In this document: piece after piece, positions 1 through 64,000 of the stretch | How positions within the stretch are numbered: position 1 is the first letter of the stretch | Layout of the letters: each line of letters opens with the position of its first letter | Source of the DNA: a virus | IMG/VR virus record: IMGVR_UViG_3300028549_001560 | DNA: 64,000 bases | Direction: 5' to 3' (one strand) | Notes under the pieces: generated by a model | The model's database searches: none | Seen by the model: the letters and a program-made list of their open reading frames with translations, nothing else | What the model was told of the DNA's origin: nothing | Made by a program: the position numbers and the translations under genes

Positions 1-3000
1 ATGTTTTATCAATTTCAGACCATGTCGAATTAGGTCCATCCTCTATAAATGATTCGTTAATTGGAACTATCTTCGTCCAGAATGATGCTGGTGATGTAAA
101 ATAATTTCCATCGCTACCCTTTATTTCTCTTGTATTTATTTCCATCCATTGATTGAATCCTTGACTTAATTCATCTATTTTTTTCTGCTTTTCGAATATA
201 TCGGCAGTAGGATTTTCTGATAACCACTTAGCATATAATTTATTTCCGGCATCTCTTATTTTTTTCTTCTCAATTTCAAATCGCTCAGATACTTCGACTC
301 TAGCAACGTCCGAGAACTTTAATCCATCTGTCTTTTCTGTCTTAGCTTTTATCTCATCAAGTCTTTTGTCTATATCATTAATTATCTTTTTGAGAACATC
401 GTCTATCATTTCCTCAACTATATCACCGGTGTCTGGGTCTCTAAATCTCTTTAGTATTTCCATTTTAGTTTTATACAACTCCTCGTACTCATCTTGAAAC
501 TGTTCCATTGGCATTCTTTTTGGAATACTCTCAAGTAGCTCATAAAACTCAGGCTTAATTGTTTTTGCCGTGTTCTTCTTTCTCCACTCTTCGACCCTCG
601 CTCTGTCTTCGTCAGTTTTAGCTTCAGATAAATATCTATTCAATACCTTATTGAATTTATCATAGCTTGGCTTTCTCTTTATACTGCCATTAGAAAACAA
701 AGATTCATTCATCTCCGATATCTCTTCTGCTATAATCAAATCCACTCCAGTTTTTAGCTCTCCATTTGCATTAACTTTTGATGACAGATTCCTTTTGTTC
801 ATCTTAGCTGACTGCAAAAGCCTACTATCCCTTCTTGTCATATTGATCGTGTCGGGAGTTCCGTCTTGAGACATATACTTAGATAATATTGAATGTATAG
901 CATCATTGGCTTCGTCTAAGGCATTTCTAGTTAGCTCAGATAGCTTTAGTCTTGCCTCATAATAGGCTGGCTTAAACATCCTCTCAGAGTGTTCTACCAA
1001 GTAGTCATGAATCTCTCTGTCATATTCCGATCTGAGCTTTTCTGTTTCTGGCCTAGACTCAACTGTGTTTAACTTATACTTCTTCTGTAGATCTCTTTTA
1101 AATGACTCAAATTTAAATAAAAATACACCATACTTCAGTGGAGATACTAAGTACCCAGTAGCTACGCCATTATCATCAACCTCATATGCATCGTTATATG
1201 ACGTATACAATAGATGTGATTTTTTATATGACTTGGCGAGGGCTATAAGCTTCAATATATTGCTATTTCTTGTAAATTCTGAATTAGCCCTTGCTTTTGC
1301 CTCTTTTATTCTTGTACTCAACACACTTAATTGTGATATATTAGAGTATTTTGGAGCACCAAGAACTGTAAACAAGAATGAGAAATCGTGATCTATTTCA
1401 AATGTATTCTTTCCTAATGTATGTTTAAGCGACTCATCACCTCTGGCGGCTGCCGTCTCAAGTAGTACATTTTGATATTGATACATAAATATTCTATCAT
1501 AGATTATATCCATATTGTTTAGTTTTCCAGCAATACGGTCTATGTTATTTCTAATTATACCTGCAGTATTTGAATCTACACCATCGAAAAACTTTGATCC
1601 AGGTGCGAATATAGACTCGACAGATTTAAGCATATTTCTATACATATCTATGAAATCTGCCTTCGCTAAATCAATAATATTTGAATCTAATTTTTCATTT
1701 CGAAGCCTTCTCTCGTCTAGCGCAATCATAGTTTTCTCCATTTTATCAACCTCTCCTTCTTGTGTTGATGTTCCTCCGGCAAATTCTATAAATTTAATTA
1801 ATGCCTCTATATCTTCAGATTCCTCTATAGTTGCAACTAATTTTTGTATTTTCTGCGTGTACCTAACATCTACACCCTCTCTTTTCTTTATTGAAGACAA
1901 TTGAGTTCTGAATGCGTTAGCCATCTCGGATTTTATATCAGAGAATGTTTTCATACCAAGTGAGCTATCTGCAACATGCTTATGTCTCACCATCATAAAT
2001 CTAGACTCCTCTATATCGACTCCATTTGGTTTTGAAATAGCCTCTTTTATAATAGGAATAACCTCACTCACCGATAGTTTGGCCTGATGCGATGTATTGA
2101 GTATTATAGATGTAGATAGCGGTGTTCTCTCTTTGCTGTTATTTAATGAATTTAATAAATTATCAGCCTGTTCACCAGTAATTAAATTAACCTCGTCAGT
2201 GCCATATAATATCCAACTAGCAAGCTGTTTTCCAGTAGCACCTATTTTTATATTATTTATATCGCTAGTTATACCAAATTGATTTTTTATGAAAGCTGCA
2301 AACGCTTTGAAGAATTTTACTATTACACTATCATCATTGATTGTATTTTTATTATTTAGTGCGGACTTTATTACAGAATCTATGTAGTGAGCTACTATTT
2401 CCTCTCTTGTATCATTACTATTGAGCCCTTCTGCTACTATTCCGTCAAGTTCTGATTTACTCATATTTGACATAGCTTCTTTGTATAATTTTTCAAATAT
2501 ACCAGAAAATTCTTTGCTATTTCTAATCAGTTCAAGAAATGGATGTGAAAATATTTCATGTATTGGAGTAGTTTCATCAAAATATTCAGCAATTATATAT
2601 GCAGTGTTAGTACTTCTATCATACATTCCAGAGTCTCCATCTTGGTATCTTTGGTTTATTTTTTTAGCCTCAGATGATGAAATTACATTAAAGTTTATCC
2701 CAGTCCTCTTGGACAGTGCATTTGCTATTGCGTATACGGCGCGTAGACCCTCTTTAGAGCCTTTCTGTGCTACTTTCTTTCCAAGTTCGATTAATTGTTC
2801 ATAAAAAGATTTGGAGTCTGTAGTGAAGCTTGTATCACTTCCTAGAGTGTCTTCAAATTGATCTGATTCCAGTATGCCAATATTATTGTCCTGTTCTTTT
2901 TCTGTAAAGATAATAGAATTCTGCTTATTTGATGGGTCTGTATTTAGATGAAGGTCTCTTCCTTGGGTTGTGAAATTACTAGATGGCATATTTATTGTTT

Positions 3001-4363
3001 TAAAAACAAAATGCCTCATCCCTTTAGTGGTTGTAATATTGCTTGTGTCTTGATTATACGGAATATAGTTAACCATATCAACCATATCCTTAGCCCTACC
3101 CATTCTTATTTTAGCTTCAAATATAGTTCTCCAAGCTTGTAGGTTCTTGTTGTCGCTAGCTGTTTGAACTTCTAGTTCACTAAAGAATAGATCTATAGAA
3201 GTATCACCATAAGACAATGTTACTGTATATGCACCTCCTTTATTGAAGAATGCAGTTACTTTAGACCCAGGGAATTCATTTAATATGTTATTAACATATT
3301 CACTGTTTGCTATAGATGATATAATTGAAGTCGGATCATACATTGAAAATCCAGGTAAATGTAAACTAGCTGCGTCGTTACTGTTATCAAATAGTTTTTT
3401 ATCAGAATCGCTAAGAACACTAAATGGAACAGAGAAATCTAGATCATGCATATTCTCGTCTGCTGTTCTATATAGAGTCCCTTGCTCTCTAAGAGATAAT
3501 GACCCTGTAAGTACAGCACCAAGACTATTTAATTTATCTACTATAGTCTTTGCATCAGGGTTGTTGTCTAGAGTTCTATTGAAATTAGTTAATTGAGCAT
3601 CGCTACTTATTTCTGTGCTATATTTAGAAAATACACCATTAAGCATGTCAGAAGCAATTTCAGAAACTAATGAGTTGACTTCATCGCTAGACATTGCTCC
3701 AACTCTAAGAGCTTGTTTTATCTTTCTAGCAAGTTTAAGTAGGTTGTACTTAACAGTCTTTATTAATTTAGTACTTCCAGATATAGACCAATACTCAGCA
3801 ACTCTGGTAGACTCCTGTTTTTCTGAGTTCTCATAGTTAACTATAGCCTCTGCAAGTAGATCAACAACTATTAGTTCTTTTATCTTATAGTCATTTAGAT
3901 TTGTAGACCTTTCTTTATACTTATTATATAGTTCTTGATAATTATCTATATTTTGTATGTTTGATAGCAAGTCTGTTTTTATCTTGTTCTTAGACCCAAG
4001 CATCATTAATCCAACATATGCAGCTTCTTTAGACAAGCCGGATAGATTATTAGAGCTTTCTGTAAGCATTATAAGTTTGCCTATTAAATCTGTAGCAGAT
4101 ATAGCATCGTAGCCAGTGATTGATTTAAGTTCTTCAAATGACTGTACGTCAAATCCAAGCTTAGATAGAAATGCATTTATCTTTTCTTTCTTGCTTGATC
4201 CCTCACTTATCTTATTTATCCCCAACTGCTCTAGTGTTGGCCATTCGTCCGTCTTATTGTTATCCATCCAGATACTCATCTTTGCAGATAGAATAGCAGG
4301 ATGAAGCCCTGACTCATTTGCCAAGGCTTGAAACTGCGGTAATTTAATATTAATACAATTCAT
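1..4363 (-). CDS. Very large virion-associated protein, N-terminal >=1,454 codons only (gene runs off the left window edge)
   Basis: Manual minus-strand translation from ATG 4363-4361 (MNCINIKLPQFQALANESGLHP...) is open in every codon down to position 2. The start lies 10 nt after the TAA of the 4,630-aa gene. It is absent from the ORF track because there is no in-window stop. Function is inferred only from position. Confidence 0.85.
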   Translation of the reverse strand, partial: MNCINIKLPQFQALANESGLHPAILSAKMSIWMDNNKTDEWPTLEQLGINKISEGSSKKEKINAFLSKLGFDVQSFEELKSITGYDAISATDLIGKLIMLTESSNNLSGLSKEAAYVGLMMLGSKNKIKTDLLSNIQNIDNYQELYNKYKERSTNLNDYKIKELIVVDLLAEAIVNYENSEKQESTRVAEYWSISGSTKLIKTVKYNLLKLARKIKQALRVGAMSSDEVNSLVSEIASDMLNGVFSKYSTEISSDAQLTNFNRTLDNNPDAKTIVDKLNSLGAVLTGSLSLREQGTLYRTADENMHDLDFSVPFSVLSDSDKKLFDNSNDAASLHLPGFSMYDPTSIISSIANSEYVNNILNEFPGSKVTAFFNKGGAYTVTLSYGDTSIDLFFSELEVQTASDNKNLQAWRTIFEAKIRMGRAKDMVDMVNYIPYNQDTSNITTTKGMRHFVFKTINMPSSNFTTQGRDLHLNTDPSNKQNSIIFTEKEQDNNIGILESDQFEDTLGSDTSFTTDSKSFYEQLIELGKKVAQKGSKEGLRAVYAIANALSKRTGINFNVISSSEAKKINQRYQDGDSGMYDRSTNTAYIIAEYFDETTPIHEIFSHPFLELIRNSKEFSGIFEKLYKEAMSNMSKSELDGIVAEGLNSNDTREEIVAHYIDSVIKSALNNKNTINDDSVIVKFFKAFAAFIKNQFGITSDINNIKIGATGKQLASWILYGTDEVNLITGEQADNLLNSLNNSKERTPLSTSIILNTSHQAKLSVSEVIPIIKEAISKPNGVDIEESRFMMVRHKHVADSSLGMKTFSDIKSEMANAFRTQLSSIKKREGVDVRYTQKIQKLVATIEESEDIEALIKFIEFAGGTSTQEGEVDKMEKTMIALDERRLRNEKLDSNIIDLAKADFIDMYRNMLKSVESIFAPGSKFFDGVDSNTAGIIRNNIDRIAGKLNNMDIIYDRIFMYQYQNVLLETAAARGDESLKHTLGKNTFEIDHDFSFLFTVLGAPKYSNISQLSVLSTRIKEAKARANSEFTRNSNILKLIALAKSYKKSHLLYTSYNDAYEVDDNGVATGYLVSPLKYGVFLFKFESFKRDLQKKYKLNTVESRPETEKLRSEYDREIHDYLVEHSERMFKPAYYEARLKLSELTRNALDEANDAIHSILSKYMSQDGTPDTINMTRRDSRLLQSAKMNKRNLSSKVNANGELKTGVDLIIAEEISEMNESLFSNGSIKRKPSYDKFNKVLNRYLSEAKTDEDRARVEEWRKKNTAKTIKPEFYELLESIPKRMPMEQFQDEYEELYKTKMEILKRFRDPDTGDIVEEMIDDVLKKIINDIDKRLDEIKAKTEKTDGLKFSDVARVEVSERFEIEKKKIRDAGNKLYAKWLSENPTADIFEKQKKIDELSQGFNQWMEINTREIKGSDGNYFTSPASFWTKIVPINESFIEDGPNSTWSEIDKT

Positions 4364-4373
4364 TTATATTGTT

Positions 4374-7300
4374 TTAATTACATTGTGTTAGTTTATCCCA
4401 CATCTCCTGTGGCATCTTATTGAAATCTTCTGTAGTAAGCGATACTGCTCCAATTGATTTGAAGTGATCATTTATTCTATCCATATCAGCTTGAGATCTA
4501 GTAGATTGCTGCAATTTTATTAATTCATCTCTTACCTCATATCCTGCTGGTAATATAACATTATCTGGTATATAATTACCTCCATTAATGTCGTTAATCT
4601 CCTTTATTTGAGACTTAATTTCCTCGACAGTATATCCAGCTAAAGAACTACCAAGCTTTGTCATATAGAATTTAAGCTCAGGATGGTTATTTGCAAATTC
4701 AAAGAAGTCTGCTAATCCTTCGCCTATCTCATCTAGGGTAGATGATTTCTCAACACTCCAGTCTTTCTTGGTTATAATAGCATATGATTTACCCTGCAAT
4801 CCTTCAGCTTGTCCTTGTTTAGCTCCAAACTTATTTTTAGCCATTAAGGCAGCTCCTTTTCCATGAACGCCTTCCGAATTACTACCGAACACAAAAACCT
4901 CATTCGGCCCCAACTCTGTAATATTTTCAGGAGTGTATTCACGATCTTTCGAAGTATTTTCACTACTTTCATTAACTATAGTGTAAAGAGAATCAATATA
5001 GGCCTGTAGAGGCACTTTAGAGCTCGTCTGTACACCTAGCACATCACTGGTGGATGTTACATATATCTGAGGAATAGGGTCGCTTAAAACGTCTCTAAAT
5101 ACATCTAAAAGCATTTCTTTATATATAATCTTATACGCATCTGATAGATCATTGAAGTCAAAATCCAAGTCAATGGTATCACCTCCGGCTTCTATAATAG
5201 AAAATGCATCAGATATTATATCGCTCATCGCTAATCTATTTTGATCTGTTTGCTCTGATCCGTCATAACCGAATGGTGTATGCATATCTATTTCATCTCT
5301 ACTTACGAATGTAGAGTTGTATGGTACACCTCTCTCTTTTGATAGTTGTTTTAAGATGTCTACCTCGGTAGGAGCTCCATTTATAACTGCATCGTAAATC
5401 AGTGATCCACCTCTGAATTCCGCTTTCTTTGGAAGATTATTTGATTCAATCATTGATTTGTTTACACCAAACTCAAGTATTGGTCTGCCATCCTGCATTG
5501 CTCCTTTTCTGTCTATTGGCATATATACAGGAGCATGTATCGGTTTCTTATCTTTTTTCGAATATTTAATCACAGTCAATCCTATTAACTCGTAAAGTAC
5601 AGTACTCGTAGGCTTAGATTTAGAATCTACAGATAGATTTATATATTTGCTGTATACTGGATATTTATTGTGATTTCTAACATAACTTATGGCCACATTA
5701 TCTATAAGGACGGCTGGATAATTAGATCTACTACCATCTGATATCGTATAATTCTTATGTATCCTGCTTAATTTACCACCAGTTAAACTATATGGATCCT
5801 CATATGTTAATGAAACTTGAGGAACAATATCCTTGTCGTACCATTTATTTTTAGATATTTCACTCATAGAGCTTTCTATATCAAATATAAAATTAGGGTC
5901 CATTATCCTATCTATATCTTCGTAGATTTTGTTATTCTCTCTATCATCTTCGGATAGCTTAACGAAATTCTTCCCTGATTTATCTCCAGATGTTATATAT
6001 TGATATAATATTAAGTCTTCAGCAAACTTCTTAAGAATCTCATTATCGCTTTCAAGTAACTCTGACCAGTATGCTTTAAATTTCGCATTTATACTTTGAT
6101 CTGAATTTGAGATTGCTTTAATATTGATGAAGTCTGCAGAGTTTGAGTCGAAGCCGATAGCCTGAGATAATGAATTAATTATATAGTTATCCTTTAATCT
6201 ATTTAGTTTTGGATCGAGGTCTATCATTTCTTTTATCCTCATAAACCTTTTAGCCATAGAGTTTCTACCAAAGAACATGCCAGGTATATCTATATTGTGA
6301 GTTTTTGCATATTCGTTATAGAAGTCACTCCTTAGAAATGAATCTATAGCATTTAAATGTTTTTTAACAACATTCTCCGATGGCATCTTCTTTATCCCAT
6401 TATTAAAGAAATATCCCTTTAGATCATTCAGTAGCAATCCTGGTCTTGTTCTAAATAATTCACCGTTAGATATCGTCCTGACAGCACTCAACATAAGGTC
6501 CAGCTTAGTACCTAAGAACGAGTTTTCGACTATGCTTGTTGGGTCCGTAAAGAACTTTCCTTGCCCACTCGTTGCAAATTCCATTATCTTGTTCTTAAAT
6601 AATTCTATAGACGTAAATGATATACCGTATTTTTTTGTATCGATCTGAGCTAGCCCAACGTTAGACGCTAGTGCGTCTGCAAATGGACTTATCTGAGAAT
6701 ACATTATAAGCATCTTTAGTTGACCTATTGCGTATTTGAGCTCATCTTTTTCATTCTTCAATTCCATAAGATTTTTTGAACTCATAAATGATTTTCCGAA
6801 AATATTATTGAACGACTCGTAAGCAGACTCATCAAATAATGCCGGATTAGCGAAATTACTAAGTTTTAATATCTCATCTAGAACGGCCTTATTTCCATTA
6901 GCAAGTCTTCTGGCATTTTTAATGTAATCACTAATCATGCCTTTTATTACTTGACTAGATAACTTATTTAAGTCAGTTCCATATGGATTTCCGTATTTAG
7001 TAGATATAACATTTATTCTGTTAGCCATCTCTTTTAATGCTGGCTGAGAAAGATAGTAAAACGTATCTTTACCTATCCCAGATCTAAGCAAAAAGAATAA
7101 TGTGTTATATGTTGTAGGATTTACATTTAATCTGATTATATAAGTGTCTTTAGCAACGTCTACGTGTGCACTAATCATCGCATTCAACCAATCAAGAATT
7201 CTAATGCCATCCTTTCCGATAACGCCGTCACATCCAGACAAATTAAGATACTTCAATATAGGATATTTAGACGAATTTAACTTGAGCCCATACATTTGTG

Positions 7301-10300
7301 CAAGCACATGATGTGCGTTATTCAATGCAGAAGGCCCAACGCCTGATTTACCGGTAGTGTATTCGTACTTTTTCTGAGATTGATATGATGGTGATATATA
7401 ATTCAAAGGTCTTGACTTCTTCTTATCTGCCCTAACACCCTTCTCTATATCAGCGAGGACTACACCCGTAAGGTAATCTGTGGCTGTATCTAGTGGTAGT
7501 TTTGCTTCGGCGAATGATATATCATCAGCTAGCACTGCCATATACATATCAAGTAGTCTGTTCTTTATTGCAGCATCGCTGTTTTTCGGATCAGAATACC
7601 CTAAGCTATCATCAAATCTGGCTACTCTCTTGTCTTTTTCGTTTCTGTATATTTCAGCAGTCTCTGGGTCATATCTAATTCCTTTTTTATACTCTGTAGA
7701 TAGAAATTCAGATAACGCTGCGGACTTCTTGGCAAATTTAGATTCATTCGTAATAACAACACCTTTATTTGATCCAATTGGAGTGTCTGCCCATTTTTTA
7801 TAAGCCGTTCTCAGTTCATCTCTCTCCTCGGTAGTGATAGGTATTCTATTGCCTGTATTGTAATCCTCATAACTGTATCTAGCTAAAAATAATTTATCAA
7901 TATCGAAGTCAGATCCAGTCATTTTAGTAAATTCAGATGGAAGTATTATAGTATCGCCATCCGTGGTAGGGAGGACGTCAACTATAAGTAAAACAGCAGA
8001 AGATGATGGACCTTGATTTGGTACACGATATCCTATCGCAGATGGGGCTGAGTTAGGGCCTATTATATTCCTATCCATAAGCCACTTAACTCTATCTTCG
8101 TGTGCAATGATATTTGATGGTATTATATCCATAAATAAGTTTATAGACACAATAGCCTCTATAGCATTATTATCTCTGAAAAAATTAAGTCTCTTTCCAT
8201 TATTAAGCATCCTTAATCCGCCTGTCTTCTCATTAAATTCATCTTCTGATATTTTATTTGAATTTAGGGCGTCTGTATTGACGGAGGATAATCCAAATGG
8301 AGTTCTTTGTATGAACATACCACCTGGAGTATTTATATCTATAATTTCAGATCCTATGAGCGACATTAACTTGCTTTCAACCCATGCATTATCTATGACA
8401 TATTCAAGTCTAAAAGGTCTTCCGTCGGCAGCCTCTTTCAATTTAGATACTAGGTCCTCTGGCATTCCGGATTCTATGGCAGAATCGTATAGGTACTTAT
8501 ATACAGATGCTTTATCACCGAGTCTCTTTAATAATCTATCAAAACCTCTTTTTGCTAGTTCTTTGTTTGCTGAATCATATGCCGATATCAATTGATCTCC
8601 AGTCATCTCGTTCCCATTTGAGAATTTGGCTTTCGAATATATTCTTGATTTATCTATATTCGACATCGCCATCTTGTTGATCTGAGTTGCCATCCTCATT
8701 TCTCCTGGCTCATGTGGATCAGTAACTAATTGCTTTCTTAGAAATTTAAACTCCTGTGTAGTAACTTTTAGCTCATCTCTTTTTGCATATCCAGTAATAT
8801 TTCCGTCTTTATCCTTCTTCGCATATGTAGCACCCCTTCTATTACCATCCTTGATGGCAGTCTTGAATATAAACATATCAATCGGCTTAACACCGTACAT
8901 TTTTTCTGTCTCAGTAGGGTTCATCATAGAATACATATCAGACAAGCCGGCAGTTGAGTGGTGTTTAAATACAGGGAATATAGCCATCTTATTTATGACC
9001 AATATGTCTAAACCATTTTCAACAGAGTTACCAACGTAAATCATTTTTAACGGCTGTAGCTGTAATTTATTGGCTAATTCAGCCTTTACAGGGTCGCTCA
9101 TCCAGCCCATATCTTCAGATTCAAGAATAGCTAACGCTTCATCCATCCATGGTTCCCATTCGCCTAATCGTTCTTTTGTCTCTCTATAATGCATTGGAGA
9201 GCAATATGCAGTGGCATCAGTCTCATCAACATTTCCATATCCAGACATTTGATCAATAGAAGCCTCTCTAACGCTGTTTACAGCCTCTTTAACAGATTTA
9301 TTGTAATCTTCTGGCAGTATACCGCTGTTTGACATTAAAGCCTCAAGAAGACCTGAATCTGGCGATTCTCCAGCATCTGTCAACCTTCTATTTGCGTTAG
9401 ATGCTATAGCCTTGATGGTAAGCTCCTTTAGGTGTTGACTAACTATATTTGAATCATTTAGCTCAGTAACGCTATATTTCTCTTTATTGTGCAATCTGTG
9501 TCCAACCGGGAATATCGTTCTTAGGTTATTACCAGTAGATAGCATTGTTGAATGTCGCTTGATTTTCGCTTCGTCGTTTTTGTGGAATGCAGGATCTTTT
9601 GCAAATATTTTCTCATATTCTATAGTTGACGCCATCGTATTTACCATATTGGCAGCCATCATATTTATCAATGCAATAGGATTAGATCCGTTATTCTTAT
9701 CTATATTGTAGTATTTCAAGTGTTCTGAAATCTCTTTTTCATCCAGTGCAAGATTTGCTATTTGCATAGCATCCCTAAATCTATCGCCAGTTTTGACTGG
9801 GTAAGAAATAGCACCAATACTTTCAGCGTACTCTATTTCGTCCAAAAGTCTATCTTGTAATGTTGCAGATATTTTAGCTGGCAATAGCGATTTCGCTTCG
9901 TCGGAGTTGTTAAAGTAATTTCTACTTAATCGATCCATCATTTCATCAACTTTCGACACATCTCCTGTTTTGTATGCTTCCGATAACATGTCATTTAGCG
10001 TAGTCATACCCTTCCCGTCACTAGAATTGACTTCAAAGTTAAAGTGTCTAAAGAATAATCCATTCCCTGGTTTAATAGAGCCATCCTTTCCTTCGAAATA
10101 ATGATATGTTGGCATCATACTTGATTGAGTATCCATATATTCAGCCTCGCTTTTCGCAAGAGATAGCGATTTATATAGATTCCAAGCTTCCTTCATTGCT
10201 TCAAATTCAGCTGCGGCATACTCTGAGAATTGTGATACAACATAACTACTAAATGTCACCTTTCTATTAGTCGTGTCTACGAATAACTTATTTACCGCTC

Positions 10301-13300
10301 CATTAAACCATTTTAATCCAGACAATAAGTAATAAGTTTTCTTATCGGCCATAGTTGGTAGTACCATGAAGTCTCTTAAAGTGGCTTGCATCTTAAATAT
10401 ATAATCCTCTAGCACGCTCATTCCAAAGTAGTCTCTTCCCTTATCAGCTGTTCCTTCTTGATATAGTTTAACGAAGGTTTTTAGTTTTACTTCGACCTTT
10501 CTTCCCTTATCTATAGCTTCTTGCATCTGAGATAATATCATAGAACCAACAGGTCTATTTCCATCGCCTCTACCTCTATTAAATTTAACACTTTTTATCA
10601 AGCTTCTATATGTTGAGTCCTCCCTCAATCTATTAACAATTGTTGTCATGTAATTTGGAAGAGATATAGCATACATTTTTCCTCCATCCGCGGCCGAAAC
10701 CATAACTTCTTCAGGCGATGGATGTGTTCTAGCATATTCTCTAGCTAATTTCTCAGCGAATGGCTCTCCAGCATAAATAGCAGATACATTTTTCTCAACT
10801 TCTTTCCCTATAATAAAAGATTTCATATATCTACCATTATTCTTTATTAATTTTGGTAATATATTTCTAAATAATATAGATGGATTTGACTTATTTACAG
10901 AGTATCCGCTCGAAATATAGTCTACAAAGTTCTTTCTGATGTTTAAGTCATTATTTCCTATCAAAAACATTCCGTCGAAAGTAGCTTGGTCTACATCTAT
11001 TCCAACCATTCCTAGTATCTCAACGAACTTAGAGGCAATCGCTGTATATGTCATTGATTTTGATTCGACTATTAAATTTTCATATGCATCTATTGCTGAT
11101 TGGATATGCTTAGGATCAAACAATCGATCACCATTTTCATTATAATCATATACATTGTCATTAGCCGATAGATTATTACCCCAGATCTTTGGATGTAATT
11201 TCTCAGCCTCTTTTTCTGATATATCCCTAATATCCCATCTCATTCCATCTTCAGTATCTCTATATGATGCTGTTATGTATTCATGTCTCTGAGTATTAAC
11301 AGACGTAAAGAATTTTGTATTAAATTCAACTGACTGGTTCGCCAATCTTCTTCCTAATATTCTAAAGAATGGATCTGTTTTTGCTAAATTTGCAATCCTA
11401 TTCATCATTGAGTCTATATCATTAGCAGAGCCAAGTCTTGATATCATAACATTCCATGCTGTATCAAATGGGATAAATGAATTAAAGCCAGTTAATTCGC
11501 TTTTAATTGACTTCATTCTACCATCGACAACCTTCGCTAATGGCATTGTTGCAATGAACGCCTTAACCTCTGGTAACACTCTATCTTTATGGTTGAATTT
11601 ATTCGACTCGGTATACTCGGATAAATCAGCTCTGGTTATCTCCTGATCATTTTCAATAGCATTTGGATCTATATCGTCAGATATATTATCTTCATACCCA
11701 ATAAAGTCTATATATTTCTTTATCTGAGGTTTGAATTTATCTTCGAAATGCTCGAGGATCTCAGATAATACCTCATGTCTTGAATTATCACCATCTGCAA
11801 GTGCCTTATTGGCAAGGATTTCTATATTTGCATATAGATCGTTATAGGCTTTAGTTTCATTAATTTTATTTGATTTATTTACGACTCCACCTAATTGGAA
11901 TAGCATATACGTCATACCATTTATAGATTCATAGAACTCATCTAGGTTCATCATCTTCAAGTCACTTGCAACATGTCTATTGACAGATGATCCATAGATT
12001 GCCTTAAATTCTCTAAGACTCTCACTGTTGATAGAATCATATCTAAACATACCTCTATTGATATCATTAAATAGTCTATCTATATCAGAATTGCTAAATC
12101 CAACTATCTTTCTTATGAAGTTATATATCTTTCTGAATGCAATCTGTAGTCTGGTAAAGTTTTTAACAGTCCCATTCTTCATAACATATTCTCTAAATTT
12201 TTCAGCCAAGAACTCTTCAACTTGTTCATTAGATAAGCCCTTTAATTGAGGCCATCTATTTCTGGCTTCTTCATATATCTTAACCCTAGTCTCTCTTGGA
12301 AGTAGAAGTAATGATACTTTGTGATACGCCTCATGGAACGATGTTCCTATTTCAGCTGCCATCGATAGTACTATGCCTGAATCTCTCATGACTCCCATCG
12401 CCAACTTATCTCTACCAACCTTTATTAGGTCCTTTACTACCTCTACATCTCCTGGTTGAATATTCAACTTATCTCTAAGCCATTCAAGTTCTTGAGCCAT
12501 GTTTATTAGCTCATAATCGCTATTTTCCTGCTCTCTTAGCGGCCCAAAGTCCTCATCGAAATCCATAGACTGATCAACGACCTTAAAATCACTCCCAGGC
12601 TTATTCTCAGGCGTTTTAACGGACTTATCTGTACTATCTGGTGTATTTGTATCGCTTTTAGCTTGCGTGTTACCTTGAGCCTCTAGAGCAGCTATTTCAG
12701 CATCATACTCTGCATTGATCTCATCAAGTAATCTACGGGCTATTCTTTTCCCTAAATCAAATTGAAGCCTTTTTCTCTCTCTTGATGGCTTCATGTTATT
12801 TATTCTTCCAGCTTCGGAAGCTTCTTCTTCTGTGGCCTTAAATTTATATTGACTAGTACTTGAAGTTCCATCAGCATTTTCTATTATAGCCTCTCCGCTT
12901 GCTCCTAGATTTATAACGGCACTCGTCTTTGTTCCGGCGGTTTCATCCAGCTCATTATCTAAAACGCCTTTTATTTGCTTTACCTTCGGAGAGTACTTTA
13001 GTGTATCCTGTCTTCTTGATTCTATTTCCGCCTTTGCTTTAGCTATACGTATTCTTTCTTTTACTGTATCTAGATCTGGTAATTCGCTATTTTTTTGCTC
13101 ATTCGACTGTAGATCGACCAACTCACCACCTGGCTTGGCTGCTATTACAGCAGCTTGGGCAGGGGTTCCATCTGGCTTCTCTATGTATTCATGAACACTT
13201 TCAAGATTAAGATATGCTGGAGCAAATATTGTTGGAAATGTATCTGTTCTTATTAGCCCCTTTTTAATCAAGAAGGCGAACCATGTAAGATTTAAGTCGG

Positions 13301-16300
13301 ATCTTTCTATTGTAAATGCACCGAAATCAATTGCCACATCATTGCCATTATTCATTAATGCATCGAATTGATATTGGTTTAATCCAGGGAATACATCTGA
13401 AACGGTTTTATCTGGAGCTCCATCCTGAGTTCCATCAACAAGAGATAATTTATCGACCTTAAATGTGATGTTTTTTGCTATATGAGCCCTTATCTCGGCT
13501 TTGTCTTTAGCAGATAACGCATTCAATGTATATTGCTTGCCAGCAAGAGATAGTACATGTCCACTTACCTTTATATGTTTTGATACTAGGAATTCATCTT
13601 CTGTAGATGACTTTCCAGAGTCATGCACATAACTGGTATTAAAGTTTATCATCGTTTCCAAGAAGCTACTAATAGGAATACTTATAGCGACACCTCCAAC
13701 TAGTGCTTTTGTATCTCCACTAGGTATTATTCTTCCTGTGGTCTTGTCTATCGTTATATTGTCAGCGAATTTCTCTGAAAATAACATACCGCAAACTATA
13801 TCAACTATAGATTGTGTTCCGGCTGCAGCAGACTCTTTATCTGATTGTCCAAATTCAAGTGGATTTAATTTTATTGGAACTCTATCTCCACTATATGGAT
13901 TTGTAACAAATACATGTATTCCGCCTTGAGAATTACTACCACTCACAGGACCTCTAGACATGACAGATCCTCGTATCGTCTGCAGAATAGAAAACCCATC
14001 TCTGTTAGATCTATATGAGAAATCCATCGTCTCAACATTTATCTTTTCAAAATCGATATTCCCATTTGCGTCTCTAGGAAATTCAAATCCATCAACGTCT
14101 CCAAGTTTTCTGCTTCCCTGCTTTTTGGTTATATTATGCGAAGCCTTGATGTTTGGAATTATCTTTGTCTTTGTTCCCATATTTGAGTCGATCCTCATTG
14201 CATCTATAAATAGTTGAATTAGATTATCTCTATTACTCTTAAGTAGATCTATCTCAGCATCTGTAGGCCTAACAGAGTTTTCCGGAGATACCATTTTAGC
14301 TGGATTTCTCATGTTAACGATAAATGATTCATCGCCTTTAGTAACCCTCACTCCAACCATCAATGAATCCCACTTGTTGTTAAATCTATTATCTCCTGGA
14401 TGTTTTTGCGCATAATCTCTATCCGCTTCTATAGCATCAAGCTGATCTAGTGTTAGCTCATTAACAGTCTCACCCATATAGTATACAACAACCTCTGATT
14501 TGTATTTGCTGTTTTTAGATGACAGTGTTTTTACCCACTCTATTACAGATTCATACGCTGGATGATTCTTGAAATATGTTAATACCTTCCCAAAGTGAAC
14601 AAATTTATTGCCAGGAGTTACACTAGCCAAAACAACAGACCTAGCTTCTTGTAGGTGTACCTCAGATTCTTTAGCTTCTGTAACTGATTCAACAGATATA
14701 GATGTACCTATAACATCTTCAACTACTTCTGGTTCAACCTCTTTTGATGCTGTTTCTATTGCTAGTTCTATCTCTAATCTATCATCTGATTCCTCTTTTG
14801 TATCGGTCTTCATTCCGAACGCCCAATCAAGTGCGATCTCAGACTGGGTATCCTCCTCCTCGTTTTCTATAGCTGTGACAATTACGTCTTCGTCACCAAG
14901 CACTAACGATGGTGCATTATCATCAGATTGAGGCTCTGGGACAATCTCATCATACTCGCCTATAGGGTCTTCTGAGACTGTTACTGCTGGACTCTCGGAC
15001 TTTTGAGCTTGAGCAGTAGCTGCTGGTTGTTGAGCCTGAACCACTGGTGTTGTAACCACCTCAGTTGCTGGCAAATTTTCTTTGGCTGTTACTTCTGTTG
15101 TCTCTATTGGGGCTAATGTATTAGTTTTACTATCACTACCAGGCATCGGTGAGTTCATAGTGTTGTCTTCAGCTTCTCCAGACTCTCTATATCTAGATAC
15201 CTTATCAAATACATAATCTTGGTAACTGTCTTTATTTGTGTGCCTTGACTTATCTAATATATTATCATAAACAGTCTTGTCGTATATAGCACCATATCTA
15301 GCGGAATTTGATACAAGAAAGTTGTCGAATACTTCAGATGGAATTCCTGTATGCATTTCATTTAATTCAGATTCGATAGATGAAAGCTCTAACTCTGGAA
15401 ATAGATCAGACATATATTCCATCATATTTCGAACTCTTAAGTTAGCCTCAATTGACGAACTCTTCATATATACATTAGAAAGCTCTCTATCGCCATTGAA
15501 TTGATCTTTGTCTGATTTTGGATCTATCATCCTGGTAGCACCATCTTGCGATTTCTCTGTCTTTCCGTTGTACGCTTTAATATCAGCCTCTGATTTGTTT
15601 GATATAAATCTAGACGCGGCTGCATCGGCCATAGCTCTGGCTAGCCTTAGTTTCTCGGAGTCAGCAAGCGGGGCTCCATTCTTGCTTTCATGTGCTTCGG
15701 ATATTCTATTAATCATAGATGTTATAGCCGGTCCATAATCATCGACCTTGTATGCATCTATAGTCTTCTTTCTTCTGCCAACTTCAGACATTGCTTTGTC
15801 ATACTCAAGTTTATGCGCCATTGCCAGAGCGGTGGCATCGGCCTTAATGCTGTTCGCGCCAGATTTAGACCATCCAAGCCCGTCAGTTATTGCATTAATT
15901 GAATTACTATTATATATAGCTCTAGCAGTTCCAGCAAAGTCAAGCTCCTCTTTTAATATGGCTTTTTTCTCTGCATCTGGTTCAGATTCATATCTATTCT
16001 TTAATGCACTATACAATCTATCTCCATCATGACCAGACACACCAGTCGTGTACATTTTTGACTTATTCATAGACCCATCTACATCAAACCTAGAGTTTAC
16101 TAATCCATCTACGAATTCATCAGCTCTCTTTTGTGCATATTGTCCTTTTACTCCAGGAATTCCATGCAGGGTTGAGGTTACGACAGTCTGACCAAAGCCG
16201 CTTATGGCTCCGATTTTTGCGTTTGTTTTTAGCTCCGATCTGTCTACATATAATTCAGCACCACTATTCATACCAAGCAAATAGGACACTCCGGTTAAAT

Positions 16301-18266
16301 TAGCTGCAAATCCGTCTATATATGATTCTATAGTGCTGTTTCCATCAGCTAAGGTTCCATTTACGTATCTTTTTCCTGTTATATATTGTTGAGCCTCTTC
16401 AACGCCTTCAAATGGTGCTTGCCACAATCCTTTTCCTATGTACGATGTAGCCATCTTTGCTGGTATATTTTTCATAGAACCCTCTGCTACCTTTTTGAGT
16501 ACTCCAGAAGTAGCTCTGATTGTCTTTCCAAGCATAGACTTCATCTCCATTGACACTCCTCTACTCAACATATTTATGGCTCCCTTCCTGAATATACCAG
16601 AGGGACTAATAGCCACCGCATCAAACATCATATCTGGCACTGAGTTAGACATTTGCTGCCTCTTGTATTCATCTATACCATTAGTGGATGATTTTACTGC
16701 CTTAGATAGATTTTCGTCAGATGTAGGTATCATACCGGAAGCTAACCCTCTTTTAAGTGACTCTATTTGATGTTCAGATAATTGCCCGTTTTTTGATATT
16801 TCATCGAGTGCGCTTTTCTTTACACTATATCCAGCACCACTACTCTTGTCAATCAGATTCAATAACTCTATATCGTCTAATTTATCTATATCGATATTTG
16901 ATATACCTTTGTAATCTTTTTTGAACTTCTCGAGGGTATATTCTGCTAGCTCCATATTTGTCTCTCCCTCTCTTTGGGCTACATTTGACAATACGTTACT
17001 TGCAATTGAAATCCCTTCAGCTATCATTGGCATACCAAGCTTTGATCTAGTAAGGGCACTAACGCCTACGCCAGCGAGCAATGTAACGGTCGAAGGAATA
17101 TAGCTAGCCATAGATAATCCAACTCCACTGATTATCGATTCAGAACTTTCCGGATCCTTTAGCTTTCTTTTATATACTTCTGATATATTCCCACTTCGTA
17201 TATCTATAAGATCCTGTCTTTCGTCTATTTCTTTTTTAACATCTTTATATAAGCCAAATACTTGATGTGTTATTTCAGTTGTCATCGCAGATGTATTGAT
17301 ACTGCTTCGCTCGCCCCTCTGAACCTTCCTTGATTCGTCGGCTAACCCCTTAAATTCCTTTAAGTTCATTTGTTTGCCAAGGCTATTTATCTTGTCATAT
17401 AGACGCGCTTCATCAAATCCCTCATTCTTGTCTTTTTCAGCACCAAAAAGCTCTGTAACGTCAGCAGTTGCATCTAGCAGACCCTTTACGATAGACCAGC
17501 CCTTAGTGGCTTGACTGACCTTAAAATTATCTTTTACAGACAAGTATGACGACAATAAACCAGAATACCTCATGTATGTAGGTTTAAGCTCATCTGGAAT
17601 CTTGTTCAATCCTGGAAGTCCAGATCTTGTTTTATATTCGGCGATAGGTGTTTTTATGCCAAACATCAAGCTAGCCAATACTCCGGCAGATGCAATATCT
17701 GGATCAACGTACGACGATGAAGTTCTCTCATCTCCATATATTACTGGCTTAAATCCAAATTCATCAACACCACCCCATTCGTTTTTATGTAGGTCTAATA
17801 GATGATTATGAAGTGGAGTTACATACTCCCGCTCGTTAGTTTTCCCATTTACATCTACTTCGACATTCCTAGTTTCGTAAAGAAAGTCTAAAAGTTCTGT
17901 AAATTTAGGATCTTTCATTGCTGGCGTAAGCAACTTGCCAACAGCTGTAGCTTTATTGAATTGATCACCAACAAGGCCTTGTAGTTGTAGCTGAACACTC
18001 CTATCTAGGTTGTTCATAAACTCATATACAGTTCCTGAGGCGAAATTTAAATCCTCAGAATCTTCAGAAACAGGACTACCCGTACTAGATTTCTCAGGTA
18101 CAGGTAGTTTACGTCCTCTAACATTTGTATTGTTGAGAGCCTTCTCTATTAAGGCTTCGTTGTCAAATTTAGAAACATTAGAGGACAAATTTTTACTAAC
18201 CTCTTCAAAATATTTCTGATCACTACCAGACAATGCGATAGCTCCTCCTTTTTGTTTTTTACTCAT
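4374..18266 (-). CDS. Giant multidomain virion protein (4,630 aa) containing a crAss-type virion RNA polymerase module, a zincin-like HExxH motif and a C-terminal alpha/beta module
   Basis: Single uninterrupted ORF. GSDFDIDKLFLARY (aa 3453-3457 = DxDxD metal loop of two-barrel RNAPs, as in the crAss-like virion RNAP family). FHEAYHKV at aa 1978-1982. Acidic/Pro-Thr-rich linker around aa 1030-1190. FVFGSNSEGVHGKGAA module near the C-terminus. Confidence 0.8.
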   Translation of the reverse strand: MSKKQKGGAIALSGSDQKYFEEVSKNLSSNVSKFDNEALIEKALNNTNVRGRKLPVPEKSSTGSPVSEDSEDLNFASGTVYEFMNNLDRSVQLQLQGLVGDQFNKATAVGKLLTPAMKDPKFTELLDFLYETRNVEVDVNGKTNEREYVTPLHNHLLDLHKNEWGGVDEFGFKPVIYGDERTSSSYVDPDIASAGVLASLMFGIKTPIAEYKTRSGLPGLNKIPDELKPTYMRYSGLLSSYLSVKDNFKVSQATKGWSIVKGLLDATADVTELFGAEKDKNEGFDEARLYDKINSLGKQMNLKEFKGLADESRKVQRGERSSINTSAMTTEITHQVFGLYKDVKKEIDERQDLIDIRSGNISEVYKRKLKDPESSESIISGVGLSMASYIPSTVTLLAGVGVSALTRSKLGMPMIAEGISIASNVLSNVAQREGETNMELAEYTLEKFKKDYKGISNIDIDKLDDIELLNLIDKSSGAGYSVKKSALDEISKNGQLSEHQIESLKRGLASGMIPTSDENLSKAVKSSTNGIDEYKRQQMSNSVPDMMFDAVAISPSGIFRKGAINMLSRGVSMEMKSMLGKTIRATSGVLKKVAEGSMKNIPAKMATSYIGKGLWQAPFEGVEEAQQYITGKRYVNGTLADGNSTIESYIDGFAANLTGVSYLLGMNSGAELYVDRSELKTNAKIGAISGFGQTVVTSTLHGIPGVKGQYAQKRADEFVDGLVNSRFDVDGSMNKSKMYTTGVSGHDGDRLYSALKNRYESEPDAEKKAILKEELDFAGTARAIYNSNSINAITDGLGWSKSGANSIKADATALAMAHKLEYDKAMSEVGRRKKTIDAYKVDDYGPAITSMINRISEAHESKNGAPLADSEKLRLARAMADAAASRFISNKSEADIKAYNGKTEKSQDGATRMIDPKSDKDQFNGDRELSNVYMKSSSIEANLRVRNMMEYMSDLFPELELSSIESELNEMHTGIPSEVFDNFLVSNSARYGAIYDKTVYDNILDKSRHTNKDSYQDYVFDKVSRYRESGEAEDNTMNSPMPGSDSKTNTLAPIETTEVTAKENLPATEVVTTPVVQAQQPAATAQAQKSESPAVTVSEDPIGEYDEIVPEPQSDDNAPSLVLGDEDVIVTAIENEEEDTQSEIALDWAFGMKTDTKEESDDRLEIELAIETASKEVEPEVVEDVIGTSISVESVTEAKESEVHLQEARSVVLASVTPGNKFVHFGKVLTYFKNHPAYESVIEWVKTLSSKNSKYKSEVVVYYMGETVNELTLDQLDAIEADRDYAQKHPGDNRFNNKWDSLMVGVRVTKGDESFIVNMRNPAKMVSPENSVRPTDAEIDLLKSNRDNLIQLFIDAMRIDSNMGTKTKIIPNIKASHNITKKQGSRKLGDVDGFEFPRDANGNIDFEKINVETMDFSYRSNRDGFSILQTIRGSVMSRGPVSGSNSQGGIHVFVTNPYSGDRVPIKLNPLEFGQSDKESAAAGTQSIVDIVCGMLFSEKFADNITIDKTTGRIIPSGDTKALVGGVAISIPISSFLETMINFNTSYVHDSGKSSTEDEFLVSKHIKVSGHVLSLAGKQYTLNALSAKDKAEIRAHIAKNITFKVDKLSLVDGTQDGAPDKTVSDVFPGLNQYQFDALMNNGNDVAIDFGAFTIERSDLNLTWFAFLIKKGLIRTDTFPTIFAPAYLNLESVHEYIEKPDGTPAQAAVIAAKPGGELVDLQSNEQKNSELPDLDTVKERIRIAKAKAEIESRRQDTLKYSPKVKQIKGVLDNELDETAGTKTSAVINLGASGEAIIENADGTSSTSQYKFKATEEEASEAGRINNMKPSRERKRLQFDLGKRIARRLLDEINAEYDAEIAALEAQGNTQAKSDTNTPDSTDKSVKTPENKPGSDFKVVDQSMDFDEDFGPLREQENSDYELINMAQELEWLRDKLNIQPGDVEVVKDLIKVGRDKLAMGVMRDSGIVLSMAAEIGTSFHEAYHKVSLLLLPRETRVKIYEEARNRWPQLKGLSNEQVEEFLAEKFREYVMKNGTVKNFTRLQIAFRKIYNFIRKIVGFSNSDIDRLFNDINRGMFRYDSINSESLREFKAIYGSSVNRHVASDLKMMNLDEFYESINGMTYMLFQLGGVVNKSNKINETKAYNDLYANIEILANKALADGDNSRHEVLSEILEHFEDKFKPQIKKYIDFIGYEDNISDDIDPNAIENDQEITRADLSEYTESNKFNHKDRVLPEVKAFIATMPLAKVVDGRMKSIKSELTGFNSFIPFDTAWNVMISRLGSANDIDSMMNRIANLAKTDPFFRILGRRLANQSVEFNTKFFTSVNTQRHEYITASYRDTEDGMRWDIRDISEKEAEKLHPKIWGNNLSANDNVYDYNENGDRLFDPKHIQSAIDAYENLIVESKSMTYTAIASKFVEILGMVGIDVDQATFDGMFLIGNNDLNIRKNFVDYISSGYSVNKSNPSILFRNILPKLIKNNGRYMKSFIIGKEVEKNVSAIYAGEPFAEKLAREYARTHPSPEEVMVSAADGGKMYAISLPNYMTTIVNRLREDSTYRSLIKSVKFNRGRGDGNRPVGSMILSQMQEAIDKGRKVEVKLKTFVKLYQEGTADKGRDYFGMSVLEDYIFKMQATLRDFMVLPTMADKKTYYLLSGLKWFNGAVNKLFVDTTNRKVTFSSYVVSQFSEYAAAEFEAMKEAWNLYKSLSLAKSEAEYMDTQSSMMPTYHYFEGKDGSIKPGNGLFFRHFNFEVNSSDGKGMTTLNDMLSEAYKTGDVSKVDEMMDRLSRNYFNNSDEAKSLLPAKISATLQDRLLDEIEYAESIGAISYPVKTGDRFRDAMQIANLALDEKEISEHLKYYNIDKNNGSNPIALINMMAANMVNTMASTIEYEKIFAKDPAFHKNDEAKIKRHSTMLSTGNNLRTIFPVGHRLHNKEKYSVTELNDSNIVSQHLKELTIKAIASNANRRLTDAGESPDSGLLEALMSNSGILPEDYNKSVKEAVNSVREASIDQMSGYGNVDETDATAYCSPMHYRETKERLGEWEPWMDEALAILESEDMGWMSDPVKAELANKLQLQPLKMIYVGNSVENGLDILVINKMAIFPVFKHHSTAGLSDMYSMMNPTETEKMYGVKPIDMFIFKTAIKDGNRRGATYAKKDKDGNITGYAKRDELKVTTQEFKFLRKQLVTDPHEPGEMRMATQINKMAMSNIDKSRIYSKAKFSNGNEMTGDQLISAYDSANKELAKRGFDRLLKRLGDKASVYKYLYDSAIESGMPEDLVSKLKEAADGRPFRLEYVIDNAWVESKLMSLIGSEIIDINTPGGMFIQRTPFGLSSVNTDALNSNKISEDEFNEKTGGLRMLNNGKRLNFFRDNNAIEAIVSINLFMDIIPSNIIAHEDRVKWLMDRNIIGPNSAPSAIGYRVPNQGPSSSAVLLIVDVLPTTDGDTIILPSEFTKMTGSDFDIDKLFLARYSYEDYNTGNRIPITTEERDELRTAYKKWADTPIGSNKGVVITNESKFAKKSAALSEFLSTEYKKGIRYDPETAEIYRNEKDKRVARFDDSLGYSDPKNSDAAIKNRLLDMYMAVLADDISFAEAKLPLDTATDYLTGVVLADIEKGVRADKKKSRPLNYISPSYQSQKKYEYTTGKSGVGPSALNNAHHVLAQMYGLKLNSSKYPILKYLNLSGCDGVIGKDGIRILDWLNAMISAHVDVAKDTYIIRLNVNPTTYNTLFFLLRSGIGKDTFYYLSQPALKEMANRINVISTKYGNPYGTDLNKLSSQVIKGMISDYIKNARRLANGNKAVLDEILKLSNFANPALFDESAYESFNNIFGKSFMSSKNLMELKNEKDELKYAIGQLKMLIMYSQISPFADALASNVGLAQIDTKKYGISFTSIELFKNKIMEFATSGQGKFFTDPTSIVENSFLGTKLDLMLSAVRTISNGELFRTRPGLLLNDLKGYFFNNGIKKMPSENVVKKHLNAIDSFLRSDFYNEYAKTHNIDIPGMFFGRNSMAKRFMRIKEMIDLDPKLNRLKDNYIINSLSQAIGFDSNSADFINIKAISNSDQSINAKFKAYWSELLESDNEILKKFAEDLILYQYITSGDKSGKNFVKLSEDDRENNKIYEDIDRIMDPNFIFDIESSMSEISKNKWYDKDIVPQVSLTYEDPYSLTGGKLSRIHKNYTISDGSRSNYPAVLIDNVAISYVRNHNKYPVYSKYINLSVDSKSKPTSTVLYELIGLTVIKYSKKDKKPIHAPVYMPIDRKGAMQDGRPILEFGVNKSMIESNNLPKKAEFRGGSLIYDAVINGAPTEVDILKQLSKERGVPYNSTFVSRDEIDMHTPFGYDGSEQTDQNRLAMSDIISDAFSIIEAGGDTIDLDFDFNDLSDAYKIIYKEMLLDVFRDVLSDPIPQIYVTSTSDVLGVQTSSKVPLQAYIDSLYTIVNESSENTSKDREYTPENITELGPNEVFVFGSNSEGVHGKGAALMAKNKFGAKQGQAEGLQGKSYAIITKKDWSVEKSSTLDEIGEGLADFFEFANNHPELKFYMTKLGSSLAGYTVEEIKSQIKEINDINGGNYIPDNVILPAGYEVRDELIKLQQSTRSQADMDRINDHFKSIGAVSLTTEDFNKMPQEMWDKLTQCN
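4497..4949 (-). other. C-terminal ~150-aa alpha/beta nucleotide-binding-like module of the giant protein (family not named)
   Basis: Ordered motifs VFVFGSNSEGVHGKGAAL, GLQGKSYAIITK and KLGSSLAGYT. The arrangement resembles macro/SLOG-type small-nucleotide-binding folds. Confidence 0.35.
7896..7910 (-). other. DFDID catalytic-loop motif of the RNA polymerase module
   Basis: Plus strand tttatcaatatcgaagtc reverse-complements to GAC TTC GAT ATT GAT AAA = DFDIDK. Confidence 0.75.
12321..12335 (-). other. HExxH (HEAYH) zinc-metallopeptidase-type motif inside the giant protein
   Basis: Plus strand gtgatacgcctcatg reverse-complements to CAT GAG GCG TAT CAC = HEAYH, in the context GTSFHEAYHKVSLLLLP. 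Confidence 0.5.
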
Positions 18267-18290
18267 ATAGATAATTCTATTTCAGTTTAA

Positions 18291-20099
18291 TTATTTTTTT
18301 GTATAGAAAGACGTTCCCCTTGATTGAGAATTTGTTGATACAGTAGCCCCAGATGGTGTGAATACTCCAATCTCTCTTGTTTTGATCGGAATCCTAACAT
18401 ATGAAGATTCTGTCTTGCCGTCAAAGTTTATAGTTATATTGCTGCCACTTGAATCTTTCTGCTGTGCTTTTTCTAATGTTCCGCCTATCTTATTTAAGTA
18501 TGATTCCAACTTCTCGTCAGTGACAGCTCCAGATACGCCAAAAATATCTTTAGCTCTAGCTCTAAATTTATCAAGAGGTATTACTGCAAATCCATTCGGA
18601 ATAACACCGCTTCCTTGTATTGTGTATGAGTTCTTGTCTTCATACATCATAGATCCATTGAACTCATCTGAATTCATTATACTTTGTATTTTGGATGATG
18701 CAAAAGACGAATTAGTAGATCCAGTGCTTAGATCATATACTACCGGTTGGTTTGCTTTTGTAAGCCTTCTCATTGTCTTTTCTTCTCCAGACATCATAAC
18801 CTTTGACGTCTCTGGTTCAAATCCGGCAGCAAGTACTTCTGAGTGGTTCTGCCCTATAAGCGGTATAGTGTTTACTCTATTCCAATCAGCTACAGAGAAT
18901 CCATATGCATTTGATCCATCTTTATTTGCCTGTCTAACACCAGAAGACATTTGGCTATCAAAATTCTCCATCACAATATCTCTCATTCCTTCGAAGCCAA
19001 ATGCTCTTTCTTCAGCAGATTTTGATTTGTCATTAGCTATTTTCAAGTATGCGTTAAATGCGGCAGCTTCGTCTTTAGATAATGCTGAGCTTAGAACCTT
19101 CCTTGGTTTGTATGTTCCGTCTGGATATTTAACTATATTTCTGTCTAATACCTCGGCCACATATTTTGATCTAGATTGAGCCACGCCATTCATTTTATTA
19201 TTGACGTCGACAGCGAATACTTTAGCAGCATCCTCTCCAGCTGTAGTTTCCAGTGCTTTTGCAGCTCTATGAATTCTCATCTGAGATGCCTCCTTCATAG
19301 ATAATTCATATTCTGGAGTTAACTCGACCGACTCTATTCTTATTGCATCTAAATTAGCTCCCTTACCAAGATCCTTTATATAGCTAGCCTGATCGTATGT
19401 AGTTGTGCCATCTTTGTTTATAACCTTGTAGTTCTCAGATGCTCCAGTCTTTTTTGCAAGCATCCAGTGTAGTTTTGCGGCTGGAGACATTGCAACTTCC
19501 TGATACCCATTTTCTATTGCTGTGTTGATCTGATCGACAGATACCTCCTTTATCATTCTTTTTCCATCTGGAGTGAATCTAATCGTCGGATGTATTTGAT
19601 CTGTAGCCTGCTTAAACATATCTCCACCTGATTGAAATTCTGTGTTCTGCATGGTAAATGCTCCACTCTTAGAGGAGTCGTAATTAAACACTGCTTCATT
19701 TTCAACACCACCCCATCTGGTATCTGATTTGGCCATAAATTGCTTCATTGCTGACGCATTTTGAACCATATCGTTAACAGCTCTATCTGATTTTATTCTT
19801 CTTGTAGTTGCCTTTATTTGTGCTTGGAATGCTCTTGATTTGAGGTTATCTGGATCTGCAGCGGCTTGCTCGGCTAATTGCGTTATAGGCATTTTTACCT
19901 TCTTCTCCCAATTCATAGCATCAACCTGCGATGGAGTATTTAGATTAGATTCAGATATGAGTTTATCCATAAATTCATTCGCTTGATCTAGATCTTTTTC
20001 AGCCTTATCGGCCATTTTATATAGCTGCTCAAATTCTATAGGCACATATGTGTTTATGAATTTTGCCTGAGCAGGCGTATCGTATAAATTAACTGCCAT
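18291..20099 (-). CDS. Hypothetical virion protein (602 aa)
   Basis: Long ORF with TAATG stop/start overlap with the upstream gene. It lies between the tail genes and the giant RNAP gene. No motif recognised. Confidence 0.7.
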   Translation of the reverse strand: MAVNLYDTPAQAKFINTYVPIEFEQLYKMADKAEKDLDQANEFMDKLISESNLNTPSQVDAMNWEKKVKMPITQLAEQAAADPDNLKSRAFQAQIKATTRRIKSDRAVNDMVQNASAMKQFMAKSDTRWGGVENEAVFNYDSSKSGAFTMQNTEFQSGGDMFKQATDQIHPTIRFTPDGKRMIKEVSVDQINTAIENGYQEVAMSPAAKLHWMLAKKTGASENYKVINKDGTTTYDQASYIKDLGKGANLDAIRIESVELTPEYELSMKEASQMRIHRAAKALETTAGEDAAKVFAVDVNNKMNGVAQSRSKYVAEVLDRNIVKYPDGTYKPRKVLSSALSKDEAAAFNAYLKIANDKSKSAEERAFGFEGMRDIVMENFDSQMSSGVRQANKDGSNAYGFSVADWNRVNTIPLIGQNHSEVLAAGFEPETSKVMMSGEEKTMRRLTKANQPVVYDLSTGSTNSSFASSKIQSIMNSDEFNGSMMYEDKNSYTIQGSGVIPNGFAVIPLDKFRARAKDIFGVSGAVTDEKLESYLNKIGGTLEKAQQKDSSGSNITINFDGKTESSYVRIPIKTREIGVFTPSGATVSTNSQSRGTSFYTKK

Positions 20100-21946
20100 T
20101 ATCCTTGATTTTTATTATATAATTCTTGTAATTTTGCTAGGAATTTAGGATCCATGGCATCTGCATACATTGAGAATACATCCATCTTCATATTGTCTCT
20201 AGATTTTTGATTCCTCATTAACTCCTGTGTTTGCGCATACTCAGATAACTGCGATAATCCGGCCTTCTTGATAGTATTTGATGCTGCTCTATTTCTAGCG
20301 TTAACATCATTGACCCTTCTAATCTCATTAGATCTACTTGCTGCGTTCTGATTAAATCTATCGGCGTATTGGGCCATATATGTATTGTTAGCTGTATCTG
20401 CCTGTCCCATTATACTTGATGTCTGATCAACTCCCTTTGAATAGATTTCCGCACCAAATGCTCTACTACCACCTTGCTTGGAAACAGACTGGTTGTATCT
20501 AGCTATATTCCTCTGATTTGCTGACTCTCTAATTGGCTCTGCAATATTATATCTTTGTATTGGATTAATATAAGCATCAAAGACTGGAGACTCTATTTCT
20601 GGTTTATTATCAGTTAGATTTGAGAATACAGGAGCTAATTGGGCTACATTTGATAGGGATGATCCAAGAGTATTTAATCCCTCTTTAAATATTTTCATAG
20701 GATCGTCATGTCCTGTCATGCTTGTACCGGTCGCACTATATTTTGGTATCCTAGCTAGATTCATAGCATCTTTGAGAGCTAACGATCCCTTACTTGGATC
20801 TACGGTCACACCAGAAGCTTTCCCTTTATTGTATCCAATCTTAGTCGAATAATTTTCTATTGATTTATTCAGGTTCATTGTATTCATATCTAGAAGGTTG
20901 GCTTGCTTCTGTATGTTTGCTAAGTTGAGGTTAGCGGTGTCAATTCTTAATTTACTAGCACCCTTGGATTTTTTTATCTCCTCTGCCTTCTTTTGATAGT
21001 CAGCAGCTATAGTCATTATATCTGAAGGAGTTGATGTACCGCCAGGTATGATATATCTTGATGACGCTTGATATACAGAATCGGTATCATTTATATTTGC
21101 TGGAACCGTATCTGGGTTTGATGGATCGTATCTCCCTGGAACTTTTATCAACTCTCCAGTATCACCTCTCCTGACTACCTCTTCGCTAGCTACTAATGAG
21201 TTAGCTTTTGTTGATTGGAAAGACGATTTTCCTTTATTGAACCCAGAGACTCTGTTGTTTGATCTATTATTCGCAGCATATTCTGCTTGCATCTGAGCAT
21301 TTATTCCATTATTTACATTGACATTAGATATCGCATCTTCCTTTGCCTTAGCCATCTTGTCCTGAAAGTTCATTTCTTTTATTTGATTCAAGCTTTCATA
21401 TAATGAAAGAGCACCGCCAATGCCAGCTCCTATGAATGTCCCAGCTCCGGGAATTATACTGCCAATCTTAGCACCAACAGAAGCTCCTTTAATCGCAGCG
21501 CTTGCGGCTGTCGCTGTGTTCGCTGTTTTGCTATTAGCACTACCAGCAAAAAGGTCACTAGCTCCGCCTGCTATATCTAATATTCCGGCTAGCCCAGCAT
21601 TATATTTCTTAACTCCAGCTAATTCATTTATGTTGTTTTGAGTCTCCCTTGTTGGAACCATGGTCGATACTGGAGAACTTAGGTATTTTATATTGTACCT
21701 ATCCTCTACTAGTAATTTAGCAGCATCTGGATGTAGATTTGAATATGCGTCGTAGTCATTCTTAAATAACTCTTGAAGCTTATCTGTTGTTGTGAATTTT
21801 GTTTTATCTCCAGATCTGTATGATACATTACTGATCCTACTTGTATACTTATTTTTTGGCTGTAATTTCGGTGCTGTGACTGTAAATTCTGGCAACGGAA
21901 CAGACAGTCCTTTTGATCCAGTATTATTATTAATTTTCTTGCTCAT
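20099..21946 (-). CDS. Hypothetical virion protein with a glycine-zipper/Ala-Gly-rich hydrophobic segment (615 aa); possible ejection or membrane-active protein
   Basis: Segment GILDIAGGASDLFAGS...GASVGAKIGSIIPGAGTFIGAGIGGALSLY, followed by an Asn/Gln-rich C-terminal half. The role is inferred. Confidence 0.45.
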   Translation of the reverse strand: MSKKINNNTGSKGLSVPLPEFTVTAPKLQPKNKYTSRISNVSYRSGDKTKFTTTDKLQELFKNDYDAYSNLHPDAAKLLVEDRYNIKYLSSPVSTMVPTRETQNNINELAGVKKYNAGLAGILDIAGGASDLFAGSANSKTANTATAASAAIKGASVGAKIGSIIPGAGTFIGAGIGGALSLYESLNQIKEMNFQDKMAKAKEDAISNVNVNNGINAQMQAEYAANNRSNNRVSGFNKGKSSFQSTKANSLVASEEVVRRGDTGELIKVPGRYDPSNPDTVPANINDTDSVYQASSRYIIPGGTSTPSDIMTIAADYQKKAEEIKKSKGASKLRIDTANLNLANIQKQANLLDMNTMNLNKSIENYSTKIGYNKGKASGVTVDPSKGSLALKDAMNLARIPKYSATGTSMTGHDDPMKIFKEGLNTLGSSLSNVAQLAPVFSNLTDNKPEIESPVFDAYINPIQRYNIAEPIRESANQRNIARYNQSVSKQGGSRAFGAEIYSKGVDQTSSIMGQADTANNTYMAQYADRFNQNAASRSNEIRRVNDVNARNRAASNTIKKAGLSQLSEYAQTQELMRNQKSRDNMKMDVFSMYADAMDPKFLAKLQELYNKNQG

Positions 21947-21947
21947 A

Positions 21948-22430
21948 TTAAATCATTGATTGCCTGTATGTTGTATTTATATACGGTATATTTAATCTAT
22001 TTCCTATTGGCTCATATAAAGCCTCTACTGATAAGTATTTACCCATCAATCTACCTTTAAATCTGCCCTCTGTAGCCTCTCTTGGCACTGCGGCTCTATA
22101 TGTATCTTCTCTGTTGTCGATATCGGCTGATAACAATGGAAGTCCATTCATTGAGTTTGTTGAAAAATCTATCCTCTTGAAATTGACACCTTTATCCAAT
22201 CTAAGTGTATATGATATATTATCAAATGTTTTCGTTATACTATAGTTATCATTTACGATGAAATTAACTAAAGAATTGTCTTTATATACGTTGCTGTTGT
22301 GTAGCGATAACTTATTATCTTCATCGAATGAGTAGTATCGATCACCGAAACTCAAATACCATTTTGGCTTACTTGATGTAAATGACCAAAATGCTTGAGC
22401 TGCCTCTGAATAGTTTAATGTATTTAACAT
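21948..22430 (-). CDS. Hypothetical structural protein (160 aa)
   Basis: ORF tightly packed between two structural genes with 1-nt gaps. Confidence 0.6.
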   Translation of the reverse strand: MLNTLNYSEAAQAFWSFTSSKPKWYLSFGDRYYSFDEDNKLSLHNSNVYKDNSLVNFIVNDNYSITKTFDNISYTLRLDKGVNFKRIDFSTNSMNGLPLLSADIDNREDTYRAAVPREATEGRFKGRLMGKYLSVEALYEPIGNRLNIPYINTTYRQSMI

Positions 22431-22431
22431 T

Positions 22432-25400
22432 TTAATTTATTAATTTTGGGTCTGATATTCCATACAACGAGAATAATACCTCATTATATTTTTTATCGTA
22501 GACTATTGGTACGTTGTACTCTATATTTTTCTTATTTTTATTCAATAGAGATTGGACTCCTTTTGCTTTTGATACTGATTGTATACCGTTTGATACGTAC
22601 AATATTTCTGCCCTATCTCTATCATACCAATACAAGGCCGACGAGCTCGTGTCAATTGAATTTATAGATAATCTATTGAGTCCATTCACGTTTGATATAT
22701 AATCAAATCTAGTTAATATACCGCCAGTTCCAAGCGTCAATTGAGATGAGTTACCATCGGATATTAGCGATCTGTCATTTACCGATAATACTCCAATAGA
22801 ATTAGACTGCCAGAAAAATAACTTATTATCAAAATTCTTTAATCTTGTAACCTCGCCAAATCTAGTGTCTACGTCTATGTAGTCATCGGCTTTAAATACC
22901 GCCCAACTATCATATAACTCATCGTTAGTTTTCTTTTGGGAATTGATAACTCTGCAATCGAATCTCTTATTGGTCTCATCTATCTCTAATCTGGATAGAA
23001 ATCCTGCAGCTATCTGATCTGATGAGTATGCTGGATTATACTCGTATTGAGGGACTGACTGTGAATGAGTATAGGTTCCATCTGAATTTCCTAAAATCAA
23101 ATTAGACCCAGCGTCTTTTATTACACCCACAGCACACTCCTGATTTACGTACGACTTAGAACTAACCAGGTGCATATTGATTGATGACTCTAGCGGTATA
23201 AGCGCTCCTACATGCTTTGTTTGAGCCGCAAGAACTTCTGATACATCTAATTGGTTTGTGTTGTGTTCGTGCCCTAAAACGCCTACAAATGGGTCTGTAG
23301 CCCTTACTACGGTATAGTCAAATACACCAATAAAGGTATCTCCACCAAATACTGTAATTTCAGCACTTGTAGATGATATATCTTTAACAAAGCCAGTTGA
23401 GATATATTCAGTATACTGCCTATCAAAATATTTATTGCCACCATATATAGAGCTGTTCATTGATTTTAAATTCATAATATATGTAGACAATCCGGCTGCG
23501 CCTATTTGATCTAGAGTACGCTCTTTACTAGAGTAGATCATCCTTCCGCTATAGTATCCGAATCTATCCATCTCTATTCTACCTATTGATGGAATGGAGT
23601 TTTCATTTGTCATATTTATTATAAGTCCATCACCATGAATTCCCTGGACCTTAGTTGATGCCATTGCTGCAATAGATGAATCCCTGTCTTTTAGTGAACC
23701 ATCTTGACCTTTCCTAATATCATCTCCGAATGTAAGCGCCCTACTCCAGTTTAAAAATAATCTTCCTCCAATATTCTTATAGTACAGACCATCTATTTCA
23801 TTTATCTTCTTTCCGTGAACTATATCTCCAGAGTATTTTATATCTGAAATCTCATACGTCATGTTGATGTTAGAATCCATATATTGCGCATCTGTGACTA
23901 ATATCTCTCTGTCATACAACTCTCTTCCTTTTTGTATTACATAGTGAACCTTTGGAGATCCACTGTCAATCCTATCGTTTATACTTCTATAATATTTAAA
24001 GGTTCCACCGATACATCCAGTCTCTATATTCTGATTTGTAAGTAATGGTGCTTTATCTGATAGTGGTTCTACATTCGCATATCCAGCGACATACTTAAAC
24101 GAATTTGGATCACTGTTCGCTCCAGAGAGATAGCCAGCAACACCACCAGTCCATTCACTATTGCCAACCAATGCGGAGAACATTCCACCTGTTGCAATAA
24201 ACGACCTTACAAATCCTATATCTGTATTATTTACATTGTTGTTATTGGATAGAATTCTTTTCGTTGAGTTCGTATATGTATAAATATCAAACTTATCTTG
24301 ATTCAAATCATTTGCTATCCAATCATCCACGCCCCCAGATTGTTGATCCAATATTTGTCCAGGATGTACACCAACTAGTCCGAATGTAGATACATATGAA
24401 TTTCCACCACTATTTGTATTGATGTTATTCTTGTTTAGATCTGCTCCAAAATACATTGCATGTGGATAATTATATGATCCGCTTAGGTCTGTCCTTACTA
24501 ATGACGGTTCTATAGATTTCCCATAGTAATTAGTATTGTCTAATTTTATGGCCCTAGTAGATACTGGAAATATTAAATTAGCCATACTAAGCTTCATAGC
24601 TCCGCTATTTAGTTCTATCTGGGATGCAAAGTCATCACCATAATATGAAACCTCTGGTGATATGAACATGAAATTATTCATATTGGAAAAGTATGGAGCG
24701 TATGCGAACTTAGTAAAGTCTGCCTTTACTTTAATCCAATCTCCATCCTCTTCTCCATAATTGAATTCACCATCAAATGTATATTTATAGGATGTCTGGT
24801 TTGTTACCCCATTTGGAGTTCCAAGCATAAATCTTTTTGGATCGTCGTAATTATTTACGTTTGTTATTTTAGTATCTACTGCTGGTCCTAGCAGGGCGTA
24901 ATTGTACGCCATTGATACTATTGGATGTGGAAGTAGAATTCCACTCTGAGGATGATTTGTAGAGTTATCGCTATCTCCTGACGCTAAGTCATTTGTGTAT
25001 GTGCCTAACTTCTGAATCGCCCCTTGAGCATATATTGTCTTGTTGTTTAGATCTCTTTTTGCTCTAACTACCTCTATAGATTTAACAGAAGATGGTATGT
25101 TTTTGAATTTAAATGAGACCCCTAGTGGATTTACCACCAATTCTTGTTGATCGATAAATGTGCTTTGAGGATAGTTCTCCTCTGGCATTTGAAATATAGC
25201 TGCATTCCATTTTGAATCCTTATAGTATCCAGCCGGAAATCGTATATCGGCCACCCACTTAACATCCGACCTTCTTCCATCTGCATCACCAAGTCTAATA
25301 CCAAATCTATATATCTCATCTCGTTGATGTGATTTCATTGCGTTTGCTATCAGTGGATTTGCATAATTCAATGGGCCATCATGCTTCGATATATTGAGCA

Positions 25401-27795
25401 AAGATTCTATGTTTTGAGCACCTATAGATTCTGTTCCGTCCGAATTTCTTAAATCCAATCCAGTAATAGATCTTTTTACATCACCTATTCTTGGGTATCT
25501 CCTATCTATCAATTTCGCTGTTTCGGTTTCTGGATAAGATAATCCTTCTTGGCTATTCTCGGCTAAAACGTTTGAATATGATTCTATAAACCTACTATTT
25601 GTAAATAAGTATGATACATTTGGACCTTCTCCACCTAGATTACCAGATGAATCATATCTGTATGTTATATCCTTGTATGAATCTACTGTATATATTTCTG
25701 GGTGAACACATCCATGGTCATATGGGACTAATCCGTACGTGTTTTTAGTTACCTCTAGGAATGATGTTCCATCATTATCTAAAATCTTGGATGATCTTAG
25801 CATCGACTCTGATGTTGTTGGTGGAATAATACTCTCTGGAGTATATTTTAATGGCGCTTGTATTTTTAGCTTGGCTACAGTTATATTCAAATCAACTCCA
25901 CCGTCTATTGTTATTGTATTAGAATATCTATCAACAGTTAACACACTTTGATTTAGTGTCTGCCATACAAATGATCCACCAGCTACCGATATATATGCGG
26001 ATACAGCCACCCACCCAGTGAGAGATATATTATTGCCTATTATTCCATCCGGTATGTCGAGATTGAAAGTCCATTGATCATTATATTCCGACCCTCTAGT
26101 TACATTAAACTCAGTCACAGTAGATGTGGCTGGAGCTATTGATGCTGGTATTGTATATCCAGGTATTACAGTTATATTGCTCTTAAATTGATAAGCTCTA
26201 GTATCATAGTCTACGTCAAATATATTTTCTTTTATATTACCTGCAAACAACATATCATCCTTAGACTCTATTGTGGCCGCAATTGGTATATCACCTCCTA
26301 TAGCATTGTACTCGGATACAGATAATTCTCCTACTACAAATGCTCCTGAATCCTCTACGTGTATGTATCCATTAGTAGTTGATGATTTATCTATTTTTAT
26401 ATCCTTTATTATAGATATTTTTGGAGATTGATTATAGTCATAGTAGTATATTGATATTAACTTTAGTCTAGATGGCTTCATTGTGATTGGTACATCTAGC
26501 TTTAATTTAACTGACTTTCCAGTAGGCTTACCGTATATATCACCAAGGCCATCACCTAATATGTCTTTAGATAATCTAGCTGAGCTCTTACTACTTAGTG
26601 ATATCAACTTTGACGCAGGTGATAATCTAGATTCAGACCCTTGTATGCTAGATACTTGATATGCATATTGTATTATGCCGGAATTCAATCTTCCAGACCC
26701 AATTCCTTCAATTAGTGGTTGTTTTAGTTGTACTGGAGCTACTATATCAAAATAAGATATGTCATTGATTTCTAAGTATGAATTCTTGGCTATATTTATC
26801 ATCCTTATTGGGTTAACCCCATCAGTCCAATATACTTTTATATTGTCAGTGTCTTCATATCTAGATACTATTCCTATTGGATATGGCAAGTTGCCTACCG
26901 AAAGCCCACCATCTTTAAGTAGTCTTGTATATGATACGCTTTTATCAGATTGAAAGTTCAACTTGTAGATGTTGATTTTATTCTCTTTCTTGTAGATTAT
27001 AGTCTCCTTTTCGTATGTCCTATCGGCTGGTATGTCATACCCAAGATTCGGGTCAAGCCCTATTGAGTTTGGGTATACAATTGGAACACTATACTCATCT
27101 CCTATATAATTCTTAAATGTTATATAATACTCGTCGCTACTATACTTTACGTATTGATTAGTAGGGAGTGATATACCAACAACTTCAACCCTGTCAATTT
27201 GATCGGGTCTCATATATAGGTGTTGATTATTTAAACAGTTGTGTTGATCAGACGTGTCATGATTTGTTCCTGGAGCATAATAGCTATCGTCCATTAGAAA
27301 TGAGAACATTTTTGATCCGAATGGAATTATTACATTGTCTTTTATTAGATTTACATGTAGTGTCAATCCTTCTGGGAACTCCTCTCTAGTTGCGTTACTA
27401 CTCATTACCATTCTCATGGCTCTAGTTGTTCCACCCATTTGATCGCTAACATATTCATCATCATAGACAACTTTTATTGTTATCTCTTCTTTTGATACCG
27501 TACTAGTAGTAGTCGATTCTATCTCGTCAGTATCAGAGACTATCGATGTAAAGACAACCCCAGTATCTCTTATTGTGTCGGTAGCTATTATTTTCTCAGT
27601 TTTAGGTATTCCTTGCTGCTCTATCAGATAGGCTCCCTCAGAATTCACTAACGACCCAGAAGATCCCTCGCTATCTGTTATGCATCGTACATTTTCTGCA
27701 TATTTGTATTGTGTATTCTTGATTACACTCTTATCTGCGTCCATATTCATACCTTCATGAAAGGTATTTGTGGCTGAAGTTGCTGATCCTATCAT
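22432..27795 (-). CDS. Large tail structural protein (1,787 aa)
   Basis: Long ORF in the tail module with beta-rich Ser/Thr/Asn/Gly/Tyr composition. No catalytic motif recognised. Confidence 0.5.
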   Translation of the reverse strand: MIGSATSATNTFHEGMNMDADKSVIKNTQYKYAENVRCITDSEGSSGSLVNSEGAYLIEQQGIPKTEKIIATDTIRDTGVVFTSIVSDTDEIESTTTSTVSKEEITIKVVYDDEYVSDQMGGTTRAMRMVMSSNATREEFPEGLTLHVNLIKDNVIIPFGSKMFSFLMDDSYYAPGTNHDTSDQHNCLNNQHLYMRPDQIDRVEVVGISLPTNQYVKYSSDEYYITFKNYIGDEYSVPIVYPNSIGLDPNLGYDIPADRTYEKETIIYKKENKINIYKLNFQSDKSVSYTRLLKDGGLSVGNLPYPIGIVSRYEDTDNIKVYWTDGVNPIRMINIAKNSYLEINDISYFDIVAPVQLKQPLIEGIGSGRLNSGIIQYAYQVSSIQGSESRLSPASKLISLSSKSSARLSKDILGDGLGDIYGKPTGKSVKLKLDVPITMKPSRLKLISIYYYDYNQSPKISIIKDIKIDKSSTTNGYIHVEDSGAFVVGELSVSEYNAIGGDIPIAATIESKDDMLFAGNIKENIFDVDYDTRAYQFKSNITVIPGYTIPASIAPATSTVTEFNVTRGSEYNDQWTFNLDIPDGIIGNNISLTGWVAVSAYISVAGGSFVWQTLNQSVLTVDRYSNTITIDGGVDLNITVAKLKIQAPLKYTPESIIPPTTSESMLRSSKILDNDGTSFLEVTKNTYGLVPYDHGCVHPEIYTVDSYKDITYRYDSSGNLGGEGPNVSYLFTNSRFIESYSNVLAENSQEGLSYPETETAKLIDRRYPRIGDVKRSITGLDLRNSDGTESIGAQNIESLLNISKHDGPLNYANPLIANAMKSHQRDEIYRFGIRLGDADGRRSDVKWVADIRFPAGYYKDSKWNAAIFQMPEENYPQSTFIDQQELVVNPLGVSFKFKNIPSSVKSIEVVRAKRDLNNKTIYAQGAIQKLGTYTNDLASGDSDNSTNHPQSGILLPHPIVSMAYNYALLGPAVDTKITNVNNYDDPKRFMLGTPNGVTNQTSYKYTFDGEFNYGEEDGDWIKVKADFTKFAYAPYFSNMNNFMFISPEVSYYGDDFASQIELNSGAMKLSMANLIFPVSTRAIKLDNTNYYGKSIEPSLVRTDLSGSYNYPHAMYFGADLNKNNINTNSGGNSYVSTFGLVGVHPGQILDQQSGGVDDWIANDLNQDKFDIYTYTNSTKRILSNNNNVNNTDIGFVRSFIATGGMFSALVGNSEWTGGVAGYLSGANSDPNSFKYVAGYANVEPLSDKAPLLTNQNIETGCIGGTFKYYRSINDRIDSGSPKVHYVIQKGRELYDREILVTDAQYMDSNINMTYEISDIKYSGDIVHGKKINEIDGLYYKNIGGRLFLNWSRALTFGDDIRKGQDGSLKDRDSSIAAMASTKVQGIHGDGLIINMTNENSIPSIGRIEMDRFGYYSGRMIYSSKERTLDQIGAAGLSTYIMNLKSMNSSIYGGNKYFDRQYTEYISTGFVKDISSTSAEITVFGGDTFIGVFDYTVVRATDPFVGVLGHEHNTNQLDVSEVLAAQTKHVGALIPLESSINMHLVSSKSYVNQECAVGVIKDAGSNLILGNSDGTYTHSQSVPQYEYNPAYSSDQIAAGFLSRLEIDETNKRFDCRVINSQKKTNDELYDSWAVFKADDYIDVDTRFGEVTRLKNFDNKLFFWQSNSIGVLSVNDRSLISDGNSSQLTLGTGGILTRFDYISNVNGLNRLSINSIDTSSSALYWYDRDRAEILYVSNGIQSVSKAKGVQSLLNKNKKNIEYNVPIVYDKKYNEVLFSLYGISDPKLIN

Positions 27796-27797
27796 AC

Positions 27798-28727
27798 TTA
27801 GTTTTTATTATATATTGTTTGAGCTTCGTCAGTATCTTCGTAGAATCCTGCATGAGACCCAAGCTCTGGTATTAGTCTATTCCATTGATTTTTTATAGAC
27901 TCCATTTCATCTGAGTTTGGCATCATAGATTCTCCGTACGCTTGTTTGCAATAGAAATTCCATGATCTTTTTGCATCAAAGTAGATGTCTTGCCTCATTT
28001 TCCCAGATCTATATTCTGGATACGACAACTTCATTACTATATACCAATAAATGGCCTCAGAATATGATACCATGTCTGGAACTAAAGGATATCCATCCTC
28101 GTCGGCGGGTATTGCATCATAACTAAATTTGATAAATCCATCTCGAACATTTGTATTTATATATCCAGGTTTTATTGAGTATTTTAATACACTGCTGTCC
28201 GTAGCCTTACCATCACTATTTTGGATTAAATTAACAAGCAGAGTTCTAACATTTTGATTCGTATTTAGTATTTCTAGTGCTTTCTCATTATCCATCTTAG
28301 AGAACCACGCATATATTGGATCTTCTGCATATTTACTATATAGTATCTTTACTATATTGACAAGCTCTGAGTTTCTTACTATGTCTTCTGGCGAGTTGCC
28401 TAGTCCAGATGAACCACTCCATGCATTTATATTTCCAGTGGCTACTATCATTTTCGAGAATGGACCACTATTAGTAGGAGAGTACATCACTTGATTTAAT
28501 CTAAATAGATCCATTGGTAATTTCGCTTGATGGTTTTTTAGTTGAACTATCTCAGCTCCATCAACGCCTGAGACTACTCTTTTTAATTGCCTAACAGATC
28601 CTATTTTCTCTACAGCTTCGCCCACCCATTCGATCATATCGGATTGTCTATTTGAACCCTCTTTTATGTCTAGGTCAGCAAATACCTTTGATATTACTTG
28701 TCTGCTTGATATCATTCTATATACCAT
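27798..28727 (-). CDS. Hypothetical tail-module protein (309 aa)
   Basis: ORF with 2-nt spacing to both neighbours. Confidence 0.6.
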   Translation of the reverse strand: MVYRMISSRQVISKVFADLDIKEGSNRQSDMIEWVGEAVEKIGSVRQLKRVVSGVDGAEIVQLKNHQAKLPMDLFRLNQVMYSPTNSGPFSKMIVATGNINAWSGSSGLGNSPEDIVRNSELVNIVKILYSKYAEDPIYAWFSKMDNEKALEILNTNQNVRTLLVNLIQNSDGKATDSSVLKYSIKPGYINTNVRDGFIKFSYDAIPADEDGYPLVPDMVSYSEAIYWYIVMKLSYPEYRSGKMRQDIYFDAKRSWNFYCKQAYGESMMPNSDEMESIKNQWNRLIPELGSHAGFYEDTDEAQTIYNKN

Positions 28728-28729
28728 AG

Positions 28730-29236
28730 TTATTTTTGTATATAATCAGTAATGTTATTTTTAATTGCCTTTGCCAACGCTCTTTTAGATCCCCTACACA
28801 TGTCTAGCCTATATTCCTTTATCATATTATACCTATATGTATCTCTGTACCACATAAACCTGTATCTATATGCATCAGAGTGTTCGTTCATATGGTATAT
28901 TGTCTTTCCACTCTTCTTAGTTTCGTTAAAGTCTACATTGAACTTTAGATGTCCAGAATATCTCACTTGACACTTCTTTGCTACCATTATCACTCCAAGC
29001 CCTGACGGAATGTAAAATTCGTAAGCTTTATTTATTATTAAGTCCATTATATATTCATTATAAGCATCTATCACTTTCGAGTATATAGGTCTCTTTACAG
29101 CATAAAGTCCGGTATGTCCATATTTTTGACTATAATATCTATGCATGTGGTACGTAGTATAACTACTGGGCTCTTTTTTCCACTTGGATGTTTTCCATCT
29201 CTGGGTTTGAGTTATTTGTTCTGTCTGTTGGGGCAT
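28730..29236 (-). CDS. Hypothetical basic protein (168 aa as listed; start uncertain)
   Basis: The listed ATG 29236 overlaps the upstream ORF by 74 nt. An internal ATG at 29146 lies just past the upstream stop. Lys/Arg/Tyr-rich. Confidence 0.5.
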   Translation of the reverse strand: MPQQTEQITQTQRWKTSKWKKEPSSYTTYHMHRYYSQKYGHTGLYAVKRPIYSKVIDAYNEYIMDLIINKAYEFYIPSGLGVIMVAKKCQVRYSGHLKFNVDFNETKKSGKTIYHMNEHSDAYRYRFMWYRDTYRYNMIKEYRLDMCRGSKRALAKAIKNNITDYIQK

Positions 29237-29834
29237 TTACTTTTAATTCTTTCGTAAATATTAATTCCTTTAATGTTGGAATCATATTGATTGGTATTGG
29301 ATAGGGGCTGTCTGGATCCACACATGAGCTTATATCTCTTGGGTTCTCTGCAATCATATATATATTTATATACTCCAATTCTCCAGGCCCTTCTATATGC
29401 ATCCTATTCCCAACCACATATGCAACGTAATCTGCGCTAGTCCACTTTCTATTTGATTGAAACCTAGCACGAACTTGAGTTGTTTGCTGTATCTCATTTC
29501 CAAATGTATCTGTAACATTTAGGATACCAGATTTAAAATGAAAGTCTATTGATTTTGGCAAAACTAAGTCTGCTACATGTAATATAGCGTTTGATGGGGC
29601 AAAAACACCTCCAGCATAGTTAGCTATAAGTGGAACATCTCTAATCACTTGTATATATCCTGGATTGATATCTCGCCCCTTATCTACGTCTTGCTTTATG
29701 AGCATCGCCCTATACTGTGTAATCCATTGCTCTATTTGAATCCTACTTATGTTTTCACTCTCTGAGATATTGTTGTTTCTGAGCTCTAGGAGGATATCAT
29801 CTATTATGGTATTTAGCGAATTAAGTGTTACCAT
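29163..29834 (-). CDS. Hypothetical tail-module protein (223 aa)
   Basis: ORF with a 1-nt start/stop overlap with the endolysin-like gene. Confidence 0.6.
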   Translation of the reverse strand: MVTLNSLNTIIDDILLELRNNNISESENISRIQIEQWITQYRAMLIKQDVDKGRDINPGYIQVIRDVPLIANYAGGVFAPSNAILHVADLVLPKSIDFHFKSGILNVTDTFGNEIQQTTQVRARFQSNRKWTSADYVAYVVGNRMHIEGPGELEYINIYMIAENPRDISSCVDPDSPYPIPINMIPTLKELIFTKELKVNAPTDRTNNSNPEMENIQVEKRAQ

Positions 29835-30265
29835 TATGTAATAGTTATATATATTGTTTCTTTCATTTCTGTGGCATCAACCAACTTCTTCATTAGATTG
29901 TCGAATGTCGCCTTTGAGTTTGTTACCATCCCTGGTTGAGTATTCTTTCCAACCAACAAGCATCCATGACTATCTACAGCCTTATTTCCAGGATGTATTC
30001 GTATGCCATCAAATCCAGGTACGTTCTCAATCAATGGTAGAACTTTTTTGAATCTATTTGAATATGTAAGTACTACAGTGTACGTTCCGTATGGTATAGC
30101 GGTCTCTCCATACACTTTAGTTTCTCCTGAGTCATTCAAATCTCCATCTTTATTTAAATCCCTTACTCTATCTTCTAATACATCTGAAAAGTATACATTA
30201 TCTATATATAGCTTCCCTATTGTATATTCAGGTTTGAGGGCAACCCTCTTTAATTCTAATCTCAT
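29834..30265 (-). CDS. Putative endolysin, YkuD-like (L,D-transpeptidase-fold) peptidoglycan peptidase (143 aa)
   Basis: GIRIHPGNKAVDSHGCLLVG matches the His...Ser-x-Gly-Cys catalytic signature of the YkuD fold. It sits directly downstream of three small membrane-protein genes. Confidence 0.55.
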   Translation of the reverse strand: MRLELKRVALKPEYTIGKLYIDNVYFSDVLEDRVRDLNKDGDLNDSGETKVYGETAIPYGTYTVVLTYSNRFKKVLPLIENVPGFDGIRIHPGNKAVDSHGCLLVGKNTQPGMVTNSKATFDNLMKKLVDATEMKETIYITIT

Positions 30266-30266
30266 A

Positions 30267-30887
30267 TTATTCGTGTTTAATTACTCTCATGTCCTTGACG
30301 TGGATCAAATCATTCGTGTTGTGTATAGAGTACTGTAACACATCCTCCTTTTTCCAGTCGAAATTCCAAAATCTATTCCATTTATTCTTGTACTGATTTA
30401 CATACACCCTCTCAGTGTAAACGTTTAAAATCATGATATTGTTTATATCTATAGTAGAAATAAGTGAATCTTTTTTTATTTTTATAGTTGATTTCGTAAA
30501 CTCATTATATTTTACAGTAGTATCCAATTCGAATTGTTTGGGATTAGATATAATCACAACACCTGTATCTTTCACAGAAGTGGCAACCCCAGCAGATACG
30601 TCTCCAGGCTTATTTGGAGACGATTTACGGAGTTTTGATATAGAGTCGATAGTTAATACTAATTTATCATTAGACCTCTTTAGATCGTCTTTATTTAAGC
30701 GTAGGACCCTATTTTCAGTATATAGGCTGTTGGAGTAGTTTTCATATGCCAGTGAGTTGCTCATATATCTGGATTTGTCCTCCTTTTCTTTTATATATTT
30801 CTCATTAAGATTATATATATGTATGGATCCTGCGAAAATAATAGAGGCAATGATGGCAGCTAGTATTAGTTTTATTTTGTTTATCAT
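30267..30887 (-). CDS. N-terminally membrane-anchored protein (206 aa), spanin-like lysis accessory candidate
   Basis: Single N-terminal TM (KLILAAIIASIIFAGSIHIY) followed by a Lys/Asn-rich soluble part. Adjacent to holin-like genes and the endolysin. Confidence 0.4.
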   Translation of the reverse strand: MINKIKLILAAIIASIIFAGSIHIYNLNEKYIKEKEDKSRYMSNSLAYENYSNSLYTENRVLRLNKDDLKRSNDKLVLTIDSISKLRKSSPNKPGDVSAGVATSVKDTGVVIISNPKQFELDTTVKYNEFTKSTIKIKKDSLISTIDINNIMILNVYTERVYVNQYKNKWNRFWNFDWKKEDVLQYSIHNTNDLIHVKDMRVIKHE

Positions 30888-30888
30888 G

Positions 30889-31173
30889 TTAGTTGTTTAT
30901 AAAATAAAGTATAACTCCGGCTCCTATTGCAGCAAGAACACTTGACGCAAGCCCAACGAAAGCTTTTTCTACCCACTTCCCAGAGTACTTAACATCCATA
31001 TCTGAGTATTTTTCAGCCTCCCATCTTACATGATCCCTAAGATCATCGTGTATTTCCTTAACCCCTTCTACGAGGTTATCAAGTTTTTGCTCCATCTTTG
31101 CAAGCCTATTTTCGTTTTTGATTTCCTTTTCTACCATAGTGCAATTATAGTTTTTATTTAATTTGTGCTTCAT
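30889..31173 (-). CDS. Small protein with coiled-coil N-terminus and C-terminal TM (94 aa); holin/antiholin-like candidate
   Basis: C-terminal TM AFVGLASSVLAAIGAGVILYFI. Confidence 0.4.
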   Translation of the reverse strand: MKHKLNKNYNCTMVEKEIKNENRLAKMEQKLDNLVEGVKEIHDDLRDHVRWEAEKYSDMDVKYSGKWVEKAFVGLASSVLAAIGAGVILYFINN

Positions 31174-31214
31174 GCCTTAGGCTTGATTTGACACGCCAAT
31201 GCACTTGACGTGTA

Positions 31215-31493
31215 TTACGTTATTTGAATTTCGTCGTCTTTTTCTTTTGTTTTATTCTCTTTCCTATCGAATGCAGTCTTTACAAATACGCCGATGACTA
31301 CGCCGGCTAAACTGTATGATATACTCTCTAATATCATCGCGTTGTTGTGTGGTATCTCCTTGAACATAGAAAACACCATAACAGAAACTCCAAGTGATAT
31401 CAAAGCATACAAACTCACAATGCCTACATACCGTGTACTACTCTTGCCACTATTGGGCTTTATCAATTCACTAAATTTCACCATAATCCGCAT
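31215..31493 (-). CDS. Two-TM small protein with charged C-terminus (92 aa); holin candidate
   Basis: TM1 YVGIVSLYALISLGVSVMVFSMF, TM2 ILESISYSLAGVVIGVFV, tail DRKENKTKEKDDE. Confidence 0.5.
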   Translation of the reverse strand: MRIMVKFSELIKPNSGKSSTRYVGIVSLYALISLGVSVMVFSMFKEIPHNNAMILESISYSLAGVVIGVFVKTAFDRKENKTKEKDDEIQIT

Positions 31494-31549
31494 ATTTCAT
31501 TTGTATCTCACTCCTACCTGCTTCCCATAACACTAGCAAAGCATCTAAT

Positions 31550-31711
31550 CTATTCATTAATAACCTCCGCTTCTATAGGTTCTAATTGTCCATCATCAGG
31601 AATCTCATCCCAAGTTACACCAAATGGTACATAAACTTCTTTTGCATACATATCTGCTCCATTGTGAAGCAGATATCCATCTCTTGCTGTTATTTTTACT
31701 GTTGTTTCCAT
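31550..31711 (-). CDS. Unlisted small ORF (53 aa), hypothetical
   Basis: The ATG at 31711 lies 1 nt after the TAA of the 720-aa gene. Translation METTVKITARDGYLLHNGADMYAKEVYVPFGVTWDEIPDDGQLEPIEAEVINE*. Below the 60-aa track cutoff. Confidence 0.5.
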   Translation of the reverse strand: METTVKITARDGYLLHNGADMYAKEVYVPFGVTWDEIPDDGQLEPIEAEVINE

Positions 31712-31712
31712 A

Positions 31713-33875
31713 TTATGCTAATTGCCATTCTTTTAGTGTTGCTTTATCTTTTTGTGCTTGCGATAACTTGTTTAAGTTGGTAGCTCCAAATGTTGCTACT
31801 TTATTATAATTCAACTCATAAGTTCCTGCTACCATACTAGTACTAGCTGTCATTGTCATTTGATTATTAGTTGGAATAGTTGCTATAGTGTAGCTTCTAT
31901 TTGTTCCAGCTATATTCACAATTACCACTTGACCCACTCTGAATATCTCTTGAAAGTTAGCGTGACCAGTTAGTGCTGACCCATCTGACTTTACAGCATT
32001 CCAAGTTGTAAGCGCACCTGCTGTTATTTGTACAAACACATTCTCTTGTGCGGTACTTCTAAGGTCTAATAGTCTGTCTATTATAAATGTTTCAATTTCT
32101 GATGCTGATAATATAGGTGGATATGTTGACCCGAAATTTATTGAATAGTTCCATCGGTCCTCAAGTTCTATTTTCATAGGCGGTGTGGTTGGTGTCGCAG
32201 ATGTTGCAAACGAATCACCAGCAAATCCAACAAAAGACAATGACGGCTTTGATATATATATATATGAAAGTAATCCACAACTATTAAACATATACGTACT
32301 CGCTATATTTAAATTCTGAACCCCGCTAGGCAGAATAAAACTAGTCAAACTTGAACAAGTAGAAAATGCGTATTGTGCTGTCAGTATTAAGTTTTCCATT
32401 GAATCAGGAAATTTTATATAAGACAAGTAATAGCATTGATAAAATGCCTGACCGCTTGTAATTGAAAGTGATTTTAAACTACTAGGAAATACTAATTCTC
32501 GTATTCCCGACTGAATAAATCCGCCTATATTAGCTGTTAATAATCCTTCTGGAAAAATAACTTGAGTTACATTTGAGCTGGTAAATGTACCTGAATTAAT
32601 GGTCAACTCAAGCATACCTTGAGGAAATACTACTTGAGTGCATCCAACCTGATAGAACATATTGTTTCCTATTGTTAGTTTTTTTTCTGAGTCAGGTACA
32701 GTATTCGAAAAATCAGGAAATTTAAAAAATGTCAGCGTATTTGCACGTGTTTGGTCAGCTTGTTGAATAAATTTGAACGTGTTATTAGCTGGGTCGTCAG
32801 TACCATTAGTTAACCTATAAGTTTTATCGAATGATATGTTTTGAATAACACAACCATTCATATTAAAACCTTGAATCGACACATTATAAATAAATAACCA
32901 AAGTATTTTTCGAACCCAGTTAAATGCAGGGTCGCCAATACTAGTTTGAAATGCGTGTACAGGATTTGGACTTGATGATGAAAACACTATCCATCGTGTT
33001 AAAAATCCAGCGTTTCCTTGATAGCCTCCAATAACCGTTATAATAGAATCATTTGCTGTTGGGCTTGCATCTCCATTCCCACTAATAAGTGTAATTTCTT
33101 TTATGCTTTCTACAGTTGAGTTATATAATGCAATAGCTTCATTTATTGTTTCACCAATATGTACCGTTAAACTTACATTTCCAACAGCTCCATAGTTTTT
33201 AGCTTCAATACGAACCACATTAGTCATCCACGTCATTTGACCTTCGTAAAATGCTTTCGTTGCAGGTTCATTATCTTTTGATGTGTCGAAGTTATAAAAG
33301 CCTGTTTGTGTGGTTGAATTTCCATCAGACATATCAAATCTGTTTGCTCCTTGCAGGTAAACTCTAGTAACTCCGTATGGAATTAATAAAGCGTATTTGT
33401 AAGGAACTGAAATATCATTAACTGAGGCTACAGCCTCACTCAAATCGTGCCAATATTCAGGCAGCCCGCTTGTTTGTGCTACGTTAATTGATGATGAAAT
33501 AGCTCTAATTTTTTGAGCCACTAATACCGAATTATCAGTATTGTTAACTTGCTGTCCTTTATCTCTAACGGCTTGGCAGATAATTGACCTATCTACATTC
33601 ATTTCATTAACAAGTGTTTCTGTTGCAACTTGCCCAAAATCAATTTCGATGGTTAATTTATCACCAGTAGCTAATGCAGGTATTGTCCCAGTAAATGTAA
33701 CTACACTACCAATAACAGAAACGATGTTATCTTTTTGCATTGAGCTTGCTATAACAACCTTTTGTGTTTCGTTGATAATAAGCCTAATATCTTCTACGGT
33801 AAAACTACGTGTGTCGTTTACTGTAATCGCCCTACTACCATTGGTAAAGCTGTATTGTTTAATTAAGTCTCTCAT
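31713..33875 (-). CDS. Tail fibre/receptor-binding protein with BspA-type leucine-rich repeats (720 aa)
   Basis: Repeats of the form FPxxLxxLxIxxxxAFxxCxxLxxIxxP, e.g. SGQAFYQCYYLSYIKFPDSMENLILTAQYAFSTCSSLTSFILPSGVQNLNIASTYMFNSCGLLSYIYI. Confidence 0.6.
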   Translation of the reverse strand: MRDLIKQYSFTNGSRAITVNDTRSFTVEDIRLIINETQKVVIASSMQKDNIVSVIGSVVTFTGTIPALATGDKLTIEIDFGQVATETLVNEMNVDRSIICQAVRDKGQQVNNTDNSVLVAQKIRAISSSINVAQTSGLPEYWHDLSEAVASVNDISVPYKYALLIPYGVTRVYLQGANRFDMSDGNSTTQTGFYNFDTSKDNEPATKAFYEGQMTWMTNVVRIEAKNYGAVGNVSLTVHIGETINEAIALYNSTVESIKEITLISGNGDASPTANDSIITVIGGYQGNAGFLTRWIVFSSSSPNPVHAFQTSIGDPAFNWVRKILWLFIYNVSIQGFNMNGCVIQNISFDKTYRLTNGTDDPANNTFKFIQQADQTRANTLTFFKFPDFSNTVPDSEKKLTIGNNMFYQVGCTQVVFPQGMLELTINSGTFTSSNVTQVIFPEGLLTANIGGFIQSGIRELVFPSSLKSLSITSGQAFYQCYYLSYIKFPDSMENLILTAQYAFSTCSSLTSFILPSGVQNLNIASTYMFNSCGLLSYIYISKPSLSFVGFAGDSFATSATPTTPPMKIELEDRWNYSINFGSTYPPILSASEIETFIIDRLLDLRSTAQENVFVQITAGALTTWNAVKSDGSALTGHANFQEIFRVGQVVIVNIAGTNRSYTIATIPTNNQMTMTASTSMVAGTYELNYNKVATFGATNLNKLSQAQKDKATLKEWQLA

Positions 33876-33876
33876 A

Positions 33877-36800
33877 TTATAATCCTGCGTATATTAAGTT
33901 TAAAAGTTGTTGACCGCTAAGTCCTGTTGCTTGTTGTTTCTCAGCATCTAACTCGTACAAAGCTTGCTCTACATTAGTTGCAGATAAATTGCCACTAGGT
34001 ACAAAGGTTACATTAGCTGCTTGTGCTGATGTTCCTCCAGCAGTTGTTGTTAGTGCTGTGGTAATCTTACGTATGTCATTAGCTGCTACTAATCCAGCGT
34101 ATTTACATCCCACATTATAAGCTCCACCTCCACTTCTGTCAACATAGTGAATTAGCTGGTAAAGTGGCCTAACCTCAGGGTCTCTTGCTGTGGCGTAAAG
34201 ACTTTGTATCTTCGGCCAATTATAAGCTTGTGCGTTAGCATAGCTTGTAAATTCTTGGTCGGCTGACATAATGTTTATGCATTCACCGTACACGGGGTCT
34301 GGGAATGCATACACAAAGTTAACCATCCACCTATTGTCGGCTACTTGAGTTCTAACTCCTGTTTGTGTTATGTATTCAGGGATGTTATTTGTAGCATTCC
34401 AAAAGAATGGAAACCTACTTGCTGCTGCAAAGTCTAATAACCCATTAACATCATTTATCCTTAGTTTGAATAATCCTGAGTTTGTAGCATTTAAAGAAGC
34501 TGCTGCTGTATTACCCATATTTTGACCAAATACAGTTCCTGCGGTTGTGGTGTTAATTAGCGTGCATTCTAGTCCATCGTCCGATAGCGTACCACCTGTT
34601 AATGAGATTACAGTGTTCCTACCATCAGAATTTGGTGTAGAAGTCGGTACTCCACTAGCATTGCTTGCTAATACATTAGCCACAACATCAAAACCTCTTA
34701 ATGCCTGTGTTCCAAAAGAGTGTTTCCAAGCGTGGTCAGCAGCACTTATGTCGTTCATATGTGCTTCCCAATCACGTTTTACAATTTTGGTTGCGTCAGG
34801 TTTTGTAGCATTTAAATAGAATCTAAACACTGTTGCTATTGTATTGAAATCACTCCAAGCTACCTGTGTAGTTACTGGTGCTCCTGTGTTATCAAAGTGG
34901 AAATACCATATACCTGTGGTGTTTGTAAATACCGGGAATGTAACTGGTGCAGTTTTCTCCCATTTATTAATAACTCCTGCGCCATCAGTAAAGAATCGTA
35001 TTGGATTTTCTGCTGTCACTGGAGTACCACGTTTAGTTGATGCAATAGTTAAAGTATTAGCTACTGGGTCAATTATTATGTCTTCTGGGTATATTGGGCA
35101 TTTTGCGCATATACCAACGTTTTGCATTGCTTTTAAATCTAATGCACTGTTTGTATCGTCAGCTACAGCTTCCAACTCAGCCTGAGTAGCGTAGTGAGTG
35201 TCAATTTGGTTGCCTAGTGCATCATAGGTGGCATAATCAGCACTATTGGCGTAATCAGCGTAATCAGCAGAACCAGCAGAACCAGCAATAGCGGCAAGAG
35301 CGGCTAAATGAACATCGGCTATAGAATTTTCTCCAGTGCTTGGGTCGGAAATCGTTTCAGTACTTTGGTTTGCTTTTAGTAATAATTGCTCATCAACATA
35401 AGCTTTAGTTACATCTCCTCCACCTCCAAATTGATCTTTTGGTACTAGATATGCTTTACCATTTCTTTCAATAATAACTTTATCACTATCAACTACGGTA
35501 GACGTTTCAGACATGCCACTAATCCTAACGTCTCGTAATGACGAAACAGGGAATAATATACTCGCTGGATTTAACCCAGATCCACCAACTACTTGGCTAG
35601 CATCGTATTTCCATGATTCATCACCGGTGACACTCAATACTACATTAGGATTTGTCTGTATCAACACCTTCGCGAACCTATCAAAAGAAGAGCTATGATC
35701 TATATTTTTTATAGAGACAGATAATCTATCTCCAACAGTACCTGTATTATCCTTTATATATATTGGCTGTATAGTCTTTGTTGGGTCTGCGTTGATTGAT
35801 GAATTTGAGGTATTGTGATATATATCGTTCAGCCTTACATTTCCAGTGCTATTTATAAATGGGCCATTCAAAACTATATGCGGTATAAATGGATTACCCT
35901 CATACGAATCCCCTCTAAATATAGCATAATCAAGCGAAGCTCCACCATTAGATGACTTTATGTATCCAGTGCTGTTTGGCAGGAAAAACGCGGCGTTCTT
36001 TATATTTGGAGAGAATATTGAGAAATTATTACCATTCAATTTAAAATTAACTATCGGAACACCCTCTATTTGTACTTGTTTTGTCCCAGTCAATGACACA
36101 TCAGATCCAAATATCATGTCTCCTTTTGCGTATATCTTAGCTGGCAGAGATTGCGCCTGAGCGCTATTCCAAGCCGATATAAGCTCACTTAAATTTGAAA
36201 CATAGTAATTAACCACTACATTGTTTCTAGCCTCGTATACGTCATCTAAAATGGCTCTAGCGGAGGATATGATGCTAGAAAATGACACTCTTCTCGCGAA
36301 TCCGGCAGTCGGGTCATTGAAGAGGAATGAATCTAGACTTTCACAGACGTCCTTTTGATCAAATGAATCTATTACATACCCTACACTAGAAGGAGCTGGA
36401 TCTACGAAGTCTACATTTGCGGTAGCTAGCGTTATTGACCCTGCTGCTCCCTTCAACATTCCAGTTATGGTGGTCTTATCCTTTTCGCTCATAGGTGTTC
36501 CGTGCGTATGGTCCGCCCTAGCATATGCGCTAGAAGTACCTACATTTGATAGTAATCCATATACAGTCTCCGCAGCAACATAATGTGTTGATGGCAATGG
36601 GAATGTGTCTACAGGCGTTGCCCATGTTCCATCTGATCTTAAGAATAGCAATGTACCACCAGCTAATTTCGGTAAGAATCCATGCTTGCTAGTTGTGGCA
36701 TTATTTACTATGGAGTCCGATGTTATTAGATCTGACTCGCTATGGGTGTGTGATAGAGGAGCTCTTGCATCTGAGAGTCTTGGATCCAGCCCTTCGACGG

Positions 36801-37212
36801 CTTTTCCATTCTCACTTCCAAATCCAGGAAATGATACAATCGATGTTAGCTTTAGCTTATCTGCAGCAGACATAGCTCCTGGAGCTAGCGATGTAGCTTC
36901 TTGTATCGATACGATGTTATTTTCAACAATTATTGGAGCCGTACCTGAGACTTGGATAGTCTGACCTCCGCCACCCATGTCAGCCTCTTCAAATACACCA
37001 CCTACTAATTTGTATATTTTGTCTTCGGATATAACATTCACAAGCATACCTTCTGACCTCCTATCTTGAGTTATAGAGTTTAGCTCGGTTATATTTGCAA
37101 CAGACCTATAACCACCCCTATTGTATTTCTCGTCGGTTATAGCATATGTATCGGCCGAGTCATTTGGCGCTAACAAACCTGTTATTGATATAGCTCCTTG
37201 TATTTTTGACAT
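33877..37212 (-). CDS. Tail fibre/spike protein (1,111 aa)
   Basis: DPRLSDARAPLSHTHSESDL and ARADHTHGTP motifs, typical of phage tail-fibre N-terminal regions. Lies in the fibre cluster. Confidence 0.6.
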   Translation of the reverse strand: MSKIQGAISITGLLAPNDSADTYAITDEKYNRGGYRSVANITELNSITQDRRSEGMLVNVISEDKIYKLVGGVFEEADMGGGGQTIQVSGTAPIIVENNIVSIQEATSLAPGAMSAADKLKLTSIVSFPGFGSENGKAVEGLDPRLSDARAPLSHTHSESDLITSDSIVNNATTSKHGFLPKLAGGTLLFLRSDGTWATPVDTFPLPSTHYVAAETVYGLLSNVGTSSAYARADHTHGTPMSEKDKTTITGMLKGAAGSITLATANVDFVDPAPSSVGYVIDSFDQKDVCESLDSFLFNDPTAGFARRVSFSSIISSARAILDDVYEARNNVVVNYYVSNLSELISAWNSAQAQSLPAKIYAKGDMIFGSDVSLTGTKQVQIEGVPIVNFKLNGNNFSIFSPNIKNAAFFLPNSTGYIKSSNGGASLDYAIFRGDSYEGNPFIPHIVLNGPFINSTGNVRLNDIYHNTSNSSINADPTKTIQPIYIKDNTGTVGDRLSVSIKNIDHSSSFDRFAKVLIQTNPNVVLSVTGDESWKYDASQVVGGSGLNPASILFPVSSLRDVRISGMSETSTVVDSDKVIIERNGKAYLVPKDQFGGGGDVTKAYVDEQLLLKANQSTETISDPSTGENSIADVHLAALAAIAGSAGSADYADYANSADYATYDALGNQIDTHYATQAELEAVADDTNSALDLKAMQNVGICAKCPIYPEDIIIDPVANTLTIASTKRGTPVTAENPIRFFTDGAGVINKWEKTAPVTFPVFTNTTGIWYFHFDNTGAPVTTQVAWSDFNTIATVFRFYLNATKPDATKIVKRDWEAHMNDISAADHAWKHSFGTQALRGFDVVANVLASNASGVPTSTPNSDGRNTVISLTGGTLSDDGLECTLINTTTAGTVFGQNMGNTAAASLNATNSGLFKLRINDVNGLLDFAAASRFPFFWNATNNIPEYITQTGVRTQVADNRWMVNFVYAFPDPVYGECINIMSADQEFTSYANAQAYNWPKIQSLYATARDPEVRPLYQLIHYVDRSGGGAYNVGCKYAGLVAANDIRKITTALTTTAGGTSAQAANVTFVPSGNLSATNVEQALYELDAEKQQATGLSGQQLLNLIYAGL

Positions 37213-37213
37213 A

Positions 37214-39421
37214 TTATATTGCTGTTATTGTTAGTGCTGCCGAGGTAGCATTTGTTGTTCTTATAAATTTATATTGAGATGACACGCCGTATCCATTTGT
37301 ATATGTTCTCAGTATGGGTGACTCCATACTTACTGCAAATCCAGTGTCTTTATTCTTATATGAAGATGGGGTTGATACTAAGTTCTCTATACATATCCAT
37401 TTGTATGAATTTGAGATAGCTGGGAATATATAATCTCTAGCAGCCGTACTTGAACTTATAGACGTAAACGATGTTAGAAGTGTAAGTAGGTCAGTATTGG
37501 ATACTGGTATAGATGACAATGTTGATCCACCGTAGTATATTTTATATGAAAATGTCCTAGTAAATACAAGCAGATCTATAGAGGTATTTGTAGATCCTAT
37601 TATATCGCTCTCAATCCTTAGGTATACTTTTATTGATGAAGCAGTCATTATGTTTGGTATTGCAATTACAGATCCGGAATATACTATTTCACCAGCAGAG
37701 GTTAATGCTACGTTTGTGCTGTATGATGTAGCAATAGATGGTGTGTTTACTATACTAATTGTTTCACCATATTTTGTCTTCGATCCGCTAGAGTTTAGTT
37801 CTACATACAAAGAACAGCTAACCATTGATGTATTTGCTGTCTGTCTTGCAACTGTGAAAGCAGTAGATGCCAAAAGAACATTGCCATAATCGTAATTACT
37901 TTGAGATATAGGAGTAGTAGACAACGCTGGTTGAATAAAGCCTGGAAATGACATAGATGTATTTGATATAGCAGACATTGAATTGCTATCTGTTATTGTT
38001 ACTTTGTATTTTATATCAGATGTATTATTTGATGATATGTCAACACTTTCTGTATATGTAGCGCTATTACCAACGAATGTCAACGATCCTTTATTTATCC
38101 AAGTAGACCCATCTCTAGAAAATTCTAGCTTAGATGATGATAATGTAGCGCCTGGTGTTGTTATTGAATAGTTGATAGATAAATTTATAGAAACTACTGA
38201 TGTTTGATTATACTGTAATTGCGCTGTATTGTTTGTTATTGACACTGTTGGATTCGACGATTCGAACGCCACATGTCTTAGAAACTGAGAAGCAGTCCAT
38301 CCTGTTTCTGGTATAGCAGTTATCTGGTATTGAGATCCAGTACCATTGTATCTTCCAAATGATTTACCAACCGGAAGATATATGTAGAATGGTGGTAAAA
38401 TTAACTCGCCTACACCATCAGCACCATCCTCTCCTTTTTCTCCTTGAATTCCTTGTGATCCTTGTTGACCTTTTTCTATAAGCAGAACCCAATCCTCTGA
38501 TACTCCAGGTAGTTTATTGTCGCTAGGAGAAATACTTGGTATAGCACAGTAATAGACATTTCCTGAGTGCGTTTCATTCCCAGTAGCTCTAACAGCATCT
38601 CTAAATGAATACGTAGTACTATTGCTATGCTGGCCGAGATAATTTAATCCCGTCAGTCCGGTATCACCCTTCTCTCCGTCAAAGTAGTCAACGCCTTTGA
38701 TTGGTGTATATCCATCATTACCATCTTGACCTGTATCCCCTGTATCTCCTTTTACACCCACTAGCTGCCCATAATCTATCCATAATGTTCCGTTATACGC
38801 AACTAAATGACCACCCTTATCGCCTACAAGGCTTGGAGCTATAACCAATGGATCTGAGCGTAAATCGCCATTTGGATCTACTAATACAAAATAGTAATTA
38901 TCCGAGACACCTAATGTCTCTCCCTCCAATACTACAGAGTCAGTTAATGCCCCTCTATAATCTGGAAGAAAGTTTTGTCCATCACTACCATCTCTGCCGT
39001 TATATCCATTGGCTCCCCTCTCTCCAGTATCTCCTTTTATACCAATCACTGTAGTTGTATCTGAAGCTTGATCATCTATTACAGATGAGTTTGAAAATTT
39101 CAAATTAGTCCTTCTCGGTACTGGCGTACTAGTGCTATCTAGAATTATATGACCAGACCCTGAACCTAACTTCTCCCACGAACTTAAGTTTGAGTATCCT
39201 GCAGCTGACTTTAATCGATATATACCATTATTGTCAATAATAGGATCTCCATATACTGCAGTTATCATTCCATCATATAGATAGATACTTCCATCAGAAC
39301 TAGTCCATACTGATTGATTCGTCAGATCTGACATTAATTGCACCCTGCCTCTTGCATCTATTGGCTCCACAAATTTCACTTCGAAATTCCCAGAGTAGTT
39401 TGACGTGCCTTTGCTTCTCAT
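37214..39421 (-). CDS. Tail fibre protein with collagen-like Gly-X-Y tracts (735 aa)
   Basis: GIKGDTGERGANGYNGRDGSDGQN; GVKGDTGDTGQDGNDG...GEKGDTGLTGLN; GQQGSQGIQGEKGEDGADG. Confidence 0.65.
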   Translation of the reverse strand: MRSKGTSNYSGNFEVKFVEPIDARGRVQLMSDLTNQSVWTSSDGSIYLYDGMITAVYGDPIIDNNGIYRLKSAAGYSNLSSWEKLGSGSGHIILDSTSTPVPRRTNLKFSNSSVIDDQASDTTTVIGIKGDTGERGANGYNGRDGSDGQNFLPDYRGALTDSVVLEGETLGVSDNYYFVLVDPNGDLRSDPLVIAPSLVGDKGGHLVAYNGTLWIDYGQLVGVKGDTGDTGQDGNDGYTPIKGVDYFDGEKGDTGLTGLNYLGQHSNSTTYSFRDAVRATGNETHSGNVYYCAIPSISPSDNKLPGVSEDWVLLIEKGQQGSQGIQGEKGEDGADGVGELILPPFYIYLPVGKSFGRYNGTGSQYQITAIPETGWTASQFLRHVAFESSNPTVSITNNTAQLQYNQTSVVSINLSINYSITTPGATLSSSKLEFSRDGSTWINKGSLTFVGNSATYTESVDISSNNTSDIKYKVTITDSNSMSAISNTSMSFPGFIQPALSTTPISQSNYDYGNVLLASTAFTVARQTANTSMVSCSLYVELNSSGSKTKYGETISIVNTPSIATSYSTNVALTSAGEIVYSGSVIAIPNIMTASSIKVYLRIESDIIGSTNTSIDLLVFTRTFSYKIYYGGSTLSSIPVSNTDLLTLLTSFTSISSSTAARDYIFPAISNSYKWICIENLVSTPSSYKNKDTGFAVSMESPILRTYTNGYGVSSQYKFIRTTNATSAALTITAI

Positions 39422-40743
39422 TATGATTTAAATTTTATTGTTCTTGAGCCTATTTGTCCTCCATTATGGCTATATATATTATAGTTTTCATAAATTCCAG
39501 ATCCTGGCTCGGCAGTAAACGTATTGATTATATTTGTAGTTCCATATAGTCCGGTTGTCTCATCCTTTTGATATGCCTGTGTGATAAATGAACCATTACT
39601 CCTCCAACTTTTTGGTATTAATATCTTTTGCTTTTTTAGCACCCCAGAAAAAGACTCCTCTTTTGCTAAAGTCACAACTATATCTAATCCATAGGCGGTC
39701 AATGGTGTTACTTCACTAACGGAATTTGTGTTTGATAGAGTAGCATATACTGGATGTACTCCATCTATTATGATTGTCTTTATTGATGTTGATCCAGCTG
39801 GAAGCGCCTGTGCAGAATATTCATTACCTCTAGACGACAGAGGTCTTTCGCCTTGGCTATAATATACTTTCGATGTCCACGTATTCGACCCAGAAAGTAT
39901 TGTATATGACTGAACTGACTGAGAGTTTGTTGTAGCTCCAGCAGAAATGCCTGATACATTTGTCAATCCAGTTCCAGTGTATTCATATAGGTTCGATTGT
40001 CCACTTCTAAACCCAGATGTACCATACGCAGGGCTAATTAAACCCCTACTAAAAGAGGTTGTGAAGTTTATCGTAAGTACGGATCCTATCTTCTGGATTA
40101 ATGGTACATTACATCCGAATGATGATGATGGGTCTGATAATGTCGTTGGGTAGAGTTCTTTATATAGCATCTGATCTACAACTTGCATAATCGTCTTCCC
40201 GCTTAGATTGCTCCCTGCCGGAATATAACCAACCGATATGGCAGTTCCTTCTGTGGTTGTTATAGTATCAAGTCCTGCCGCTAGTTTAGCATTAAATTCT
40301 GACTCAGTACCAGTATATCCACCTGATACAGCGCTCTGATACGCGGTCTTGCCGTCAGAACCCTTTACTGAAACTGATGATGGATTTGGAAGCCCGCCAT
40401 TATTAGACCACGAGATTACGCCTTCTGCAGATACAGATGGTGTATATGTATCACCAGTTAACCCAGTAGCTTTAACGCCAGAATCAATAAACTCACCAGT
40501 GGTATCACTATATATCATCCAAGTGTTTGTACTTGATATATATGGACTTCTTCCGTTCTTTCCGTCCTCTCCTGGATCGCTCTGTCCTATTCCGGATATA
40601 GACTTATATGTCTCTGTGTCTCTATCAAAATACTTTATTACAGATCCATCTGGATCTTCAGTTAAATCCATCCAAAGAACATTTAGTTTTGGATCTGGAG
40701 CATATTTAGACGAGAATATTCTTTGTTTTGAATTAACTAGCAT
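39421..40743 (-). CDS. Tail fibre protein (440 aa)
   Basis: Short collagen-like GEDGKNGRS, plus GKTAYQSAVSGGYTGTESEFNAKLA, a motif common in phage tail-fibre proteins. Confidence 0.55.
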   Translation of the reverse strand: MLVNSKQRIFSSKYAPDPKLNVLWMDLTEDPDGSVIKYFDRDTETYKSISGIGQSDPGEDGKNGRSPYISSTNTWMIYSDTTGEFIDSGVKATGLTGDTYTPSVSAEGVISWSNNGGLPNPSSVSVKGSDGKTAYQSAVSGGYTGTESEFNAKLAAGLDTITTTEGTAISVGYIPAGSNLSGKTIMQVVDQMLYKELYPTTLSDPSSSFGCNVPLIQKIGSVLTINFTTSFSRGLISPAYGTSGFRSGQSNLYEYTGTGLTNVSGISAGATTNSQSVQSYTILSGSNTWTSKVYYSQGERPLSSRGNEYSAQALPAGSTSIKTIIIDGVHPVYATLSNTNSVSEVTPLTAYGLDIVVTLAKEESFSGVLKKQKILIPKSWRSNGSFITQAYQKDETTGLYGTTNIINTFTAEPGSGIYENYNIYSHNGGQIGSRTIKFKS

Positions 40744-40745
40744 AA

Positions 40746-41027
40746 TTAGTATTTAATCATTAATTGTCCTGATGAGGTTCTATATATTTTACCTGTAGGT
40801 AGTTCTGCTGCAGCCGTGTTATCTTCGAATACTGGTACATTTTGCAGTACTGCATTTGTTTTAGATGCATATATGGCATCAAGTCCAGAAAGCACGAATA
40901 CCTTTACAACAGCCATGCTTGTTCTAAACGTCTGCCAATAAGATCCCATATCTATTGATATTGGAAATGCACTAGATGGGCCAACCGTACTGGTGTGCTC
41001 GAGTTCTGTTATCTTTTTTTCTTTCAT
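40746..41027 (-). CDS. Hypothetical structural-module protein (93 aa)
   Basis: ORF with tight spacing to neighbours. Confidence 0.55.
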   Translation of the reverse strand: MKEKKITELEHTSTVGPSSAFPISIDMGSYWQTFRTSMAVVKVFVLSGLDAIYASKTNAVLQNVPVFEDNTAAAELPTGKIYRTSSGQLMIKY

Positions 41028-41031
41028 TTTA

Positions 41032-41355
41032 TTATAGTTTTAAAATAAATGAATCTTCTGTTATTATATCAAATTCATCCTCTGTCGTTAATTTATAACC
41101 AGAAAACAAATAACTGTCTGGCATCGTAAATATATCTAAATAGCTGCATGATTTAACGAGCTCATTTATCTTTCTAGATATTAAGTTTATATCAGATTCT
41201 TCGTAGAAGTTATTTATCATGTACTCCCTAATCTTTCCAAGTTCACTAAGTGCTATTATATATGATGTATCTATATCTCTTCTCTTAATGTTCGTAGCAA
41301 TAGATCTCTTTAAAGCGTATGCGGTTGATATTACCGTCTTCCTTGTATCTATCAT
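41032..41355 (-). CDS. Hypothetical structural-module protein (107 aa)
   Basis: ORF with tight spacing to neighbours. Confidence 0.55.
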   Translation of the reverse strand: MIDTRKTVISTAYALKRSIATNIKRRDIDTSYIIALSELGKIREYMINNFYEESDINLISRKINELVKSCSYLDIFTMPDSYLFSGYKLTTEDEFDIITEDSFILKL

Positions 41356-41356
41356 A

Positions 41357-41905
41357 TTAGTATGCTGAGTTTGGATTATTCTGCATTATCCCACTATGCC
41401 CGAATGTGGCTAATTTTATTAGCTGATCGTAATACATCGCGGCCATCTGAATATCGGAAGATTCTACCGCATCTCTCAATATGTATTCTACAAACGAGTA
41501 CGTATTTAATCTTTTAGACATTTTTTGTATGTTTGAAAAATCATCGTTTATAGAAGTTAGCATTATCTTGTGATCGTAGAATCTAGTGTAATCACAAAGA
41601 CACCCAACAGCTAAATTACTTATATACTCAGCATTTACGGATATTATACCGTGCGTATTAAAGCTAGCAGTACTTTCAGAGCTTTTTGTAATATCATTTG
41701 CTACATCTATGGACAATAGAAAATAGCTCCCTGTCATTGATATTGTTTTATTGTACACATATGTGTCGGAACTAGTTGCGCTATGTTTAGTTAGATAGAT
41801 TTTAGTTACAGACGACAATGGGTATGTAGATGAATTACTTGTCGAAAAGACTAAATATATTTTTCCTTTATCGTTAGAATAAAACGATTTCTCTATTGTT
41901 ATCAT
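41357..41905 (-). CDS. Hypothetical structural-module protein (182 aa)
   Basis: ORF that starts just downstream of the terminator at 41917-41947. Confidence 0.55.
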   Translation of the reverse strand: MITIEKSFYSNDKGKIYLVFSTSNSSTYPLSSVTKIYLTKHSATSSDTYVYNKTISMTGSYFLLSIDVANDITKSSESTASFNTHGIISVNAEYISNLAVGCLCDYTRFYDHKIMLTSINDDFSNIQKMSKRLNTYSFVEYILRDAVESSDIQMAAMYYDQLIKLATFGHSGIMQNNPNSAY

Positions 41906-41916
41906 TTTGTATATAT

Positions 41917-41947
41917 AAAAAAAGGGGAGGCTTTTACACCGCCCCTT
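41917..41947 (-). terminator. Rho-independent terminator after the 315-aa gene
   Basis: Minus-strand RNA GGGGCGGUGUAAAAGCCUCCCC followed by U7. Confidence 0.65.
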
Positions 41948-41965
41948 AATTATTTAATAGGTAAA

Positions 41966-42913
41966 TTACAATCCAGCCCAAGCTGCGATAGCATCGCGCA
42001 TAGCCTCTAGACCTTGACCAGCAGTAGCATAAACTTCAGCAGCAAAGTCAGTTGATTTAATATATTGATTATCTGGACTTTGATATTCGTTCGAGAACTC
42101 CAATACTAGAGAGTCGTAAGTAGAACTTAATACTACATTCAATTCTGGTTTAATAACCGGCCATTCTGTGCGATATGTGATTCCTTTATATCCTAAAGCA
42201 GCTTGTTCTCTATCTCTAACGATAAATGGATTGCCTTTTCCTGGATTTGATTCAGTTAGTGCAATTGTCAATCCAGGAACTGAATTGTATTTATTATTAG
42301 AAATTGAAGTATTATCTGTGTAATATACTACTACTTTCATTTGTACTTGAGAGTATGGAGTAATTGCCTCTTTTGTTGCGATTCCAGCCTCTGGACCATC
42401 AACTGGAAGTGCAGTCAATCTTAATACGTCTCCTGTCTCAGCAGATGCAAGTACTCGTCTACCGCTATGTGCATTTACTTTTGCAACGAATTTAGCGATA
42501 AGAGTTGTAATTGTCTCTCCAGTAGCAGCGGTAACTTCATATGAGTGTGTAAATTGACCTGGATGTTCATATATATCTCTATATATAGCGCGAACAACAT
42601 ATCTTTTACCAGCAGAAACGGTTACTCCAGTCCAGTCGATATTAGCTACTGCTTCTTGTTTTGCAACATAAGCACAACCTCCATCAGCTGTAATGTTTTT
42701 AATTTTACCTTTATTGATAATAGCTGATCTCTTAACTCCAGAAGCACTATTATATGCTATTTGAATAGAATCAATTGTAGACGCAATAGAAGTTGAATAA
42801 TCAATACCTGCACCTGTTTTTGGGTTAAGTAAAAATACTTTTCCAACCGCAGGAGCGGCTCCATCAGCATCAGTTCCTGTAGAAACGAATACTGTATTTG
42901 GTTTTTGTAACAT
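41966..42913 (-). CDS. Probable abundant virion protein (315 aa); auxiliary capsid/decoration candidate
   Basis: Less AT-rich codon usage than neighbours, a ~110-nt structured leader and its own rho-independent terminator. The role is inferred from position three genes after the capsid candidate. Confidence 0.35.
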   Translation of the reverse strand: MLQKPNTVFVSTGTDADGAAPAVGKVFLLNPKTGAGIDYSTSIASTIDSIQIAYNSASGVKRSAIINKGKIKNITADGGCAYVAKQEAVANIDWTGVTVSAGKRYVVRAIYRDIYEHPGQFTHSYEVTAATGETITTLIAKFVAKVNAHSGRRVLASAETGDVLRLTALPVDGPEAGIATKEAITPYSQVQMKVVVYYTDNTSISNNKYNSVPGLTIALTESNPGKGNPFIVRDREQAALGYKGITYRTEWPVIKPELNVVLSSTYDSLVLEFSNEYQSPDNQYIKSTDFAAEVYATAGQGLEAMRDAIAAWAGL

Positions 42914-43023
42914 ATTTATTTTTTTTGTTTGGTTAAACTTGGCCTCAGTTTTTCCTTTTGTCTAGTCATTCTACTTTCGTTTCGATTTCCACGTCTGAGC
43001 TAAACTGAGTATTTTTGTAGATC

Positions 43024-43962
43024 TTATTCTACAAATTGTGATTCCTGGCTATAGGTTTGATACCTTGGCTCGGATATATTTTGAAGTGCTAATCTAACCG
43101 CCAGTACTACCACTTCATCCCATAAATGGTCTGGAACAGCAGTTTCGTGAATTAGCTCTAATTTTGTTTTGTCTATAGGATCAAGTGCTGGTTTATTATA
43201 TTTACATATATAATGAAATCCATCTAGAAATATTCTTGTACCGTTTGGAATTGCATCGGCCTCTTCATACTCTACATAATTATACCAATCCAATTTTTCT
43301 GGCATATGTATATACTCAATAGAATATTTATCTATAAAATACGATCCATCTGTAAACACCTTGATTTTGTTCTCAGATATAACTCTGATTGGCTTTGCCC
43401 TATTCCCATGAAGTCTGTGCTCTGACAATGAATTCTCAAGTTGACTATCTATATTCTCTATCGTTGCCTCAAGTATATTCCCTCTCTTTCTTTTAGGGGT
43501 GCCAGATATTTTAGGCCAACAAGAATCATTTGAATATATATTGACAGTTTCACCGACTAATATCATATAGTCCGATGGGAATTCAAGATCAAGTGATCCC
43601 GGGTAATTTGTTATCTTTCTAAGCAAGCTTAAATCTGAAGCTGTATGCTCAACATCTGATATATAGTAATCTCCATCAGGGCCAAGAATTATATCTTTAA
43701 CATAGTACTTCGTTCCAGATGAGAATATCTTCACAGTGTAGTCATATACCTTTGTTGCCATTCTAAGATCGTCAGTCCTTTTCTGATCCTGCTGAAACCC
43801 TTTTTGATGAGCATTCAATCCAGAATACCTTGTCTTTATCGTTCTAAGTATTGCGGTATTAATCCAATAGTCTATTTCCTCTTCAAGAAAGGATGGGTAT
43901 GCACTAATTGGCGGCTTATCCAATTCTAGCTTGAAATTTCTATGTAACTCTGATAGTGTCAT
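43024..43962 (-). CDS. Hypothetical head-module protein (312 aa)
   Basis: ORF. No motif recognised. Confidence 0.6.
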   Translation of the reverse strand: MTLSELHRNFKLELDKPPISAYPSFLEEEIDYWINTAILRTIKTRYSGLNAHQKGFQQDQKRTDDLRMATKVYDYTVKIFSSGTKYYVKDIILGPDGDYYISDVEHTASDLSLLRKITNYPGSLDLEFPSDYMILVGETVNIYSNDSCWPKISGTPKRKRGNILEATIENIDSQLENSLSEHRLHGNRAKPIRVISENKIKVFTDGSYFIDKYSIEYIHMPEKLDWYNYVEYEEADAIPNGTRIFLDGFHYICKYNKPALDPIDKTKLELIHETAVPDHLWDEVVVLAVRLALQNISEPRYQTYSQESQFVE

Positions 43963-43966
43963 TTAA

Positions 43967-44722
43967 TTATCTTTTACTTTCAATCTCTTCGATTATAGCA
44001 ATCCTAATATCCTGATTTGTTTTACTGTCTAGATGTGCCACGGCATCACTTAGTGATGTACCAATAATATCGGTTCCGTAATAATATACATTTTTATTTT
44101 TTCGTATAATATTTTTTGATATAGCAGCTTCAACCAGTACCTCGGTTGCCTTTGTTTTATTATTAACCCACTTGTCGAAAAATTTATCTGGGTCTTTCTC
44201 TACATTTTCAAATAGTTTGTTTTCAACTAGCTCGTTTGACATTGATTCTGATTTATAACCATACAGTCTCAAGCATTGACGCATTTGATCTAAGTTCATT
44301 TTATCGAACTCTCTAATGGCCTCTCTTCTTCGTTTGTTTATTCTATTTGATTCAGACGCTTCTGATTCTTTGTTTATCAATACGAAGTCAGTCCCTGGTT
44401 TTGTATCATTAAGGCCATTGGCAACTTTCTTGTGATTTGATAAAAATAAATATTGCAGTTCATCCCAAGGCCTACTCGTATCTAATTCTATATCTACGCT
44501 AGACAGTTTGACTGCAAATGTTGCCCAATATTTACTAAATGGAGCAAGCGTTCCTGGCTCTAATCCCAGCGACTTTTCAAGTCTATCAGCATCCTCTTGC
44601 GCTAATCCAGTGTGTGCATTACCAGATCTTGTTAATAGGGGTGATATATAGTCGAACGATCCTTTGTACTTGGTTATACCAGACCATGGATCTTTTTTCT
44701 TATGTTTCAGTGTGAATAACAT
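43967..44722 (-). CDS. Hypothetical head-module protein (251 aa)
   Basis: ORF. No motif recognised. Confidence 0.6.
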   Translation of the reverse strand: MLFTLKHKKKDPWSGITKYKGSFDYISPLLTRSGNAHTGLAQEDADRLEKSLGLEPGTLAPFSKYWATFAVKLSSVDIELDTSRPWDELQYLFLSNHKKVANGLNDTKPGTDFVLINKESEASESNRINKRRREAIREFDKMNLDQMRQCLRLYGYKSESMSNELVENKLFENVEKDPDKFFDKWVNNKTKATEVLVEAAISKNIIRKNKNVYYYGTDIIGTSLSDAVAHLDSKTNQDIRIAIIEEIESKR

Positions 44723-44768
44723 ATAATTTTCATTTACATTAATTGTAAGTATAATTATTTATACTAGT

Positions 44769-44798
44769 TGTGTGTAGCAGAACCAACCACTACACACA
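44769..44798 (-). other. 9-bp-stem hairpin directly after the capsid-candidate stop codon
   Basis: TGTGTGTAG-N12-CTACACACA. In the minus sense the A-run precedes the stem and no U-run follows, so it looks more like a stabiliser/processing hairpin than a classical terminator. Confidence 0.5.
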
Positions 44799-44807
44799 TT
44801 TTTTTTA

Positions 44808-46280
44808 TTAGGCGGCAGTATCCATGATCAACTCACCACAAGAGCGTGGATCGCGAACCATAATACCTACTTCTCCTAAGAAGTGAACAGAGTATCCGTC
44901 TTTTGCATTAGAGCGCAATGTGCTTATTGATTTAGCATATCCAGCGCCAGGAGCTACAGAACCACCAGTATACCATTGAACGAATTCACGTTCTTTACGT
45001 ACAACTTTAACGATGTTAGCCTCACCATCACGAACACCGAAATCAAGGAATGTGAATCTATAAGATTCAAGTGGTTTTCCTGAAATTGGGTGAAGTTTAC
45101 GATTGTGAATTAAATCATCGTATAATGGAAGATGTTTAACTGTAAGCTCAATACCATTGGTCATTCTATAAGTAGTAAATTGACCACCTAGGACTAATTC
45201 TTGACCAGAACCTGTAATAAATTTAGTGTCTACAGTAGTAAATGCTGCTACTTTTTCTTTCAATACTCTATCGAATTCACGCATACCCATCTCGCCTGTG
45301 AATGCAACAAACTTACGTTCGCCAGCTCCAAGCATATTGTATGACATGTCGAATAAGAAATCTTCCAATAAGTCTGCAGTCAACTCGGTATAATAACGAC
45401 GATTAGATGGAGCAATTTGTTGCAACAATCCAGCACCGATATATACAGGTCTACCGTTTGTACCCATCAAGTCAGTTGTGCCGTCTTGATTTGCATTATA
45501 TTTAGAGTATACCAATTGTCTTTCTAGACGTTTGTACCATTCTCTCATAGCTTTCCACTCCTGGAAGTCAGACCAAAGGTATGATGTTTTTCCAGTTTTA
45601 GGATCTTTCAATGAAATTGCCAATACTGTAGAATATGCAGATCCGGTGATGTCGTAAGACAAGCGAACTGTAGTCAAGTGATTGCGCAATTTAACATGAG
45701 TGCTATAGTTGATGATATCAGCTTCTTCTGAGTATTCTTCGTAGGCAGAACCTAAACGAGAAACTTGAGCTCCAGCAGCTAAAAATTCAGCAGGAACATA
45801 AGAAGTTGCTTGTCCATCAGCAATAAAACAGGTGTAAACCCATTCATTACCATCTTGGTATGGGGCGCCAGATACGCGTAATTGATATTCTTTGTCATCT
45901 AATTCGATGATAGCACCTGGTCCAAACCATTTATCTTCAACCCATAGTTGAATTGGCGAATTACCAATACCAGCTTTATTTGAAGAGTCATTTGGTGTAG
46001 CACCATTTGCTTTTGCAGATCTAATTGTCACTGCGCGATCAGAGTCGATCATTACTGACCATCTAAATTCTCTTTGATCAATCATCATTGTTTTGCCCAT
46101 ACCTCCAGTCAAGAAGTCAAGCATAGAACCTTGATCTTTCGCACCGAATACGTAAGATACTACACTCGCTACTTCGTGAGGTTTTGTTAACAATGCATTA
46201 GATAGCATGTTTTCGTCAACCAAGTCACTAAATCTTTTTCCGCGGTATAGTTGCAGGTTGTTTAAAATTCCGTTTTCCAT
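44808..46280 (-). CDS. Major capsid protein candidate (490 aa)
   Basis: Follows the portal and the acidic scaffold-like gene. Size fits HK97-fold capsid proteins of crAss-like phages. Less AT-rich codon usage. Followed by a 9-bp-stem hairpin. No motif-level proof. Confidence 0.55.
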   Translation of the reverse strand: MENGILNNLQLYRGKRFSDLVDENMLSNALLTKPHEVASVVSYVFGAKDQGSMLDFLTGGMGKTMMIDQREFRWSVMIDSDRAVTIRSAKANGATPNDSSNKAGIGNSPIQLWVEDKWFGPGAIIELDDKEYQLRVSGAPYQDGNEWVYTCFIADGQATSYVPAEFLAAGAQVSRLGSAYEEYSEEADIINYSTHVKLRNHLTTVRLSYDITGSAYSTVLAISLKDPKTGKTSYLWSDFQEWKAMREWYKRLERQLVYSKYNANQDGTTDLMGTNGRPVYIGAGLLQQIAPSNRRYYTELTADLLEDFLFDMSYNMLGAGERKFVAFTGEMGMREFDRVLKEKVAAFTTVDTKFITGSGQELVLGGQFTTYRMTNGIELTVKHLPLYDDLIHNRKLHPISGKPLESYRFTFLDFGVRDGEANIVKVVRKEREFVQWYTGGSVAPGAGYAKSISTLRSNAKDGYSVHFLGEVGIMVRDPRSCGELIMDTAA

Positions 46281-46304
46281 ATATAAAATTAAGTCTTATT
46301 TTTT

Positions 46305-47420
46305 TTATTTGGGTCTATTTAAAAGTTGTTTTGAGGCTATAGACCATAGTGGTGATGGCGATCCAGTACCGATAGATTGTTTCGATCCGCCAACTTTATT
46401 AGATGTTAGCGATCTCCTAAGCCTATCCACAGAAGACGTCTCTCCAGCTCTTTTAGCGCTGTCGATTAATTTATCGCCCTTCATTGTAAAATATGCAGAC
46501 TCTATTAAGTTCTTAGTTGACTTAGAATAGTCTTTCTGATATCTAGTTTTCCCATCTGATTCTACTTTAAAAAGATATTCCATTAAATGTTTCTTATCTT
46601 CTTTCGGAACCTTAATCCCTCGTATATCTGATAACGCCTCTATTTCATTGACAACGTTCGAGTAAAACTTTTGTTGGGCCTCTATGTCCGCTGTATTCTT
46701 TATTTTCTGCTGCTCCAATAGCTCTTTGCGCCTTTCTTCTTTTATCTCGATAAGTGAATCTATAGCATCAGAGGCTTCATCTTCAAGAATATCTGCATCT
46801 TCGTATTTATCTATTTTTCTTTTTATTTGTGAGTCAGAGAAGCCTTTTTCTTTTAAGAATTCAGACAGAACCAGTCTTTGGTTTTCCACCTTATCTAAAT
46901 CTATCTCATTGTAATCTACTTCTCCAGCAGCTACAGACATATAGTCAGATAGTTTTCCTCCATTCCTAACGAACTCATCAATGGCTGCAACTTCATCATT
47001 AGCATATGATGGTTTAGAGCTCTCTTCTACAGCCTCCTTCATGTATTCTATTAACCCCTCTAATGATTTTGGTTTTTCTTCATCATCTACTGATCCCCAT
47101 CCAATTTTCTCAGATAGTGCATCAAATAGGGCTGATACCTGCTCCACTTCTGCATCATCGATATCTGCAGCATCATCAGTATCGTCGTCATTAACATCTG
47201 CTTTTGATTTCTTATCATCATCAATATCATCATCAGTTAAATCTGGCGTGATATCATCATCAATATCATCGTCATCCATATTGATTGGCTCGGTATCTCT
47301 ACTGTCAGGGTCGTTTGGATCTGTGATGATTTCAACGCCTTTCATTTCTTTTAGAGGCTCATTCAATCCCATTTCATCAAATAGTGCAGAGAATCCTCCT
47401 AATGTATTATTATTTTTCAT
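46305..47420 (-). CDS. Acidic scaffold-like protein (371 aa)
   Basis: Extremely Asp-rich N-terminal third (DDDDIDDDITPDLTDDDIDDDKK...) then a helical Lys/Glu-rich part. Located immediately upstream of the capsid candidate. Confidence 0.35.
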   Translation of the reverse strand: MKNNNTLGGFSALFDEMGLNEPLKEMKGVEIITDPNDPDSRDTEPINMDDDDIDDDITPDLTDDDIDDDKKSKADVNDDDTDDAADIDDAEVEQVSALFDALSEKIGWGSVDDEEKPKSLEGLIEYMKEAVEESSKPSYANDEVAAIDEFVRNGGKLSDYMSVAAGEVDYNEIDLDKVENQRLVLSEFLKEKGFSDSQIKRKIDKYEDADILEDEASDAIDSLIEIKEERRKELLEQQKIKNTADIEAQQKFYSNVVNEIEALSDIRGIKVPKEDKKHLMEYLFKVESDGKTRYQKDYSKSTKNLIESAYFTMKGDKLIDSAKRAGETSSVDRLRRSLTSNKVGGSKQSIGTGSPSPLWSIASKQLLNRPK

Positions 47421-47578
47421 AATTATATTATTATAATTGTAGTTTGTTTTGTATGTTGTGTTATAGCCAATAGAATCGATGTAGAGGCTATTTTAAAGCC
47501 CTCTAAGGCATTATCTTTTATTAATGATACATTTATATCAATTAAGATTAAAGTGCCTTAGAATGGCTTATAATTAGT

Positions 47579-47782
47579 TTATTTAGTTCTGTTTGATTTG
47601 ATCTTATTATAGTCGGCAAACATATCCTTGTGCTCTTTGTATGCCACCGGGCATCCAACACAGTCTATATATGAAATCATCAACATTGGAGTACCTCCAT
47701 TCTTTGCGCTATTCTTTGTGATCTTAGTTACATTATCTAAATTGACGAGAGTTCCTTCTGATAGTTCTATAAAATTGCTCAT
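47579..47782 (-). CDS. Small hypothetical protein (67 aa)
   Basis: ATGA start/stop overlap with the portal gene. Confidence 0.5.
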   Translation of the reverse strand: MSNFIELSEGTLVNLDNVTKITKNSAKNGGTPMLMISYIDCVGCPVAYKEHKDMFADYNKIKSNRTK

Positions 47783-50316
47783 TATACCCCTGCGCTTGTT
47801 TTATTTTTTAATGCTGTTTTTGCCTTTAATTTCTCTCTACTCATTGCTGCTTCATCTTTCATCTTCTGCAACTTCTCTTGGGCTTTAATTTTATCCCTTT
47901 CTAGATTGATTCGTTTATCTTCTATTTCTTTTTGAGCATCAATCTTCTTCCCCTCCATTTTCATTTTTATATCAGAGTCCCTTTGTTTTTGCATAGCTTG
48001 TACTTGCTTATCAAATGCATCGGATTCTAATTGATTTCTTCTTAGAGATAGATCTGCTATTTCCATTGGGTCAGGAATTCCATTGCTGTTTTGATCCATG
48101 TCTTGAGCGCCCCTGTAAGCTTGTAGTTCAGCGACCGCTATTCGAGTTTGATTATCCATGTCGATCTTATACTTATCGAGATCCATCTCTGCTTGCTTAA
48201 GCTGCAGTTCTTGTTGTTTGACTTCATTCTGCATCTGTATAAGTTGAGCTTGACGTTGATTATCAGCTTCAGCAGCAGCTTGTTGTTGTTCTGCTCGCAT
48301 TTTCTCTATTTCAGACAGTTTTGATTTTATCTCTGTTATACTATCCTTAGTCATTATCTCTGCGATATCAAGAAGTCCTGCTCCATTTTGCATAGCTGGT
48401 TGATATAGAGATTTTATAGACTCTAGCATCTGTAATTCCCTAGAAGAGTCTGTAGTAAATATATCATGATCCTCATATAAGAATCCTTCTGATAGTTTTA
48501 GAAATGCTCTTGTAGCGTCATTCAGTAGATATTGCAGGTGTGTCCTTCCAGAGTTAGCCCAAGCCGCTTTTGCCGTATTAAGAAGCATTTTAAGTGTATT
48601 CTTCTTGCATTGATTATGCAACCATACGATTGGCTCAGTCACTAATGATGACTGAATCACCGATCGCTCGACAGCTCCAACTAATTCTCTATTCGATATA
48701 GATCCTTGTCTTTGTCTATTCACACCAGATAACTCGCCAGCCATATCTTCTATCTTAGATAATATATCTATATATTGCCCAATCACATTAGCCATAGTAA
48801 GGTCTAATGCTGCTATCTGATTAAACTGACTGCTCTTTCCTCCTTCTCTTCCTGGAATATCCCAGCCTTCTTCGTATGGATTGATGAAATTGACTCCAAT
48901 AGAAGACAAATAATGCATCCATTTTGCTGGATCTATATTCATTGATTTTGGTATCTGAGTTATATCCATCGTTATGACTTTGCCCTTGTCTCTAGCTAGC
49001 GCTAATTCAAGTCTATACCATATAATGATGTACATATACTGGAGTGGTTTTAATATAGATACAAGCGACTTCGATGGTGAGTTTGAGTTATTATATATGA
49101 CCCCAGTGTAAGGAAGTTTTTGCGAATTAATTTCATCTGCAGATATATATTGATAATCAAGTGGTTGACACCCAACATAAAGATCATCTCCTATTCTATA
49201 TCCCTCCCACACTTCTATGGCCCATTTCCATTCTATTGATAGTTCATTTCCTATCGGCATATAATCTTCAGATACCCTAATGCTTTGCACTTGCCCAGAC
49301 TCGTCTTCTATAGTTACAAACCCGATCTTTACAAACGACTTCCATGTTGCATGCCATAGATTCAATACTGTAGAGTTATTTATATCATCATTGCCGAGTC
49401 CAGCAACTGTCTTCATTTTTGTATGCATATAATCCATACCTGATGGAAGTTGAGCTCCATATTTATTTGAGCTAGTACCTTCTCCTACCATCTCTAGTAG
49501 TTCGTTCAGATCATCATCTGTCATCTTATCATACAGTCTATCATATATTTCAGTATATGACATTCGCATCTTTCTTACAGCCCAGTCTCCATCTTCTATA
49601 AACTCTAAGTCCGGAGAACTGTCATTCGCAAAATACATTGGATTGACTTTTTCTAGGCTAGGCTCTCCATTTAATATACCATTATAGTATACTTCTTTCC
49701 CTGCTATTAAAGCATCTTTGAACCCGGATGAAAATTTATGATTTAAATCAAGTTTCTCTTTCAGATAGTTAAGCGAGTGATATGCTGTAGATTCAGATAG
49801 ATCCTTGTAGTCTTTTGACATAAAATCTCCAAGACTTTCTGGTGGTGCTATTTCTCCCGATGCTAGTCTTTCTTCATATAATGCGGCTTCTCCCTCATCC
49901 ATAGATGCCGTGATCTCTTGCATCAGATAATCATATACCATCTGCTTTAATTGCTCTTGAGCTTGTGATGTTGCATCCTGGCTAGTTCTTATGACTCTAA
50001 AATTAAATGGCATCTTAGTCTCTTCTCCTAGTAGTAAGTCTATCTTTGGCTTTATTATGTTAAAGTTTTGTGGAGTAGCTGGAAACCCATCGTCTTGTTT
50101 AAACGGGTCTGTTACGTATTTTAAGTCCTTCTCGCTGAATATACTATTGTATAAGTCATAGTTAACCTTCATCTCTTCATATGGAGACGAGTCTAGACCG
50201 GCCGGGGTAACATCGCCCATTCCTATTATATAGTCTACACATTGTTTTTGCCAGTCCTTTCCTTTTTGTTTGTACGGAAGTTTCTGTATTGGGAATACTG
50301 AGTTTTGATATTTCAT
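47782..50316 (-). CDS. Portal protein candidate (844 aa)
   Basis: Starts 5 nt after the end of terL. Size is typical. Long Gln/Glu/Lys-rich coiled-coil C-terminal tail. Assigned by synteny. Confidence 0.6.
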   Translation of the reverse strand: MKYQNSVFPIQKLPYKQKGKDWQKQCVDYIIGMGDVTPAGLDSSPYEEMKVNYDLYNSIFSEKDLKYVTDPFKQDDGFPATPQNFNIIKPKIDLLLGEETKMPFNFRVIRTSQDATSQAQEQLKQMVYDYLMQEITASMDEGEAALYEERLASGEIAPPESLGDFMSKDYKDLSESTAYHSLNYLKEKLDLNHKFSSGFKDALIAGKEVYYNGILNGEPSLEKVNPMYFANDSSPDLEFIEDGDWAVRKMRMSYTEIYDRLYDKMTDDDLNELLEMVGEGTSSNKYGAQLPSGMDYMHTKMKTVAGLGNDDINNSTVLNLWHATWKSFVKIGFVTIEDESGQVQSIRVSEDYMPIGNELSIEWKWAIEVWEGYRIGDDLYVGCQPLDYQYISADEINSQKLPYTGVIYNNSNSPSKSLVSILKPLQYMYIIIWYRLELALARDKGKVITMDITQIPKSMNIDPAKWMHYLSSIGVNFINPYEEGWDIPGREGGKSSQFNQIAALDLTMANVIGQYIDILSKIEDMAGELSGVNRQRQGSISNRELVGAVERSVIQSSLVTEPIVWLHNQCKKNTLKMLLNTAKAAWANSGRTHLQYLLNDATRAFLKLSEGFLYEDHDIFTTDSSRELQMLESIKSLYQPAMQNGAGLLDIAEIMTKDSITEIKSKLSEIEKMRAEQQQAAAEADNQRQAQLIQMQNEVKQQELQLKQAEMDLDKYKIDMDNQTRIAVAELQAYRGAQDMDQNSNGIPDPMEIADLSLRRNQLESDAFDKQVQAMQKQRDSDIKMKMEGKKIDAQKEIEDKRINLERDKIKAQEKLQKMKDEAAMSREKLKAKTALKNKTSAGV

Positions 50317-50320
50317 GTTG

Positions 50321-50986
50321 TTATAGGTTAAGTAAGCCTCTATCTTGTGATTTTAAACTTGAAGTCTCAGACCAAGAATTAGAGAATAGTGGCTTATCAA
50401 AAAGGTTTTTGTTTCTTATTTCTTGCTCTTTCTTTTTTACATGCAAGTTGTGTAATTGCTCTCTAAATATCATTAAACACTGTAGGGCTCTAACTCTATC
50501 GAAATTACCTTTGTCGTTGTATTGTATTAGTTCTTCTATCAATGGCTCAGACAATATTCTGGTCAGGTTTTTAAATCCAGGAGCATACTCTTCATTCAAC
50601 CACTCTTTAATTAATCCCTCAGAATAATCTATGATCTGAGTAGTCATATGGATGCCTTTTCTCCTCTGTACAGTAGATCTTCCTATGATATCATTTATTA
50701 TATCCGGCTGATCTGCCAGCAAATAGTCTGAATGCTTTTGTGTAAAATATGGAAATATACCCTTTCTTTCGTTCTCGTATAATAATTTAGCGTTATAATA
50801 CAACAATAAACTCCTAACGTTCTCATAGTAGTCTTCAGCTCTATCGGGCCTTCCTGTATACTCTGCCACAATAACGTCATAGTACTCTTCAAAGCTCTGG
50901 AATCTTTTATATATAAATGTTGATCCTAATGAATTAGTTCCAGCCTTATCATGGTCGTCGATTGTGTTATCGATAGGCTTTTTATC
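50321..50986 (-). CDS. terL: Large terminase, 3' exon (C-terminal part of the nuclease domain)
   Basis: The frame of the listed ORF 50321-50869 stays open upstream to 50986. It reads DKKPIDNTIDDHDKAGTNSLGSTFIYKRFQSFEEYYDVIVAEYTGRPDR..., which continues the ...YIAG/CDP nuclease motif of the upstream ORF. The listed M is a GTG inside this frame. Confidence 0.7.
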   Translation of the reverse strand, partial: DKKPIDNTIDDHDKAGTNSLGSTFIYKRFQSFEEYYDVIVAEYTGRPDRAEDYYENVRSLLLYYNAKLLYENERKGIFPYFTQKHSDYLLADQPDIINDIIGRSTVQRRKGIHMTTQIIDYSEGLIKEWLNEEYAPGFKNLTRILSEPLIEELIQYNDKGNFDRVRALQCLMIFREQLHNLHVKKKEQEIRNKNLFDKPLFSNSWSETSSLKSQDRGLLNL

Positions 50987-51220
50987 CTATCTTCTGGGGG
51001 TCACCCCGCATTATAGTATGTTGCTTCATACCCAGTCCAGCGTACATTATCAATATTGATTATTGTTGAGCACTCTTGGCAGAATTATATTTATTCATCT
51101 GCTACGCGTTACGGTGACAATTAGCCTTTCGAAATCTAATTGTTTACCTCGGTGTTTTCTACTAGAGACTTTCACCGATTTTGCTCAATTCTTACGACGT
51201 ATGTCGCACCGCTAAGTTAA
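50987..51220 (-). ncRNA. ORF-less group-I-like intron splitting terL (boundaries +/- ~15 nt)
   Basis: About 230 nt with stops in all frames and visibly less AT-rich, lying between two halves of one conserved TerL motif. Hairpins include GCGAC/GUCGU, UCGGUG/CACCGA, CAAUUAG/CUAAUUG, GCAGA/UCUGC, GGUAUG/CAUACU and GGGG/CCCC. A possible P1 is CCGU|UAACUUA GCGG. The 3' end is ...AGAUAG(G). Confidence 0.55.
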
Positions 51221-53758
51221 CGGGTCACAATTATGTGTGACGATATTTCTACACATATAAGTGTGTGTATCACATTCAAAATTATATACAGTTCCAGTAT
51301 ATTTTGATCTATCTATCTTCACTATAGGAATATATATATATTTTCCGCATTCAGATAATAATACTCTTTTTGAGCTCCCAATAGTTGAGTCTACCTGTTC
51401 TCTTATTATTCTATTTATCTTATTGCTAGAAATAATAGATTCTATTCCAATTGGCACTATCTTTTTAATAGATGATCTTGCTACTGATAGTCTATATGAC
51501 TCCTTGCTTATATATTCTTTGTTATTAAATATAGATATAGATTTTTTACTGTGTCTAGTTATGGTATTTGATATTCCAGTAGAAAATAGTATATCTTGTA
51601 TTGATTCAAGTAACTCCAGATTTATACTTGTAAAGTTAACTCTTAATTTTCCTCTATCATAGTATGCGCTTCCATCTGAATCTAAATATCCAGATATCAT
51701 GTATTTTCTTAATTCATCTCTAGATAGCTTAGCCCACTCTGGAATTCTTTTGCCGTATGAATACTTTCCAAATTCTTTTTCTAGTAAATCAAATAGTGGC
51801 TTATGTGTAAATCTTCTTGTATTTCCACCATTTGTCTTACAATGAATCGTCTTTCTATTGAAAAGTTTTTCAATTACATTATCAAATTGGATTGCACTTT
51901 CTGTTTGATCTATTCCAAAAGCAACATATATATCATGAGAATTACCATTTCTATTATTAAACCCACCTCCAAGCCAGACTCCTATAAACCACCAAAATAG
52001 ATTATTATCTGGGTCTACATAAGCTCCCAGATATTTATATATCTTTGATACATATTCTTCTGTATATGATCCGTATTTATTCGGTATTTTTAGTCTATCT
52101 CCAGTTTTTAAATATTTTGCTTCTATAAATTGATCTTCTATTAAAATTGGATGCTCCTCTGTAAAATTGGTACCTCTATAAGATCCGTATGGGGTTACCC
52201 TATATGTATCGTGATTTTCTTTGTGTCTTTTTTGGAATACCTTTATCTTAACAGTTTCTCCTTTTTCATTTATTAATTGATCATTATGATCTACTAATTC
52301 TACGTTCTTAAGTCCATTGTTTGTCAGAACCTTCTCCCCTGGAGTTAGACAGCCAGCTATATATAATCCATGTGGTGAGTCCTTAACTGGATGTTCCCAT
52401 ATCACTATAGAACCAGTCGTAGCATCATTCTTTCCTAATGGATATTTGGTTATGTCTCCGCCTTTTTTTATTTGCCATGTTAGGACACCGTTTATATATA
52501 CTAGATCTCCAACCTGCTTATGGGATTGAAGCTTCCTATTGGATCTAATAAGAGATAGTTGAGCCATCAACTCTTTTTTTGGAAATATATTTCCAGTTAA
52601 TTCTAAGCAGGCTTCTTGCGGTGTTACTGGATTTTCGGCAGAATATCTATCTATTGCTCTAGAGTCAGATGATCCTTCGATAACCTTCTCTCTTTCGCTC
52701 ATTGCGTATGCTATAGCCTTATCTTTAAATGTATTACCATTATTATCCATGTAGCATCTATTACCATCCTTATCGAGAACAGACATATTTGCATACACTG
52801 GAACAAAGAAAGCGCATTCATTCCCATCTGCACCCTCATCCCATGCATTATTAAATGATTTTACATTATACCCCTTAGGATTGTAAAACATTTCCTTGAG
52901 TCCGTCGAACCTACTTGAATCATCACCGCCAGTCCCAAATGCAACCATCAAGCCATACGCAACACCATCTTCTTCTACAGAAGGCCTAGCAATTTGCCAT
53001 GCTTGCAGAATATCCTTGAATGATCCAGCCTCCTCCCATAGTATGAGTTTTCCGCGTTTACCACGGGCGCGGTTAGGGTCGTTTTTAAGTGTTACTCCAA
53101 TTATCTCAGATTTATAACCAACCTCAATTCTGTTGCCCATTTCATCTGTTGTTACAATTGATGCTCTTCTATGCATCTTAGTACTAACAGCTTGACGTTT
53201 CTTTGACCAGGCGGTATGCTCATCTATAAAGTCCATTAAATCCCATGCTTTTGTTATGAGTCCATCGCGAACTAAATATTCTGTCTCTGATGCAATTGCA
53301 TATGATTTAGACTCTGGTATGAGATAATAGTTTCTAACAAGCATAGAACTACCTTTAAACGAATAGCCCTTACCACGCGCCTTTAACACAACCATGTGCT
53401 TGCCCTCATCCTCTGCTTCTTGTATTCCTGAAAAATAATAATAGTCGTAATCATAAAAATCCGGAAACTCTCTAGTCTTCTCCCTCTTCTTTCTCATGAC
53501 GCCATGTCTATCTTTATACTCAACCTCTACAAGCCTTAATATTGGGCAGTAATTTAAATACCAATAATTATATCCACTTATCCAATCGCCATCGTCCGCT
53601 GTATATCCATCAATACATCTAGCTTCTTCTCCTTCCCAGTACTTTAAATACTCGGATGACCCTACTGGTGCAGAACAATAAAAGCCGCTATCCTGAAATC
53701 GGATAGCAGCCTGACGAAATTTCTGAGAATTTAAAACCCTTCTTTCGAAATCTATCAT
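51212..53758 (-). CDS. terL: Large terminase, 5' exon (ATPase domain and start of nuclease domain), with an in-frame intein
   Basis: Walker A-like VVLKARGKGYS and Walker B-like KLILWEEAG. The extein sequence ...PHGLYIAG is interrupted at Cys470. The ORF ends ...THN/CDPLT*, with TAG 51212-51214 predicted to be intronic. Confidence 0.85.
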   Translation of the reverse strand: MIDFERRVLNSQKFRQAAIRFQDSGFYCSAPVGSSEYLKYWEGEEARCIDGYTADDGDWISGYNYWYLNYCPILRLVEVEYKDRHGVMRKKREKTREFPDFYDYDYYYFSGIQEAEDEGKHMVVLKARGKGYSFKGSSMLVRNYYLIPESKSYAIASETEYLVRDGLITKAWDLMDFIDEHTAWSKKRQAVSTKMHRRASIVTTDEMGNRIEVGYKSEIIGVTLKNDPNRARGKRGKLILWEEAGSFKDILQAWQIARPSVEEDGVAYGLMVAFGTGGDDSSRFDGLKEMFYNPKGYNVKSFNNAWDEGADGNECAFFVPVYANMSVLDKDGNRCYMDNNGNTFKDKAIAYAMSEREKVIEGSSDSRAIDRYSAENPVTPQEACLELTGNIFPKKELMAQLSLIRSNRKLQSHKQVGDLVYINGVLTWQIKKGGDITKYPLGKNDATTGSIVIWEHPVKDSPHGLYIAGCLTPGEKVLTNNGLKNVELVDHNDQLINEKGETVKIKVFQKRHKENHDTYRVTPYGSYRGTNFTEEHPILIEDQFIEAKYLKTGDRLKIPNKYGSYTEEYVSKIYKYLGAYVDPDNNLFWWFIGVWLGGGFNNRNGNSHDIYVAFGIDQTESAIQFDNVIEKLFNRKTIHCKTNGGNTRRFTHKPLFDLLEKEFGKYSYGKRIPEWAKLSRDELRKYMISGYLDSDGSAYYDRGKLRVNFTSINLELLESIQDILFSTGISNTITRHSKKSISIFNNKEYISKESYRLSVARSSIKKIVPIGIESIISSNKINRIIREQVDSTIGSSKRVLLSECGKYIYIPIVKIDRSKYTGTVYNFECDTHTYMCRNIVTHNCDPLT
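51230..52351 (-). mobile_element. Intein (374 aa) with a LAGLIDADG homing-endonuclease domain, inserted in terL
   Basis: N-terminal junction YIAG|CLTPGEKVLT (Cys1 codon at 52351-52349). C-terminal junction IVTHN|C (Asn codon at 51232-51230, +1 Cys). LAGLIDADG blocks WWFIGVWLGGGF and ISGYLDSDGSAY. Confidence 0.85.
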
Positions 53759-53769
53759 ATTGTTTTGTG

Positions 53770-54000
53770 TTATTTATTTAACCAAGCAGATAATTTAGGA
53801 AACGCAGTTTGGAACCATGTTTTCTTTACTTCTACTACAACTTCAATTACAGGAGTTTCAACTACGACTGCAACTTTAGCTTTAGGTTTGTGATAATGTT
53901 TGCGTTTTGCTTTTGCAGGAGCTTCTTGTATTAGCTCTACTGTCTTTTCTACTGGAGTCAATGCTTCTTTAGCAGTCTCCTTTGTTTGTTTATTTTTCAT
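53770..54000 (-). CDS. Small basic hypothetical protein (76 aa)
   Basis: ORF immediately upstream of terL. Lys-rich centre and repeated VVVE segments. Confidence 0.5.
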   Translation of the reverse strand: MKNKQTKETAKEALTPVEKTVELIQEAPAKAKRKHYHKPKAKVAVVVETPVIEVVVEVKKTWFQTAFPKLSAWLNK

Positions 54001-54078
54001 ATTATTAATTATTAATATATTTGTAATAACGCATTGTTATTTAATTTGTTTTTGTAGTGTTCAATATCTTACAACAGT

Positions 54079-54564
54079 CTACTCTAATATAGATATATAT
54101 ACACCTGGGTTATTCTTATCTACTGAATACCATTTACCATCTATCTGCATTGGGAAAGGTAGTACGCAGTCCATATTATCATCCTCAATTATGTCAAATG
54201 CTACCATTAAATCGAATATGATTTGACAGATATTATGAAAGTCGAACTTAGATTTGGTTTGCCTTACGAAGTGTATTCCAAACTTTACCGGATACTCTGT
54301 CTTCGATTGCCAGTAAAGCTGGACCAATTCCTTGAGTTCTTTTACCGGAAACACGCATGGCTTTGTCTTGTAGTAGGTCACTTCTTTCTTTGATACCGAG
54401 TAATGTTGAATACCCATTTCCCTTAAGAACTTTCCCACTGTCTTTGAGTGAAACACTCCCTTGCTTGTTGCTACCTTGCTGTTCTTGCTGCTTGGTATCG
54501 AACCCTTTATAAAAACCATATTTTGTAATTTGTCTTGTATATTCTCTAAGTTCATTTGACGCAT
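54079..54564 (-). CDS. RusA-like Holliday-junction resolvase candidate (161 aa)
   Basis: GSIPSSKNSK resembles the RusA PPSxN motif. FDFHNICQIIFDLMVAFDIIEDDN resembles the RusA DxDN...D...DD acidic motifs. Tentative. Confidence 0.35.
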   Translation of the reverse strand: MRQMNLENIQDKLQNMVFIKGSIPSSKNSKVATSKGVFHSKTVGKFLREMGIQHYSVSKKEVTYYKTKPCVFPVKELKELVQLYWQSKTEYPVKFGIHFVRQTKSKFDFHNICQIIFDLMVAFDIIEDDNMDCVLPFPMQIDGKWYSVDKNNPGVYISILE

Positions 54565-54590
54565 TGATCCAGTCTTCCGATAATATTAAG

Positions 54591-54839
54591 TTAATCTCCA
54601 TAATAATATATATTTCCTTTTTCTCCATTAACGGTTACTAGAGGAGTTATAATGGATAATATCTTTTCGTAATTTCTATGTGTTTTTATTGAAGCTGGAA
54701 GAAATACCGACTCAAATCTATTTCCACATAATTGAAACCACCTTTGACTGGAGAAGTCATCCTCATCTACAATTAATACTCTGTCTCTAACTCTTATCGT
54801 ATCTACTATCCTCATATTATCTTTTCTTTGGTAATTCAA
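54591..54839 (-). CDS. Hypothetical protein (82 aa)
   Basis: ORF that overlaps the upstream gene end by 23 nt. Confidence 0.45.
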   Translation of the reverse strand: MNYQRKDNMRIVDTIRVRDRVLIVDEDDFSSQRWFQLCGNRFESVFLPASIKTHRNYEKILSIITPLVTVNGEKGNIYYYGD

Positions 54840-55344
54840 AGTGCCCTATCTCAGACCCGCCTCTAACTGAGTTAGACTCAAGCTCTTCTTTTCTAACTTG
54901 CTTCTCTAGTGAATCTATTGCTTTAACTGTCTTGTCAATCATTCCTGCAGACGCCAATATTTCCTTTACCAATTTCATATCCATGTACTCCATTGGCTCA
55001 TCCAGGTATTTAGATATAACTTCTAATTTGCGTCTGAAGGCTCTAAGTAATTTTAAATTCAATGTGTCGGTGAATTCCAAATACATCGCCTCTGCTTCTT
55101 TTATTAGATCGCTTGGCTCCCAGTCTTCAGAGAACAACTCTTTCCTAAGAATACGTTCTCTATCTTCTATATAGATTGATGCATATGGACTGTCATGGTA
55201 GTGTTTAAATATTATATAAGCTATTTGATTATGTGCGTACGCCTTATCTTCTGTTGATTCCCATATCCTCTTAAAGCATGGTATGAGCAATGTGTCTGCA
55301 CTAAGAACTACTTTACCTCCAACTATATCTCCTATCTTATTCAT
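54817..55344 (-). CDS. Hypothetical protein (175 aa)
   Basis: ORF with a 1-nt overlap with the upstream gene. Confidence 0.6.
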   Translation of the reverse strand: MNKIGDIVGGKVVLSADTLLIPCFKRIWESTEDKAYAHNQIAYIIFKHYHDSPYASIYIEDRERILRKELFSEDWEPSDLIKEAEAMYLEFTDTLNLKLLRAFRRKLEVISKYLDEPMEYMDMKLVKEILASAGMIDKTVKAIDSLEKQVRKEELESNSVRGGSEIGHFELPKKR

Positions 55345-55709
55345 TATTTACCGCAACATCTCTTGTATTTAATTTCACTACCACATTCACATAAAGTATT
55401 TCTACCCTGCTTCTTTTTGCTTCTCTTGAATGGAATAAGCTTAAGCCCAAACTGTTTTCTAAATGCCTTTGTCCATACTTGTTGTTCGAACCATTCTTTG
55501 GTTCCAAACTTTGGCTCTTCTTTTACTGGCTCCAATAATTCCATAGCCTCATCTAGAGGCATATCCTTGTAATCCTCTGGATTACTACTAAGCTGCGATC
55601 TCAGTACTTTCTTCTGGCTTGCTTGCATCTTGTTCTTTATTATCTGTACTTCCATAACCACCTTCTCCTCTTTCAGTTTCAGATAGCTTTTCTGATACCT
55701 CAAATTCAA
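55344..55709 (-). CDS. Small protein with a C-terminal SEC-C-type zinc motif (start uncertain)
   Basis: C-terminus CECGSEIKYKRCCGK matches the CxCGSxxKYKxCCG SEC-C motif. The listed start is a TTG that overlaps dut by 122 nt. In-frame ATGs occur at 55655, 55628 and 55562. Confidence 0.55.
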   Translation of the reverse strand: MNLRYQKSYLKLKEEKVVMEVQIIKNKMQASQKKVLRSQLSSNPEDYKDMPLDEAMELLEPVKEEPKFGTKEWFEQQVWTKAFRKQFGLKLIPFKRSKKKQGRNTLCECGSEIKYKRCCGK

Positions 55710-56073
55710 TTTTCGGATATGGCATTATTATTAATTGAGCAAATCGCTCTCCCTCTGTATATATCACAGGAGTAGTATTTGTATTTACTTTGTATTTAAC
55801 TGTAACTACCCCTCTGTAGTCTGAGTCAATTACTCCTACACAGTTTGTTTGAACTAGCGACATTTTAGATATAGAGGATCTTGGGAAGATTAATCCTACA
55901 TACCCTTCGGGGATTTCTATAGAAAGACCTGTTGAGTATACTAGTGTAGGCACTCCGTCTTTAGAATGTTCTATACCAATTTCTACTGCTGTTAAATCCA
56001 TTCCTGCAGATCCATCTGTACCGTACATTGGAATCACTGCTTTTTCGTGTCTCTTTTCTATTTTTACTATCAT
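55588..56073 (-). CDS. dut: dUTP pyrophosphatase (dUTPase)
   Basis: DGSAGMDL, IFPRSS, GVIDSDYRG, FAQLII and RGEGGYGST correspond to the five trimeric dUTPase motifs. Confidence 0.9.
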   Translation of the reverse strand: MIVKIEKRHEKAVIPMYGTDGSAGMDLTAVEIGIEHSKDGVPTLVYSTGLSIEIPEGYVGLIFPRSSISKMSLVQTNCVGVIDSDYRGVVTVKYKVNTNTTPVIYTEGERFAQLIIMPYPKIEFEVSEKLSETERGEGGYGSTDNKEQDASKPEESTEIAA

Positions 56074-56184
56074 CTCTTTTTATGTATCTTTTATTGTCTA
56101 ATAAGAATATTGCCAAGCATGTCGATAGATATGCTACTACCAAGCTCATTGTTTCTTCTAAGTTTATTATATGTATTATCAAAA

Positions 56185-56514
56185 TTAACTACACTCGATG
56201 ACGGAAGAGTCCTCACGACCTTGCAATAGTCCTCCATCTTCATCCTTTTTGTTTCCTGATTTATATCTATTATCAAATCTCTCTGAGTATCTTTTATTTC
56301 TAGCATCACCTAATTCTCTTTTTTTGCCTTTTAAGCCTATTTTGTATTTAAATTTTCCTATAAGTGGTAGCATTATATCTCGCTCATCATCCAAGTCCCC
56401 GATAACATCTCTAAGGAAATGAAATTGGCTTTTTACAATAGTCTCAACAACACTTTTGTGTAAATTATATTTGACGCCAATCTTTTGATATATATCGTCC
56501 TTCGGCTTAGCCAT
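56185..56514 (-). CDS. HU/IHF-like DNA-binding protein candidate (109 aa)
   Basis: DIYQKIGVKYNLHKSVVETIVKSQFHFLRDVIG...IMLPLIGKFKYK follows the HU/IHF helix-helix-beta-arm pattern. IHF-like genes are conserved in crAss-like phages. Confidence 0.4.
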   Translation of the reverse strand: MAKPKDDIYQKIGVKYNLHKSVVETIVKSQFHFLRDVIGDLDDERDIMLPLIGKFKYKIGLKGKKRELGDARNKRYSERFDNRYKSGNKKDEDGGLLQGREDSSVIECS

Positions 56515-56613
56515 TCTGTGTTTGTGTTATTTCGTGAGGTATGACCATATCCTGAATTATCTTTTACTATATTCATTAATTTATATGGCGCATATTCTCC
56601 GTTTTCATTTTCT

Positions 56614-56988
56614 CTATATATTGTCATTGCTTTTTATCTTTAATACGATAGCTATTTGAACTTGTTTGTTTGCTATAACATCAGGTACTAGTACCTTATT
56701 TACAGCTAATATATTGTCATATCTAACAAATATACCTCTATCCTTATATTTCTTTATATACCTACTGAGATTTTCTCTTGTTATATTAGTCATAGTCATT
56801 ATTAGTTTTCTATGACTTGTTGAATCTATATTAACCTTTAGCTTTCTTTTTTTTATCTCCATTTGAAGGTCTAAGAATACGGATAGCAACTCTAGTTCCC
56901 TGCCCGATAAATTCATTAGACCATTCAATGATTTTAAAAACTCAATACTAAGCTCAGACGGTCTCACTGTCTTTGCTAGAGTATTCAT
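56614..56988 (-). CDS. Winged-HTH-like putative transcription regulator (124 aa)
   Basis: NITRENLSRYIKKYKDRGIFV resembles the recognition helix and wing of Crp/MarR-type wHTH proteins. Tentative. Confidence 0.3.
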   Translation of the reverse strand: MNTLAKTVRPSELSIEFLKSLNGLMNLSGRELELLSVFLDLQMEIKKRKLKVNIDSTSHRKLIMTMTNITRENLSRYIKKYKDRGIFVRYDNILAVNKVLVPDVIANKQVQIAIVLKIKSNDNI

Positions 56989-57569
56989 TATTTTTTAAGC
57001 TCCTCTAACAATGTTATCATATTTCTATATACAGTCAATGCTTCCATTGCATACTCTTCGTAGTCTTGAGAGTACCTATTGCTGTCTAGTTTTTTCTCGA
57101 TAATAGAAGATTCTTTTGTATAATCTACAATTTTTGTATCAATTCTTTTTAAGACAGTATCCAATTGCTCTTCTTTTTTTAGCTCGATACATTCCCTTTC
57201 AATTGAAGCAACTATCTTGTCTCTAAGATTCGCATTTTCTTGTTCTAGTTCAGTAATGCGTTGTTTATTTGTTTTGATTGGATTGAACCATTCTACTGCT
57301 TTAAACTCATCTTTATTTAATAAAGATTCTGAGATAGAGATGATTCTTTTTGCAGTATAAGTGTCTGTCACTGTTTCAACTTTCAATTCAAAATTCGAAT
57401 CTGCATTTAATCTTGTTAATGTATCCCCAACTTCTAATCCTGGTAATGCTTTTATTACCTCTACTGTTTTAATATTATTCATTTTTATTTTATTATTTTT
57501 GTTTAAAGTTATTGCAATGCCCTGATGCTGATATTCTGAAATTACATATATTACTATACGTACATACAT
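56988..57569 (-). CDS. Hypothetical coiled-coil protein (193 aa as listed)
   Basis: ORF with a probable later start (MNNIKTVEV...). Glu/Lys-rich heptad-like C-terminal half. Confidence 0.55.
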   Translation of the reverse strand: MYVRIVIYVISEYQHQGIAITLNKNNKIKMNNIKTVEVIKALPGLEVGDTLTRLNADSNFELKVETVTDTYTAKRIISISESLLNKDEFKAVEWFNPIKTNKQRITELEQENANLRDKIVASIERECIELKKEEQLDTVLKRIDTKIVDYTKESSIIEKKLDSNRYSQDYEEYAMEALTVYRNMITLLEELKK

Positions 57570-57705
57570 TATACCACGACCTATCTATATGCAGATCTTC
57601 TAGTTCTTTATTGAACTGACATCCAAGGCATGAAGGAGCATTCTCTTTGTACCCCATAGCTTCTTTTGTAATTTCCACCAACTTCAAATCAGTTAATTTG
57701 CCCAT
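57493..57705 (-). CDS. Small Cys-rich hypothetical protein (70 aa)
   Basis: ORF downstream of a promoter-like repeat. Contains CLGCQ...C...C...HC. Overlaps the next ORF as listed. Confidence 0.45.
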   Translation of the reverse strand: MGKLTDLKLVEITKEAMGYKENAPSCLGCQFNKELEDLHIDRSWYNVCTYSNICNFRISASGHCNNFKQK

Positions 57706-57730
57706 TTTTATTATTTTTATAATTAAACTT

Positions 57731-57766
57731 CTATATATATAAACGTATATTATTAAATATTGTTGT
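57731..57766 (-). promoter_or_regulatory. Leftward promoter-like repeat, copy 1
   Basis: Plus strand CTATATATATAAACGTATATTATTAAATATTGTTG. Lies between the rnhA terminator and the next gene start. Confidence 0.45.
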
Positions 57767-57779
57767 ATTAATAATACAA
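57763..57779. promoter_or_regulatory. Perfect 8+1+8 palindrome (operator-like)
   Basis: TTGTATTA-A-TAATACAA, abutting leftward repeat copy 1. Confidence 0.4.
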
Positions 57780-57797
57780 TTATTTTAATATTTATGC

Positions 57798-57835
57798 AAA
57801 AAAAAGAGGACTCAGGGAGACACCCCTAAATCCTC
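57798..57835 (-). terminator. Rho-independent terminator after rnhA
   Basis: Minus-strand RNA GAGGAUUUAGGGGUGUCUCCCUGAGUCCUC followed by U8. Confidence 0.75.
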
Positions 57836-57853
57836 AATTCTAAAACAAACTTC

Positions 57854-58324
57854 CTAAATTTCTATAAAACCCTTACTTGTTCTTTTTACTTCCATAGCTT
57901 CCGTTGCTAGTCTGTCTGCTGTTTCGTTTCCTATAATACCAGCATGACCTTTGCACCATTCTACAGTTACGTTATCCCTTTTTCCAAGTAGGTAGTATAT
58001 ATTTTCCCAAATCTCAGGATTCTTTATTTTGGCGAATCCACTTTTAGCCCAGTTCTTCAACCATCCACAGTTAATAGCATTTTCTATATATTTAGAATCT
58101 GTATGAATTACGGTGTGCATATAACCGGATTTGATCCCACTTATAGCCATCATTATTCCTTCTAGGAATCCAGCCAGCTCCATTCTATTATTTGTAGTAT
58201 ATTCGCTATATCCAGATGAGAATTCAACCTTGCCATCATGCATTATAACTGCAGAATATCCACCTGGTCCTGGATTTCCAGAGCAGGCTCCATCCGTCCA
58301 TATATGCAAGACATTACCGATCAT
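57854..58324 (-). CDS. rnhA: Ribonuclease HI
   Basis: IWTDGACSGNPGPGGYSAV, NNRMEL, IHTDSKY and CKGHAGIIGNETADRLA carry the RNase H D-E-D-D catalytic motifs. Confidence 0.9.
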   Translation of the reverse strand: MIGNVLHIWTDGACSGNPGPGGYSAVIMHDGKVEFSSGYSEYTTNNRMELAGFLEGIMMAISGIKSGYMHTVIHTDSKYIENAINCGWLKNWAKSGFAKIKNPEIWENIYYLLGKRDNVTVEWCKGHAGIIGNETADRLATEAMEVKRTSKGFIEI

Positions 58325-58765
58325 TTATACCTCCTTGCAAATTACATCAAATGGATCTACTAGTGCAGAACCAGGAACCAAATCAAAATCAGTGGCTCTT
58401 AGGTTCCTATATACAACCTTATCTCCAATTTTATATGTTTCATCACCTATTTTCTGTAGAGATGTTGGAACTTTCAAAACAACACCTACTCTAAGGACGG
58501 ATACGATCTTCGTGGTCTCTTTTTTCATATCAGTTAATTCATTCCCATCTTCATCAAATTCTCCGTTTGGAACTGGGATGTCGATCTCTTTCTCAACCAT
58601 AGTTGGTTCTAATTGTTTGACTAAGAAGCTCTTTGCGAACTCGTACTTAATCTTACTTGAAACAAATTCAGCCAACACCGTTTCGTCAACGTTTTCAATT
58701 TCATTTAATTGCTCTTTGACGCTAGGTACTTCTAATACCTCTTCATTGTTATTTATATCTTCCAT
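58325..58765 (-). CDS. Hypothetical protein (146 aa); weak GroES/gp31-like co-chaperonin resemblance
   Basis: The C-terminal half RVGVVLKVP...KIGDKVVYRNLRATDFDLVPGSALV...DVI loosely follows the GroES pattern. Speculative. Confidence 0.25.
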   Translation of the reverse strand: MEDINNNEEVLEVPSVKEQLNEIENVDETVLAEFVSSKIKYEFAKSFLVKQLEPTMVEKEIDIPVPNGEFDEDGNELTDMKKETTKIVSVLRVGVVLKVPTSLQKIGDETYKIGDKVVYRNLRATDFDLVPGSALVDPFDVICKEV

Positions 58766-58775
58766 TTTTTATTTA

Positions 58776-58892
58776 TTAAAAGCTTTTTGTATTATTAACT
58801 ATCAATCTTGTGAGATAGTATTTTTTCTCATTACACATAAACTCTGGGTTATGGTAGTTTCCACAGTGCTCGCACTTTATATATCTGTACAT
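58776..58892 (-). CDS. Unlisted micro-ORF (38 aa) with a CxxC...C pattern
   Basis: MYRYIKCEHCGNYHNPEFMCNEKKYYLTRLIVNNTKSF*. The ATG lies 8 nt after the leftward promoter-like repeat copy 2. Below the track cutoff. Confidence 0.3.
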   Translation of the reverse strand: MYRYIKCEHCGNYHNPEFMCNEKKYYLTRLIVNNTKSF

Positions 58893-58899
58893 ACTGTTT

Positions 58900-58936
58900 C
58901 TATATATATAAACGTAATTAATTAAAAATTGTTTGC
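58900..58936 (-). promoter_or_regulatory. Leftward promoter-like repeat, copy 2
   Basis: Plus strand CTATATATATAAACGTAATTAATTAAAAATTGTTTGC. Confidence 0.45.
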
Positions 58937-58938
58937 AT

Positions 58939-59250
58939 CTATCCCAATATTCCGAATAAATATTTTGATTCTATATATGCGTAGCCAGCCCTATCTCCAT
59001 TGATATATAGCTTTATCTTCTTAAGTAAGCCATCTTTTGTTTTAAGCACGAAAATGCCATCAGCTTCGCACTCCTTATTTTCTACGCATATGAGATTGGC
59101 ATTGTCGAGTCTTGATAGTGATATTTTTACATAATCACCTTCAATATCATCATATCCAGTCGATACTCTATTTCCGAACTTATTAAACATAGCTACATCT
59201 CCTCTGTTATCATGTAACATTATAGGAAGCTTAAGAACATTTATTAACAT
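58939..59250 (-). CDS. Hypothetical protein (103 aa), first gene of the leftward block
   Basis: ORF bordering the divergent non-coding region. Confidence 0.6.
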   Translation of the reverse strand: MLINVLKLPIMLHDNRGDVAMFNKFGNRVSTGYDDIEGDYVKISLSRLDNANLICVENKECEADGIFVLKTKDGLLKKIKLYINGDRAGYAYIESKYLFGILG

Positions 59251-59583
59251 ATAATACGTATTTCTTCATAATTAAACACAGCAATCCCCTTGCGGCAGGA
59301 CCATCTTCTGCATGGTATTTCAAAATTATTCTTATTCAAATCTGTACGTCCCTATTACGGTACACCCATCAGCCAATCCCACTCTCCCCTCGTTAGCTAT
59401 ATTGTTTTAAATCAAATATAACAGGCTGCATTTGAATAATACTAAATTTCTTTTGACTCTACCGGAGAAAACCATACCATATACAATATGCATCCATGTG
59501 CATATTTACTGTGATAAGTAATCCGATGTCTAACCAATCCGCTCACGCCCTCATGGTGGTCAGCCCTAGGAAGGTACTGAAGT

Positions 59584-59619
59584 CATATACTATAACGTAT
59601 ATACATTAATAATGTTTGC
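59584..59619 (-). promoter_or_regulatory. Leftward promoter-like repeat, copy 3 (diverged)
   Basis: Plus strand CATATACTATAACGTATATACATTAATAATGTTTGC, about 335 nt upstream of the first leftward gene. Confidence 0.35.
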
Positions 59620-59694
59620 TTCAAAATGAATTATTTTTCAATAAAAATGCAAAATAAGTAAAATTTTTTAAAAATAATTTTATTTCCGTATATA

Positions 59695-59856
59695 TAACAA
59701 GGCGAAACTAAAAAATTTGTTGAAAATTTACGTGACCAAGCGAAACTATAAAAAATTTTGTTGAAGTAAAAAAATAGGCAATATGCATGACTGCGCGAAA
59801 CTATATTTTTTTGGTAGAAATTTTTCTTTTGAATATCCATGACAACGCGAAACTAT
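59695..59856 (+). repeat. Four dispersed copies of the 16-17-nt motif TGACnnnGCGAAACTAT
   Basis: GCGAAACTA occurs at 59702, 59740, 59795 and 59847. It is preceded by TAACaag, TGACcaa, TGACtgc and TGACaac, and the first three copies are followed by A/T runs. Confidence 0.8.
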
Positions 59857-59860
59857 CCTC

Positions 59861-59880
59861 ACCAAGGTACCCCTCCTCAG
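59861..59880 (+). promoter_or_regulatory. Rightward AACCAAG-family box (b); no ORF follows
   Basis: ACCAAGGTACCCCTCCTCAG compared with box e ACCAAGGTACGCACCTCAAA. Confidence 0.35.
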
Positions 59881-60250
59881 TGAGAAAGGGGAACAACCCC
59901 CACAAGGAATGACAGTCAATTGAGTATCTCGAGGATATTCAACGGCTGTCACTTGATCTTCAACAGCACAGACCTAGGCTCAACCGAGTTCACATCCTAT
60001 GTGCTAATCATGTCGTGAGACACAGCTATTCCGCTTTAATCTCTGCTTGGAACGTGTTGGTCGAGTCAAGACCCTAGATACTTGTTTGAACACAGGTAGC
60101 ATTAGTACGGCAGAGAGACCTTCCAATCACACATGGAATGAGCTATAAGCGTAATGATAATGGAGCGTTAGCGATTGACCCGCAGCGAAGCGAGGATCTC
60201 TAAGAGCGTAGCGATATTTCTTTCTTTGCTTCTTTCTTTCTTTGTGATTC

Positions 60251-60288
60251 AACCAAGTCGCACTGTGCACATAGGTAGTGAATATTAA
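60251..60288 (+). promoter_or_regulatory. Rightward bipartite promoter-like cassette (c)
   Basis: AACCAAG-N24-ATATTAA, with 16 nt to ATG 60305. Confidence 0.5.
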
Positions 60289-60304
60289 CTAAAACAATTA
60301 TATC

Positions 60305-60616
60305 ATGAACAACATGTGGAAACTCGCATTAGGACTAATCGGATGTCTTATTGCAATATGGGTTATTGTACGCTCCGATAATGAAACTTATGTGGTTAAT
60401 TATACTACATATCATTACAATCACAAAGAGGATACATTCGCTATTGGGCAGACCAAGTCTTGCAAGATCAGCGTTGATAGGCCTAATTCAGAGTCAGGGA
60501 GAAGGTCTAACAGGGTAACGCAAGACATTCTGTTTGAGACATGGGATTACGAATTATCTACAAGCTCTATAATTGTAGATTCAATTGAAGTAAGTGTAGT
60601 ACAAAGGGTTGATTAG
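60305..60616 (+). CDS. Small membrane-anchored hypothetical protein (103 aa)
   Basis: N-terminal TM MWKLALGLIGCLIAIWVIV. Preceded by the AACCAAG/ATATTAA cassette with 54-nt spacing to the ATG. Confidence 0.6.
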   Translation: MNNMWKLALGLIGCLIAIWVIVRSDNETYVVNYTTYHYNHKEDTFAIGQTKSCKISVDRPNSESGRRSNRVTQDILFETWDYELSTSSIIVDSIEVSVVQRVD

Positions 60617-60712
60617 GTAATGCAGTTTAGACCATAACTAGGTCTCACTGTATTATGCCTTCGGCTTTTTCTATAGAGAGAATGCTATTATGCTTTAATT
60701 TATCGTTAATTT

Positions 60713-60748
60713 AACCAAGCTTCACTGATTTACCACATAGAGTATTAA
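60713..60748 (+). promoter_or_regulatory. Rightward bipartite promoter-like cassette (d)
   Basis: AACCAAG-N22-GTATTAA. The AACCAAG-to-ATG distance is 54 nt, the same as in c, and the leader is shared. Confidence 0.5.
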
Positions 60749-60766
60749 TCAATAAACAATTATATC

Positions 60767-61060
60767 ATGAGATCAGAAGAATTACAAGGAACAGGCGTTA
60801 TCGGTCAAAGAGTTACATTAAATATTGTAGATGCAATAGTATTAAGACAAAAGATCGAAGCCCTAAAAAAGCTATTACCAACCTTCGAAGAGGATGGCAG
60901 ACCAAAAAAGACGGGGTACGACAGGATGAGCAGAGAACAGACTAATGCTCTTATGAGTATATTGGTATTCAATGAGAAACTTATCAACAAATTGGATGTT
61001 GATTTCACTCAGACTGAAAATGAGCTATTTGATGGCAAATGGGACCTATTTAAGGAATAA
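60767..61060 (+). CDS. Small hypothetical protein (97 aa)
   Basis: Preceded by the same cassette and the same leader AAACAATTATATCATGA. Followed by the AGGGTAT...ATACCCT hairpin. Confidence 0.6.
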   Translation: MRSEELQGTGVIGQRVTLNIVDAIVLRQKIEALKKLLPTFEEDGRPKKTGYDRMSREQTNALMSILVFNEKLINKLDVDFTQTENELFDGKWDLFKE

Positions 61061-61072
61061 ACACACACGTAG

Positions 61073-61109
61073 AGGGTATTTAGAGGCGATTTAAGCCACT
61101 TTATACCCT
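61073..61109 (+). terminator. Hairpin/terminator-like element after the 97-aa gene
   Basis: AGGGTAT-N23-ATACCCT followed by TTGCTT. Its loop sequence recurs inverted at 62099-62127. Confidence 0.45.
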
Positions 61110-61211
61110 TTGCTTATGTTTAGTAAAGGAGTTATGCAACCTTTCTTATATCGCATTTAAATAGTATTTTAAGGCATATGAAGAAAATACAGTATCCTTA
61201 ATATTAATCCT

Positions 61212-61249
61212 AACCAAGGTACGCACCTCAAATAAGTAGTGTATATTAA
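61212..61249 (+). promoter_or_regulatory. Rightward bipartite promoter-like cassette (e); followed by a hairpin, not an ORF
   Basis: AACCAAG-N24-ATATTAA, sharing GTAGTG(A/T)ATATTAA with cassette c. Confidence 0.45.
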
Positions 61250-61254
61250 TTAGT

Positions 61255-61298
61255 CTCACTGACATACGAATACTCGTCCAGAGTCGTATCAGAGTGAG
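61255..61298 (+). ncRNA. Candidate short structured RNA or attenuator hairpin downstream of cassette e
   Basis: CTCAC-TG-ac-ATACGA [14-nt loop] TCGTAT-CA-ga-GTGAG gives 13 bp with a 2x2 internal loop. There is no ORF between cassettes e and f. Confidence 0.35.
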
Positions 61299-61315
61299 TC
61301 ATAAAAGTTAATTTA

Positions 61316-61360
61316 AACCAAGTTACACACCTCAGGTAAATGCCGAAATGTAAATATTAA
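61316..61360 (+). promoter_or_regulatory. Rightward bipartite promoter-like cassette (f)
   Basis: AACCAAG-N31-ATATTAA, with 19 nt to ATG 61380. Confidence 0.45.
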
Positions 61361-61379
61361 CCCTTTAAAATATAAGATC

Positions 61380-61805
61380 ATGGCAAAATTCGATATTTAT
61401 CACGCCGAAATTAAGCGCGTGAACAAACCTGGTTCTAAGAACCATGGCAATCCTTACGTAGACATCAAAGCTAAAGAGTCTGGTGTATTCTGGGGAGCTG
61501 AGGAAGCTCATTGCATTCAGCACATCTCAGAAGAGCAGGTTGCTGTAGTGCAAGCAGTGATCGACGCGAAAGCAATTCCGCCTTTGTACGGACAGCACTA
61601 TGTTGCCAACACTCCTCCGTTCAAAACGAAGAGAGATGACGGTACATTCGGTGCAGTTAAAACCTCGATGAAGATTTTCATTCAACACGGAGGTATTGAC
61701 GGTATTAACGGTCCTAAATCCAAGCCAGAAGATGAAGCAATGCGCGTTCTTACAGACATGAGCGATAAGTTCGTCCTTGTCACTAGCGAGCCTGAGGTTA
61801 TCTAA
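61380..61805 (+). CDS. Hypothetical protein (141 aa)
   Basis: Preceded by an AACCAAG/ATATTAA cassette and followed by a strong terminator. Less AT-rich codon usage. Confidence 0.7.
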   Translation: MAKFDIYHAEIKRVNKPGSKNHGNPYVDIKAKESGVFWGAEEAHCIQHISEEQVAVVQAVIDAKAIPPLYGQHYVANTPPFKTKRDDGTFGAVKTSMKIFIQHGGIDGINGPKSKPEDEAMRVLTDMSDKFVLVTSEPEVI

Positions 61806-61848
61806 GCAACTGAGCGCCAGTCCCTGCGGGGATTGGTTGCTCTTTTCT
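61805..61848 (+). terminator. Rho-independent terminator after the 141-aa gene
   Basis: AGCAAC..CCAGTCCC-TGC-GGGGATTGG-TTGCT followed by CTTTTCT. Confidence 0.7.
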
Positions 61849-62098
61849 CGTCCACCAACCAGTCCACTTTATTGTATCGCAAATATTATCCTGAAAAAGT
61901 GATAAATGTGATATGAATTTGGAAATATTAGGTGGGAAATGGGTTAGATAGGGACTATCCTTCCAACCCACCAAACAATCACTTACCTAAATCGTCATTT
62001 ATATATATTCTTTTGATAGTATAATGGCCCTTACGCTTATTTTAAGCTCATAGGATCAATTAACACTATGTTAGTGGTATAAATGTATCAATTGAGAA

Positions 62099-62127
62099 AT
62101 AAGTGTCTTAAATCGCTTTAAAATACC
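62099..62127 (-). repeat. Inverted copy of the 61075-61104 hairpin-loop element
   Basis: The reverse complement GGTATTTTAAAGCGATTTAAGACACTTAT aligns with GGTATTTAGAGGCGATTTAAGCCACTTTAT, including an exact 10-mer GCGATTTAAG. Confidence 0.5.
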
Positions 62128-62393
62128 TTATTTAATGCAACTGTCTTGCTTCTTATGAGCGATTCAAGACAAAGGTTACAAGTCCTCTAAATGCAGAGTA
62201 AATAAATAGAAAGACCGACTGTAATCCAACCACAGTCAACCACTATCCTCGTGGTAATAATAAATTAATAGCCCGCAAGGTTATTTGAGTTGGGATGCTA
62301 CATATGTTCATACCGAAATATATGGAGGATGGTAGTTGGTTCGGCAAGCCACTAGACAAGGGCCTAGTACGATAAAAGACTTTAACTGTAGTC

Positions 62394-62630
62394 ATGTCTG
62401 AACAGTTATTAGCCCAAGCTCCTGGGTACTCGGTTATAGGTGCGATTAAAAAAGCCGAGAAGCACAATAATCAATCAGAACGGTACGTAATCGGGTATGT
62501 ATATTTGTTAGAAGTCGAATCACCTAACAAATATTATACTGACGAGATTACCAGTCACTCCCATGATTCATTACAAAGCATTCGATACATTGGATTAAAC
62601 AGGCCAATAAGATCGTTTGTTAGTACGTGA
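62394..62630 (+). CDS. Questionable small ORF (78 aa)
   Basis: The only plausible ORF in a 1.3-kb ORF-poor stretch. GYVYLLEVESPNKYYTDE faintly resembles GIY...YIG spacing. Weak. Confidence 0.3.
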   Translation: MSEQLLAQAPGYSVIGAIKKAEKHNNQSERYVIGYVYLLEVESPNKYYTDEITSHSHDSLQSIRYIGLNRPIRSFVST

Positions 62631-63204
62631 AGCAAGACTGCCACAATCTAAGACCTCCATAACCTAATAAGGGAATAGGCGGAGGTCGCACTAATGTAGC
62701 CACCGTAATGGGTGAAGGTCCAAAGCCCTTGTAAATACAGATGGATGCAAATAGTTAATATTTATTGAATTAAGTACTAATAACAAATAATCTATAATCG
62801 AAGCAAAGCAACATGAGTGTCTTGAAACAACATAGTGTAAATCATAGCAGTGGTTGAATGTTTTGGTAGATGTAATGTTTAGGCTTGTGAAATTGTAAGA
62901 TTAATAACCTTATCTAAATTAGCATTAAGCGAATAAAAAGCGAAAGATAAATCCTAAATTATTATTCCACTCTGCATAAGTGGATAGAGATTTTTTAAAA
63001 AATAAAGCCTGGATATTGGTGCTAACGAGTCGTCATATCGAATCGACCAGGACTGAAGATACCGCAGACACTTAGGTATTCGCTCTAAACATTGATAGCG
63101 ATAAATAAATTAGATACTAATCCTGAATTAACGGGATGTGCAGGAGAGGACTGATAAGCCTCCCACCATAAGTCATGGAGTAATCCTAGTATAGATGTAC
63201 ATTG

Positions 63205-63747
63205 CTACGATAAGTTGTGAGCCTCTCGATGACAATTCGAACAAAGAAGCACACACTTATCTAGTTCTGTTTTTAAGCTATCACTAAGCCCGCCGCGCAT
63301 ATTAAAATAGCGCCTATCTTTTTCAGATGGATTTATATGATGAAAATCAAGAGCGGCAATACATTTGTTATAACCGCAATAAGAACAACAGCCACCTTTA
63401 TATTCAACTGCAAGTTCTTTAGTCTTTCTTTGGCGAGAAAGATTTGATTTAACAATACAGTCCTTGCAATAGGACCCGCTTTTTTTTGAGAAATAGAAAC
63501 ATATTCTAGGTTTAGATAAATTACATTTTGGACATAATTTACATAAGGTTTCTTTATTTAGAGATCTGACTGTCTTTAAGTCATATTTTTTAAGCCAATA
63601 TCTTATATTTGGTTGGGTTGTATTAAGCTCAGAGGCGATTTGCCAGGTACTAAAATTCTTTTCAATTAGAGATGCGAGTATAGTTTTTTCCATTGTAATG
63701 ATATTTATATTATATATAACGTGTAAAGCCATGAATTTGTTGCTCAA
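63205..63747 (-). CDS. Free-standing HNH homing-type endonuclease with N-terminal HTH and a zinc-ribbon (probable start ATG 63693)
   Basis: HTH FSTWQIASELNTTQPNIRYWLKKY. CKLCPKC...CKDC. HNH core CCSYCGYNKCIAALDFHHINP...LLCSNCHREAH. Confidence 0.85.
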   Translation of the reverse strand: MSNKFMALHVIYNINIITMEKTILASLIEKNFSTWQIASELNTTQPNIRYWLKKYDLKTVRSLNKETLCKLCPKCNLSKPRICFYFSKKSGSYCKDCIVKSNLSRQRKTKELAVEYKGGCCSYCGYNKCIAALDFHHINPSEKDRRYFNMRGGLSDSLKTELDKCVLLCSNCHREAHNLS

Positions 63748-64000
63748 AGGAGTAAAATAAAGTCGAAAAACATTGACTCGACTATAAATAAGAATGGAAA
63801 TTGAAAGATTTCATGTGTTGCAGCCTTGAGAAAGCTGTCCCTCGAAGAGGATTAGTAGTCCTACAACACAAATGAGTCTCAGCAAGATGATTACAGTGAG
63901 TACAGTGACTCTTTAATTGGTAACAATTATTGGAAGAGGTAGCTTTAATCATCGTGACCCTACTTACTCTTACATGTAACTTAGATGTATATAAGACAAG

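Follow-up and report, generated by a model that had tools for sequence, protein, structure and literature searches.

The window (the whole stretch of DNA analysed, 64,000 nt) contains one giant ORF (nt 4374–18266), which starts with ATG and encodes 4,630 aa; it and all other features described here lie on the minus strand. From the N- to the C-terminus, the product comprises a cargo region, a zincin-like module, a two-barrel RNA polymerase (RNAP) and a C-terminal cassette. The first-pass annotation had reported a single ORF of this size, and both the ORF listing and the translation agree: the gene spans 13.9 kb as one unbroken frame, with no internal stops. In DNA with 35% G+C, chance cannot account for a frame that stays open over 4,630 codons.

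The source sequence is a metagenomic assembly, and the orthologues in TAG-recoded relatives (P0001–P0012) do get fragmented by gene callers. However, an independent second metagenomic contig (94,655 bp vs 94,769 bp) carries a 4,630-aa product with 4,629 of 4,630 residues identical, a result that speaks against an artefact of assembly or frameshift and led us to reject an artefactual joining of two or three genes as extremely improbable. Moreover, the collinear layout is identical in thirteen full-length relatives, and conservation continues across the cargo/RNAP junction, with aa 1951–2050 among the best conserved.

The giant ORF follows the muzzle gene in the late structural block; TerL, portal, MCP and muzzle protein are all encoded upstream of it, likewise on the minus strand. 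Two ORFs of 602 and 615 aa (nt 18291–21946) separate the muzzle gene from the giant ORF; by position alone, they would correspond to the crAss001 cargo proteins C1 and C2. This order (muzzle gene, two cargo-position genes, giant ORF) agrees with PMC10172136. On the downstream side, an ORF of at least 1,454 aa (nt 2–4363) runs off the start of the window. It holds the position of phi14:2 gp65 and crAss001 gp49 as the partner in the RNAP block and is homologous to cr118 gp15 (E = 3e-41) and cr109 gp52 (E = 5e-16); its visible part contains no HExxH. The portal is 54–58% identical to Suoliviridae portals. As the identity does not exceed 58%, the phage probably belongs to an unclassified genus or subfamily.

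RNA polymerase core and variable tail

The two-barrel RNAP region (aa 2109–4280; nt 5427–11942) is a homologue of phi14:2 gp66, whose residues 108–1813 align to aa 2109–3936; the core conserved in Suoliviridae reaches to about aa 4280. In a phmmer comparison with PDB 6VR4 (E = 3.7e-35), the DFDID motifs were aligned. The Suoliviridae core profile matched gp66 with E-values of 1.3e-45 and 2.2e-89, and the hhalign probability was 100%. The DFDID catalytic metal-binding loop (aa 3453–3457; nt 7896–7910) corresponds to 1361-DFDID-1365 of gp66, with GSDFDIDK aligned to GSDFDIDK, and falls within one of the two most conserved blocks. The first-pass annotation had placed the metal loop of a crAss-type two-barrel RNAP at this position, and the alignment to 6VR4 bears this out. 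With the gp66 landmarks taken from bioRxiv 10.1101/2020.03.07.982082, hmmalign mapped one segment to the bridge helix (aa 3625–3655; nt 7302–7394) and another to the trigger loop (aa 3690–3727; nt 7086–7199), the latter being the most conserved block of the protein. From the homology to 6VR4, the chain would contain two double-psi beta-barrels.

The two-barrel 6VR4 was the only PDB relative of the polymerase, and neither an N4 nor a T7 polymerase matched. A T7-like single-subunit core, as in N4-like vRNAPs (Schitoviridae gp50), was rejected, the likeness to these being functional only. Word-indexed protein searches with aa 1900–2560 and aa 2900–3800 gave no matches; the alignment query returned the 12 short fragments P0001–P0012. 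Looking up the encoding contig by exact sequence gave no record.

The polymerase is followed by a variable tail (aa 4281–4630; nt 4377–5426). The extra C-terminal module claimed in the first-pass annotation could be assigned to a family: aa 4457–4575 (nt 4542–4898) match NCBIfam NF049995 (A1S_2505_Nterm; E = 8.8e-33, 112.8 bits, above the cutoff of 45) and PHROG 2072 (E = 6e-30). The tail had no PDB relative by sequence and no Pfam match. In relatives, the tail cassettes are SLOG/DprA-like, cpYpsA or RecD-like helicase domains. The extreme C-terminus, with a penultimate Cys (aa 4629; nt 4380–4382), is conserved whichever cassette precedes it. The comparison shows the end of the polymerase protein as an apparent swap site for accessory domains (predicted enzymes).

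Cargo region and zincin-like module

The first 1,900 aa evolve fast and form a cargo region located where phi14:2 has gp67. Conserved region A (aa 195–900; nt 15567–17684) contains the motif FEGVEEAQQYITGKRY, which recurs in relatives P0016–P0019. Its identity to P0014–P0017 is 24–26%, and its profile matches the N-termini of cr109 (E = 1.5e-49) and cr118 (E = 2e-41). Just seven matches were found among 1.84 billion representatives, and none in Pfam or PHROG. The N-terminal hydrophobic segment of the first-pass annotation is present but moderate: an uncharged Gly/Ala/Ser-rich stretch (aa 377–406; nt 17049–17138), the longest uncharged run of the protein (30 residues), with a Kyte–Doolittle 19-residue maximum of 1.39. 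P0014–P0019 have similar Gly/Ala-rich stretches at the same place, and the segment is possibly membrane-interacting.

The acidic, Pro/Thr-rich low-complexity linker was likewise found as described (aa 1030–1205; nt 14652–15179); D+E amount to 25%, P+T to 17% and K+R to 4.5%, with a net charge of −36. Comparable linkers exist in relatives. Conserved region B (aa 1210–1735; nt 13062–14639) is beta-rich, was delimited by alignment and carries the motif GGIHVFVTNPYSGDRVPIKLN. Its profile matches cr109 and cr118 (E = 5e-9) and has no match in PDB or Pfam. Weak matches by two methods converge on the same stretch of phi14:2 gp67 for region B (residues 1025–1230); for the N-terminal region against gp67, the weak profile matches had hhalign P-values of 0.002 and 0.006 and an hmmsearch i-E of 0.22. 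tblastn of gp67 retrieved Cellulophaga phages only and hence no bridge, tblastn of aa 1–1966 against the phage collection gave no match, and Pfam and PHROGs had nothing for the N-terminal 1,900 aa. Gene order and the weak profile matches at most hint at a gp67 equivalent. The region ends in a variable charged linker (aa 1736–1920; nt 12507–13061), which shows the lowest conservation and the most gaps in the 9-genome alignment; its motif INAEYDAEIAALE (nt 12681–12731) is common to P0015 alone.

The zincin-like module (aa 1921–2045; nt 12132–12506) contains the sole HExxH of the protein, HEAYH at aa 1978–1982 (nt 12321–12335), where the first-pass annotation had located it. The predicted third ligand is E2018 in EEFLAEKFR (nt 12186–12227). 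Across 16 sequences that are only 28–42% identical, H1978, E1979, H1982 and E2018-x-x-A-E, plus F and R, show no or almost no variation. A chance HExxH was rejected because the motif is invariant in these sequences.

The claim that this HExxH is of the zincin type held at the level of the motif and its downstream ExxAE, whereas all matches at the family level were below threshold. The best real PDB family was Zmp1/PPEP-1 (E = 0.2), aligned motif for motif with matching spacing and flanking residues. Spacing and flanks agree with the EFFAEAF motif of anthrax lethal factor as well. Pfam ATLF was found in one of nine members (E = 0.001, below cutoff). The AF2 model shows the module core as five strands plus three helices, one of which bears the HExxH; block-mean pLDDT is 54–91 there; in a longer model (426 residues), pLDDT was 69–88 over the core. 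This topology is compatible with a zincin, and the models are moderately confident. Foldseek gave nothing significant (best zincin matches with E = 0.2–6 in PDB and 0.03–0.5 in BFVD), but names of the IrrE, lethal factor and polyvalent-protein kind were enriched among its matches. Low-confidence helices dominated the matches of the 426-residue model, and the trimmed model gave only non-significant zincin-type matches in PDB. The Suoliviridae zincin profile also matches the Carjivirus 1,957-aa protein, towards its C-terminus.

Pfam, PDB and Foldseek gave no match at a curated threshold for the zincin assignment. This, together with the moderate confidence of the models and the presence of HExxH in non-protease enzymes according to the N4 paper, would fit a motif that is no peptidase site but part of a helical domain at the polymerase N-terminus, kept for structural or other metal-dependent reasons. 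We consider this unlikely: the ligand residues are invariant at low overall identity, the spacing and flanks follow Zmp1/PPEP-1, the named sub-threshold matches are mostly zincins (ATLF, PPEP-1, SPRTN, PrpR/IrrE-like, 'lethal factor', 'metallopeptidase'), and the Carjivirus counterpart is labelled as a zincin protease in GenBank. The HExxH is very probably a true zincin-type site, and aa 1921–2045 are a probable lethal-factor/PPEP-1-like zincin module, of the gluzincin (M34) type.

Delivery and possible cleavage

The giant ORF is, with high likelihood, a Suoliviridae-type (delta crAss-like) virion RNAP protein, expressed late as a cargo protein. The first-pass annotation had seen in it an RNAP fused with functions encoded separately elsewhere, and the modules are indeed separate genes in phi14:2, crAss001 and Carjivirus. 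As they are separate genes in other Crassvirales families, the giant protein is a fusion. Judged by its sequence relatives, it joins an RNAP-associated cargo region plus the predicted zincin, the catalytic subunit and a lineage-variable C-terminal cassette.

Virion packaging and injection of the crAss-like RNAP have been described (bioRxiv 10.1101/2020.03.07.982082), as have cargo storage and unfolding (PMC10172136). We infer packaging, ejection and activity of the giant protein from its homology to phi14:2 and crAss001. By analogy with these two phages and N4, a few copies would be stored in the capsid and would exit through the portal and tail, partly unfolded, before the DNA. The hydrophobic N-terminal part would probably engage the envelope, and the RNAP would then refold and transcribe the early genes. 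By the same analogy, the zincin-like module, which lies exactly at the cargo/RNAP junction, may either cut the chain there or activate an autoinhibited RNAP. The C-terminal A1S_2505 domain is predicted to be an accessory enzyme delivered with the polymerase.

Cleavage of the chain at the cargo/RNAP junction by the zincin-like module is a tentative reading, which we rate somewhat short of an even chance. No cleavage site is readable from the giant-ORF sequence. There is almost an even chance that the protein is never cleaved and works as one multi-domain ejection protein like N4 gp50 (N-terminal envelope passage, central polymerase, C-terminal encapsidation). The HExxH might then act on peptidoglycan or host proteins, relieve RNAP autoinhibition or merely form a structural metal site. 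The HExxH domain of the N4 vRNAP (about 3,500 aa) is conserved, and this vRNAP is described as a single giant polypeptide of the virion with the same division of labour, so such a vRNAP need not be cut. For the crAss zincin, Drobysheva et al. propose as alternatives that it digests peptidoglycan or activates the RNAP (bioRxiv 10.1101/2020.03.07.982082), and a C-terminus whose Cys is kept regardless of the cassette is expected of a packaging signal on an intact chain. On the other hand, in other crAss families each of these modules is expressed as a polypeptide of its own, and the genes are divided near the zincin, which means that the modules can work apart. The zincin-like module, moreover, lies exactly at that junction, beside a poorly conserved linker.

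A broader model, which is speculative and which we consider unlikely, would see the Suoliviridae vRNAP as a modular delivery platform: once ejected, the polymerase would be released or activated by the conserved zincin at the junction; the exchangeable C-terminal cassette, arriving with the first protein that enters the cell, would disarm nucleotide-signalling or DNA-targeting defences before phage gene expression; and the invariant C-terminal Cys peptide would serve as a packaging or anchoring signal. If the accessory domains were counter-defence enzymes delivered before transcription, the most abundant phages of the human gut would have a new class of anti-defence factors that are injected.

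Comparison with known systems

[quoted passage not shown] The first-pass annotation had implied that the giant fusion was novel, and this did not hold: such ORFs are the rule in Suoliviridae. Giant crAss ORFs of "up to 15 kb" and as long as about 6,000 aa are already on record, and so is the proposal that certain phages carry the RNAP joined to the adjacent proteins in one polyprotein, "likely cleaved" (bioRxiv 10.1101/2020.03.07.982082). The present ORF is accordingly a divergent example of a known feature and not a new kind. The new points are modest: the zincin at the junction, the variable C-terminal cassette and the conserved C-terminal cysteine. The gene-boundary comparison with related Crassvirales, a check proposed in the first-pass annotation, adds that the gene boundaries fall at different points of this module series in four lineages, with a probable zincin exactly at one of the break points.

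Collinear orthologues of 4,328–4,946 aa were present in all eight annotated Suoliviridae inspected (cr118, cr109, cr50, cr60, cr10, cr6, cr4 and cr1), among them cr118_1 KNV30_gp14 (4,946 aa), cr50_1 KNV26_gp059 (4,774 aa) and cr109_1 KNV50_gp53 (4,328 aa). Metagenomic relatives had 4,286–4,890 aa. Shared features are the variable N-terminus, an HExxH ~1,430–1,540 aa before DFDxD, the RNAP core and the variable tail, as well as the neighbours (two genes of 539–673 aa before and one of 1,380–2,000 aa after). In contrast, core identity is only 26–32%, the N-terminal 1,900 aa are near noise and the tail cassette is not the same.

In Carjivirus (p-crAssphage-type), a 1,957-aa 'RNAP associated protein fused to zincin protease' adjoins a 4,091-aa 'RNAP catalytic subunit fused to unknown RNAP subunit'. 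The module order is identical, and the zincin lies ~215 aa from the end of the upstream protein and ~1,670 aa before DFDVD, vs 1,475 aa in the giant ORF. In Carjivirus, the gene boundary follows the zincin and the catalytic part is joined to the downstream partner, whereas the giant ORF is fused across the zincin and leaves the partner separate.

With phi14:2, the giant ORF shares the catalytic two-barrel core of gp66 (PDB 6VR4), in which DFDID, bridge helix and trigger loop align, and the order cargo protein, RNAP, associated protein (g067|g066|g065). Unlike the giant ORF, phi14:2 has three separate genes (1,797, 2,180 and 1,421 aa), its zincin is in gp65, downstream of the RNAP instead of at the N-terminal junction, and gp66 has no extra C-terminal enzyme domain. 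The modules are also separate in crAss001 (gp47/gp50/gp49) and in crAss002.

N4 gp50 vRNAP and the 'polyvalent proteins' defined by Iyer, Burroughs and Aravind 2017 (PMC5512222) are likewise very large proteins that are packaged in the virion and injected, and in which a polymerase occurs together with a zincin-like HExxH module and accessory domains; for the giant ORF, this likeness is drawn from homology. Its product is predicted to carry several functionally distinct domains, a zincin-like peptidase among them, on a single chain whose gene lies in the midst of virion genes, which places it with the polyvalent proteins. The proposed logic is the same: jump-starting transcription and delivering effectors. 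The N4 polymerase differs in being T7-like, single-barrel-free and unrelated to the two-barrel core, and its HExxH domain is C-terminal to the polymerase.

The giant ORF and its genomic setting

The minus strand of the window carries a single ORF at 4374..18266, which starts with ATG, has no internal stops and encodes 4,630 aa, as the first-pass annotation had claimed. On a second contig, which differs slightly in length, the protein is again 4,630 aa long and carries one substitution, which makes a frameshift or mis-assembly very unlikely.

The genes for the large terminase, portal, major capsid protein, tail proteins and muzzle protein (Pfam PF25731, E 1e-204) all lie on the strand of the giant ORF. 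The muzzle gene is followed by ORFs of 615 and 602 aa and then by the giant ORF; the next ORF (at least 1,454 aa) begins 10 nt past it and extends beyond the window edge. This matches the order in crAss001, where the muzzle gene is followed by the cargo proteins C1 and C2 and the RNAP-associated proteins (PMC10172136). The window portal shares 54–58% identity with all Suoliviridae portals, and none is closer. Gene order and portal identity indicate a Suoliviridae-like (delta group) crassvirus with no close classified relative.

Directly after the muzzle gene (22432-27795, minus strand; 1,787 aa), a 160-aa ORF (21948-22430, minus strand) follows in a different frame. Both products match PHROG 28748, the muzzle protein as far as position 1300 and the 160-aa product at the C-terminal end of the profile (positions 1307-1499). 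A split gene, a frameshift or two genuine genes could account for this arrangement. Within the 848-aa large terminase ORF (51212-53758, minus strand), the terminase profile spans aa 24-469 only, and a LAGLIDADG_3 homing-endonuclease domain occupies aa 686-755. The latter resembles the insertion (intein or endonuclease) that has been reported in TerL of the delta group (PMC7886860). The signs of GC skew and AT skew flip at ~60000, presumably at the border between the structural/transcription block and an oppositely oriented replication block.

The length of 4,630 aa is not unusual among Suoliviridae orthologues: cr118_1 (4,946 aa), cr50_1 (4,774 aa), cr1_1 (4,551 aa), cr60_1 (4,494 aa), cr4_1 (4,491 aa), cr10_1 (4,460 aa), cr6_1 (4,400 aa) and cr109_1 (4,328 aa). 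Further relatives, of 4,286–4,890 aa, came from an exhaustive HMMER search. A 2023 review names RNAP genes as long as about 6,000 aa as a hallmark, and the giant ORF length is already covered in the literature, including Guerin et al. Published accounts mention crAss ORFs of up to 15 kb and, in some phages, a fusion of the RNAP with its neighbours into a polyprotein that is likely cleaved. The earlier interpretation was right in substance and, as it restates a published hypothesis, not novel. The window protein is a divergent, previously undescribed representative of the known giant-RNAP proteins.

Four of the eight orthologous CDSs (cr109, cr60, cr6 and cr4) contain 38–70 TAG codons that are read in frame as an amino acid, and such recoded orthologues are present in public protein collections as short fragments only. 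The window ORF has no in-frame TAG, and ARAGORN found no tRNA genes in the 64-kb window.

The polymerase core and the HExxH module

When the whole window protein was searched against PDB sequences with phmmer, one entry was returned: 6VR4, the phi14:2 virion RNAP gp66 (E 3.7e-35). The annotated DFDID motif is found at aa 3453, and its context GSDFDIDK aligns with GSDFDIDK of gp66. A profile from nine Suoliviridae cores matched gp66 with E 1.3e-45 and 2.2e-89 (hhalign probability 100%). In the alignment, aa 2109-3936 correspond to gp66 residues 108-1813. The published gp66 bridge helix and trigger loop (bioRxiv 10.1101/2020.03.07.982082) map to aa 3625-3655 and aa 3690-3727, and the trigger-loop segment belongs to the most strongly conserved block in the protein. 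Indirectly but strongly, double-psi barrels around DFDID are thus predicted from the homology to gp66, which answers the objection that a barrel might be missing there.

The sole HExxH of the window protein is HEAYH at aa 1978, as had been noted. The gp66 homology starts C-terminal to this module, and directly upstream of the module lies the protein's least conserved linker. Across 16 sequences with an identity of only 28–42%, G1974, H1978, E1979, H1982, E2018, A2021, F2024 and R2025 are invariant, and E2022 is nearly so. In nine genomes, the module lies N-terminal to DFDxD at a distance of 1,430–1,540 aa.

With the zincin profile against PDB, the best match besides a designed repeat protein was Zmp1/PPEP-1 (E 0.2; six of the ten sequences listed), in which HETAH aligned with HEAFH and EEFFAESF with EEaLAEeF; the other three listed (E 0.3–2) were unrelated proteins. 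One of nine members reached Pfam ATLF (anthrax lethal factor family), below its cutoff (E 0.001), and gp65-type HExxH modules from phi14:2, cr4 and cr1 aligned with the window type (hhalign P 3.5e-4). AF2 models from a shallow alignment show five strands, the HExxH-bearing helix and two more helices, one with the Glu motif (block-mean pLDDT of the core: 54–91 in the trimmed model, 69–88 in the longer one). Foldseek against PDB gave nothing significant for these models; the best matches (E 0.2–0.3) were to an M. tuberculosis regulator, which we take to be PrpR with an IrrE-like domain, and PprI (E 1.4) and SPRTN (E 6) scored lower. Against BFVD, orthologues came first, followed by weak matches named IrrE-like, lethal factor, metallopeptidase and polyvalent protein. 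The module is quite probably a minimal gluzincin of the type found by Iyer et al. in polyvalent proteins and N4 vRNAP (PMC5512222).

No HExxH occurs in the 1,454 aa of the downstream partner (2-4363, minus strand) that lie within the window, nor in its orthologues from cr118, cr109, cr50, cr60 and cr6. Those of cr4 and cr1 retain a gp65-type HExxH (HEILHAATV...EFLAE), like phi14:2 gp65. Hence, some Suoliviridae have two zincin modules per block and most have one.

The fast-evolving N-terminus and the variable tail

The N-terminal 1,900 residues evolve very fast. The N-terminal part had no tblastn match in 50,697 phage records, and just seven proteins out of 1.84 billion representatives matched aa 361-1000. 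No known domains were found in the 1,900 residues with Pfam and PHROGs (for the region B profile, also PDB). Profiles of region A (aa 195-900; E 1e-49 and 2e-41) and region B (aa 1210-1735; E 5e-9) nevertheless show homology across Suoliviridae. Between them lies the annotated acidic/Pro-Thr linker (aa 1030-1205), with 25% Asp+Glu, 17% Pro+Thr and a net charge of -36. The proposed N-terminal hydrophobic segment is also present: aa 377-406 (SIISGVGLSMASYIPSTVTLLAGVGVSALT) are the longest uncharged run of the protein, with a moderate Kyte-Doolittle 19-residue maximum of 1.39, and are thus hydrophobic but no clear transmembrane helix. A short helical motif, LLDEINAEYDAEIAALE, lies at aa 1846-1862 (nt 12681-12731), ~120 aa ahead of HExxH. 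The metagenomic relative P0015 has a near-exact copy (INAKYDAELAALE) in the same relative place; it is absent from other relatives.

Past the conserved core (~aa 4280), relatives diverge completely. The extra C-terminal module of the first-pass annotation is present as well: both NCBIfam A1S_2505_Nterm (E 8.8e-33) and PHROG 2072 match within the tail, at aa 4457-4575. The tail of the window (4377-5426) was compared with those of L001 (15800-18654), L004, L006 and L002 (cr109). An A1S_2505-like domain recurs in cr50, together with a region bearing a helicase-type GYAGTGKST motif (seen by eye). The cr118 tail is an SF1 helicase (AAA_30, UvrD_C_2), that of cr10 a circularly permuted YpsA SLOG domain (cpYpsA), and those of cr109 (CDS annotated DprA-like) and the metagenomic relative P0016 are similar, with an HSGGA-GSD motif; cr60, cr6 and cr4 have short acidic tails. 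The tail after the RNAP core is a swap site. Given its position and the domains it is found among, the A1S_2505 domain may reasonably be guessed to act in nucleotide processing or counter-defence, in the sense of PMC9503650.

Only four of the 4,630 residues are Cys, one of them penultimate (aa 4629, nt 4380-4382). All 13 full-length relatives (the giant proteins of loci L001, L002 and L004-L009, and P0015-P0019) have a Cys within 1–13 residues of the C-terminus, independent of the preceding cassette and in most cases preceded by an acidic/hydrophobic patch (e.g. FSTDEMNHC, FSDEAMLNCKGK). A Cys near the C-terminus is also seen in phi14:2 gp66 (..KQECK) and gp67 (..NTIC), the Carjivirus 1,957-aa protein (..SFSCM) and crAss002 gp32 (..SFVCS). 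This Cys may be a packaging or anchoring signal.

Proposed role and comparison of fusion points

In the best supported reading, the window protein would be made late as cargo, packed into the capsid and ejected before the DNA in a partly unfolded state, and its polymerase part would transcribe early genes. This is the course shown for phi14:2 (bioRxiv 10.1101/2020.03.07.982082) and proposed for crAss001 (PMC10172136).

The giant chain might be cut, with the zincin-like module as candidate protease: the module is located at a module junction, and the same modules are separate polypeptides in other families. However, N4 gp50 with its analogous HExxH domain is described as one polypeptide, which combines N-terminal injection and C-terminal encapsidation roles on a single chain, and the conserved extreme C-terminus of the window protein fits a packaging signal on an intact chain. 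We consider cleavage possible, with some doubt, and storage and ejection as cargo the better supported part.

Our modest additions are the swappable tail cassette, the conserved C-terminal cysteine, the junction zincin-like module with a predicted lethal-factor-like third-ligand motif and a module-by-module map of fusion points. The boundaries in the RNAP block vary by family and bear out the claim that the RNAP is fused to functions encoded separately elsewhere. In phi14:2, the block comprises g067 (1,797 aa), the catalytic g066 (2,180 aa) and g065 (1,421 aa, HExxH at 245). In crAss001, gp50 (2,412 aa, DFDVD) and gp49 (1,349 aa) are found, with gp47 located apart, and in crAss002, gp32 (2,020 aa, HExxH at 1814) and gp33 (4,245 aa, DFDID at 1503). 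We infer that aa 1-1900 are equivalent to phi14:2 gp67, based on position and on weak matches by two methods to the same gp67 stretch.

Carjivirus MW067000 has an upstream gene of 1,957 aa ("RNAP associated protein fused to zincin protease", HExxH at 1743) and a downstream gene of 4,091 aa ("RNAP catalytic subunit fused to unknown RNAP subunit"). In a targeted search, the Suoliviridae zincin profile matched aa 1689-1758 of the former (i-E 9e-4). Thus, the window protein unites the counterparts of the Carjivirus upstream gene and of the catalytic half of the downstream gene and adds a tail, and the non-catalytic half of the 4,091-aa protein corresponds to the ORF downstream of the giant ORF.

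What the first reader, a model, noticed from the sequence alone, without database searches (positions are those of the whole stretch)
50987..52351. terL hit by two different selfish elements within five codons at the nuclease active-site motif
The TerL frame reads ...PHGLYIAG | intein (374 aa) | CDPLT-TAG. After about 230 non-coding nt it resumes as DKKPIDNTIDDHDKAGTNSLGSTFIYK.... The hydrophobic-strand-Gly-x-Asp-Pro motif of the RNase-H-like terminase nuclease is therefore interrupted twice. It is interrupted at the protein level by an intein (C-terminal junction at 51230/51229). It is interrupted at the RNA level by an intron-like insert starting no more than 15 nt later. Inteins and group I introns are each known to home into catalytic sites and have been reported in crAss-like phages. 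Adjacent occupancy of one site by both is a notable configuration. Functional TerL would require two successive splicing events.
Basis: partly seen in the sequence, partly recalled or inferred. Interest (0 to 1): 0.8.

Follow-up and report, generated by a model that had tools for sequence, protein, structure and literature searches.

The report
Intein and intron side-by-side in terminase
The DNA-packaging enzyme gene of this gut crAss-like phage is interrupted, only 10 bases apart, by a protein-level parasite (an intein) and an RNA-level parasite (a small group I intron), so an intact enzyme needs both RNA splicing and protein splicing; both element types are well known, but this tight pairing recurs in many gut phages and is missed by current annotation.

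Summary
On the minus strand, TerL reads N-extein (53758-52352), a 374-aa intein (52351-51230), then 10 nt of C-extein (TGT GAC CCG T, 51229-51220). A 261-nt ORF-less group I intron follows (51219-50959), then exon 2 (50958-50321).

Removing both elements gives a 2055-nt CDS reading ...YIAGCDPYDHDKAG.... It aligns without gaps to uninterrupted relatives that are 89-93% identical.

The intein has Cys1, TxxH, HN/Cys+1 and a PI-SceI/TliVMA-like fold. Its first LAGLIDADG Asp is Gly, so its endonuclease is probably dead.

The intron has U.G at the 5' splice site, a terminal G, and a P3-P9 core with a P3/P7 pseudoknot. In 16 relatives 95% of pairs form and 33 pairs show compensatory change. It is homologous to the terL intron of Lactobacillus phage JCL1032. 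Rfam misses both.

All four states occur in nature: empty, intein-only, intron-only and both. The double state is common (30 of 45 intron-bearing TerL loci) and sits unannotated in RefSeq cr7_1 and cr131_1.

Both are known kinds of element in an unusually tight configuration. Interest is moderate.

The parts
52352..53758 (-). TerL exon 1, N-extein (469 aa; ATPase domain plus the start of the nuclease domain, ending ...PHGLYIAG)
   Evidence: ORF. PHROG 6681 terminase large subunit, E 1.7e-84. 93% aa identity to the uninterrupted P0001. An AF2 model of that close homologue matches T4 gp17, Sf6 gp2 and HK97 TerL.
51230..52351 (-). Intein, 374 aa: Cys1 (CLTPGEK), block B TEEH, C-terminal ...VYNFECDTHTYMCRNIVTHN, with an internal LAGLIDADG homing-endonuclease domain
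   Evidence: Boundaries come from uninterrupted homologues and from the intein alignment. Pfam LAGLIDADG_3 E 5e-9; PT-HINT E 2e-4, below its cut-off. Foldseek against PDB: TliVMA intein 7qss E 1e-16, PI-SceI, PI-PfuI, PI-PkoII, I-DmoI.
51965..51967 (-). GGT (Gly598 of the ORF) at the position of the catalytic Asp of LAGLIDADG motif 1 (WLGGGF here, WLGDGF in all relatives)
   Evidence: In the intein alignment 8 of 8 other inteins at this site have D. In A4, 15 of 16 have D. The codon was checked. P0039, returned by the database search as a record from sample SRR21758068, has the identical 848-aa sequence.
51668..51691 (-). LAGLIDADG motif 2 (GYLDSDGS), acidic residue retained
51220..51229 (-). 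Last 10 nt of exon 1 = start of the C-extein: TGT GAC CCG T (Cys+1, Asp, Pro, first base of Tyr). Its last 4 nt form the exon strand of P1.
   Evidence: Compared with cr118_1 (...THN|CDPYDHDK) and P0001-P0004 (...AGCDPYDHDK). P1 appears in the MFE fold.
50959..51219 (-). Group I intron, 261 nt, without an ORF, subgroup IA-like (extra hairpin P7.1 between P7 and P3')
   Evidence: nhmmer with the family alignment gives E 7.7e-56 and a single copy in the window. blastn finds phage introns. Covariation: 54 pairs, 95.2% paired against 29-45% when slid, 33 pairs with compensatory change. MFE z-score -3.25.
51209..51214 (-). Internal guide sequence GCGG (51212-51209), pairing with exon CCGU (51223-51220). 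The G at 51212 makes the U.G wobble with the last exon base and is also the G of the in-frame TAG stop (51214-51212).
51066..51188 (-). Core helices: P3 (51188-51182 / 51072-51066), P4 (51178-51173 / 51154-51149), P5, P6 (51143-51136 / 51124-51117), P7 5' strand GCGUA (51107-51103), P7.1 (51102-51098 / 51083-51079)
   Evidence: Coordinates. Pair support.
50959..51061 (-). P8 hairpin (51061-51049), P7 3' strand UACGC (51044-51040, pseudoknotted with P3), P9 region, P9.1 hairpin (50990-50973), 3' tail ...GAUAACACAAUCG ending in the terminal G at 50959
50321..50958 (-). TerL exon 2: AC GAC CAT GAT AAG ... = (Y)DHDKAGTNSLGSTFIYK..., 212 aa plus stop; the rest of the nuclease domain
   Evidence: PHROG 6681 profile positions 547-744, E 1.7e-51. 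89% aa identity to P0001. Gapless alignment to the empty allele.

Best explanation
terL of this Suoliviridae-like crAss phage carries two unrelated selfish elements, inserted 10 nt apart in the codons for the invariant G-C-D-P-Y-D-H-D stretch. That stretch lies at the first beta-strand of the C-terminal nuclease domain.

Step 1, RNA (inferred from structure and homology). The 261-nt ORF-less group I intron (51219-50959) folds into a P1-P9 ribozyme. P1 pairs exon CCGU with the guide GCGG, placing a U.G wobble at the 5' splice site. An exogenous guanosine attacks after U51220. The freed exon then attacks after the terminal G at 50959 and joins ...CCG T to AC GAC..., which restores the Tyr codon. 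An in-frame TAG in the P1 loop stops ribosomes before they enter the ribozyme core.

Step 2, protein (inferred from motifs and fold). The spliced mRNA encodes N-extein-intein-C-extein. The class-1 intein (Cys1, TxxH, His-Asn, Cys+1) excises itself and ligates ...YIAG to CDPYDHDK.... The result is a 684-aa TerL identical in length and register to uninterrupted relatives.

The two elements are separately inherited. All four occupancy states exist in nature, and intein alleles have been exchanged on an almost unchanged extein-plus-intron background. In this window the intein's homing endonuclease has lost a catalytic Asp (D to G). The intein here is therefore probably a splicing-competent but immobile passenger.
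For: Boundaries and colinearity:
- Uninterrupted P0001-P0004 read LYIAGCDPYDHDKAGTNSLGSTFIYK, exactly the conceptual double-spliced product.
- The spliced CDS is 2055 nt and gapless against L028:6001-8055.
- The TerL PHROG profile is colinear across both parts.

Intein:
- Canonical residues and alignment with 8 inteins at the same site.
- LAGLIDADG_3 hit.
- An AF2 model with pLDDT 80-90 over the intein matches the TliVMA intein at E 1e-16, and also PI-SceI, PI-PfuI and I-DmoI.

Intron:
- blastn links its core to introns and intron-like inserts in terL of Lactobacillus phage JCL1032 (whose CDS is annotated as a join), and in Staphylococcus and Clostridium phages.
- In a 16-sequence alignment 95.2% of pair cells are paired, against 29-45% in slid controls. 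Compensatory changes occur in 33 pairs, and 0 of 500 shuffles reach the observed values. The P7 pair that crosses P3 covaries G-C/A-U.
- U.G in P1 and MFE z-score -3.25.
- All TerL copies whose 3' end lies on the fetched DNA end in G immediately before AYGAYCAYGA, restoring CDPYDHD.
- In-frame insertion and an early stop codon are typical of phage group I introns (PMC2504315).

Separate inheritance:
- Intein-only: cr118_1 and 16 protein clusters.
- Intron-only: L013, L019, L027 and 15 metagenome loci.
- Both: 30 metagenome loci plus cr7_1 and cr131_1.
- cr7_1 against L023: exteins 98% aa, intron 98%, intein 71.5%. Fourfold-site identity is 73-83% in the exteins and 53% in the intein. The drop coincides with the intein boundaries.
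Against: - No RNA or protein data: neither splicing event has been observed.
- Rfam's group I model gives no hit even at E<=10. This carries little weight, because the JCL1032 terL intron, in a CDS annotated as spliced, is missed as well.
- No convincing P10 pairing with exon 2 in the window copy.
- The TerL nuclease domain of the AF2 model has only moderate confidence (pLDDT about 50-85). No sequence-level match to solved terminases was found. The 'catalytic Asp' assignment is therefore inferred.
- The D-to-G change shows only that one catalytic residue is missing, not that the endonuclease is inactive.
Confidence: 0.88

Rival explanations
1. Cooperative mobility. The ORF-less intron is mobilised by the neighbouring intein's LAGLIDADG endonuclease. 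The enzyme cuts empty terL alleles at the intein site, and double-strand-break repair from a doubly occupied donor co-converts the intron 10 nt away. The pair would then spread as one unit (trans-homing or hitch-hiking).
For: - The intron has no ORF, so it needs an external endonuclease or reverse splicing to move.
- It lies 10 nt from the intein site, well inside typical co-conversion tracts.
- In the window's own clade both elements are present together (window, L021, L014), while the nearest extein relatives P0001-P0004 lack both.
- 30 of 45 intron-bearing loci also carry the intein.
- There is precedent for a defunct or ORF-less intron being carried by another endonuclease: T4 mobE and I-TevIII (PMC2790892).
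Against: - Intron-only alleles are frequent (15 of 45), and intein-only alleles are frequent too (16 of the 120 best protein clusters). Neither element needs the other.
- Intein alleles differ strongly (71.5% aa) on near-identical intron backgrounds. This shows intein turnover without visible intron turnover.
- Members of the same intron family elsewhere sit next to their own HNH or other endonuclease ORFs, which gives an alternative source of mobility.
- No co-conversion tract could be detected.
- The window's own endonuclease lacks a catalytic Asp.
Confidence: 0.2
2. Mutual exclusion or protection. The intron, beginning at +11 relative to the intein site, alters the 3' half of the endonuclease target. 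Intron-only alleles would then be immune to intein invasion, and double occupancy would arise only by intron entry into intein-bearing alleles or by flanking recombination.
For: - LAGLIDADG intein endonucleases recognise long sites spanning the insertion point. PI-SceI bound to its DNA is among the structural matches; the size of its site is from general knowledge.
- The intron replaces the sequence from +11 onward.
- Neighbouring inteins are known to interfere with each other's homing (PMC10643990).
Against: - At >=98% intron identity, three clusters contain both intron-only and doubly occupied alleles.
- Divergent inteins sit on the same intron background. This is most simply explained by inteins entering, or being replaced in, intron-bearing alleles.
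Confidence: 0.1
3. Regulatory use. Incomplete or conditional RNA or protein splicing is exploited by the phage. One example would be to delay nuclease-competent TerL. Another would be to produce an ATPase-only product (N-extein plus CDPLT, about 479 aa after protein splicing of the 848-aa translation product of unspliced mRNA).
For: - The unspliced message encodes a complete intein plus Cys+1 before the TAG. It could therefore still splice at the protein level and release a truncated TerL.
- The double arrangement is maintained in many lineages.
Against: - Closely related phages do without either element. No essential regulatory role can therefore be attached to them.
- The presence/absence polymorphism is the signature of selfish elements.
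- No data on expression.
Confidence: 0.07
4. The gene is broken. The 261-nt insert is a decayed, non-splicing remnant, and TerL is a pseudogene or works as two polypeptides.
For: - No experimental splicing data.
- No Rfam hit.
- RefSeq annotators called only the truncated ORF in cr7_1 and cr131_1.
Against: - TerL is essential for a tailed phage, by general knowledge.
- Exon 2 is 89% identical in protein to intact relatives and has no frameshifts.
- The ribozyme helices are kept by compensatory substitutions across divergent copies.
- The break falls within the first strand of the nuclease fold, an unlikely place for a viable split.
Confidence: 0.03

Closest known systems
Bacillus phage SPbeta bnrdE: a group I intron plus an intein in one ribonucleotide reductase gene (Lazarevic et al. 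1998; commentary 'Lightning strikes twice: intron-intein coincidence', Derbyshire & Belfort 1998; both cited in PMC3653736 and PMC8270828)
   Same: [quoted passage not shown] The active enzyme needs RNA splicing and then protein splicing. Both elements sit in conserved regions.
   Different: In SPbeta the intron ends about 0.4 kb upstream of the intein (first exon ends near L031:17550, intein starts at 18225), and the intron comes first. Here the intein comes first and the intron starts 10 nt (3.3 codons) later, inside the same conserved motif. The host gene is terL rather than nrdE.
TerL inteins of Delta-group crAss-like phages (Suoliviridae) (Yutin et al. 2021, PMC7886860; review PMC10136315)
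   Same: Same phage group and same host protein. Hint plus LAGLIDADG inteins in TerL, some genomes with two inteins. I see four intein sites in this TerL family.
   Different: Those surveys found introns through their endonuclease ORFs. [quoted passage not shown] An ORF-less intron in terL beside the intein is not described. In RefSeq cr7_1 and cr131_1 the TerL CDS simply stops at the intron.
Group I introns in phage terL genes: Lactobacillus phage JCL1032, Staphylococcus phages, B. cereus-group prophages (PMC2504315), Jug phages (PMC12880540)
   Same: Small subgroup-IA ribozymes. The core is 70-80% identical over about 90-200 nt and shares all helices in alignment A1. Insertion is in frame with an early stop codon. 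The Jug phage terL introns were confirmed by metatranscriptome reads.
   Different: The insertion site in TerL differs (here the nuclease motif), and the host phages are unrelated (Bacteroidota phages against Firmicutes phages). The P1 guide is adapted to CCGU. Some relatives carry HNH or other ORFs, whereas this one has none.
Trans-homing of an element by a neighbouring endonuclease (T4 mobE and the defunct I-TevIII intron, PMC2790892) and interference between neighbouring inteins (Haloferax MCM, PMC10643990)
   Same: Two homing-type elements close enough that cleavage or repair at one affects inheritance of the other.
   Different: Those systems were tested genetically. Here any interaction is only an inference. 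The pair is an intein and an intron, rather than intron and free-standing gene or intein and intein.

Membership tests
Intein (class 1, HINT domain) | N-terminal Cys/Ser nucleophile at the first intein residue | tested here: met
   Cys1 in CLTPGEK directly after ...YIAG. Conserved in all 9 inteins at this site.
Intein (class 1, HINT domain) | Block B Thr-x-x-His | tested here: met
   FTEEHPIL. T and H are invariant in the alignment.
Intein (class 1, HINT domain) | C-terminal His-Asn followed by Cys/Ser/Thr at +1 | tested here: met
   ...IVTHN|C. H842, N843 and C844 are invariant in A4.
Intein (class 1, HINT domain) | In-frame insertion whose removal restores a protein colinear with uninterrupted homologues | tested here: met
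   P0001-P0004 read YIAGCDPYDHDK. Gapless 2055-nt alignment.
Intein (class 1, HINT domain) | HINT fold / homology to solved inteins | tested here: met
   Foldseek: TliVMA intein 7qss E 1e-16, PI-SceI 1ef0/1vde, PI-PfuI 1dq3, PI-PkoII 2cw7. Sequence level is weak only: PT-HINT 21.9 bits, below the 27.7 cut-off, and PI-PkoII E 0.13.
Intein (class 1, HINT domain) | Protein splicing activity | not testable with these tools
   Needs expression and mass spectrometry or a gel shift.
LAGLIDADG homing endonuclease (active, monomeric two-motif type) | Two LAGLIDADG motifs, each ending in a catalytic acidic residue | tested here: not met
   Motif 2 GYLDSDGS is intact. Motif 1 reads WLGGGF (GGT at 51967-51965), where every relative has GDG. 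The domain fold is present (Pfam E 5e-9; I-DmoI matches).
Group I intron | 5' splice site after a U that forms a U.G wobble with the internal guide in P1 | tested here: met
   Exon CCGU (51223-51220) pairs with GCGG (51212-51209), with U51220.G51212. The pairing is the same in the related TerL copies, but my search pattern required it there.
Group I intron | Terminal guanosine at the 3' end of the intron | tested here: met
   G at 50959. In all 60 TerL copies whose 3' splice site lies on the fetched DNA, the intron ends in G before AYGAYCAYGA.
Group I intron | Conserved core P3-P4-P5-P6-P7-P8-P9 with the P3/P7 pseudoknot, supported by covariation | tested here: met
   54 pairs in 9 helices, 95.2% paired against 29-45% when slid, 33 pairs with changes on both sides, 0 of 500 shuffles. 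The crossing P7 helix is 100% paired, with one G-C/A-U covarying pair.
Group I intron | Match to the curated Rfam model Intron_gpI (RF00028) | tested here: inconclusive
   No hit at E<=10. The control intron in JCL1032 terL, annotated as a spliced join, is also not detected.
Group I intron | Homology to introns known or annotated to splice | tested here: met
   blastn gives 70-81% identity to the JCL1032 terL intron, to Staphylococcus phage ROSA, SA2 and others, to Clostridium phages, and to the cr6_1 'intron-encoded endonuclease' locus. ROSA and JCL1032 introns are listed as relatives of IA1/IA2 B. cereus phage introns in PMC2504315.
Group I intron | Guanosine-dependent self-splicing | not testable with these tools
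   Needs an in vitro transcript plus GTP, or RNA-seq junction reads.
Mobile group I intron with its own homing endonuclease gene | Endonuclease ORF within the intron | tested here: not met
   261 nt. All three sense-strand frames are closed by stop codons and no endonuclease-sized ORF fits.
Terminase large subunit, RNase-H-like nuclease active site | Host protein is TerL (ATPase plus nuclease) | tested here: met
   PHROG 6681. An AF2 model of the 91%-identical P0001 matches T4 gp17 3cpe (E 5.5e-9, 583 columns), Sf6 gp2, HK97 and D6E TerL.
Terminase large subunit, RNase-H-like nuclease active site | The interrupted motif carries the first catalytic Asp at the end of strand beta-1 of the nuclease domain | tested here: inconclusive
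   Strand 466-471 (YIAGCD) ends in the invariant D471, and D474 and D476 are invariant. This fits the hydrophobic-strand-G-x-D pattern. No residue-level superposition on a solved nuclease was available, and local pLDDT is only about 55-80.

The most novel reading that the evidence does not exclude
The intein and the ORF-less intron behave as an interacting pair of homing elements. The intein's LAGLIDADG endonuclease would supply the double-strand break that also carries the intron (10 nt away) into empty terL alleles. Conversely, the intron would reshape the endonuclease target. The four natural allele states would then form a rock-paper-scissors-like cycle. An intron mobilised in trans by an intein-encoded endonuclease has not, to my knowledge, been described.
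Probability: 0.2. Interest if true: 0.75.

Novelty: new member of a known kind. Interest (0 to 1): 0.5.

Why it matters
1. Annotation. terL is the main marker gene for Crassvirales taxonomy. In doubly occupied genomes, including RefSeq cr7_1 and cr131_1, the C-terminal 212 or so residues are left unannotated, because ORF-less introns are invisible to protein-domain searches and to Rfam.

2. Biology of selfish elements. The intein and the intron sit 10 nt apart, against about 0.4 kb in the textbook SPbeta case. All four occupancy states are abundant in public gut metagenomes. This gives a natural, sequence-rich system for asking whether neighbouring homing elements help, block or ignore each other.

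3. Support for a general idea. It is another clear case for the view that catalytic motifs are the preferred refuges of splicing parasites.

Tried and rejected
- Rfam cmscan of the region at E<=10 and of the whole window at gathering thresholds found no group I hit. I do not treat this as evidence against an intron, because the JCL1032 control also fails.
- Stop-codon read-through or TAG recoding does not explain the gap. The frame after TAG has 10 stops, including TGA and TAA, and this TerL has no internal TAG, unlike cr7-type relatives.
- Translational bypassing and a split gene are rejected on the covariation evidence and on the position of the break inside a beta-strand.
- phmmer and profile searches of the spliced TerL against PDB sequences found nothing. 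Pfam has no terminase hit for either part. I therefore used AF2 plus Foldseek.
- A search for co-conversion tracts was uninformative. Window against the empty allele L028 is uniformly about 81% identical, with no local anomaly at the site. cr7_1 against intron-only L027 shows a mosaic, with the upstream part more divergent than the downstream part. That pattern is not the one expected for a simple homing event.
- Window against L021: fourfold sites are saturated in exteins and intein alike, so relative ages cannot be compared in the window's own clade.
- nhmmer with the intron family alignment found no second copy in the window.
- I could not obtain Lazarevic 1998/2001 or Derbyshire & Belfort 1998 from the library. 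I measured the SPbeta spacing from the sequence instead.


Full report
**What is in the sequence**

The finding lies on the minus strand, between the portal gene (50316-47782, PHROG 6547) and a small upstream gene. An 848-aa ORF (53758-51212) reads ...WEHPVKDSPHGLYIAG | CLTPGEK...CRNIVTHN | CDPLT*. It is followed by a stretch closed by ten stop codons in the same frame. That frame reopens at 50986 as DKKPIDNTIDDHDKAGTNSLGSTFIYK... and runs to 50321.

The TerL PHROG profile (6681) matches the first ORF on profile positions 78-542 (E 1.7e-84) and the downstream ORF on positions 547-744 (E 1.7e-51). The two pieces are therefore colinear parts of one TerL.

**Exact boundaries**

A database search with the conceptual spliced protein returned uninterrupted 684-aa relatives at 89-91% identity (P0001-P0003). 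These read ...LYIAGCDPYDHDKAGTNSLGSTFIYKRFQ. The intein-only RefSeq phage cr118_1 reads ...VTHN|CDPYDHDKSG.

Exon 1 then continues for only 10 nt (TGT GAC CCG T, 51229-51220). The intervening sequence is 51219-50959 (261 nt). Exon 2 begins at 50958 (AC GAC CAT GAT AAG), so the Tyr codon is split T|AC.

With both elements removed the CDS is 2055 nt, exactly the length of the empty allele on contig L028, and aligns to it without a single gap (81% nt identity). The junction cannot slide by a base without destroying the nearly invariant Tyr. The assigned junctions are also the ones that put a U before the 5' splice site and a G before the 3' splice site.

**The intein**

It has Cys1, a block-B T-x-x-H (FTEEHP), the block F/G sequence VYNFECDTHTYMCRNIVTHN, and Cys at +1. 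All of these are conserved in eight other inteins at the same TerL site.

Pfam finds a LAGLIDADG_3 domain (E 5e-9) and a sub-threshold HINT match. An AlphaFold model of the window ORF has pLDDT 80-90 over the intein. By Foldseek it matches the TliVMA intein (7qss, E 1e-16), PI-SceI, PI-PfuI, PI-PkoII and the LAGLIDADG enzyme I-DmoI.

One detail stands out. The first LAGLIDADG motif reads WLGGGF (GGT at 51967-51965), whereas every related intein has WLGDGF. The identical 848-aa protein is on record from sample SRR21758068 (P0039). Whether that is a sample other than the window's own is not known to me. The splicing residues are intact but a catalytic Asp of the endonuclease is gone. This is what the homing-cycle model predicts for an element that can no longer move (inference).

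**The intron**

Rfam gives nothing. A control shows that this means little: the terL intron of Lactobacillus phage JCL1032, whose CDS is annotated as a join, is not detected either.

Sensitive blastn of the insert against phage genomes finds its core at 70-81% identity in several places:
- that JCL1032 intron;
- split terL genes of Staphylococcus phage SA2 and Clostridium phage vB_CpeS-1181;
- beside HNH endonuclease genes in Staphylococcus phages such as ROSA;
- behind an 'intron-encoded endonuclease' in crAss phage cr6_1.

ROSA and JCL1032 introns are listed in the literature as relatives of subgroup IA1/IA2 introns of B. cereus-group prophages (PMC2504315).

I aligned 16 copies: 12 from TerL, 2 from another gene, JCL1032 and SA2. 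On this alignment I counted pairs for P3, P4, P5, P6, P7, an extra hairpin between P7 and P3' (P7.1, a subgroup-IA trait), P8, P9 and P9.1, with P7 crossing P3 as in all group I introns. The result:
- 95.2% of pair cells are Watson-Crick or G.U, against 29-45% when the partners are slid by 1-3 columns;
- 33 of 54 pairs show changes on both sides;
- none of 500 shuffles reaches the observed values.

The single-sequence MFE fold (z = -3.25) reproduces P1-P6, P7.1, P8 and P9.1. In P1 it pairs exon CCGU with the guide GCGG, giving the hallmark U.G at the splice site. Every TerL copy whose 3' end lies on the fetched DNA ends in G directly before AYGAYCAYGA, always restoring CDPYDHD.

The intron is in frame (87 codons) and has a TAG in the P1 loop. 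Both features are reported as typical of phage group I introns, where early stops keep ribosomes out of the core (PMC2504315). There is no ORF in the intron and no second copy of this family in the window. I did not find a convincing P10 in the window copy.

**The interrupted motif**

In 42 uninterrupted homologues G469, D471, D474 and D476 are invariant. An AF2 model of P0001 (pLDDT 75) matches full-length TerL structures: T4 gp17 at E 5.5e-9 over 583 columns, and also Sf6, HK97, D6E and P74-26. It places YIAGCD (466-471) as a beta-strand at the start of the C-terminal domain.

This fits the 'hydrophobic strand-G-x-D' first catalytic Asp of the RNase-H-like terminase nuclease. I could not superpose residues, however, and the local confidence is moderate. 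I therefore mark that assignment as inferred.

**Distribution and independence**

A pattern spanning the 5' splice site, the guide and P4 was scanned in IMG/VR and in the metagenome collection. Among TerL loci carrying the intron:
- IMG/VR: 11 also have the intein and 3 do not.
- Metagenomes: 30 have both and 15 are intron-only.

RefSeq cr7_1 (Burzaovirus) and cr131_1 (Cacepaovirus) have both. In these records the TerL CDS ends at the stop inside the intron and exon 2 is not annotated.

Among the 120 best protein clusters:
- 16 carry the nuclease-site intein alone;
- one (P0039, identical to the window ORF) carries both;
- 16 carry inteins at three other TerL sites;
- the rest are empty.

All four states therefore exist. 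At >=98% intron identity, three clusters contain both intron-only and doubly occupied alleles.

The clearest case is cr7_1 against L023. The exteins are 98% identical in protein and the intron 98%, but the inteins only 71.5%. Fourfold-degenerate sites are 73-83% identical in the exteins and 53% in the intein. The drop in nucleotide identity coincides with the intein boundaries and recovers within the 10-nt exon stub and the intron.

Intein alleles have therefore been exchanged on a constant extein-plus-intron background. The two elements have separate histories, and inteins apparently enter, or are replaced in, intron-bearing alleles.

In the window's own clade (window, L021, L014) both elements occur together, while the closest extein relatives lack both. 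Synonymous sites are saturated there, and I could not find co-conversion tracts.

**Mechanism**

The best-supported reading is two independent selfish elements, with expression by RNA splicing followed by protein splicing. I give this a confidence of about 0.88. The missing piece is direct RNA and protein evidence.

Whether the elements interact is open. Two possibilities stand out:
- Hitch-hiking of the ORF-less intron on intein-induced breaks is attractive given the 10-nt spacing, but neither element needs the other (about 0.2).
- Protection of intron-only alleles from the intein endonuclease is weakened by the intein turnover seen on intron backgrounds (about 0.1).

One side observation concerns unspliced mRNA. 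It still encodes N-extein-intein-CDPLT, so it could release the intein and an ATPase-only TerL fragment. Nothing suggests this is used.

**Comparison with what is known**

Intron-intein coincidence in one phage gene has been known since SPbeta bnrdE. From the SPbeta sequence I measured about 0.4 kb between the end of that intron and the start of the intein, against 10 nt here.

[quoted passage not shown] Those surveys located introns through endonuclease domains. They do not mention an intron in terL next to the intein.

Group I introns in terL of other phages are known, and in Jug phages they are supported by metatranscriptomes (PMC12880540).

The elements are thus new members of known kinds. 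The new points are the extreme juxtaposition, its frequency, and the annotation gap.

The portal protein is at most 58% identical to any catalogued phage, with Suoliviridae as the best hits. The window therefore represents an uncatalogued lineage.

**Verdict**

Interest is moderate (0.5): the case is tidy and useful for annotation and for studying interactions between homing elements, but it is not mechanistically unexpected.

Noticed in passing
L001 (NC_055895.1 cr7_1) 3582-4452; L002 (NC_055902.1 cr131_1) 3572-4434: In both RefSeq crAss genomes the 'terminase large subunit' CDS stops inside the intron. The roughly 640-nt exon 2, which encodes most of the nuclease domain, is unannotated before the portal gene. 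Both genomes also recode TAG in terL.
   Followed up: yes
window 51965-51967 (minus strand): The catalytic Asp of the intein's first LAGLIDADG motif is Gly (GGT) in this window and in the identical database record P0039 (sample SRR21758068). All related inteins keep GDG. The endonuclease is probably decaying while the splicing residues stay intact.
   Followed up: partly
L014 (IMGVR_UViG_3300044766_000020) and L019 (IMGVR_UViG_3300013383_000023): L014 terL carries three elements: an intein in the AYGTGG|T motif, the nuclease-site intein, and the intron. L019 carries a P-loop intein (RGY|...|SFKG) plus the intron, but not the nuclease-site intein. Across relatives this TerL family has at least four intein sites.
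   Followed up: partly
L028 2979-4419 (contig with the empty terL allele, sample SRR25391575); window 55588-56073: In the relative with the uninterrupted terL, the dUTPase gene is split by an HNH_3 endonuclease ORF, an intron-like insert. The window's dUTPase is intact. Selfish-element occupancy is mosaic between close relatives.
   Followed up: no
L009, L039, L011, L065/L074 (RNR-like genes); L015, L017, L059, L077 (small gene ending ...VGTNVxYAP): The same intron family, with the same CCGU|UAA 5' splice site and GCGG guide, also sits in ribonucleotide-reductase-like genes directly after the N-P of an NP(C) motif, and in another phage gene. Some of these copies contain long ORF-bearing inserts. 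The L011 gene also has an intein-like segment upstream (...HILTGN|C).
   Followed up: partly
protein clusters P0078, P0079, P0089, P0092: Empty alleles vary at the intein +1 position (GCDP, GNDP, GMDP, GVDP, GIDS). Alleles without Cys/Ser/Thr there could not support splicing of an intein inserted at this site.
   Followed up: no
NC_055872.1 cr118_1 75102-78632: The portal gene of cr118_1 matches the window's 844-aa portal protein in two pieces spread over 3.5 kb. This suggests an insertion (intein or intron) in that portal gene.
   Followed up: no
L005 (Staphylococcus phage SA2) 1481-2640: The split terL there holds a complete copy of the intron-like core, followed by a 199-aa ORF and a further structured stretch before exon 2. 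This may be a composite or twin arrangement.
   Followed up: no

Follow-up and report, generated by a model that had tools for sequence, protein, structure and literature searches.

The DNA analyzed here (hereafter the window) is a stretch of 64,000 nucleotides from IMG/VR virus record IMGVR_UViG_3300028549_001560. Its minus strand carries terL, the gene for the large terminase of DNA packaging, of a crAss-like, Suoliviridae-like phage, and the C-terminal part of the inferred product is 76% identical to the TerL protein of crAssphage cr118_1 (Suoliviridae). An 848-aa open reading frame (53758..51212, minus strand) is composed of the N-terminal 469 residues of TerL, a 374-aa intein, and the five codons C-D-P-L-T, and the terL frame halts at a TAG codon (51214..51212, minus strand) right after ...THNCDPLT. 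The frame is open again only past a second TAG (50989..50987), from which it continues to 50321 (minus strand), and the gap between stop and reopening, 225 nucleotides, is in frame with both exons. The features of the locus, as we interpret them, are as follows.

52352..53758, minus strand: N-extein of terL (residues 1-469, ending ...PHGLYIAG); part of the ORF 51212..53758, aligning with the TerL proteins of cr118_1 and cr6_1

51230..52351, minus strand: intein of 374 aa (CLTPGEKVL...IVTHN) that includes a LAGLIDADG endonuclease domain; Pfam LAGLIDADG_3, E 3.7e-08, and a weak HINT match

51220..51229, minus strand: first 10 nucleotides of the C-extein, TGT GAC CCG T; read from the sequence, intron-less relatives going on ...CCG TAY GAY

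50959..51219, minus strand: predicted group I intron (subgroup IA-like), 261 nucleotides, ORF-less; from comparative junctions, covariation, and a family-model match of 177 bits

50321..50958, minus strand: exon 2 of terL, AC GAC CAT GAT ..., with the C-extein DHDKAGTNSLG... and the stop codon at 50323..50321; 76% identity to cr118_1 TerL

Both exons have open, conserved frames, and the spliced coding sequence has 1059 codons with a single terminal stop (1058 aa). The intein is present in the TerL of cr118_1 and missing from that of cr6_1, which lacks intein and intron alike and reads ...GLYIIG|VDPYDHD at the aligned point. The site of the intein is immediately before the Asp of the GxDPYDHD motif and 10 nucleotides upstream of the intron. 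The +1 residue of the intein is Cys; the intein-less cr6_1 protein has Val there.

When positions 50700-51500 were used as a query against public sequencing runs, this piece was present in full only in one microbial-mat metagenome study, the runs of which are of the DNA type. Wastewater and freshwater runs contained parts of it only, from relatives, and runs labelled as RNA, which may be DNA, contained small shares, likewise from relatives. Because the DNA of the window is almost complete in the microbial-mat runs, the phage is probably environmental rather than a gut phage.

The insert and its junctions with terL

An earlier note, made from the sequence alone, had described the insert as a very small, structured element that is closed in all reading frames and less AT-rich than its flanks. 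Most of this description stood. Over positions 50987-51220 we counted 6-8 stops in each frame of the gene strand and 2-4 in each frame of the plus strand. Every gene-strand frame of the window's intron is interrupted by 8 stops, and it holds no ORF, hence no homing endonuclease gene. The GC content over the same positions is 0.40, as compared to 0.34 in the downstream exon (exon 2) and 0.30 in the intein, and the hairpin-rich fold is a real feature, being more stable than that of shuffled sequences (z = -2.7). The size is another matter: among ORF-less introns of group I, a length of 261 nucleotides is not exceptionally short.

The intron extends from 51219 to 50959 (minus strand; 261 nucleotides), in phase 1 of a Tyr codon and inside the conserved motif hhhG-x-DPYDHD. 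On sequence grounds, we place its borders at 51219, directly after the exon U, and at 50959, its terminal G, because joining 51220 to 50958 restores TAC (Tyr), giving CDPYDHDKAGTNSLG, and a single open frame in which the motif reads ...HN|CDP-Y-DHDKAGTNSLG. The predicted junction in the ligated RNA is ...GACCCGU|ACGACCAU..., and the predicted junction across the joined exons is ...TGTGACCCGT|ACGACCATGAT.... The TerL protein of cr118_1, which has the intein and no insert, reads ...THN CDPYDHDKSGTSSLG at this point (in a second rendering, ...THN-CDPYDHDKSGTSSLGSTFIYKR).

These borders are further supported because four independent results agree on them. One comes from cr7_1 and cr131_1, which have the same insert with a 1-nucleotide indel in the very stretch that the earlier note had translated as DKKPIDN. 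Another comes from wastewater run X8, in which contigs of relatives have 51220 joined to 50956 with nothing but AT between them (that is, CCG TAT GAC); in a second X8 contig the two sides are likewise joined, with a 20-nucleotide variant in the exon. As these contigs belong to relatives of the window's phage and the library may be DNA, we rejected the X8 joints as proof of splicing and take them to be intron-less forms of the relatives. The third result is the set of alleles in IMG/VR: four contigs without the insert run directly CCGT|AYGAYCAY, and at least 30 contigs have the insert at the identical place, beside the same intein. All 29 of the 29 complete same-site copies are 223-273 nucleotides long, are ORF-less, and end ...G|AYGAYCAYGAY. 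The fourth is the P9.0 pairing, which is considered below.

The earlier note had offered two placements of the intron, both of which must be revised. In the first, the 5' site after CCG-U was correct, as judged by the intron-less alleles, and the 3' site after G50986 was 27 nucleotides too early. The second was wrong throughout, its 3' site after G50987 falling 28 nucleotides too early. The intron-less alleles, the indel, and P9.0 speak against both 3' sites. In place of the products derived from them, DP-Y-KKPIDN and DPLT-DKKPIDN, we obtain CDP-Y-DHDK, as is seen in the intron-less TerL of cr118_1. We also rejected the reading of DKKPIDNTI as codons: this stretch is the last hairpin, P9.1, together with the tail of the intron, relatives have the 1-nucleotide indel in it, and in the portion that had been read as DKKPID (50972..50991) all six of the six P9.1 pairs covary.

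The TAG at which the terL frame halts lies in frame at intron nucleotides 6-8 (51214..51212), where it would stop ribosomes before they entered the ribozyme core. Phage group I introns have been described as in-frame insertions that carry a stop codon near their beginning (PMC2504315), a habit into which the window's intron fits.

Helices and their covariation

All helices of the window's intron are intact. Its elements are listed here in the order in which they would be transcribed, with the evidence for each; P1 additionally uses the end of exon 1.

51209..51219, minus strand: P1 loop UAACUUA and internal guide GCGG (intron nucleotides 8-11); sequence

51193..51208, minus strand: P2 hairpin (nucleotides 12-17/22-27); compensatory changes in the closest relatives, L062, L125, and L097

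51182..51188, minus strand: P3 5' strand, UUGAGCA (nucleotides 32-38); 7/7 pairs covary

51149..51178, minus strand: P4-P5, with A-rich J4/5 and J5/4 (nucleotides 42-71); P4 99% paired, 4/6 pairs covary

51113..51148, minus strand: P6/P6a (nucleotides 72-107); 10/11 pairs covary, 98% paired

51103..51109, minus strand: P7 5' strand, with A111, bulged C112, and G113-A117; 100% paired in 46/46 sequences

51079..51102, minus strand: P7.1 hairpin with a nearly invariant 14-nucleotide loop, UGAAUAAAUAUAAU (nucleotides 118-141); 5/5 pairs covary, 100% paired

51066..51072, minus strand: P3 3' strand (nucleotides 148-154), forming the pseudoknot with P7; covariation

51051..51065, minus strand: P8 (nucleotides 155-169); 4/4 pairs covary, 97% paired

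51039..51044, minus strand: P7 3' strand (nucleotides 176-181), preceded by J8/7, AUAAUG; covariation

50994..51037, minus strand: J7/9, in which G183 and A184 make up the 5' side of P9.0, followed by P9, whose loop is GUGA; alignment of relatives

50972..50991, minus strand: P9.1 hairpin with a conserved loop, AUAAAAAG (nucleotides 229-248); 6/6 pairs covary, 99.6% paired

50959..50971, minus strand: 3' tail, GAUAACACAAUCG, with U259 and C260 as the 3' half of P9.0 and G261 (position 50959) as the terminal G; P9.0 complementarity

The pair counts were obtained by mapping the window's helices on 46 distinct ORF-less copies (alignment A3). Across these sequences, 96.0% of 2334 cells are standard pairs, as compared to 29.5-43.5% in slid controls, in which the 3' partners were shifted by 1-3 columns. 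Both sides have changed in 42 of the 51 pairs, and none of 500 shuffles matched any of the observed measures. RNAalifold, applied to five sequences, found P3, P4, P5, P6, P7.1, P9, and P9.1; compensatory changes were seen at 27 of the 45 pairs.

P1 was present as the earlier note had drawn it, CCGU/GCGG with the loop UAACUUA. Its 5' strand is the last four nucleotides of exon 1, CCGU (51223-51220), which pair with the guide as U.G, G-C, C-G, and C-G, the U.G lying at the splice site and U51220 being the 5' splice-site U. The corresponding helix is CCCGU/GCGGG in cr7_1 and AACGGU/GCCGUU in phage JCL1032 of Lactobacillus delbrueckii. The exon strand of P1 is constant in the same-site group, so the support for P1 there is pairing and not covariation. 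P2 is missing from the cr7_1 group, and most relatives are without the 24-nucleotide branch hairpin of P9 (nucleotides 189-212).

P7 crosses P3, which is the pseudoknot of group I introns. Two pairs of P7 covary (its closing pair is A-U in 29 sequences, G-C in 14, and C-G in three), and a G-C and a C-G pair are invariant. The pair G113-C180 is G-C in 46 of the 46 sequences and stands beside one bulged nucleotide of the 5' strand; by analogy with the family, it is the putative guanosine-binding pair. An alternative register of P7, with C112 paired to G182 and U181 bulged, was rejected, as its closing pair would form in only 29 of the 46 sequences and that of the canonical register forms in all 46. 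Similarly, the P8 helix proposed by RNAfold (AUCA/UGAU) was replaced by the one indicated by comparison (CAAUA/UAUUG).

P9.0 pairs the dinucleotide that follows P7 with the one that immediately precedes the terminal G (G183A184/U259C260 in the window). These dinucleotides are exactly complementary in 36 of the 46 sequences (the mean for shuffles being 10.5 and the maximum 20 in 5000), and the pairs seen are GA/UC, AA/UU, AG/CU, AC/GU, GU/AC, and UG/CA. For P10 we found no convincing candidate, the P1 loop UAACUUA having no complementarity to the 3' exon ACGACC. P10 is not universal among group I introns, and its absence carries little weight.

Introns of the T4 type (IA2) have two hairpins, P7.1 and P7.2, in the segment that separates the 5' strand of P7 from the 3' strand of P3. 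In that segment of the window's intron a single covarying hairpin, P7.1, was demonstrated and no second helix (P7.2), and the intron is accordingly called no more than IA-like.

The covariation also bears on the idea that the terL message is read across the insert by the ribosome, either by translational bypass (a hop over about 260 nucleotides, as in gene 60 of T4) or by readthrough of the stops. Such an explanation is helped by the 225 nucleotides from stop to reopening, which keep the frame of both exons, and by the reassignment of stop codons known in crAss-like phages (PMC7886860). Against this, the insert has eight in-frame stops of mixed kinds, and its changes are those of RNA helices (compensatory substitutions and indels) and not those of codons. 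Readthrough would put about 87 unconserved residues into the catalytic motif, matched take-off and landing codons for a bypass are not evident, and the insert is homologous to introns that are spliced. We therefore consider the probability of bypass or readthrough to be extremely low.

Group I relatives and the proposed splicing reaction

The earlier note had suggested a search with the Rfam group I model, RF00028, the absence of a match, together with a lack of GTP-dependent splicing, to be taken as refutation of a group I intron. We ran this search and obtained no match to RF00028, either in the whole window at the gathering score or at E<=10 in the 801-nucleotide slice 50700-51500. This silence is no refutation because the model fails on control introns: JCL1032 was missed and the nrdB intron of T4 scored 35.7 bits, below the threshold of 50. 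Rfam likewise gave no group I match at cr7_1, cr131_1, and JCL1032. RF00028 is thus weak on T4 nrdB and blind to the family to which the window's intron belongs.

We built a covariance model of the family core, R1 (162 positions, 36 pairs), and searched the window and two T4 loci, 70.6 kb, with filters off. The window's intron scored 177 bits, and the next-best matches were the group IA introns of T4 (NC_000866), td at 25.8 bits (E ~1e-5) and nrdB at 15.1 bits (E ~0.02), both on the right strand; everything else scored 11.4 bits or less. The E-values are rough, owing to a short calibration, but the order of the matches is clear. The td intron aligns best in the P4-P5 segment, which has nearly the same sequence in the two introns. 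In other respects the T4 introns are distant from the window's: they contain endonuclease ORFs (I-TevI, I-TevIII) and interrupt genes of nucleotide metabolism. Neither nhmmer nor R1 with filters off revealed a second copy of the intron family in the 64,000-nucleotide window.

Could the insert be a group II intron fragment, a regulatory RNA, or a ribozyme of some other class that mimics a group I intron? The lack of a match to any Rfam family would suit such an element; the remaining evidence points elsewhere. P1 has the exon U.G, P9.0 fixes the terminal G, P3 and P7 form a pseudoknot, P7 combines a bulge with an invariant G-C, and the helices follow in the order P4-P5-P6 and then P7-P3'-P8-P7'-P9. 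All of these are hallmarks of group I, covariation supports the core helices and P9.0, and the family model picks out the group I introns of T4. We judge a mimic of this kind to be extremely unlikely.

Relatives of the insert were also found by sequence similarity. A blastn search of the insert for distant similarity matched the terL of phage JCL1032, Staphylococcus phage ROSA, a locus of cr6_1 annotated as 'intron-encoded endonuclease', and terL genes that are split in two Staphylococcus phages (SA2 and vB-SscS-F1) and in Clostridium perfringens phage vB_CpeS-1181. An ORF in the P5 loop divides the homologous core of ROSA and vB_CpeS-1181 (annotated as an HNH endonuclease in the former and as a hypothetical protein in the latter), and the SA2 copy has an unannotated ORF 3' of the core. 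As the introns of these relatives carry ORFs, some of them annotated as endonucleases, the window's copy is an ORF-less member of the family.

Among the closest known relatives is the intron of JCL1032, the terL gene of which has been reported to contain a group I intron (Riipinen and Alatossava 2004, as cited in PMC6669764) and is annotated as a join in GenBank (NC_019456). Like the window's intron, it is ORF-less and is hosted by terL, and the two have a homologous core (72% identity over 127 nucleotides; nhmmer E 2.6e-56), the same helices with compensatory changes, the P7.1 loop, the P9.1 loop, and the GAUAAC tail. When the splice rules of the window's intron were applied to JCL1032, they gave GRKNG|KTT across Walker A. 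The insertion sites accordingly differ, JCL1032 having its intron in Walker A (GRKNG|KTT) and the window in the DP|Y motif of the nuclease domain, and for this reason P1 and the guide of the two introns are unrelated. JCL1032 differs further in having no adjacent intein, a Gram-positive host, and no P9 branch hairpin.

ROSA and JCL1032 have been noted among the phage matches of group I introns in terminase genes of Bacillus cereus prophages (PMC2504315), and the B. cereus phage introns were assigned to subclass IA1 or IA2 (Tourasse and Kolsto 2008, PMC2504315). The ROSA intron (compare term-IVS2 of B. cereus) belongs to the same sequence family as the window's (nhmmer E 5e-34). The introns of phages of the B. 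cereus group and of Staphylococcus resemble the window's in that their core is conserved and their P1 is fitted to the individual homing site; those of ROSA and vB_CpeS-1181 differ from it in their P5-loop ORF, host genes, and insertion sites.

Taken with the splice junctions and with the comparative support for P1-P9, including the covariation of P3/P7 and P9.0, this homology to spliced phage introns supports the proposal of the earlier note that the insert is an ORF-less group I intron. Its removal would very probably proceed by the usual self-splicing reaction, initiated by guanosine, with protein splicing of the intein to follow, the chemistry presumably being that of the family to which the intron belongs. 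The transcript would fold into P1-P9 with the P3/P7 pseudoknot, U51220 being held in the U.G wobble by the guide GCGG, and an external guanosine, bound at the invariant P7 pair G113-C180, would attack after U51220. P9.0 (G183A184/U259C260) would then put the terminal G, G50959, into the same site, and the freed 3'-OH of the exon would attack after G50959. The exons would thereby be joined as CCG-U|AC-GAC, creating TAC (Tyr) and one frame of 1058 aa, from which protein splicing of the intein would yield a TerL of about 684 aa.

Public annotation at first sight tells a different story. In RefSeq the terL genes of cr7_1 (NC_055895) and cr131_1 (NC_055902) end at the intron stop, and the downstream TerL exon is without an annotated feature (regions 2620-3452 and 2592-3434, respectively). 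Such records would suit a decayed relic that no longer splices, with TerL being either a truncated pseudogene or a split protein whose nuclease part is made separately. We regard this explanation as very unlikely. In the window all of the helices are intact and score 177 bits against the family model, the frames of both exons are open and conserved, and the arrangement persists across 30 IMG/VR contigs with synonymous divergence in their exons. Moreover, the frame of exon 2 contains no ATG, GTG, or TTG between 50986 and 50869, a position that is already past the catalytic motif, and a separate product would begin too late to include the DPYDHD motif, with about 30 conserved residues missing as well. 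If the intron is self-splicing, as we propose, it is the public records that truncate terL in such phages, and the full enzyme is predictable only after the intron and the intein have been removed.

Intron and intein in the crAss-like terminase

The phage of the window belongs to the group (Delta/Suoliviridae-like) in which TerL 'typically contains an intein' (Yutin et al. 2021, PMC7886860; PMC10136315) and in which group I introns have been reported in the core genes for MCP, PolB, and primase (PMC7886860, PMC10136315). These surveys located introns via endonuclease domains (PMC7886860, PMC10136315). An ORF-less intron in terL is not mentioned in either report (PMC7886860, PMC10136315), nor is one annotated in RefSeq for cr7_1 and cr131_1. 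Group I introns in phage terL genes and inteins in crAss TerL proteins were thus known, and what is new is an ORF-less terL intron at the crAss-like DP|Y site.

The family is large. An exact 18-mer that includes P7.1 loop sequence, which we used to retrieve the family from IMG/VR, is present in at least 118 contigs, nearly all of which hold the whole element as judged by nhmmer. RF00028 overlooks this large family, and surveys of phage introns based on that model or on endonuclease domains, including those published for crAss-like phages, therefore under-count ORF-less introns.

Separated by 10 nucleotides, two unrelated selfish elements of terL occupy the motif that is most conserved in the nuclease domain of the terminase. 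Among the IMG/VR contigs, 30 have the end of the intein together with the intron as against four with the intein and no intron, counts that are rough in that the search patterns fixed the Pro codon as CCG. This pairing suggests co-mobilization. None of the complete same-site copies (29/29) has an endonuclease gene of its own, and the ORF-less intron might conceivably spread as a hitch-hiker of the intein 10 bp away, the two forming a single, two-part selfish cassette. The LAGLIDADG endonuclease of the intein would cut an empty terL allele, and repair of the break would co-convert intein and intron. We put this forward tentatively, as a possibility on the unlikely side. Two cases speak against a strict link between the elements: cr118_1 has the intein alone, and one IMG/VR contig (L047), with an intein-less terL, has an intron 1 nucleotide away. 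The intron and intein of terL offer a clean natural system for studying the persistence and mobility of ORF-less introns.

The intron of L047 (IMGVR_UViG_3300000303_000029, 2081-2332, minus strand) is homologous to that of the window and lies between the Pro and Tyr codons of an intein-less TerL, GLYIAGNDP|YDQNESGT, 1 nucleotide upstream of the window's position, with P1 as CCCU/GGGG. From its sequence, it appears that the same terL motif has been colonized in a slightly different register.

The terL gene of cr6_1 (L129:1182-3242) has in-frame stops within conserved TerL motifs (DPYDHD*SGT and KRF*NFEEYY) and is closely preceded by a tRNA-Gln gene. These features are consistent with the reassignment of stop codons, which is known in crAss-like phages (PMC7886860).

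Finally, we note that the Rfam search of the window gave two matches to RF03160 (type-P1 twister ribozyme), at 62129-62204 (plus strand; 40 bits, E 2.8e-05, the gathering score being 67.2) and at 62688-62748 (plus strand; 52.5 bits, E 7.3e-09, below the gathering score of 67.2). Both lie in an ORF-poor, structured region around a lone antisense HNH gene.
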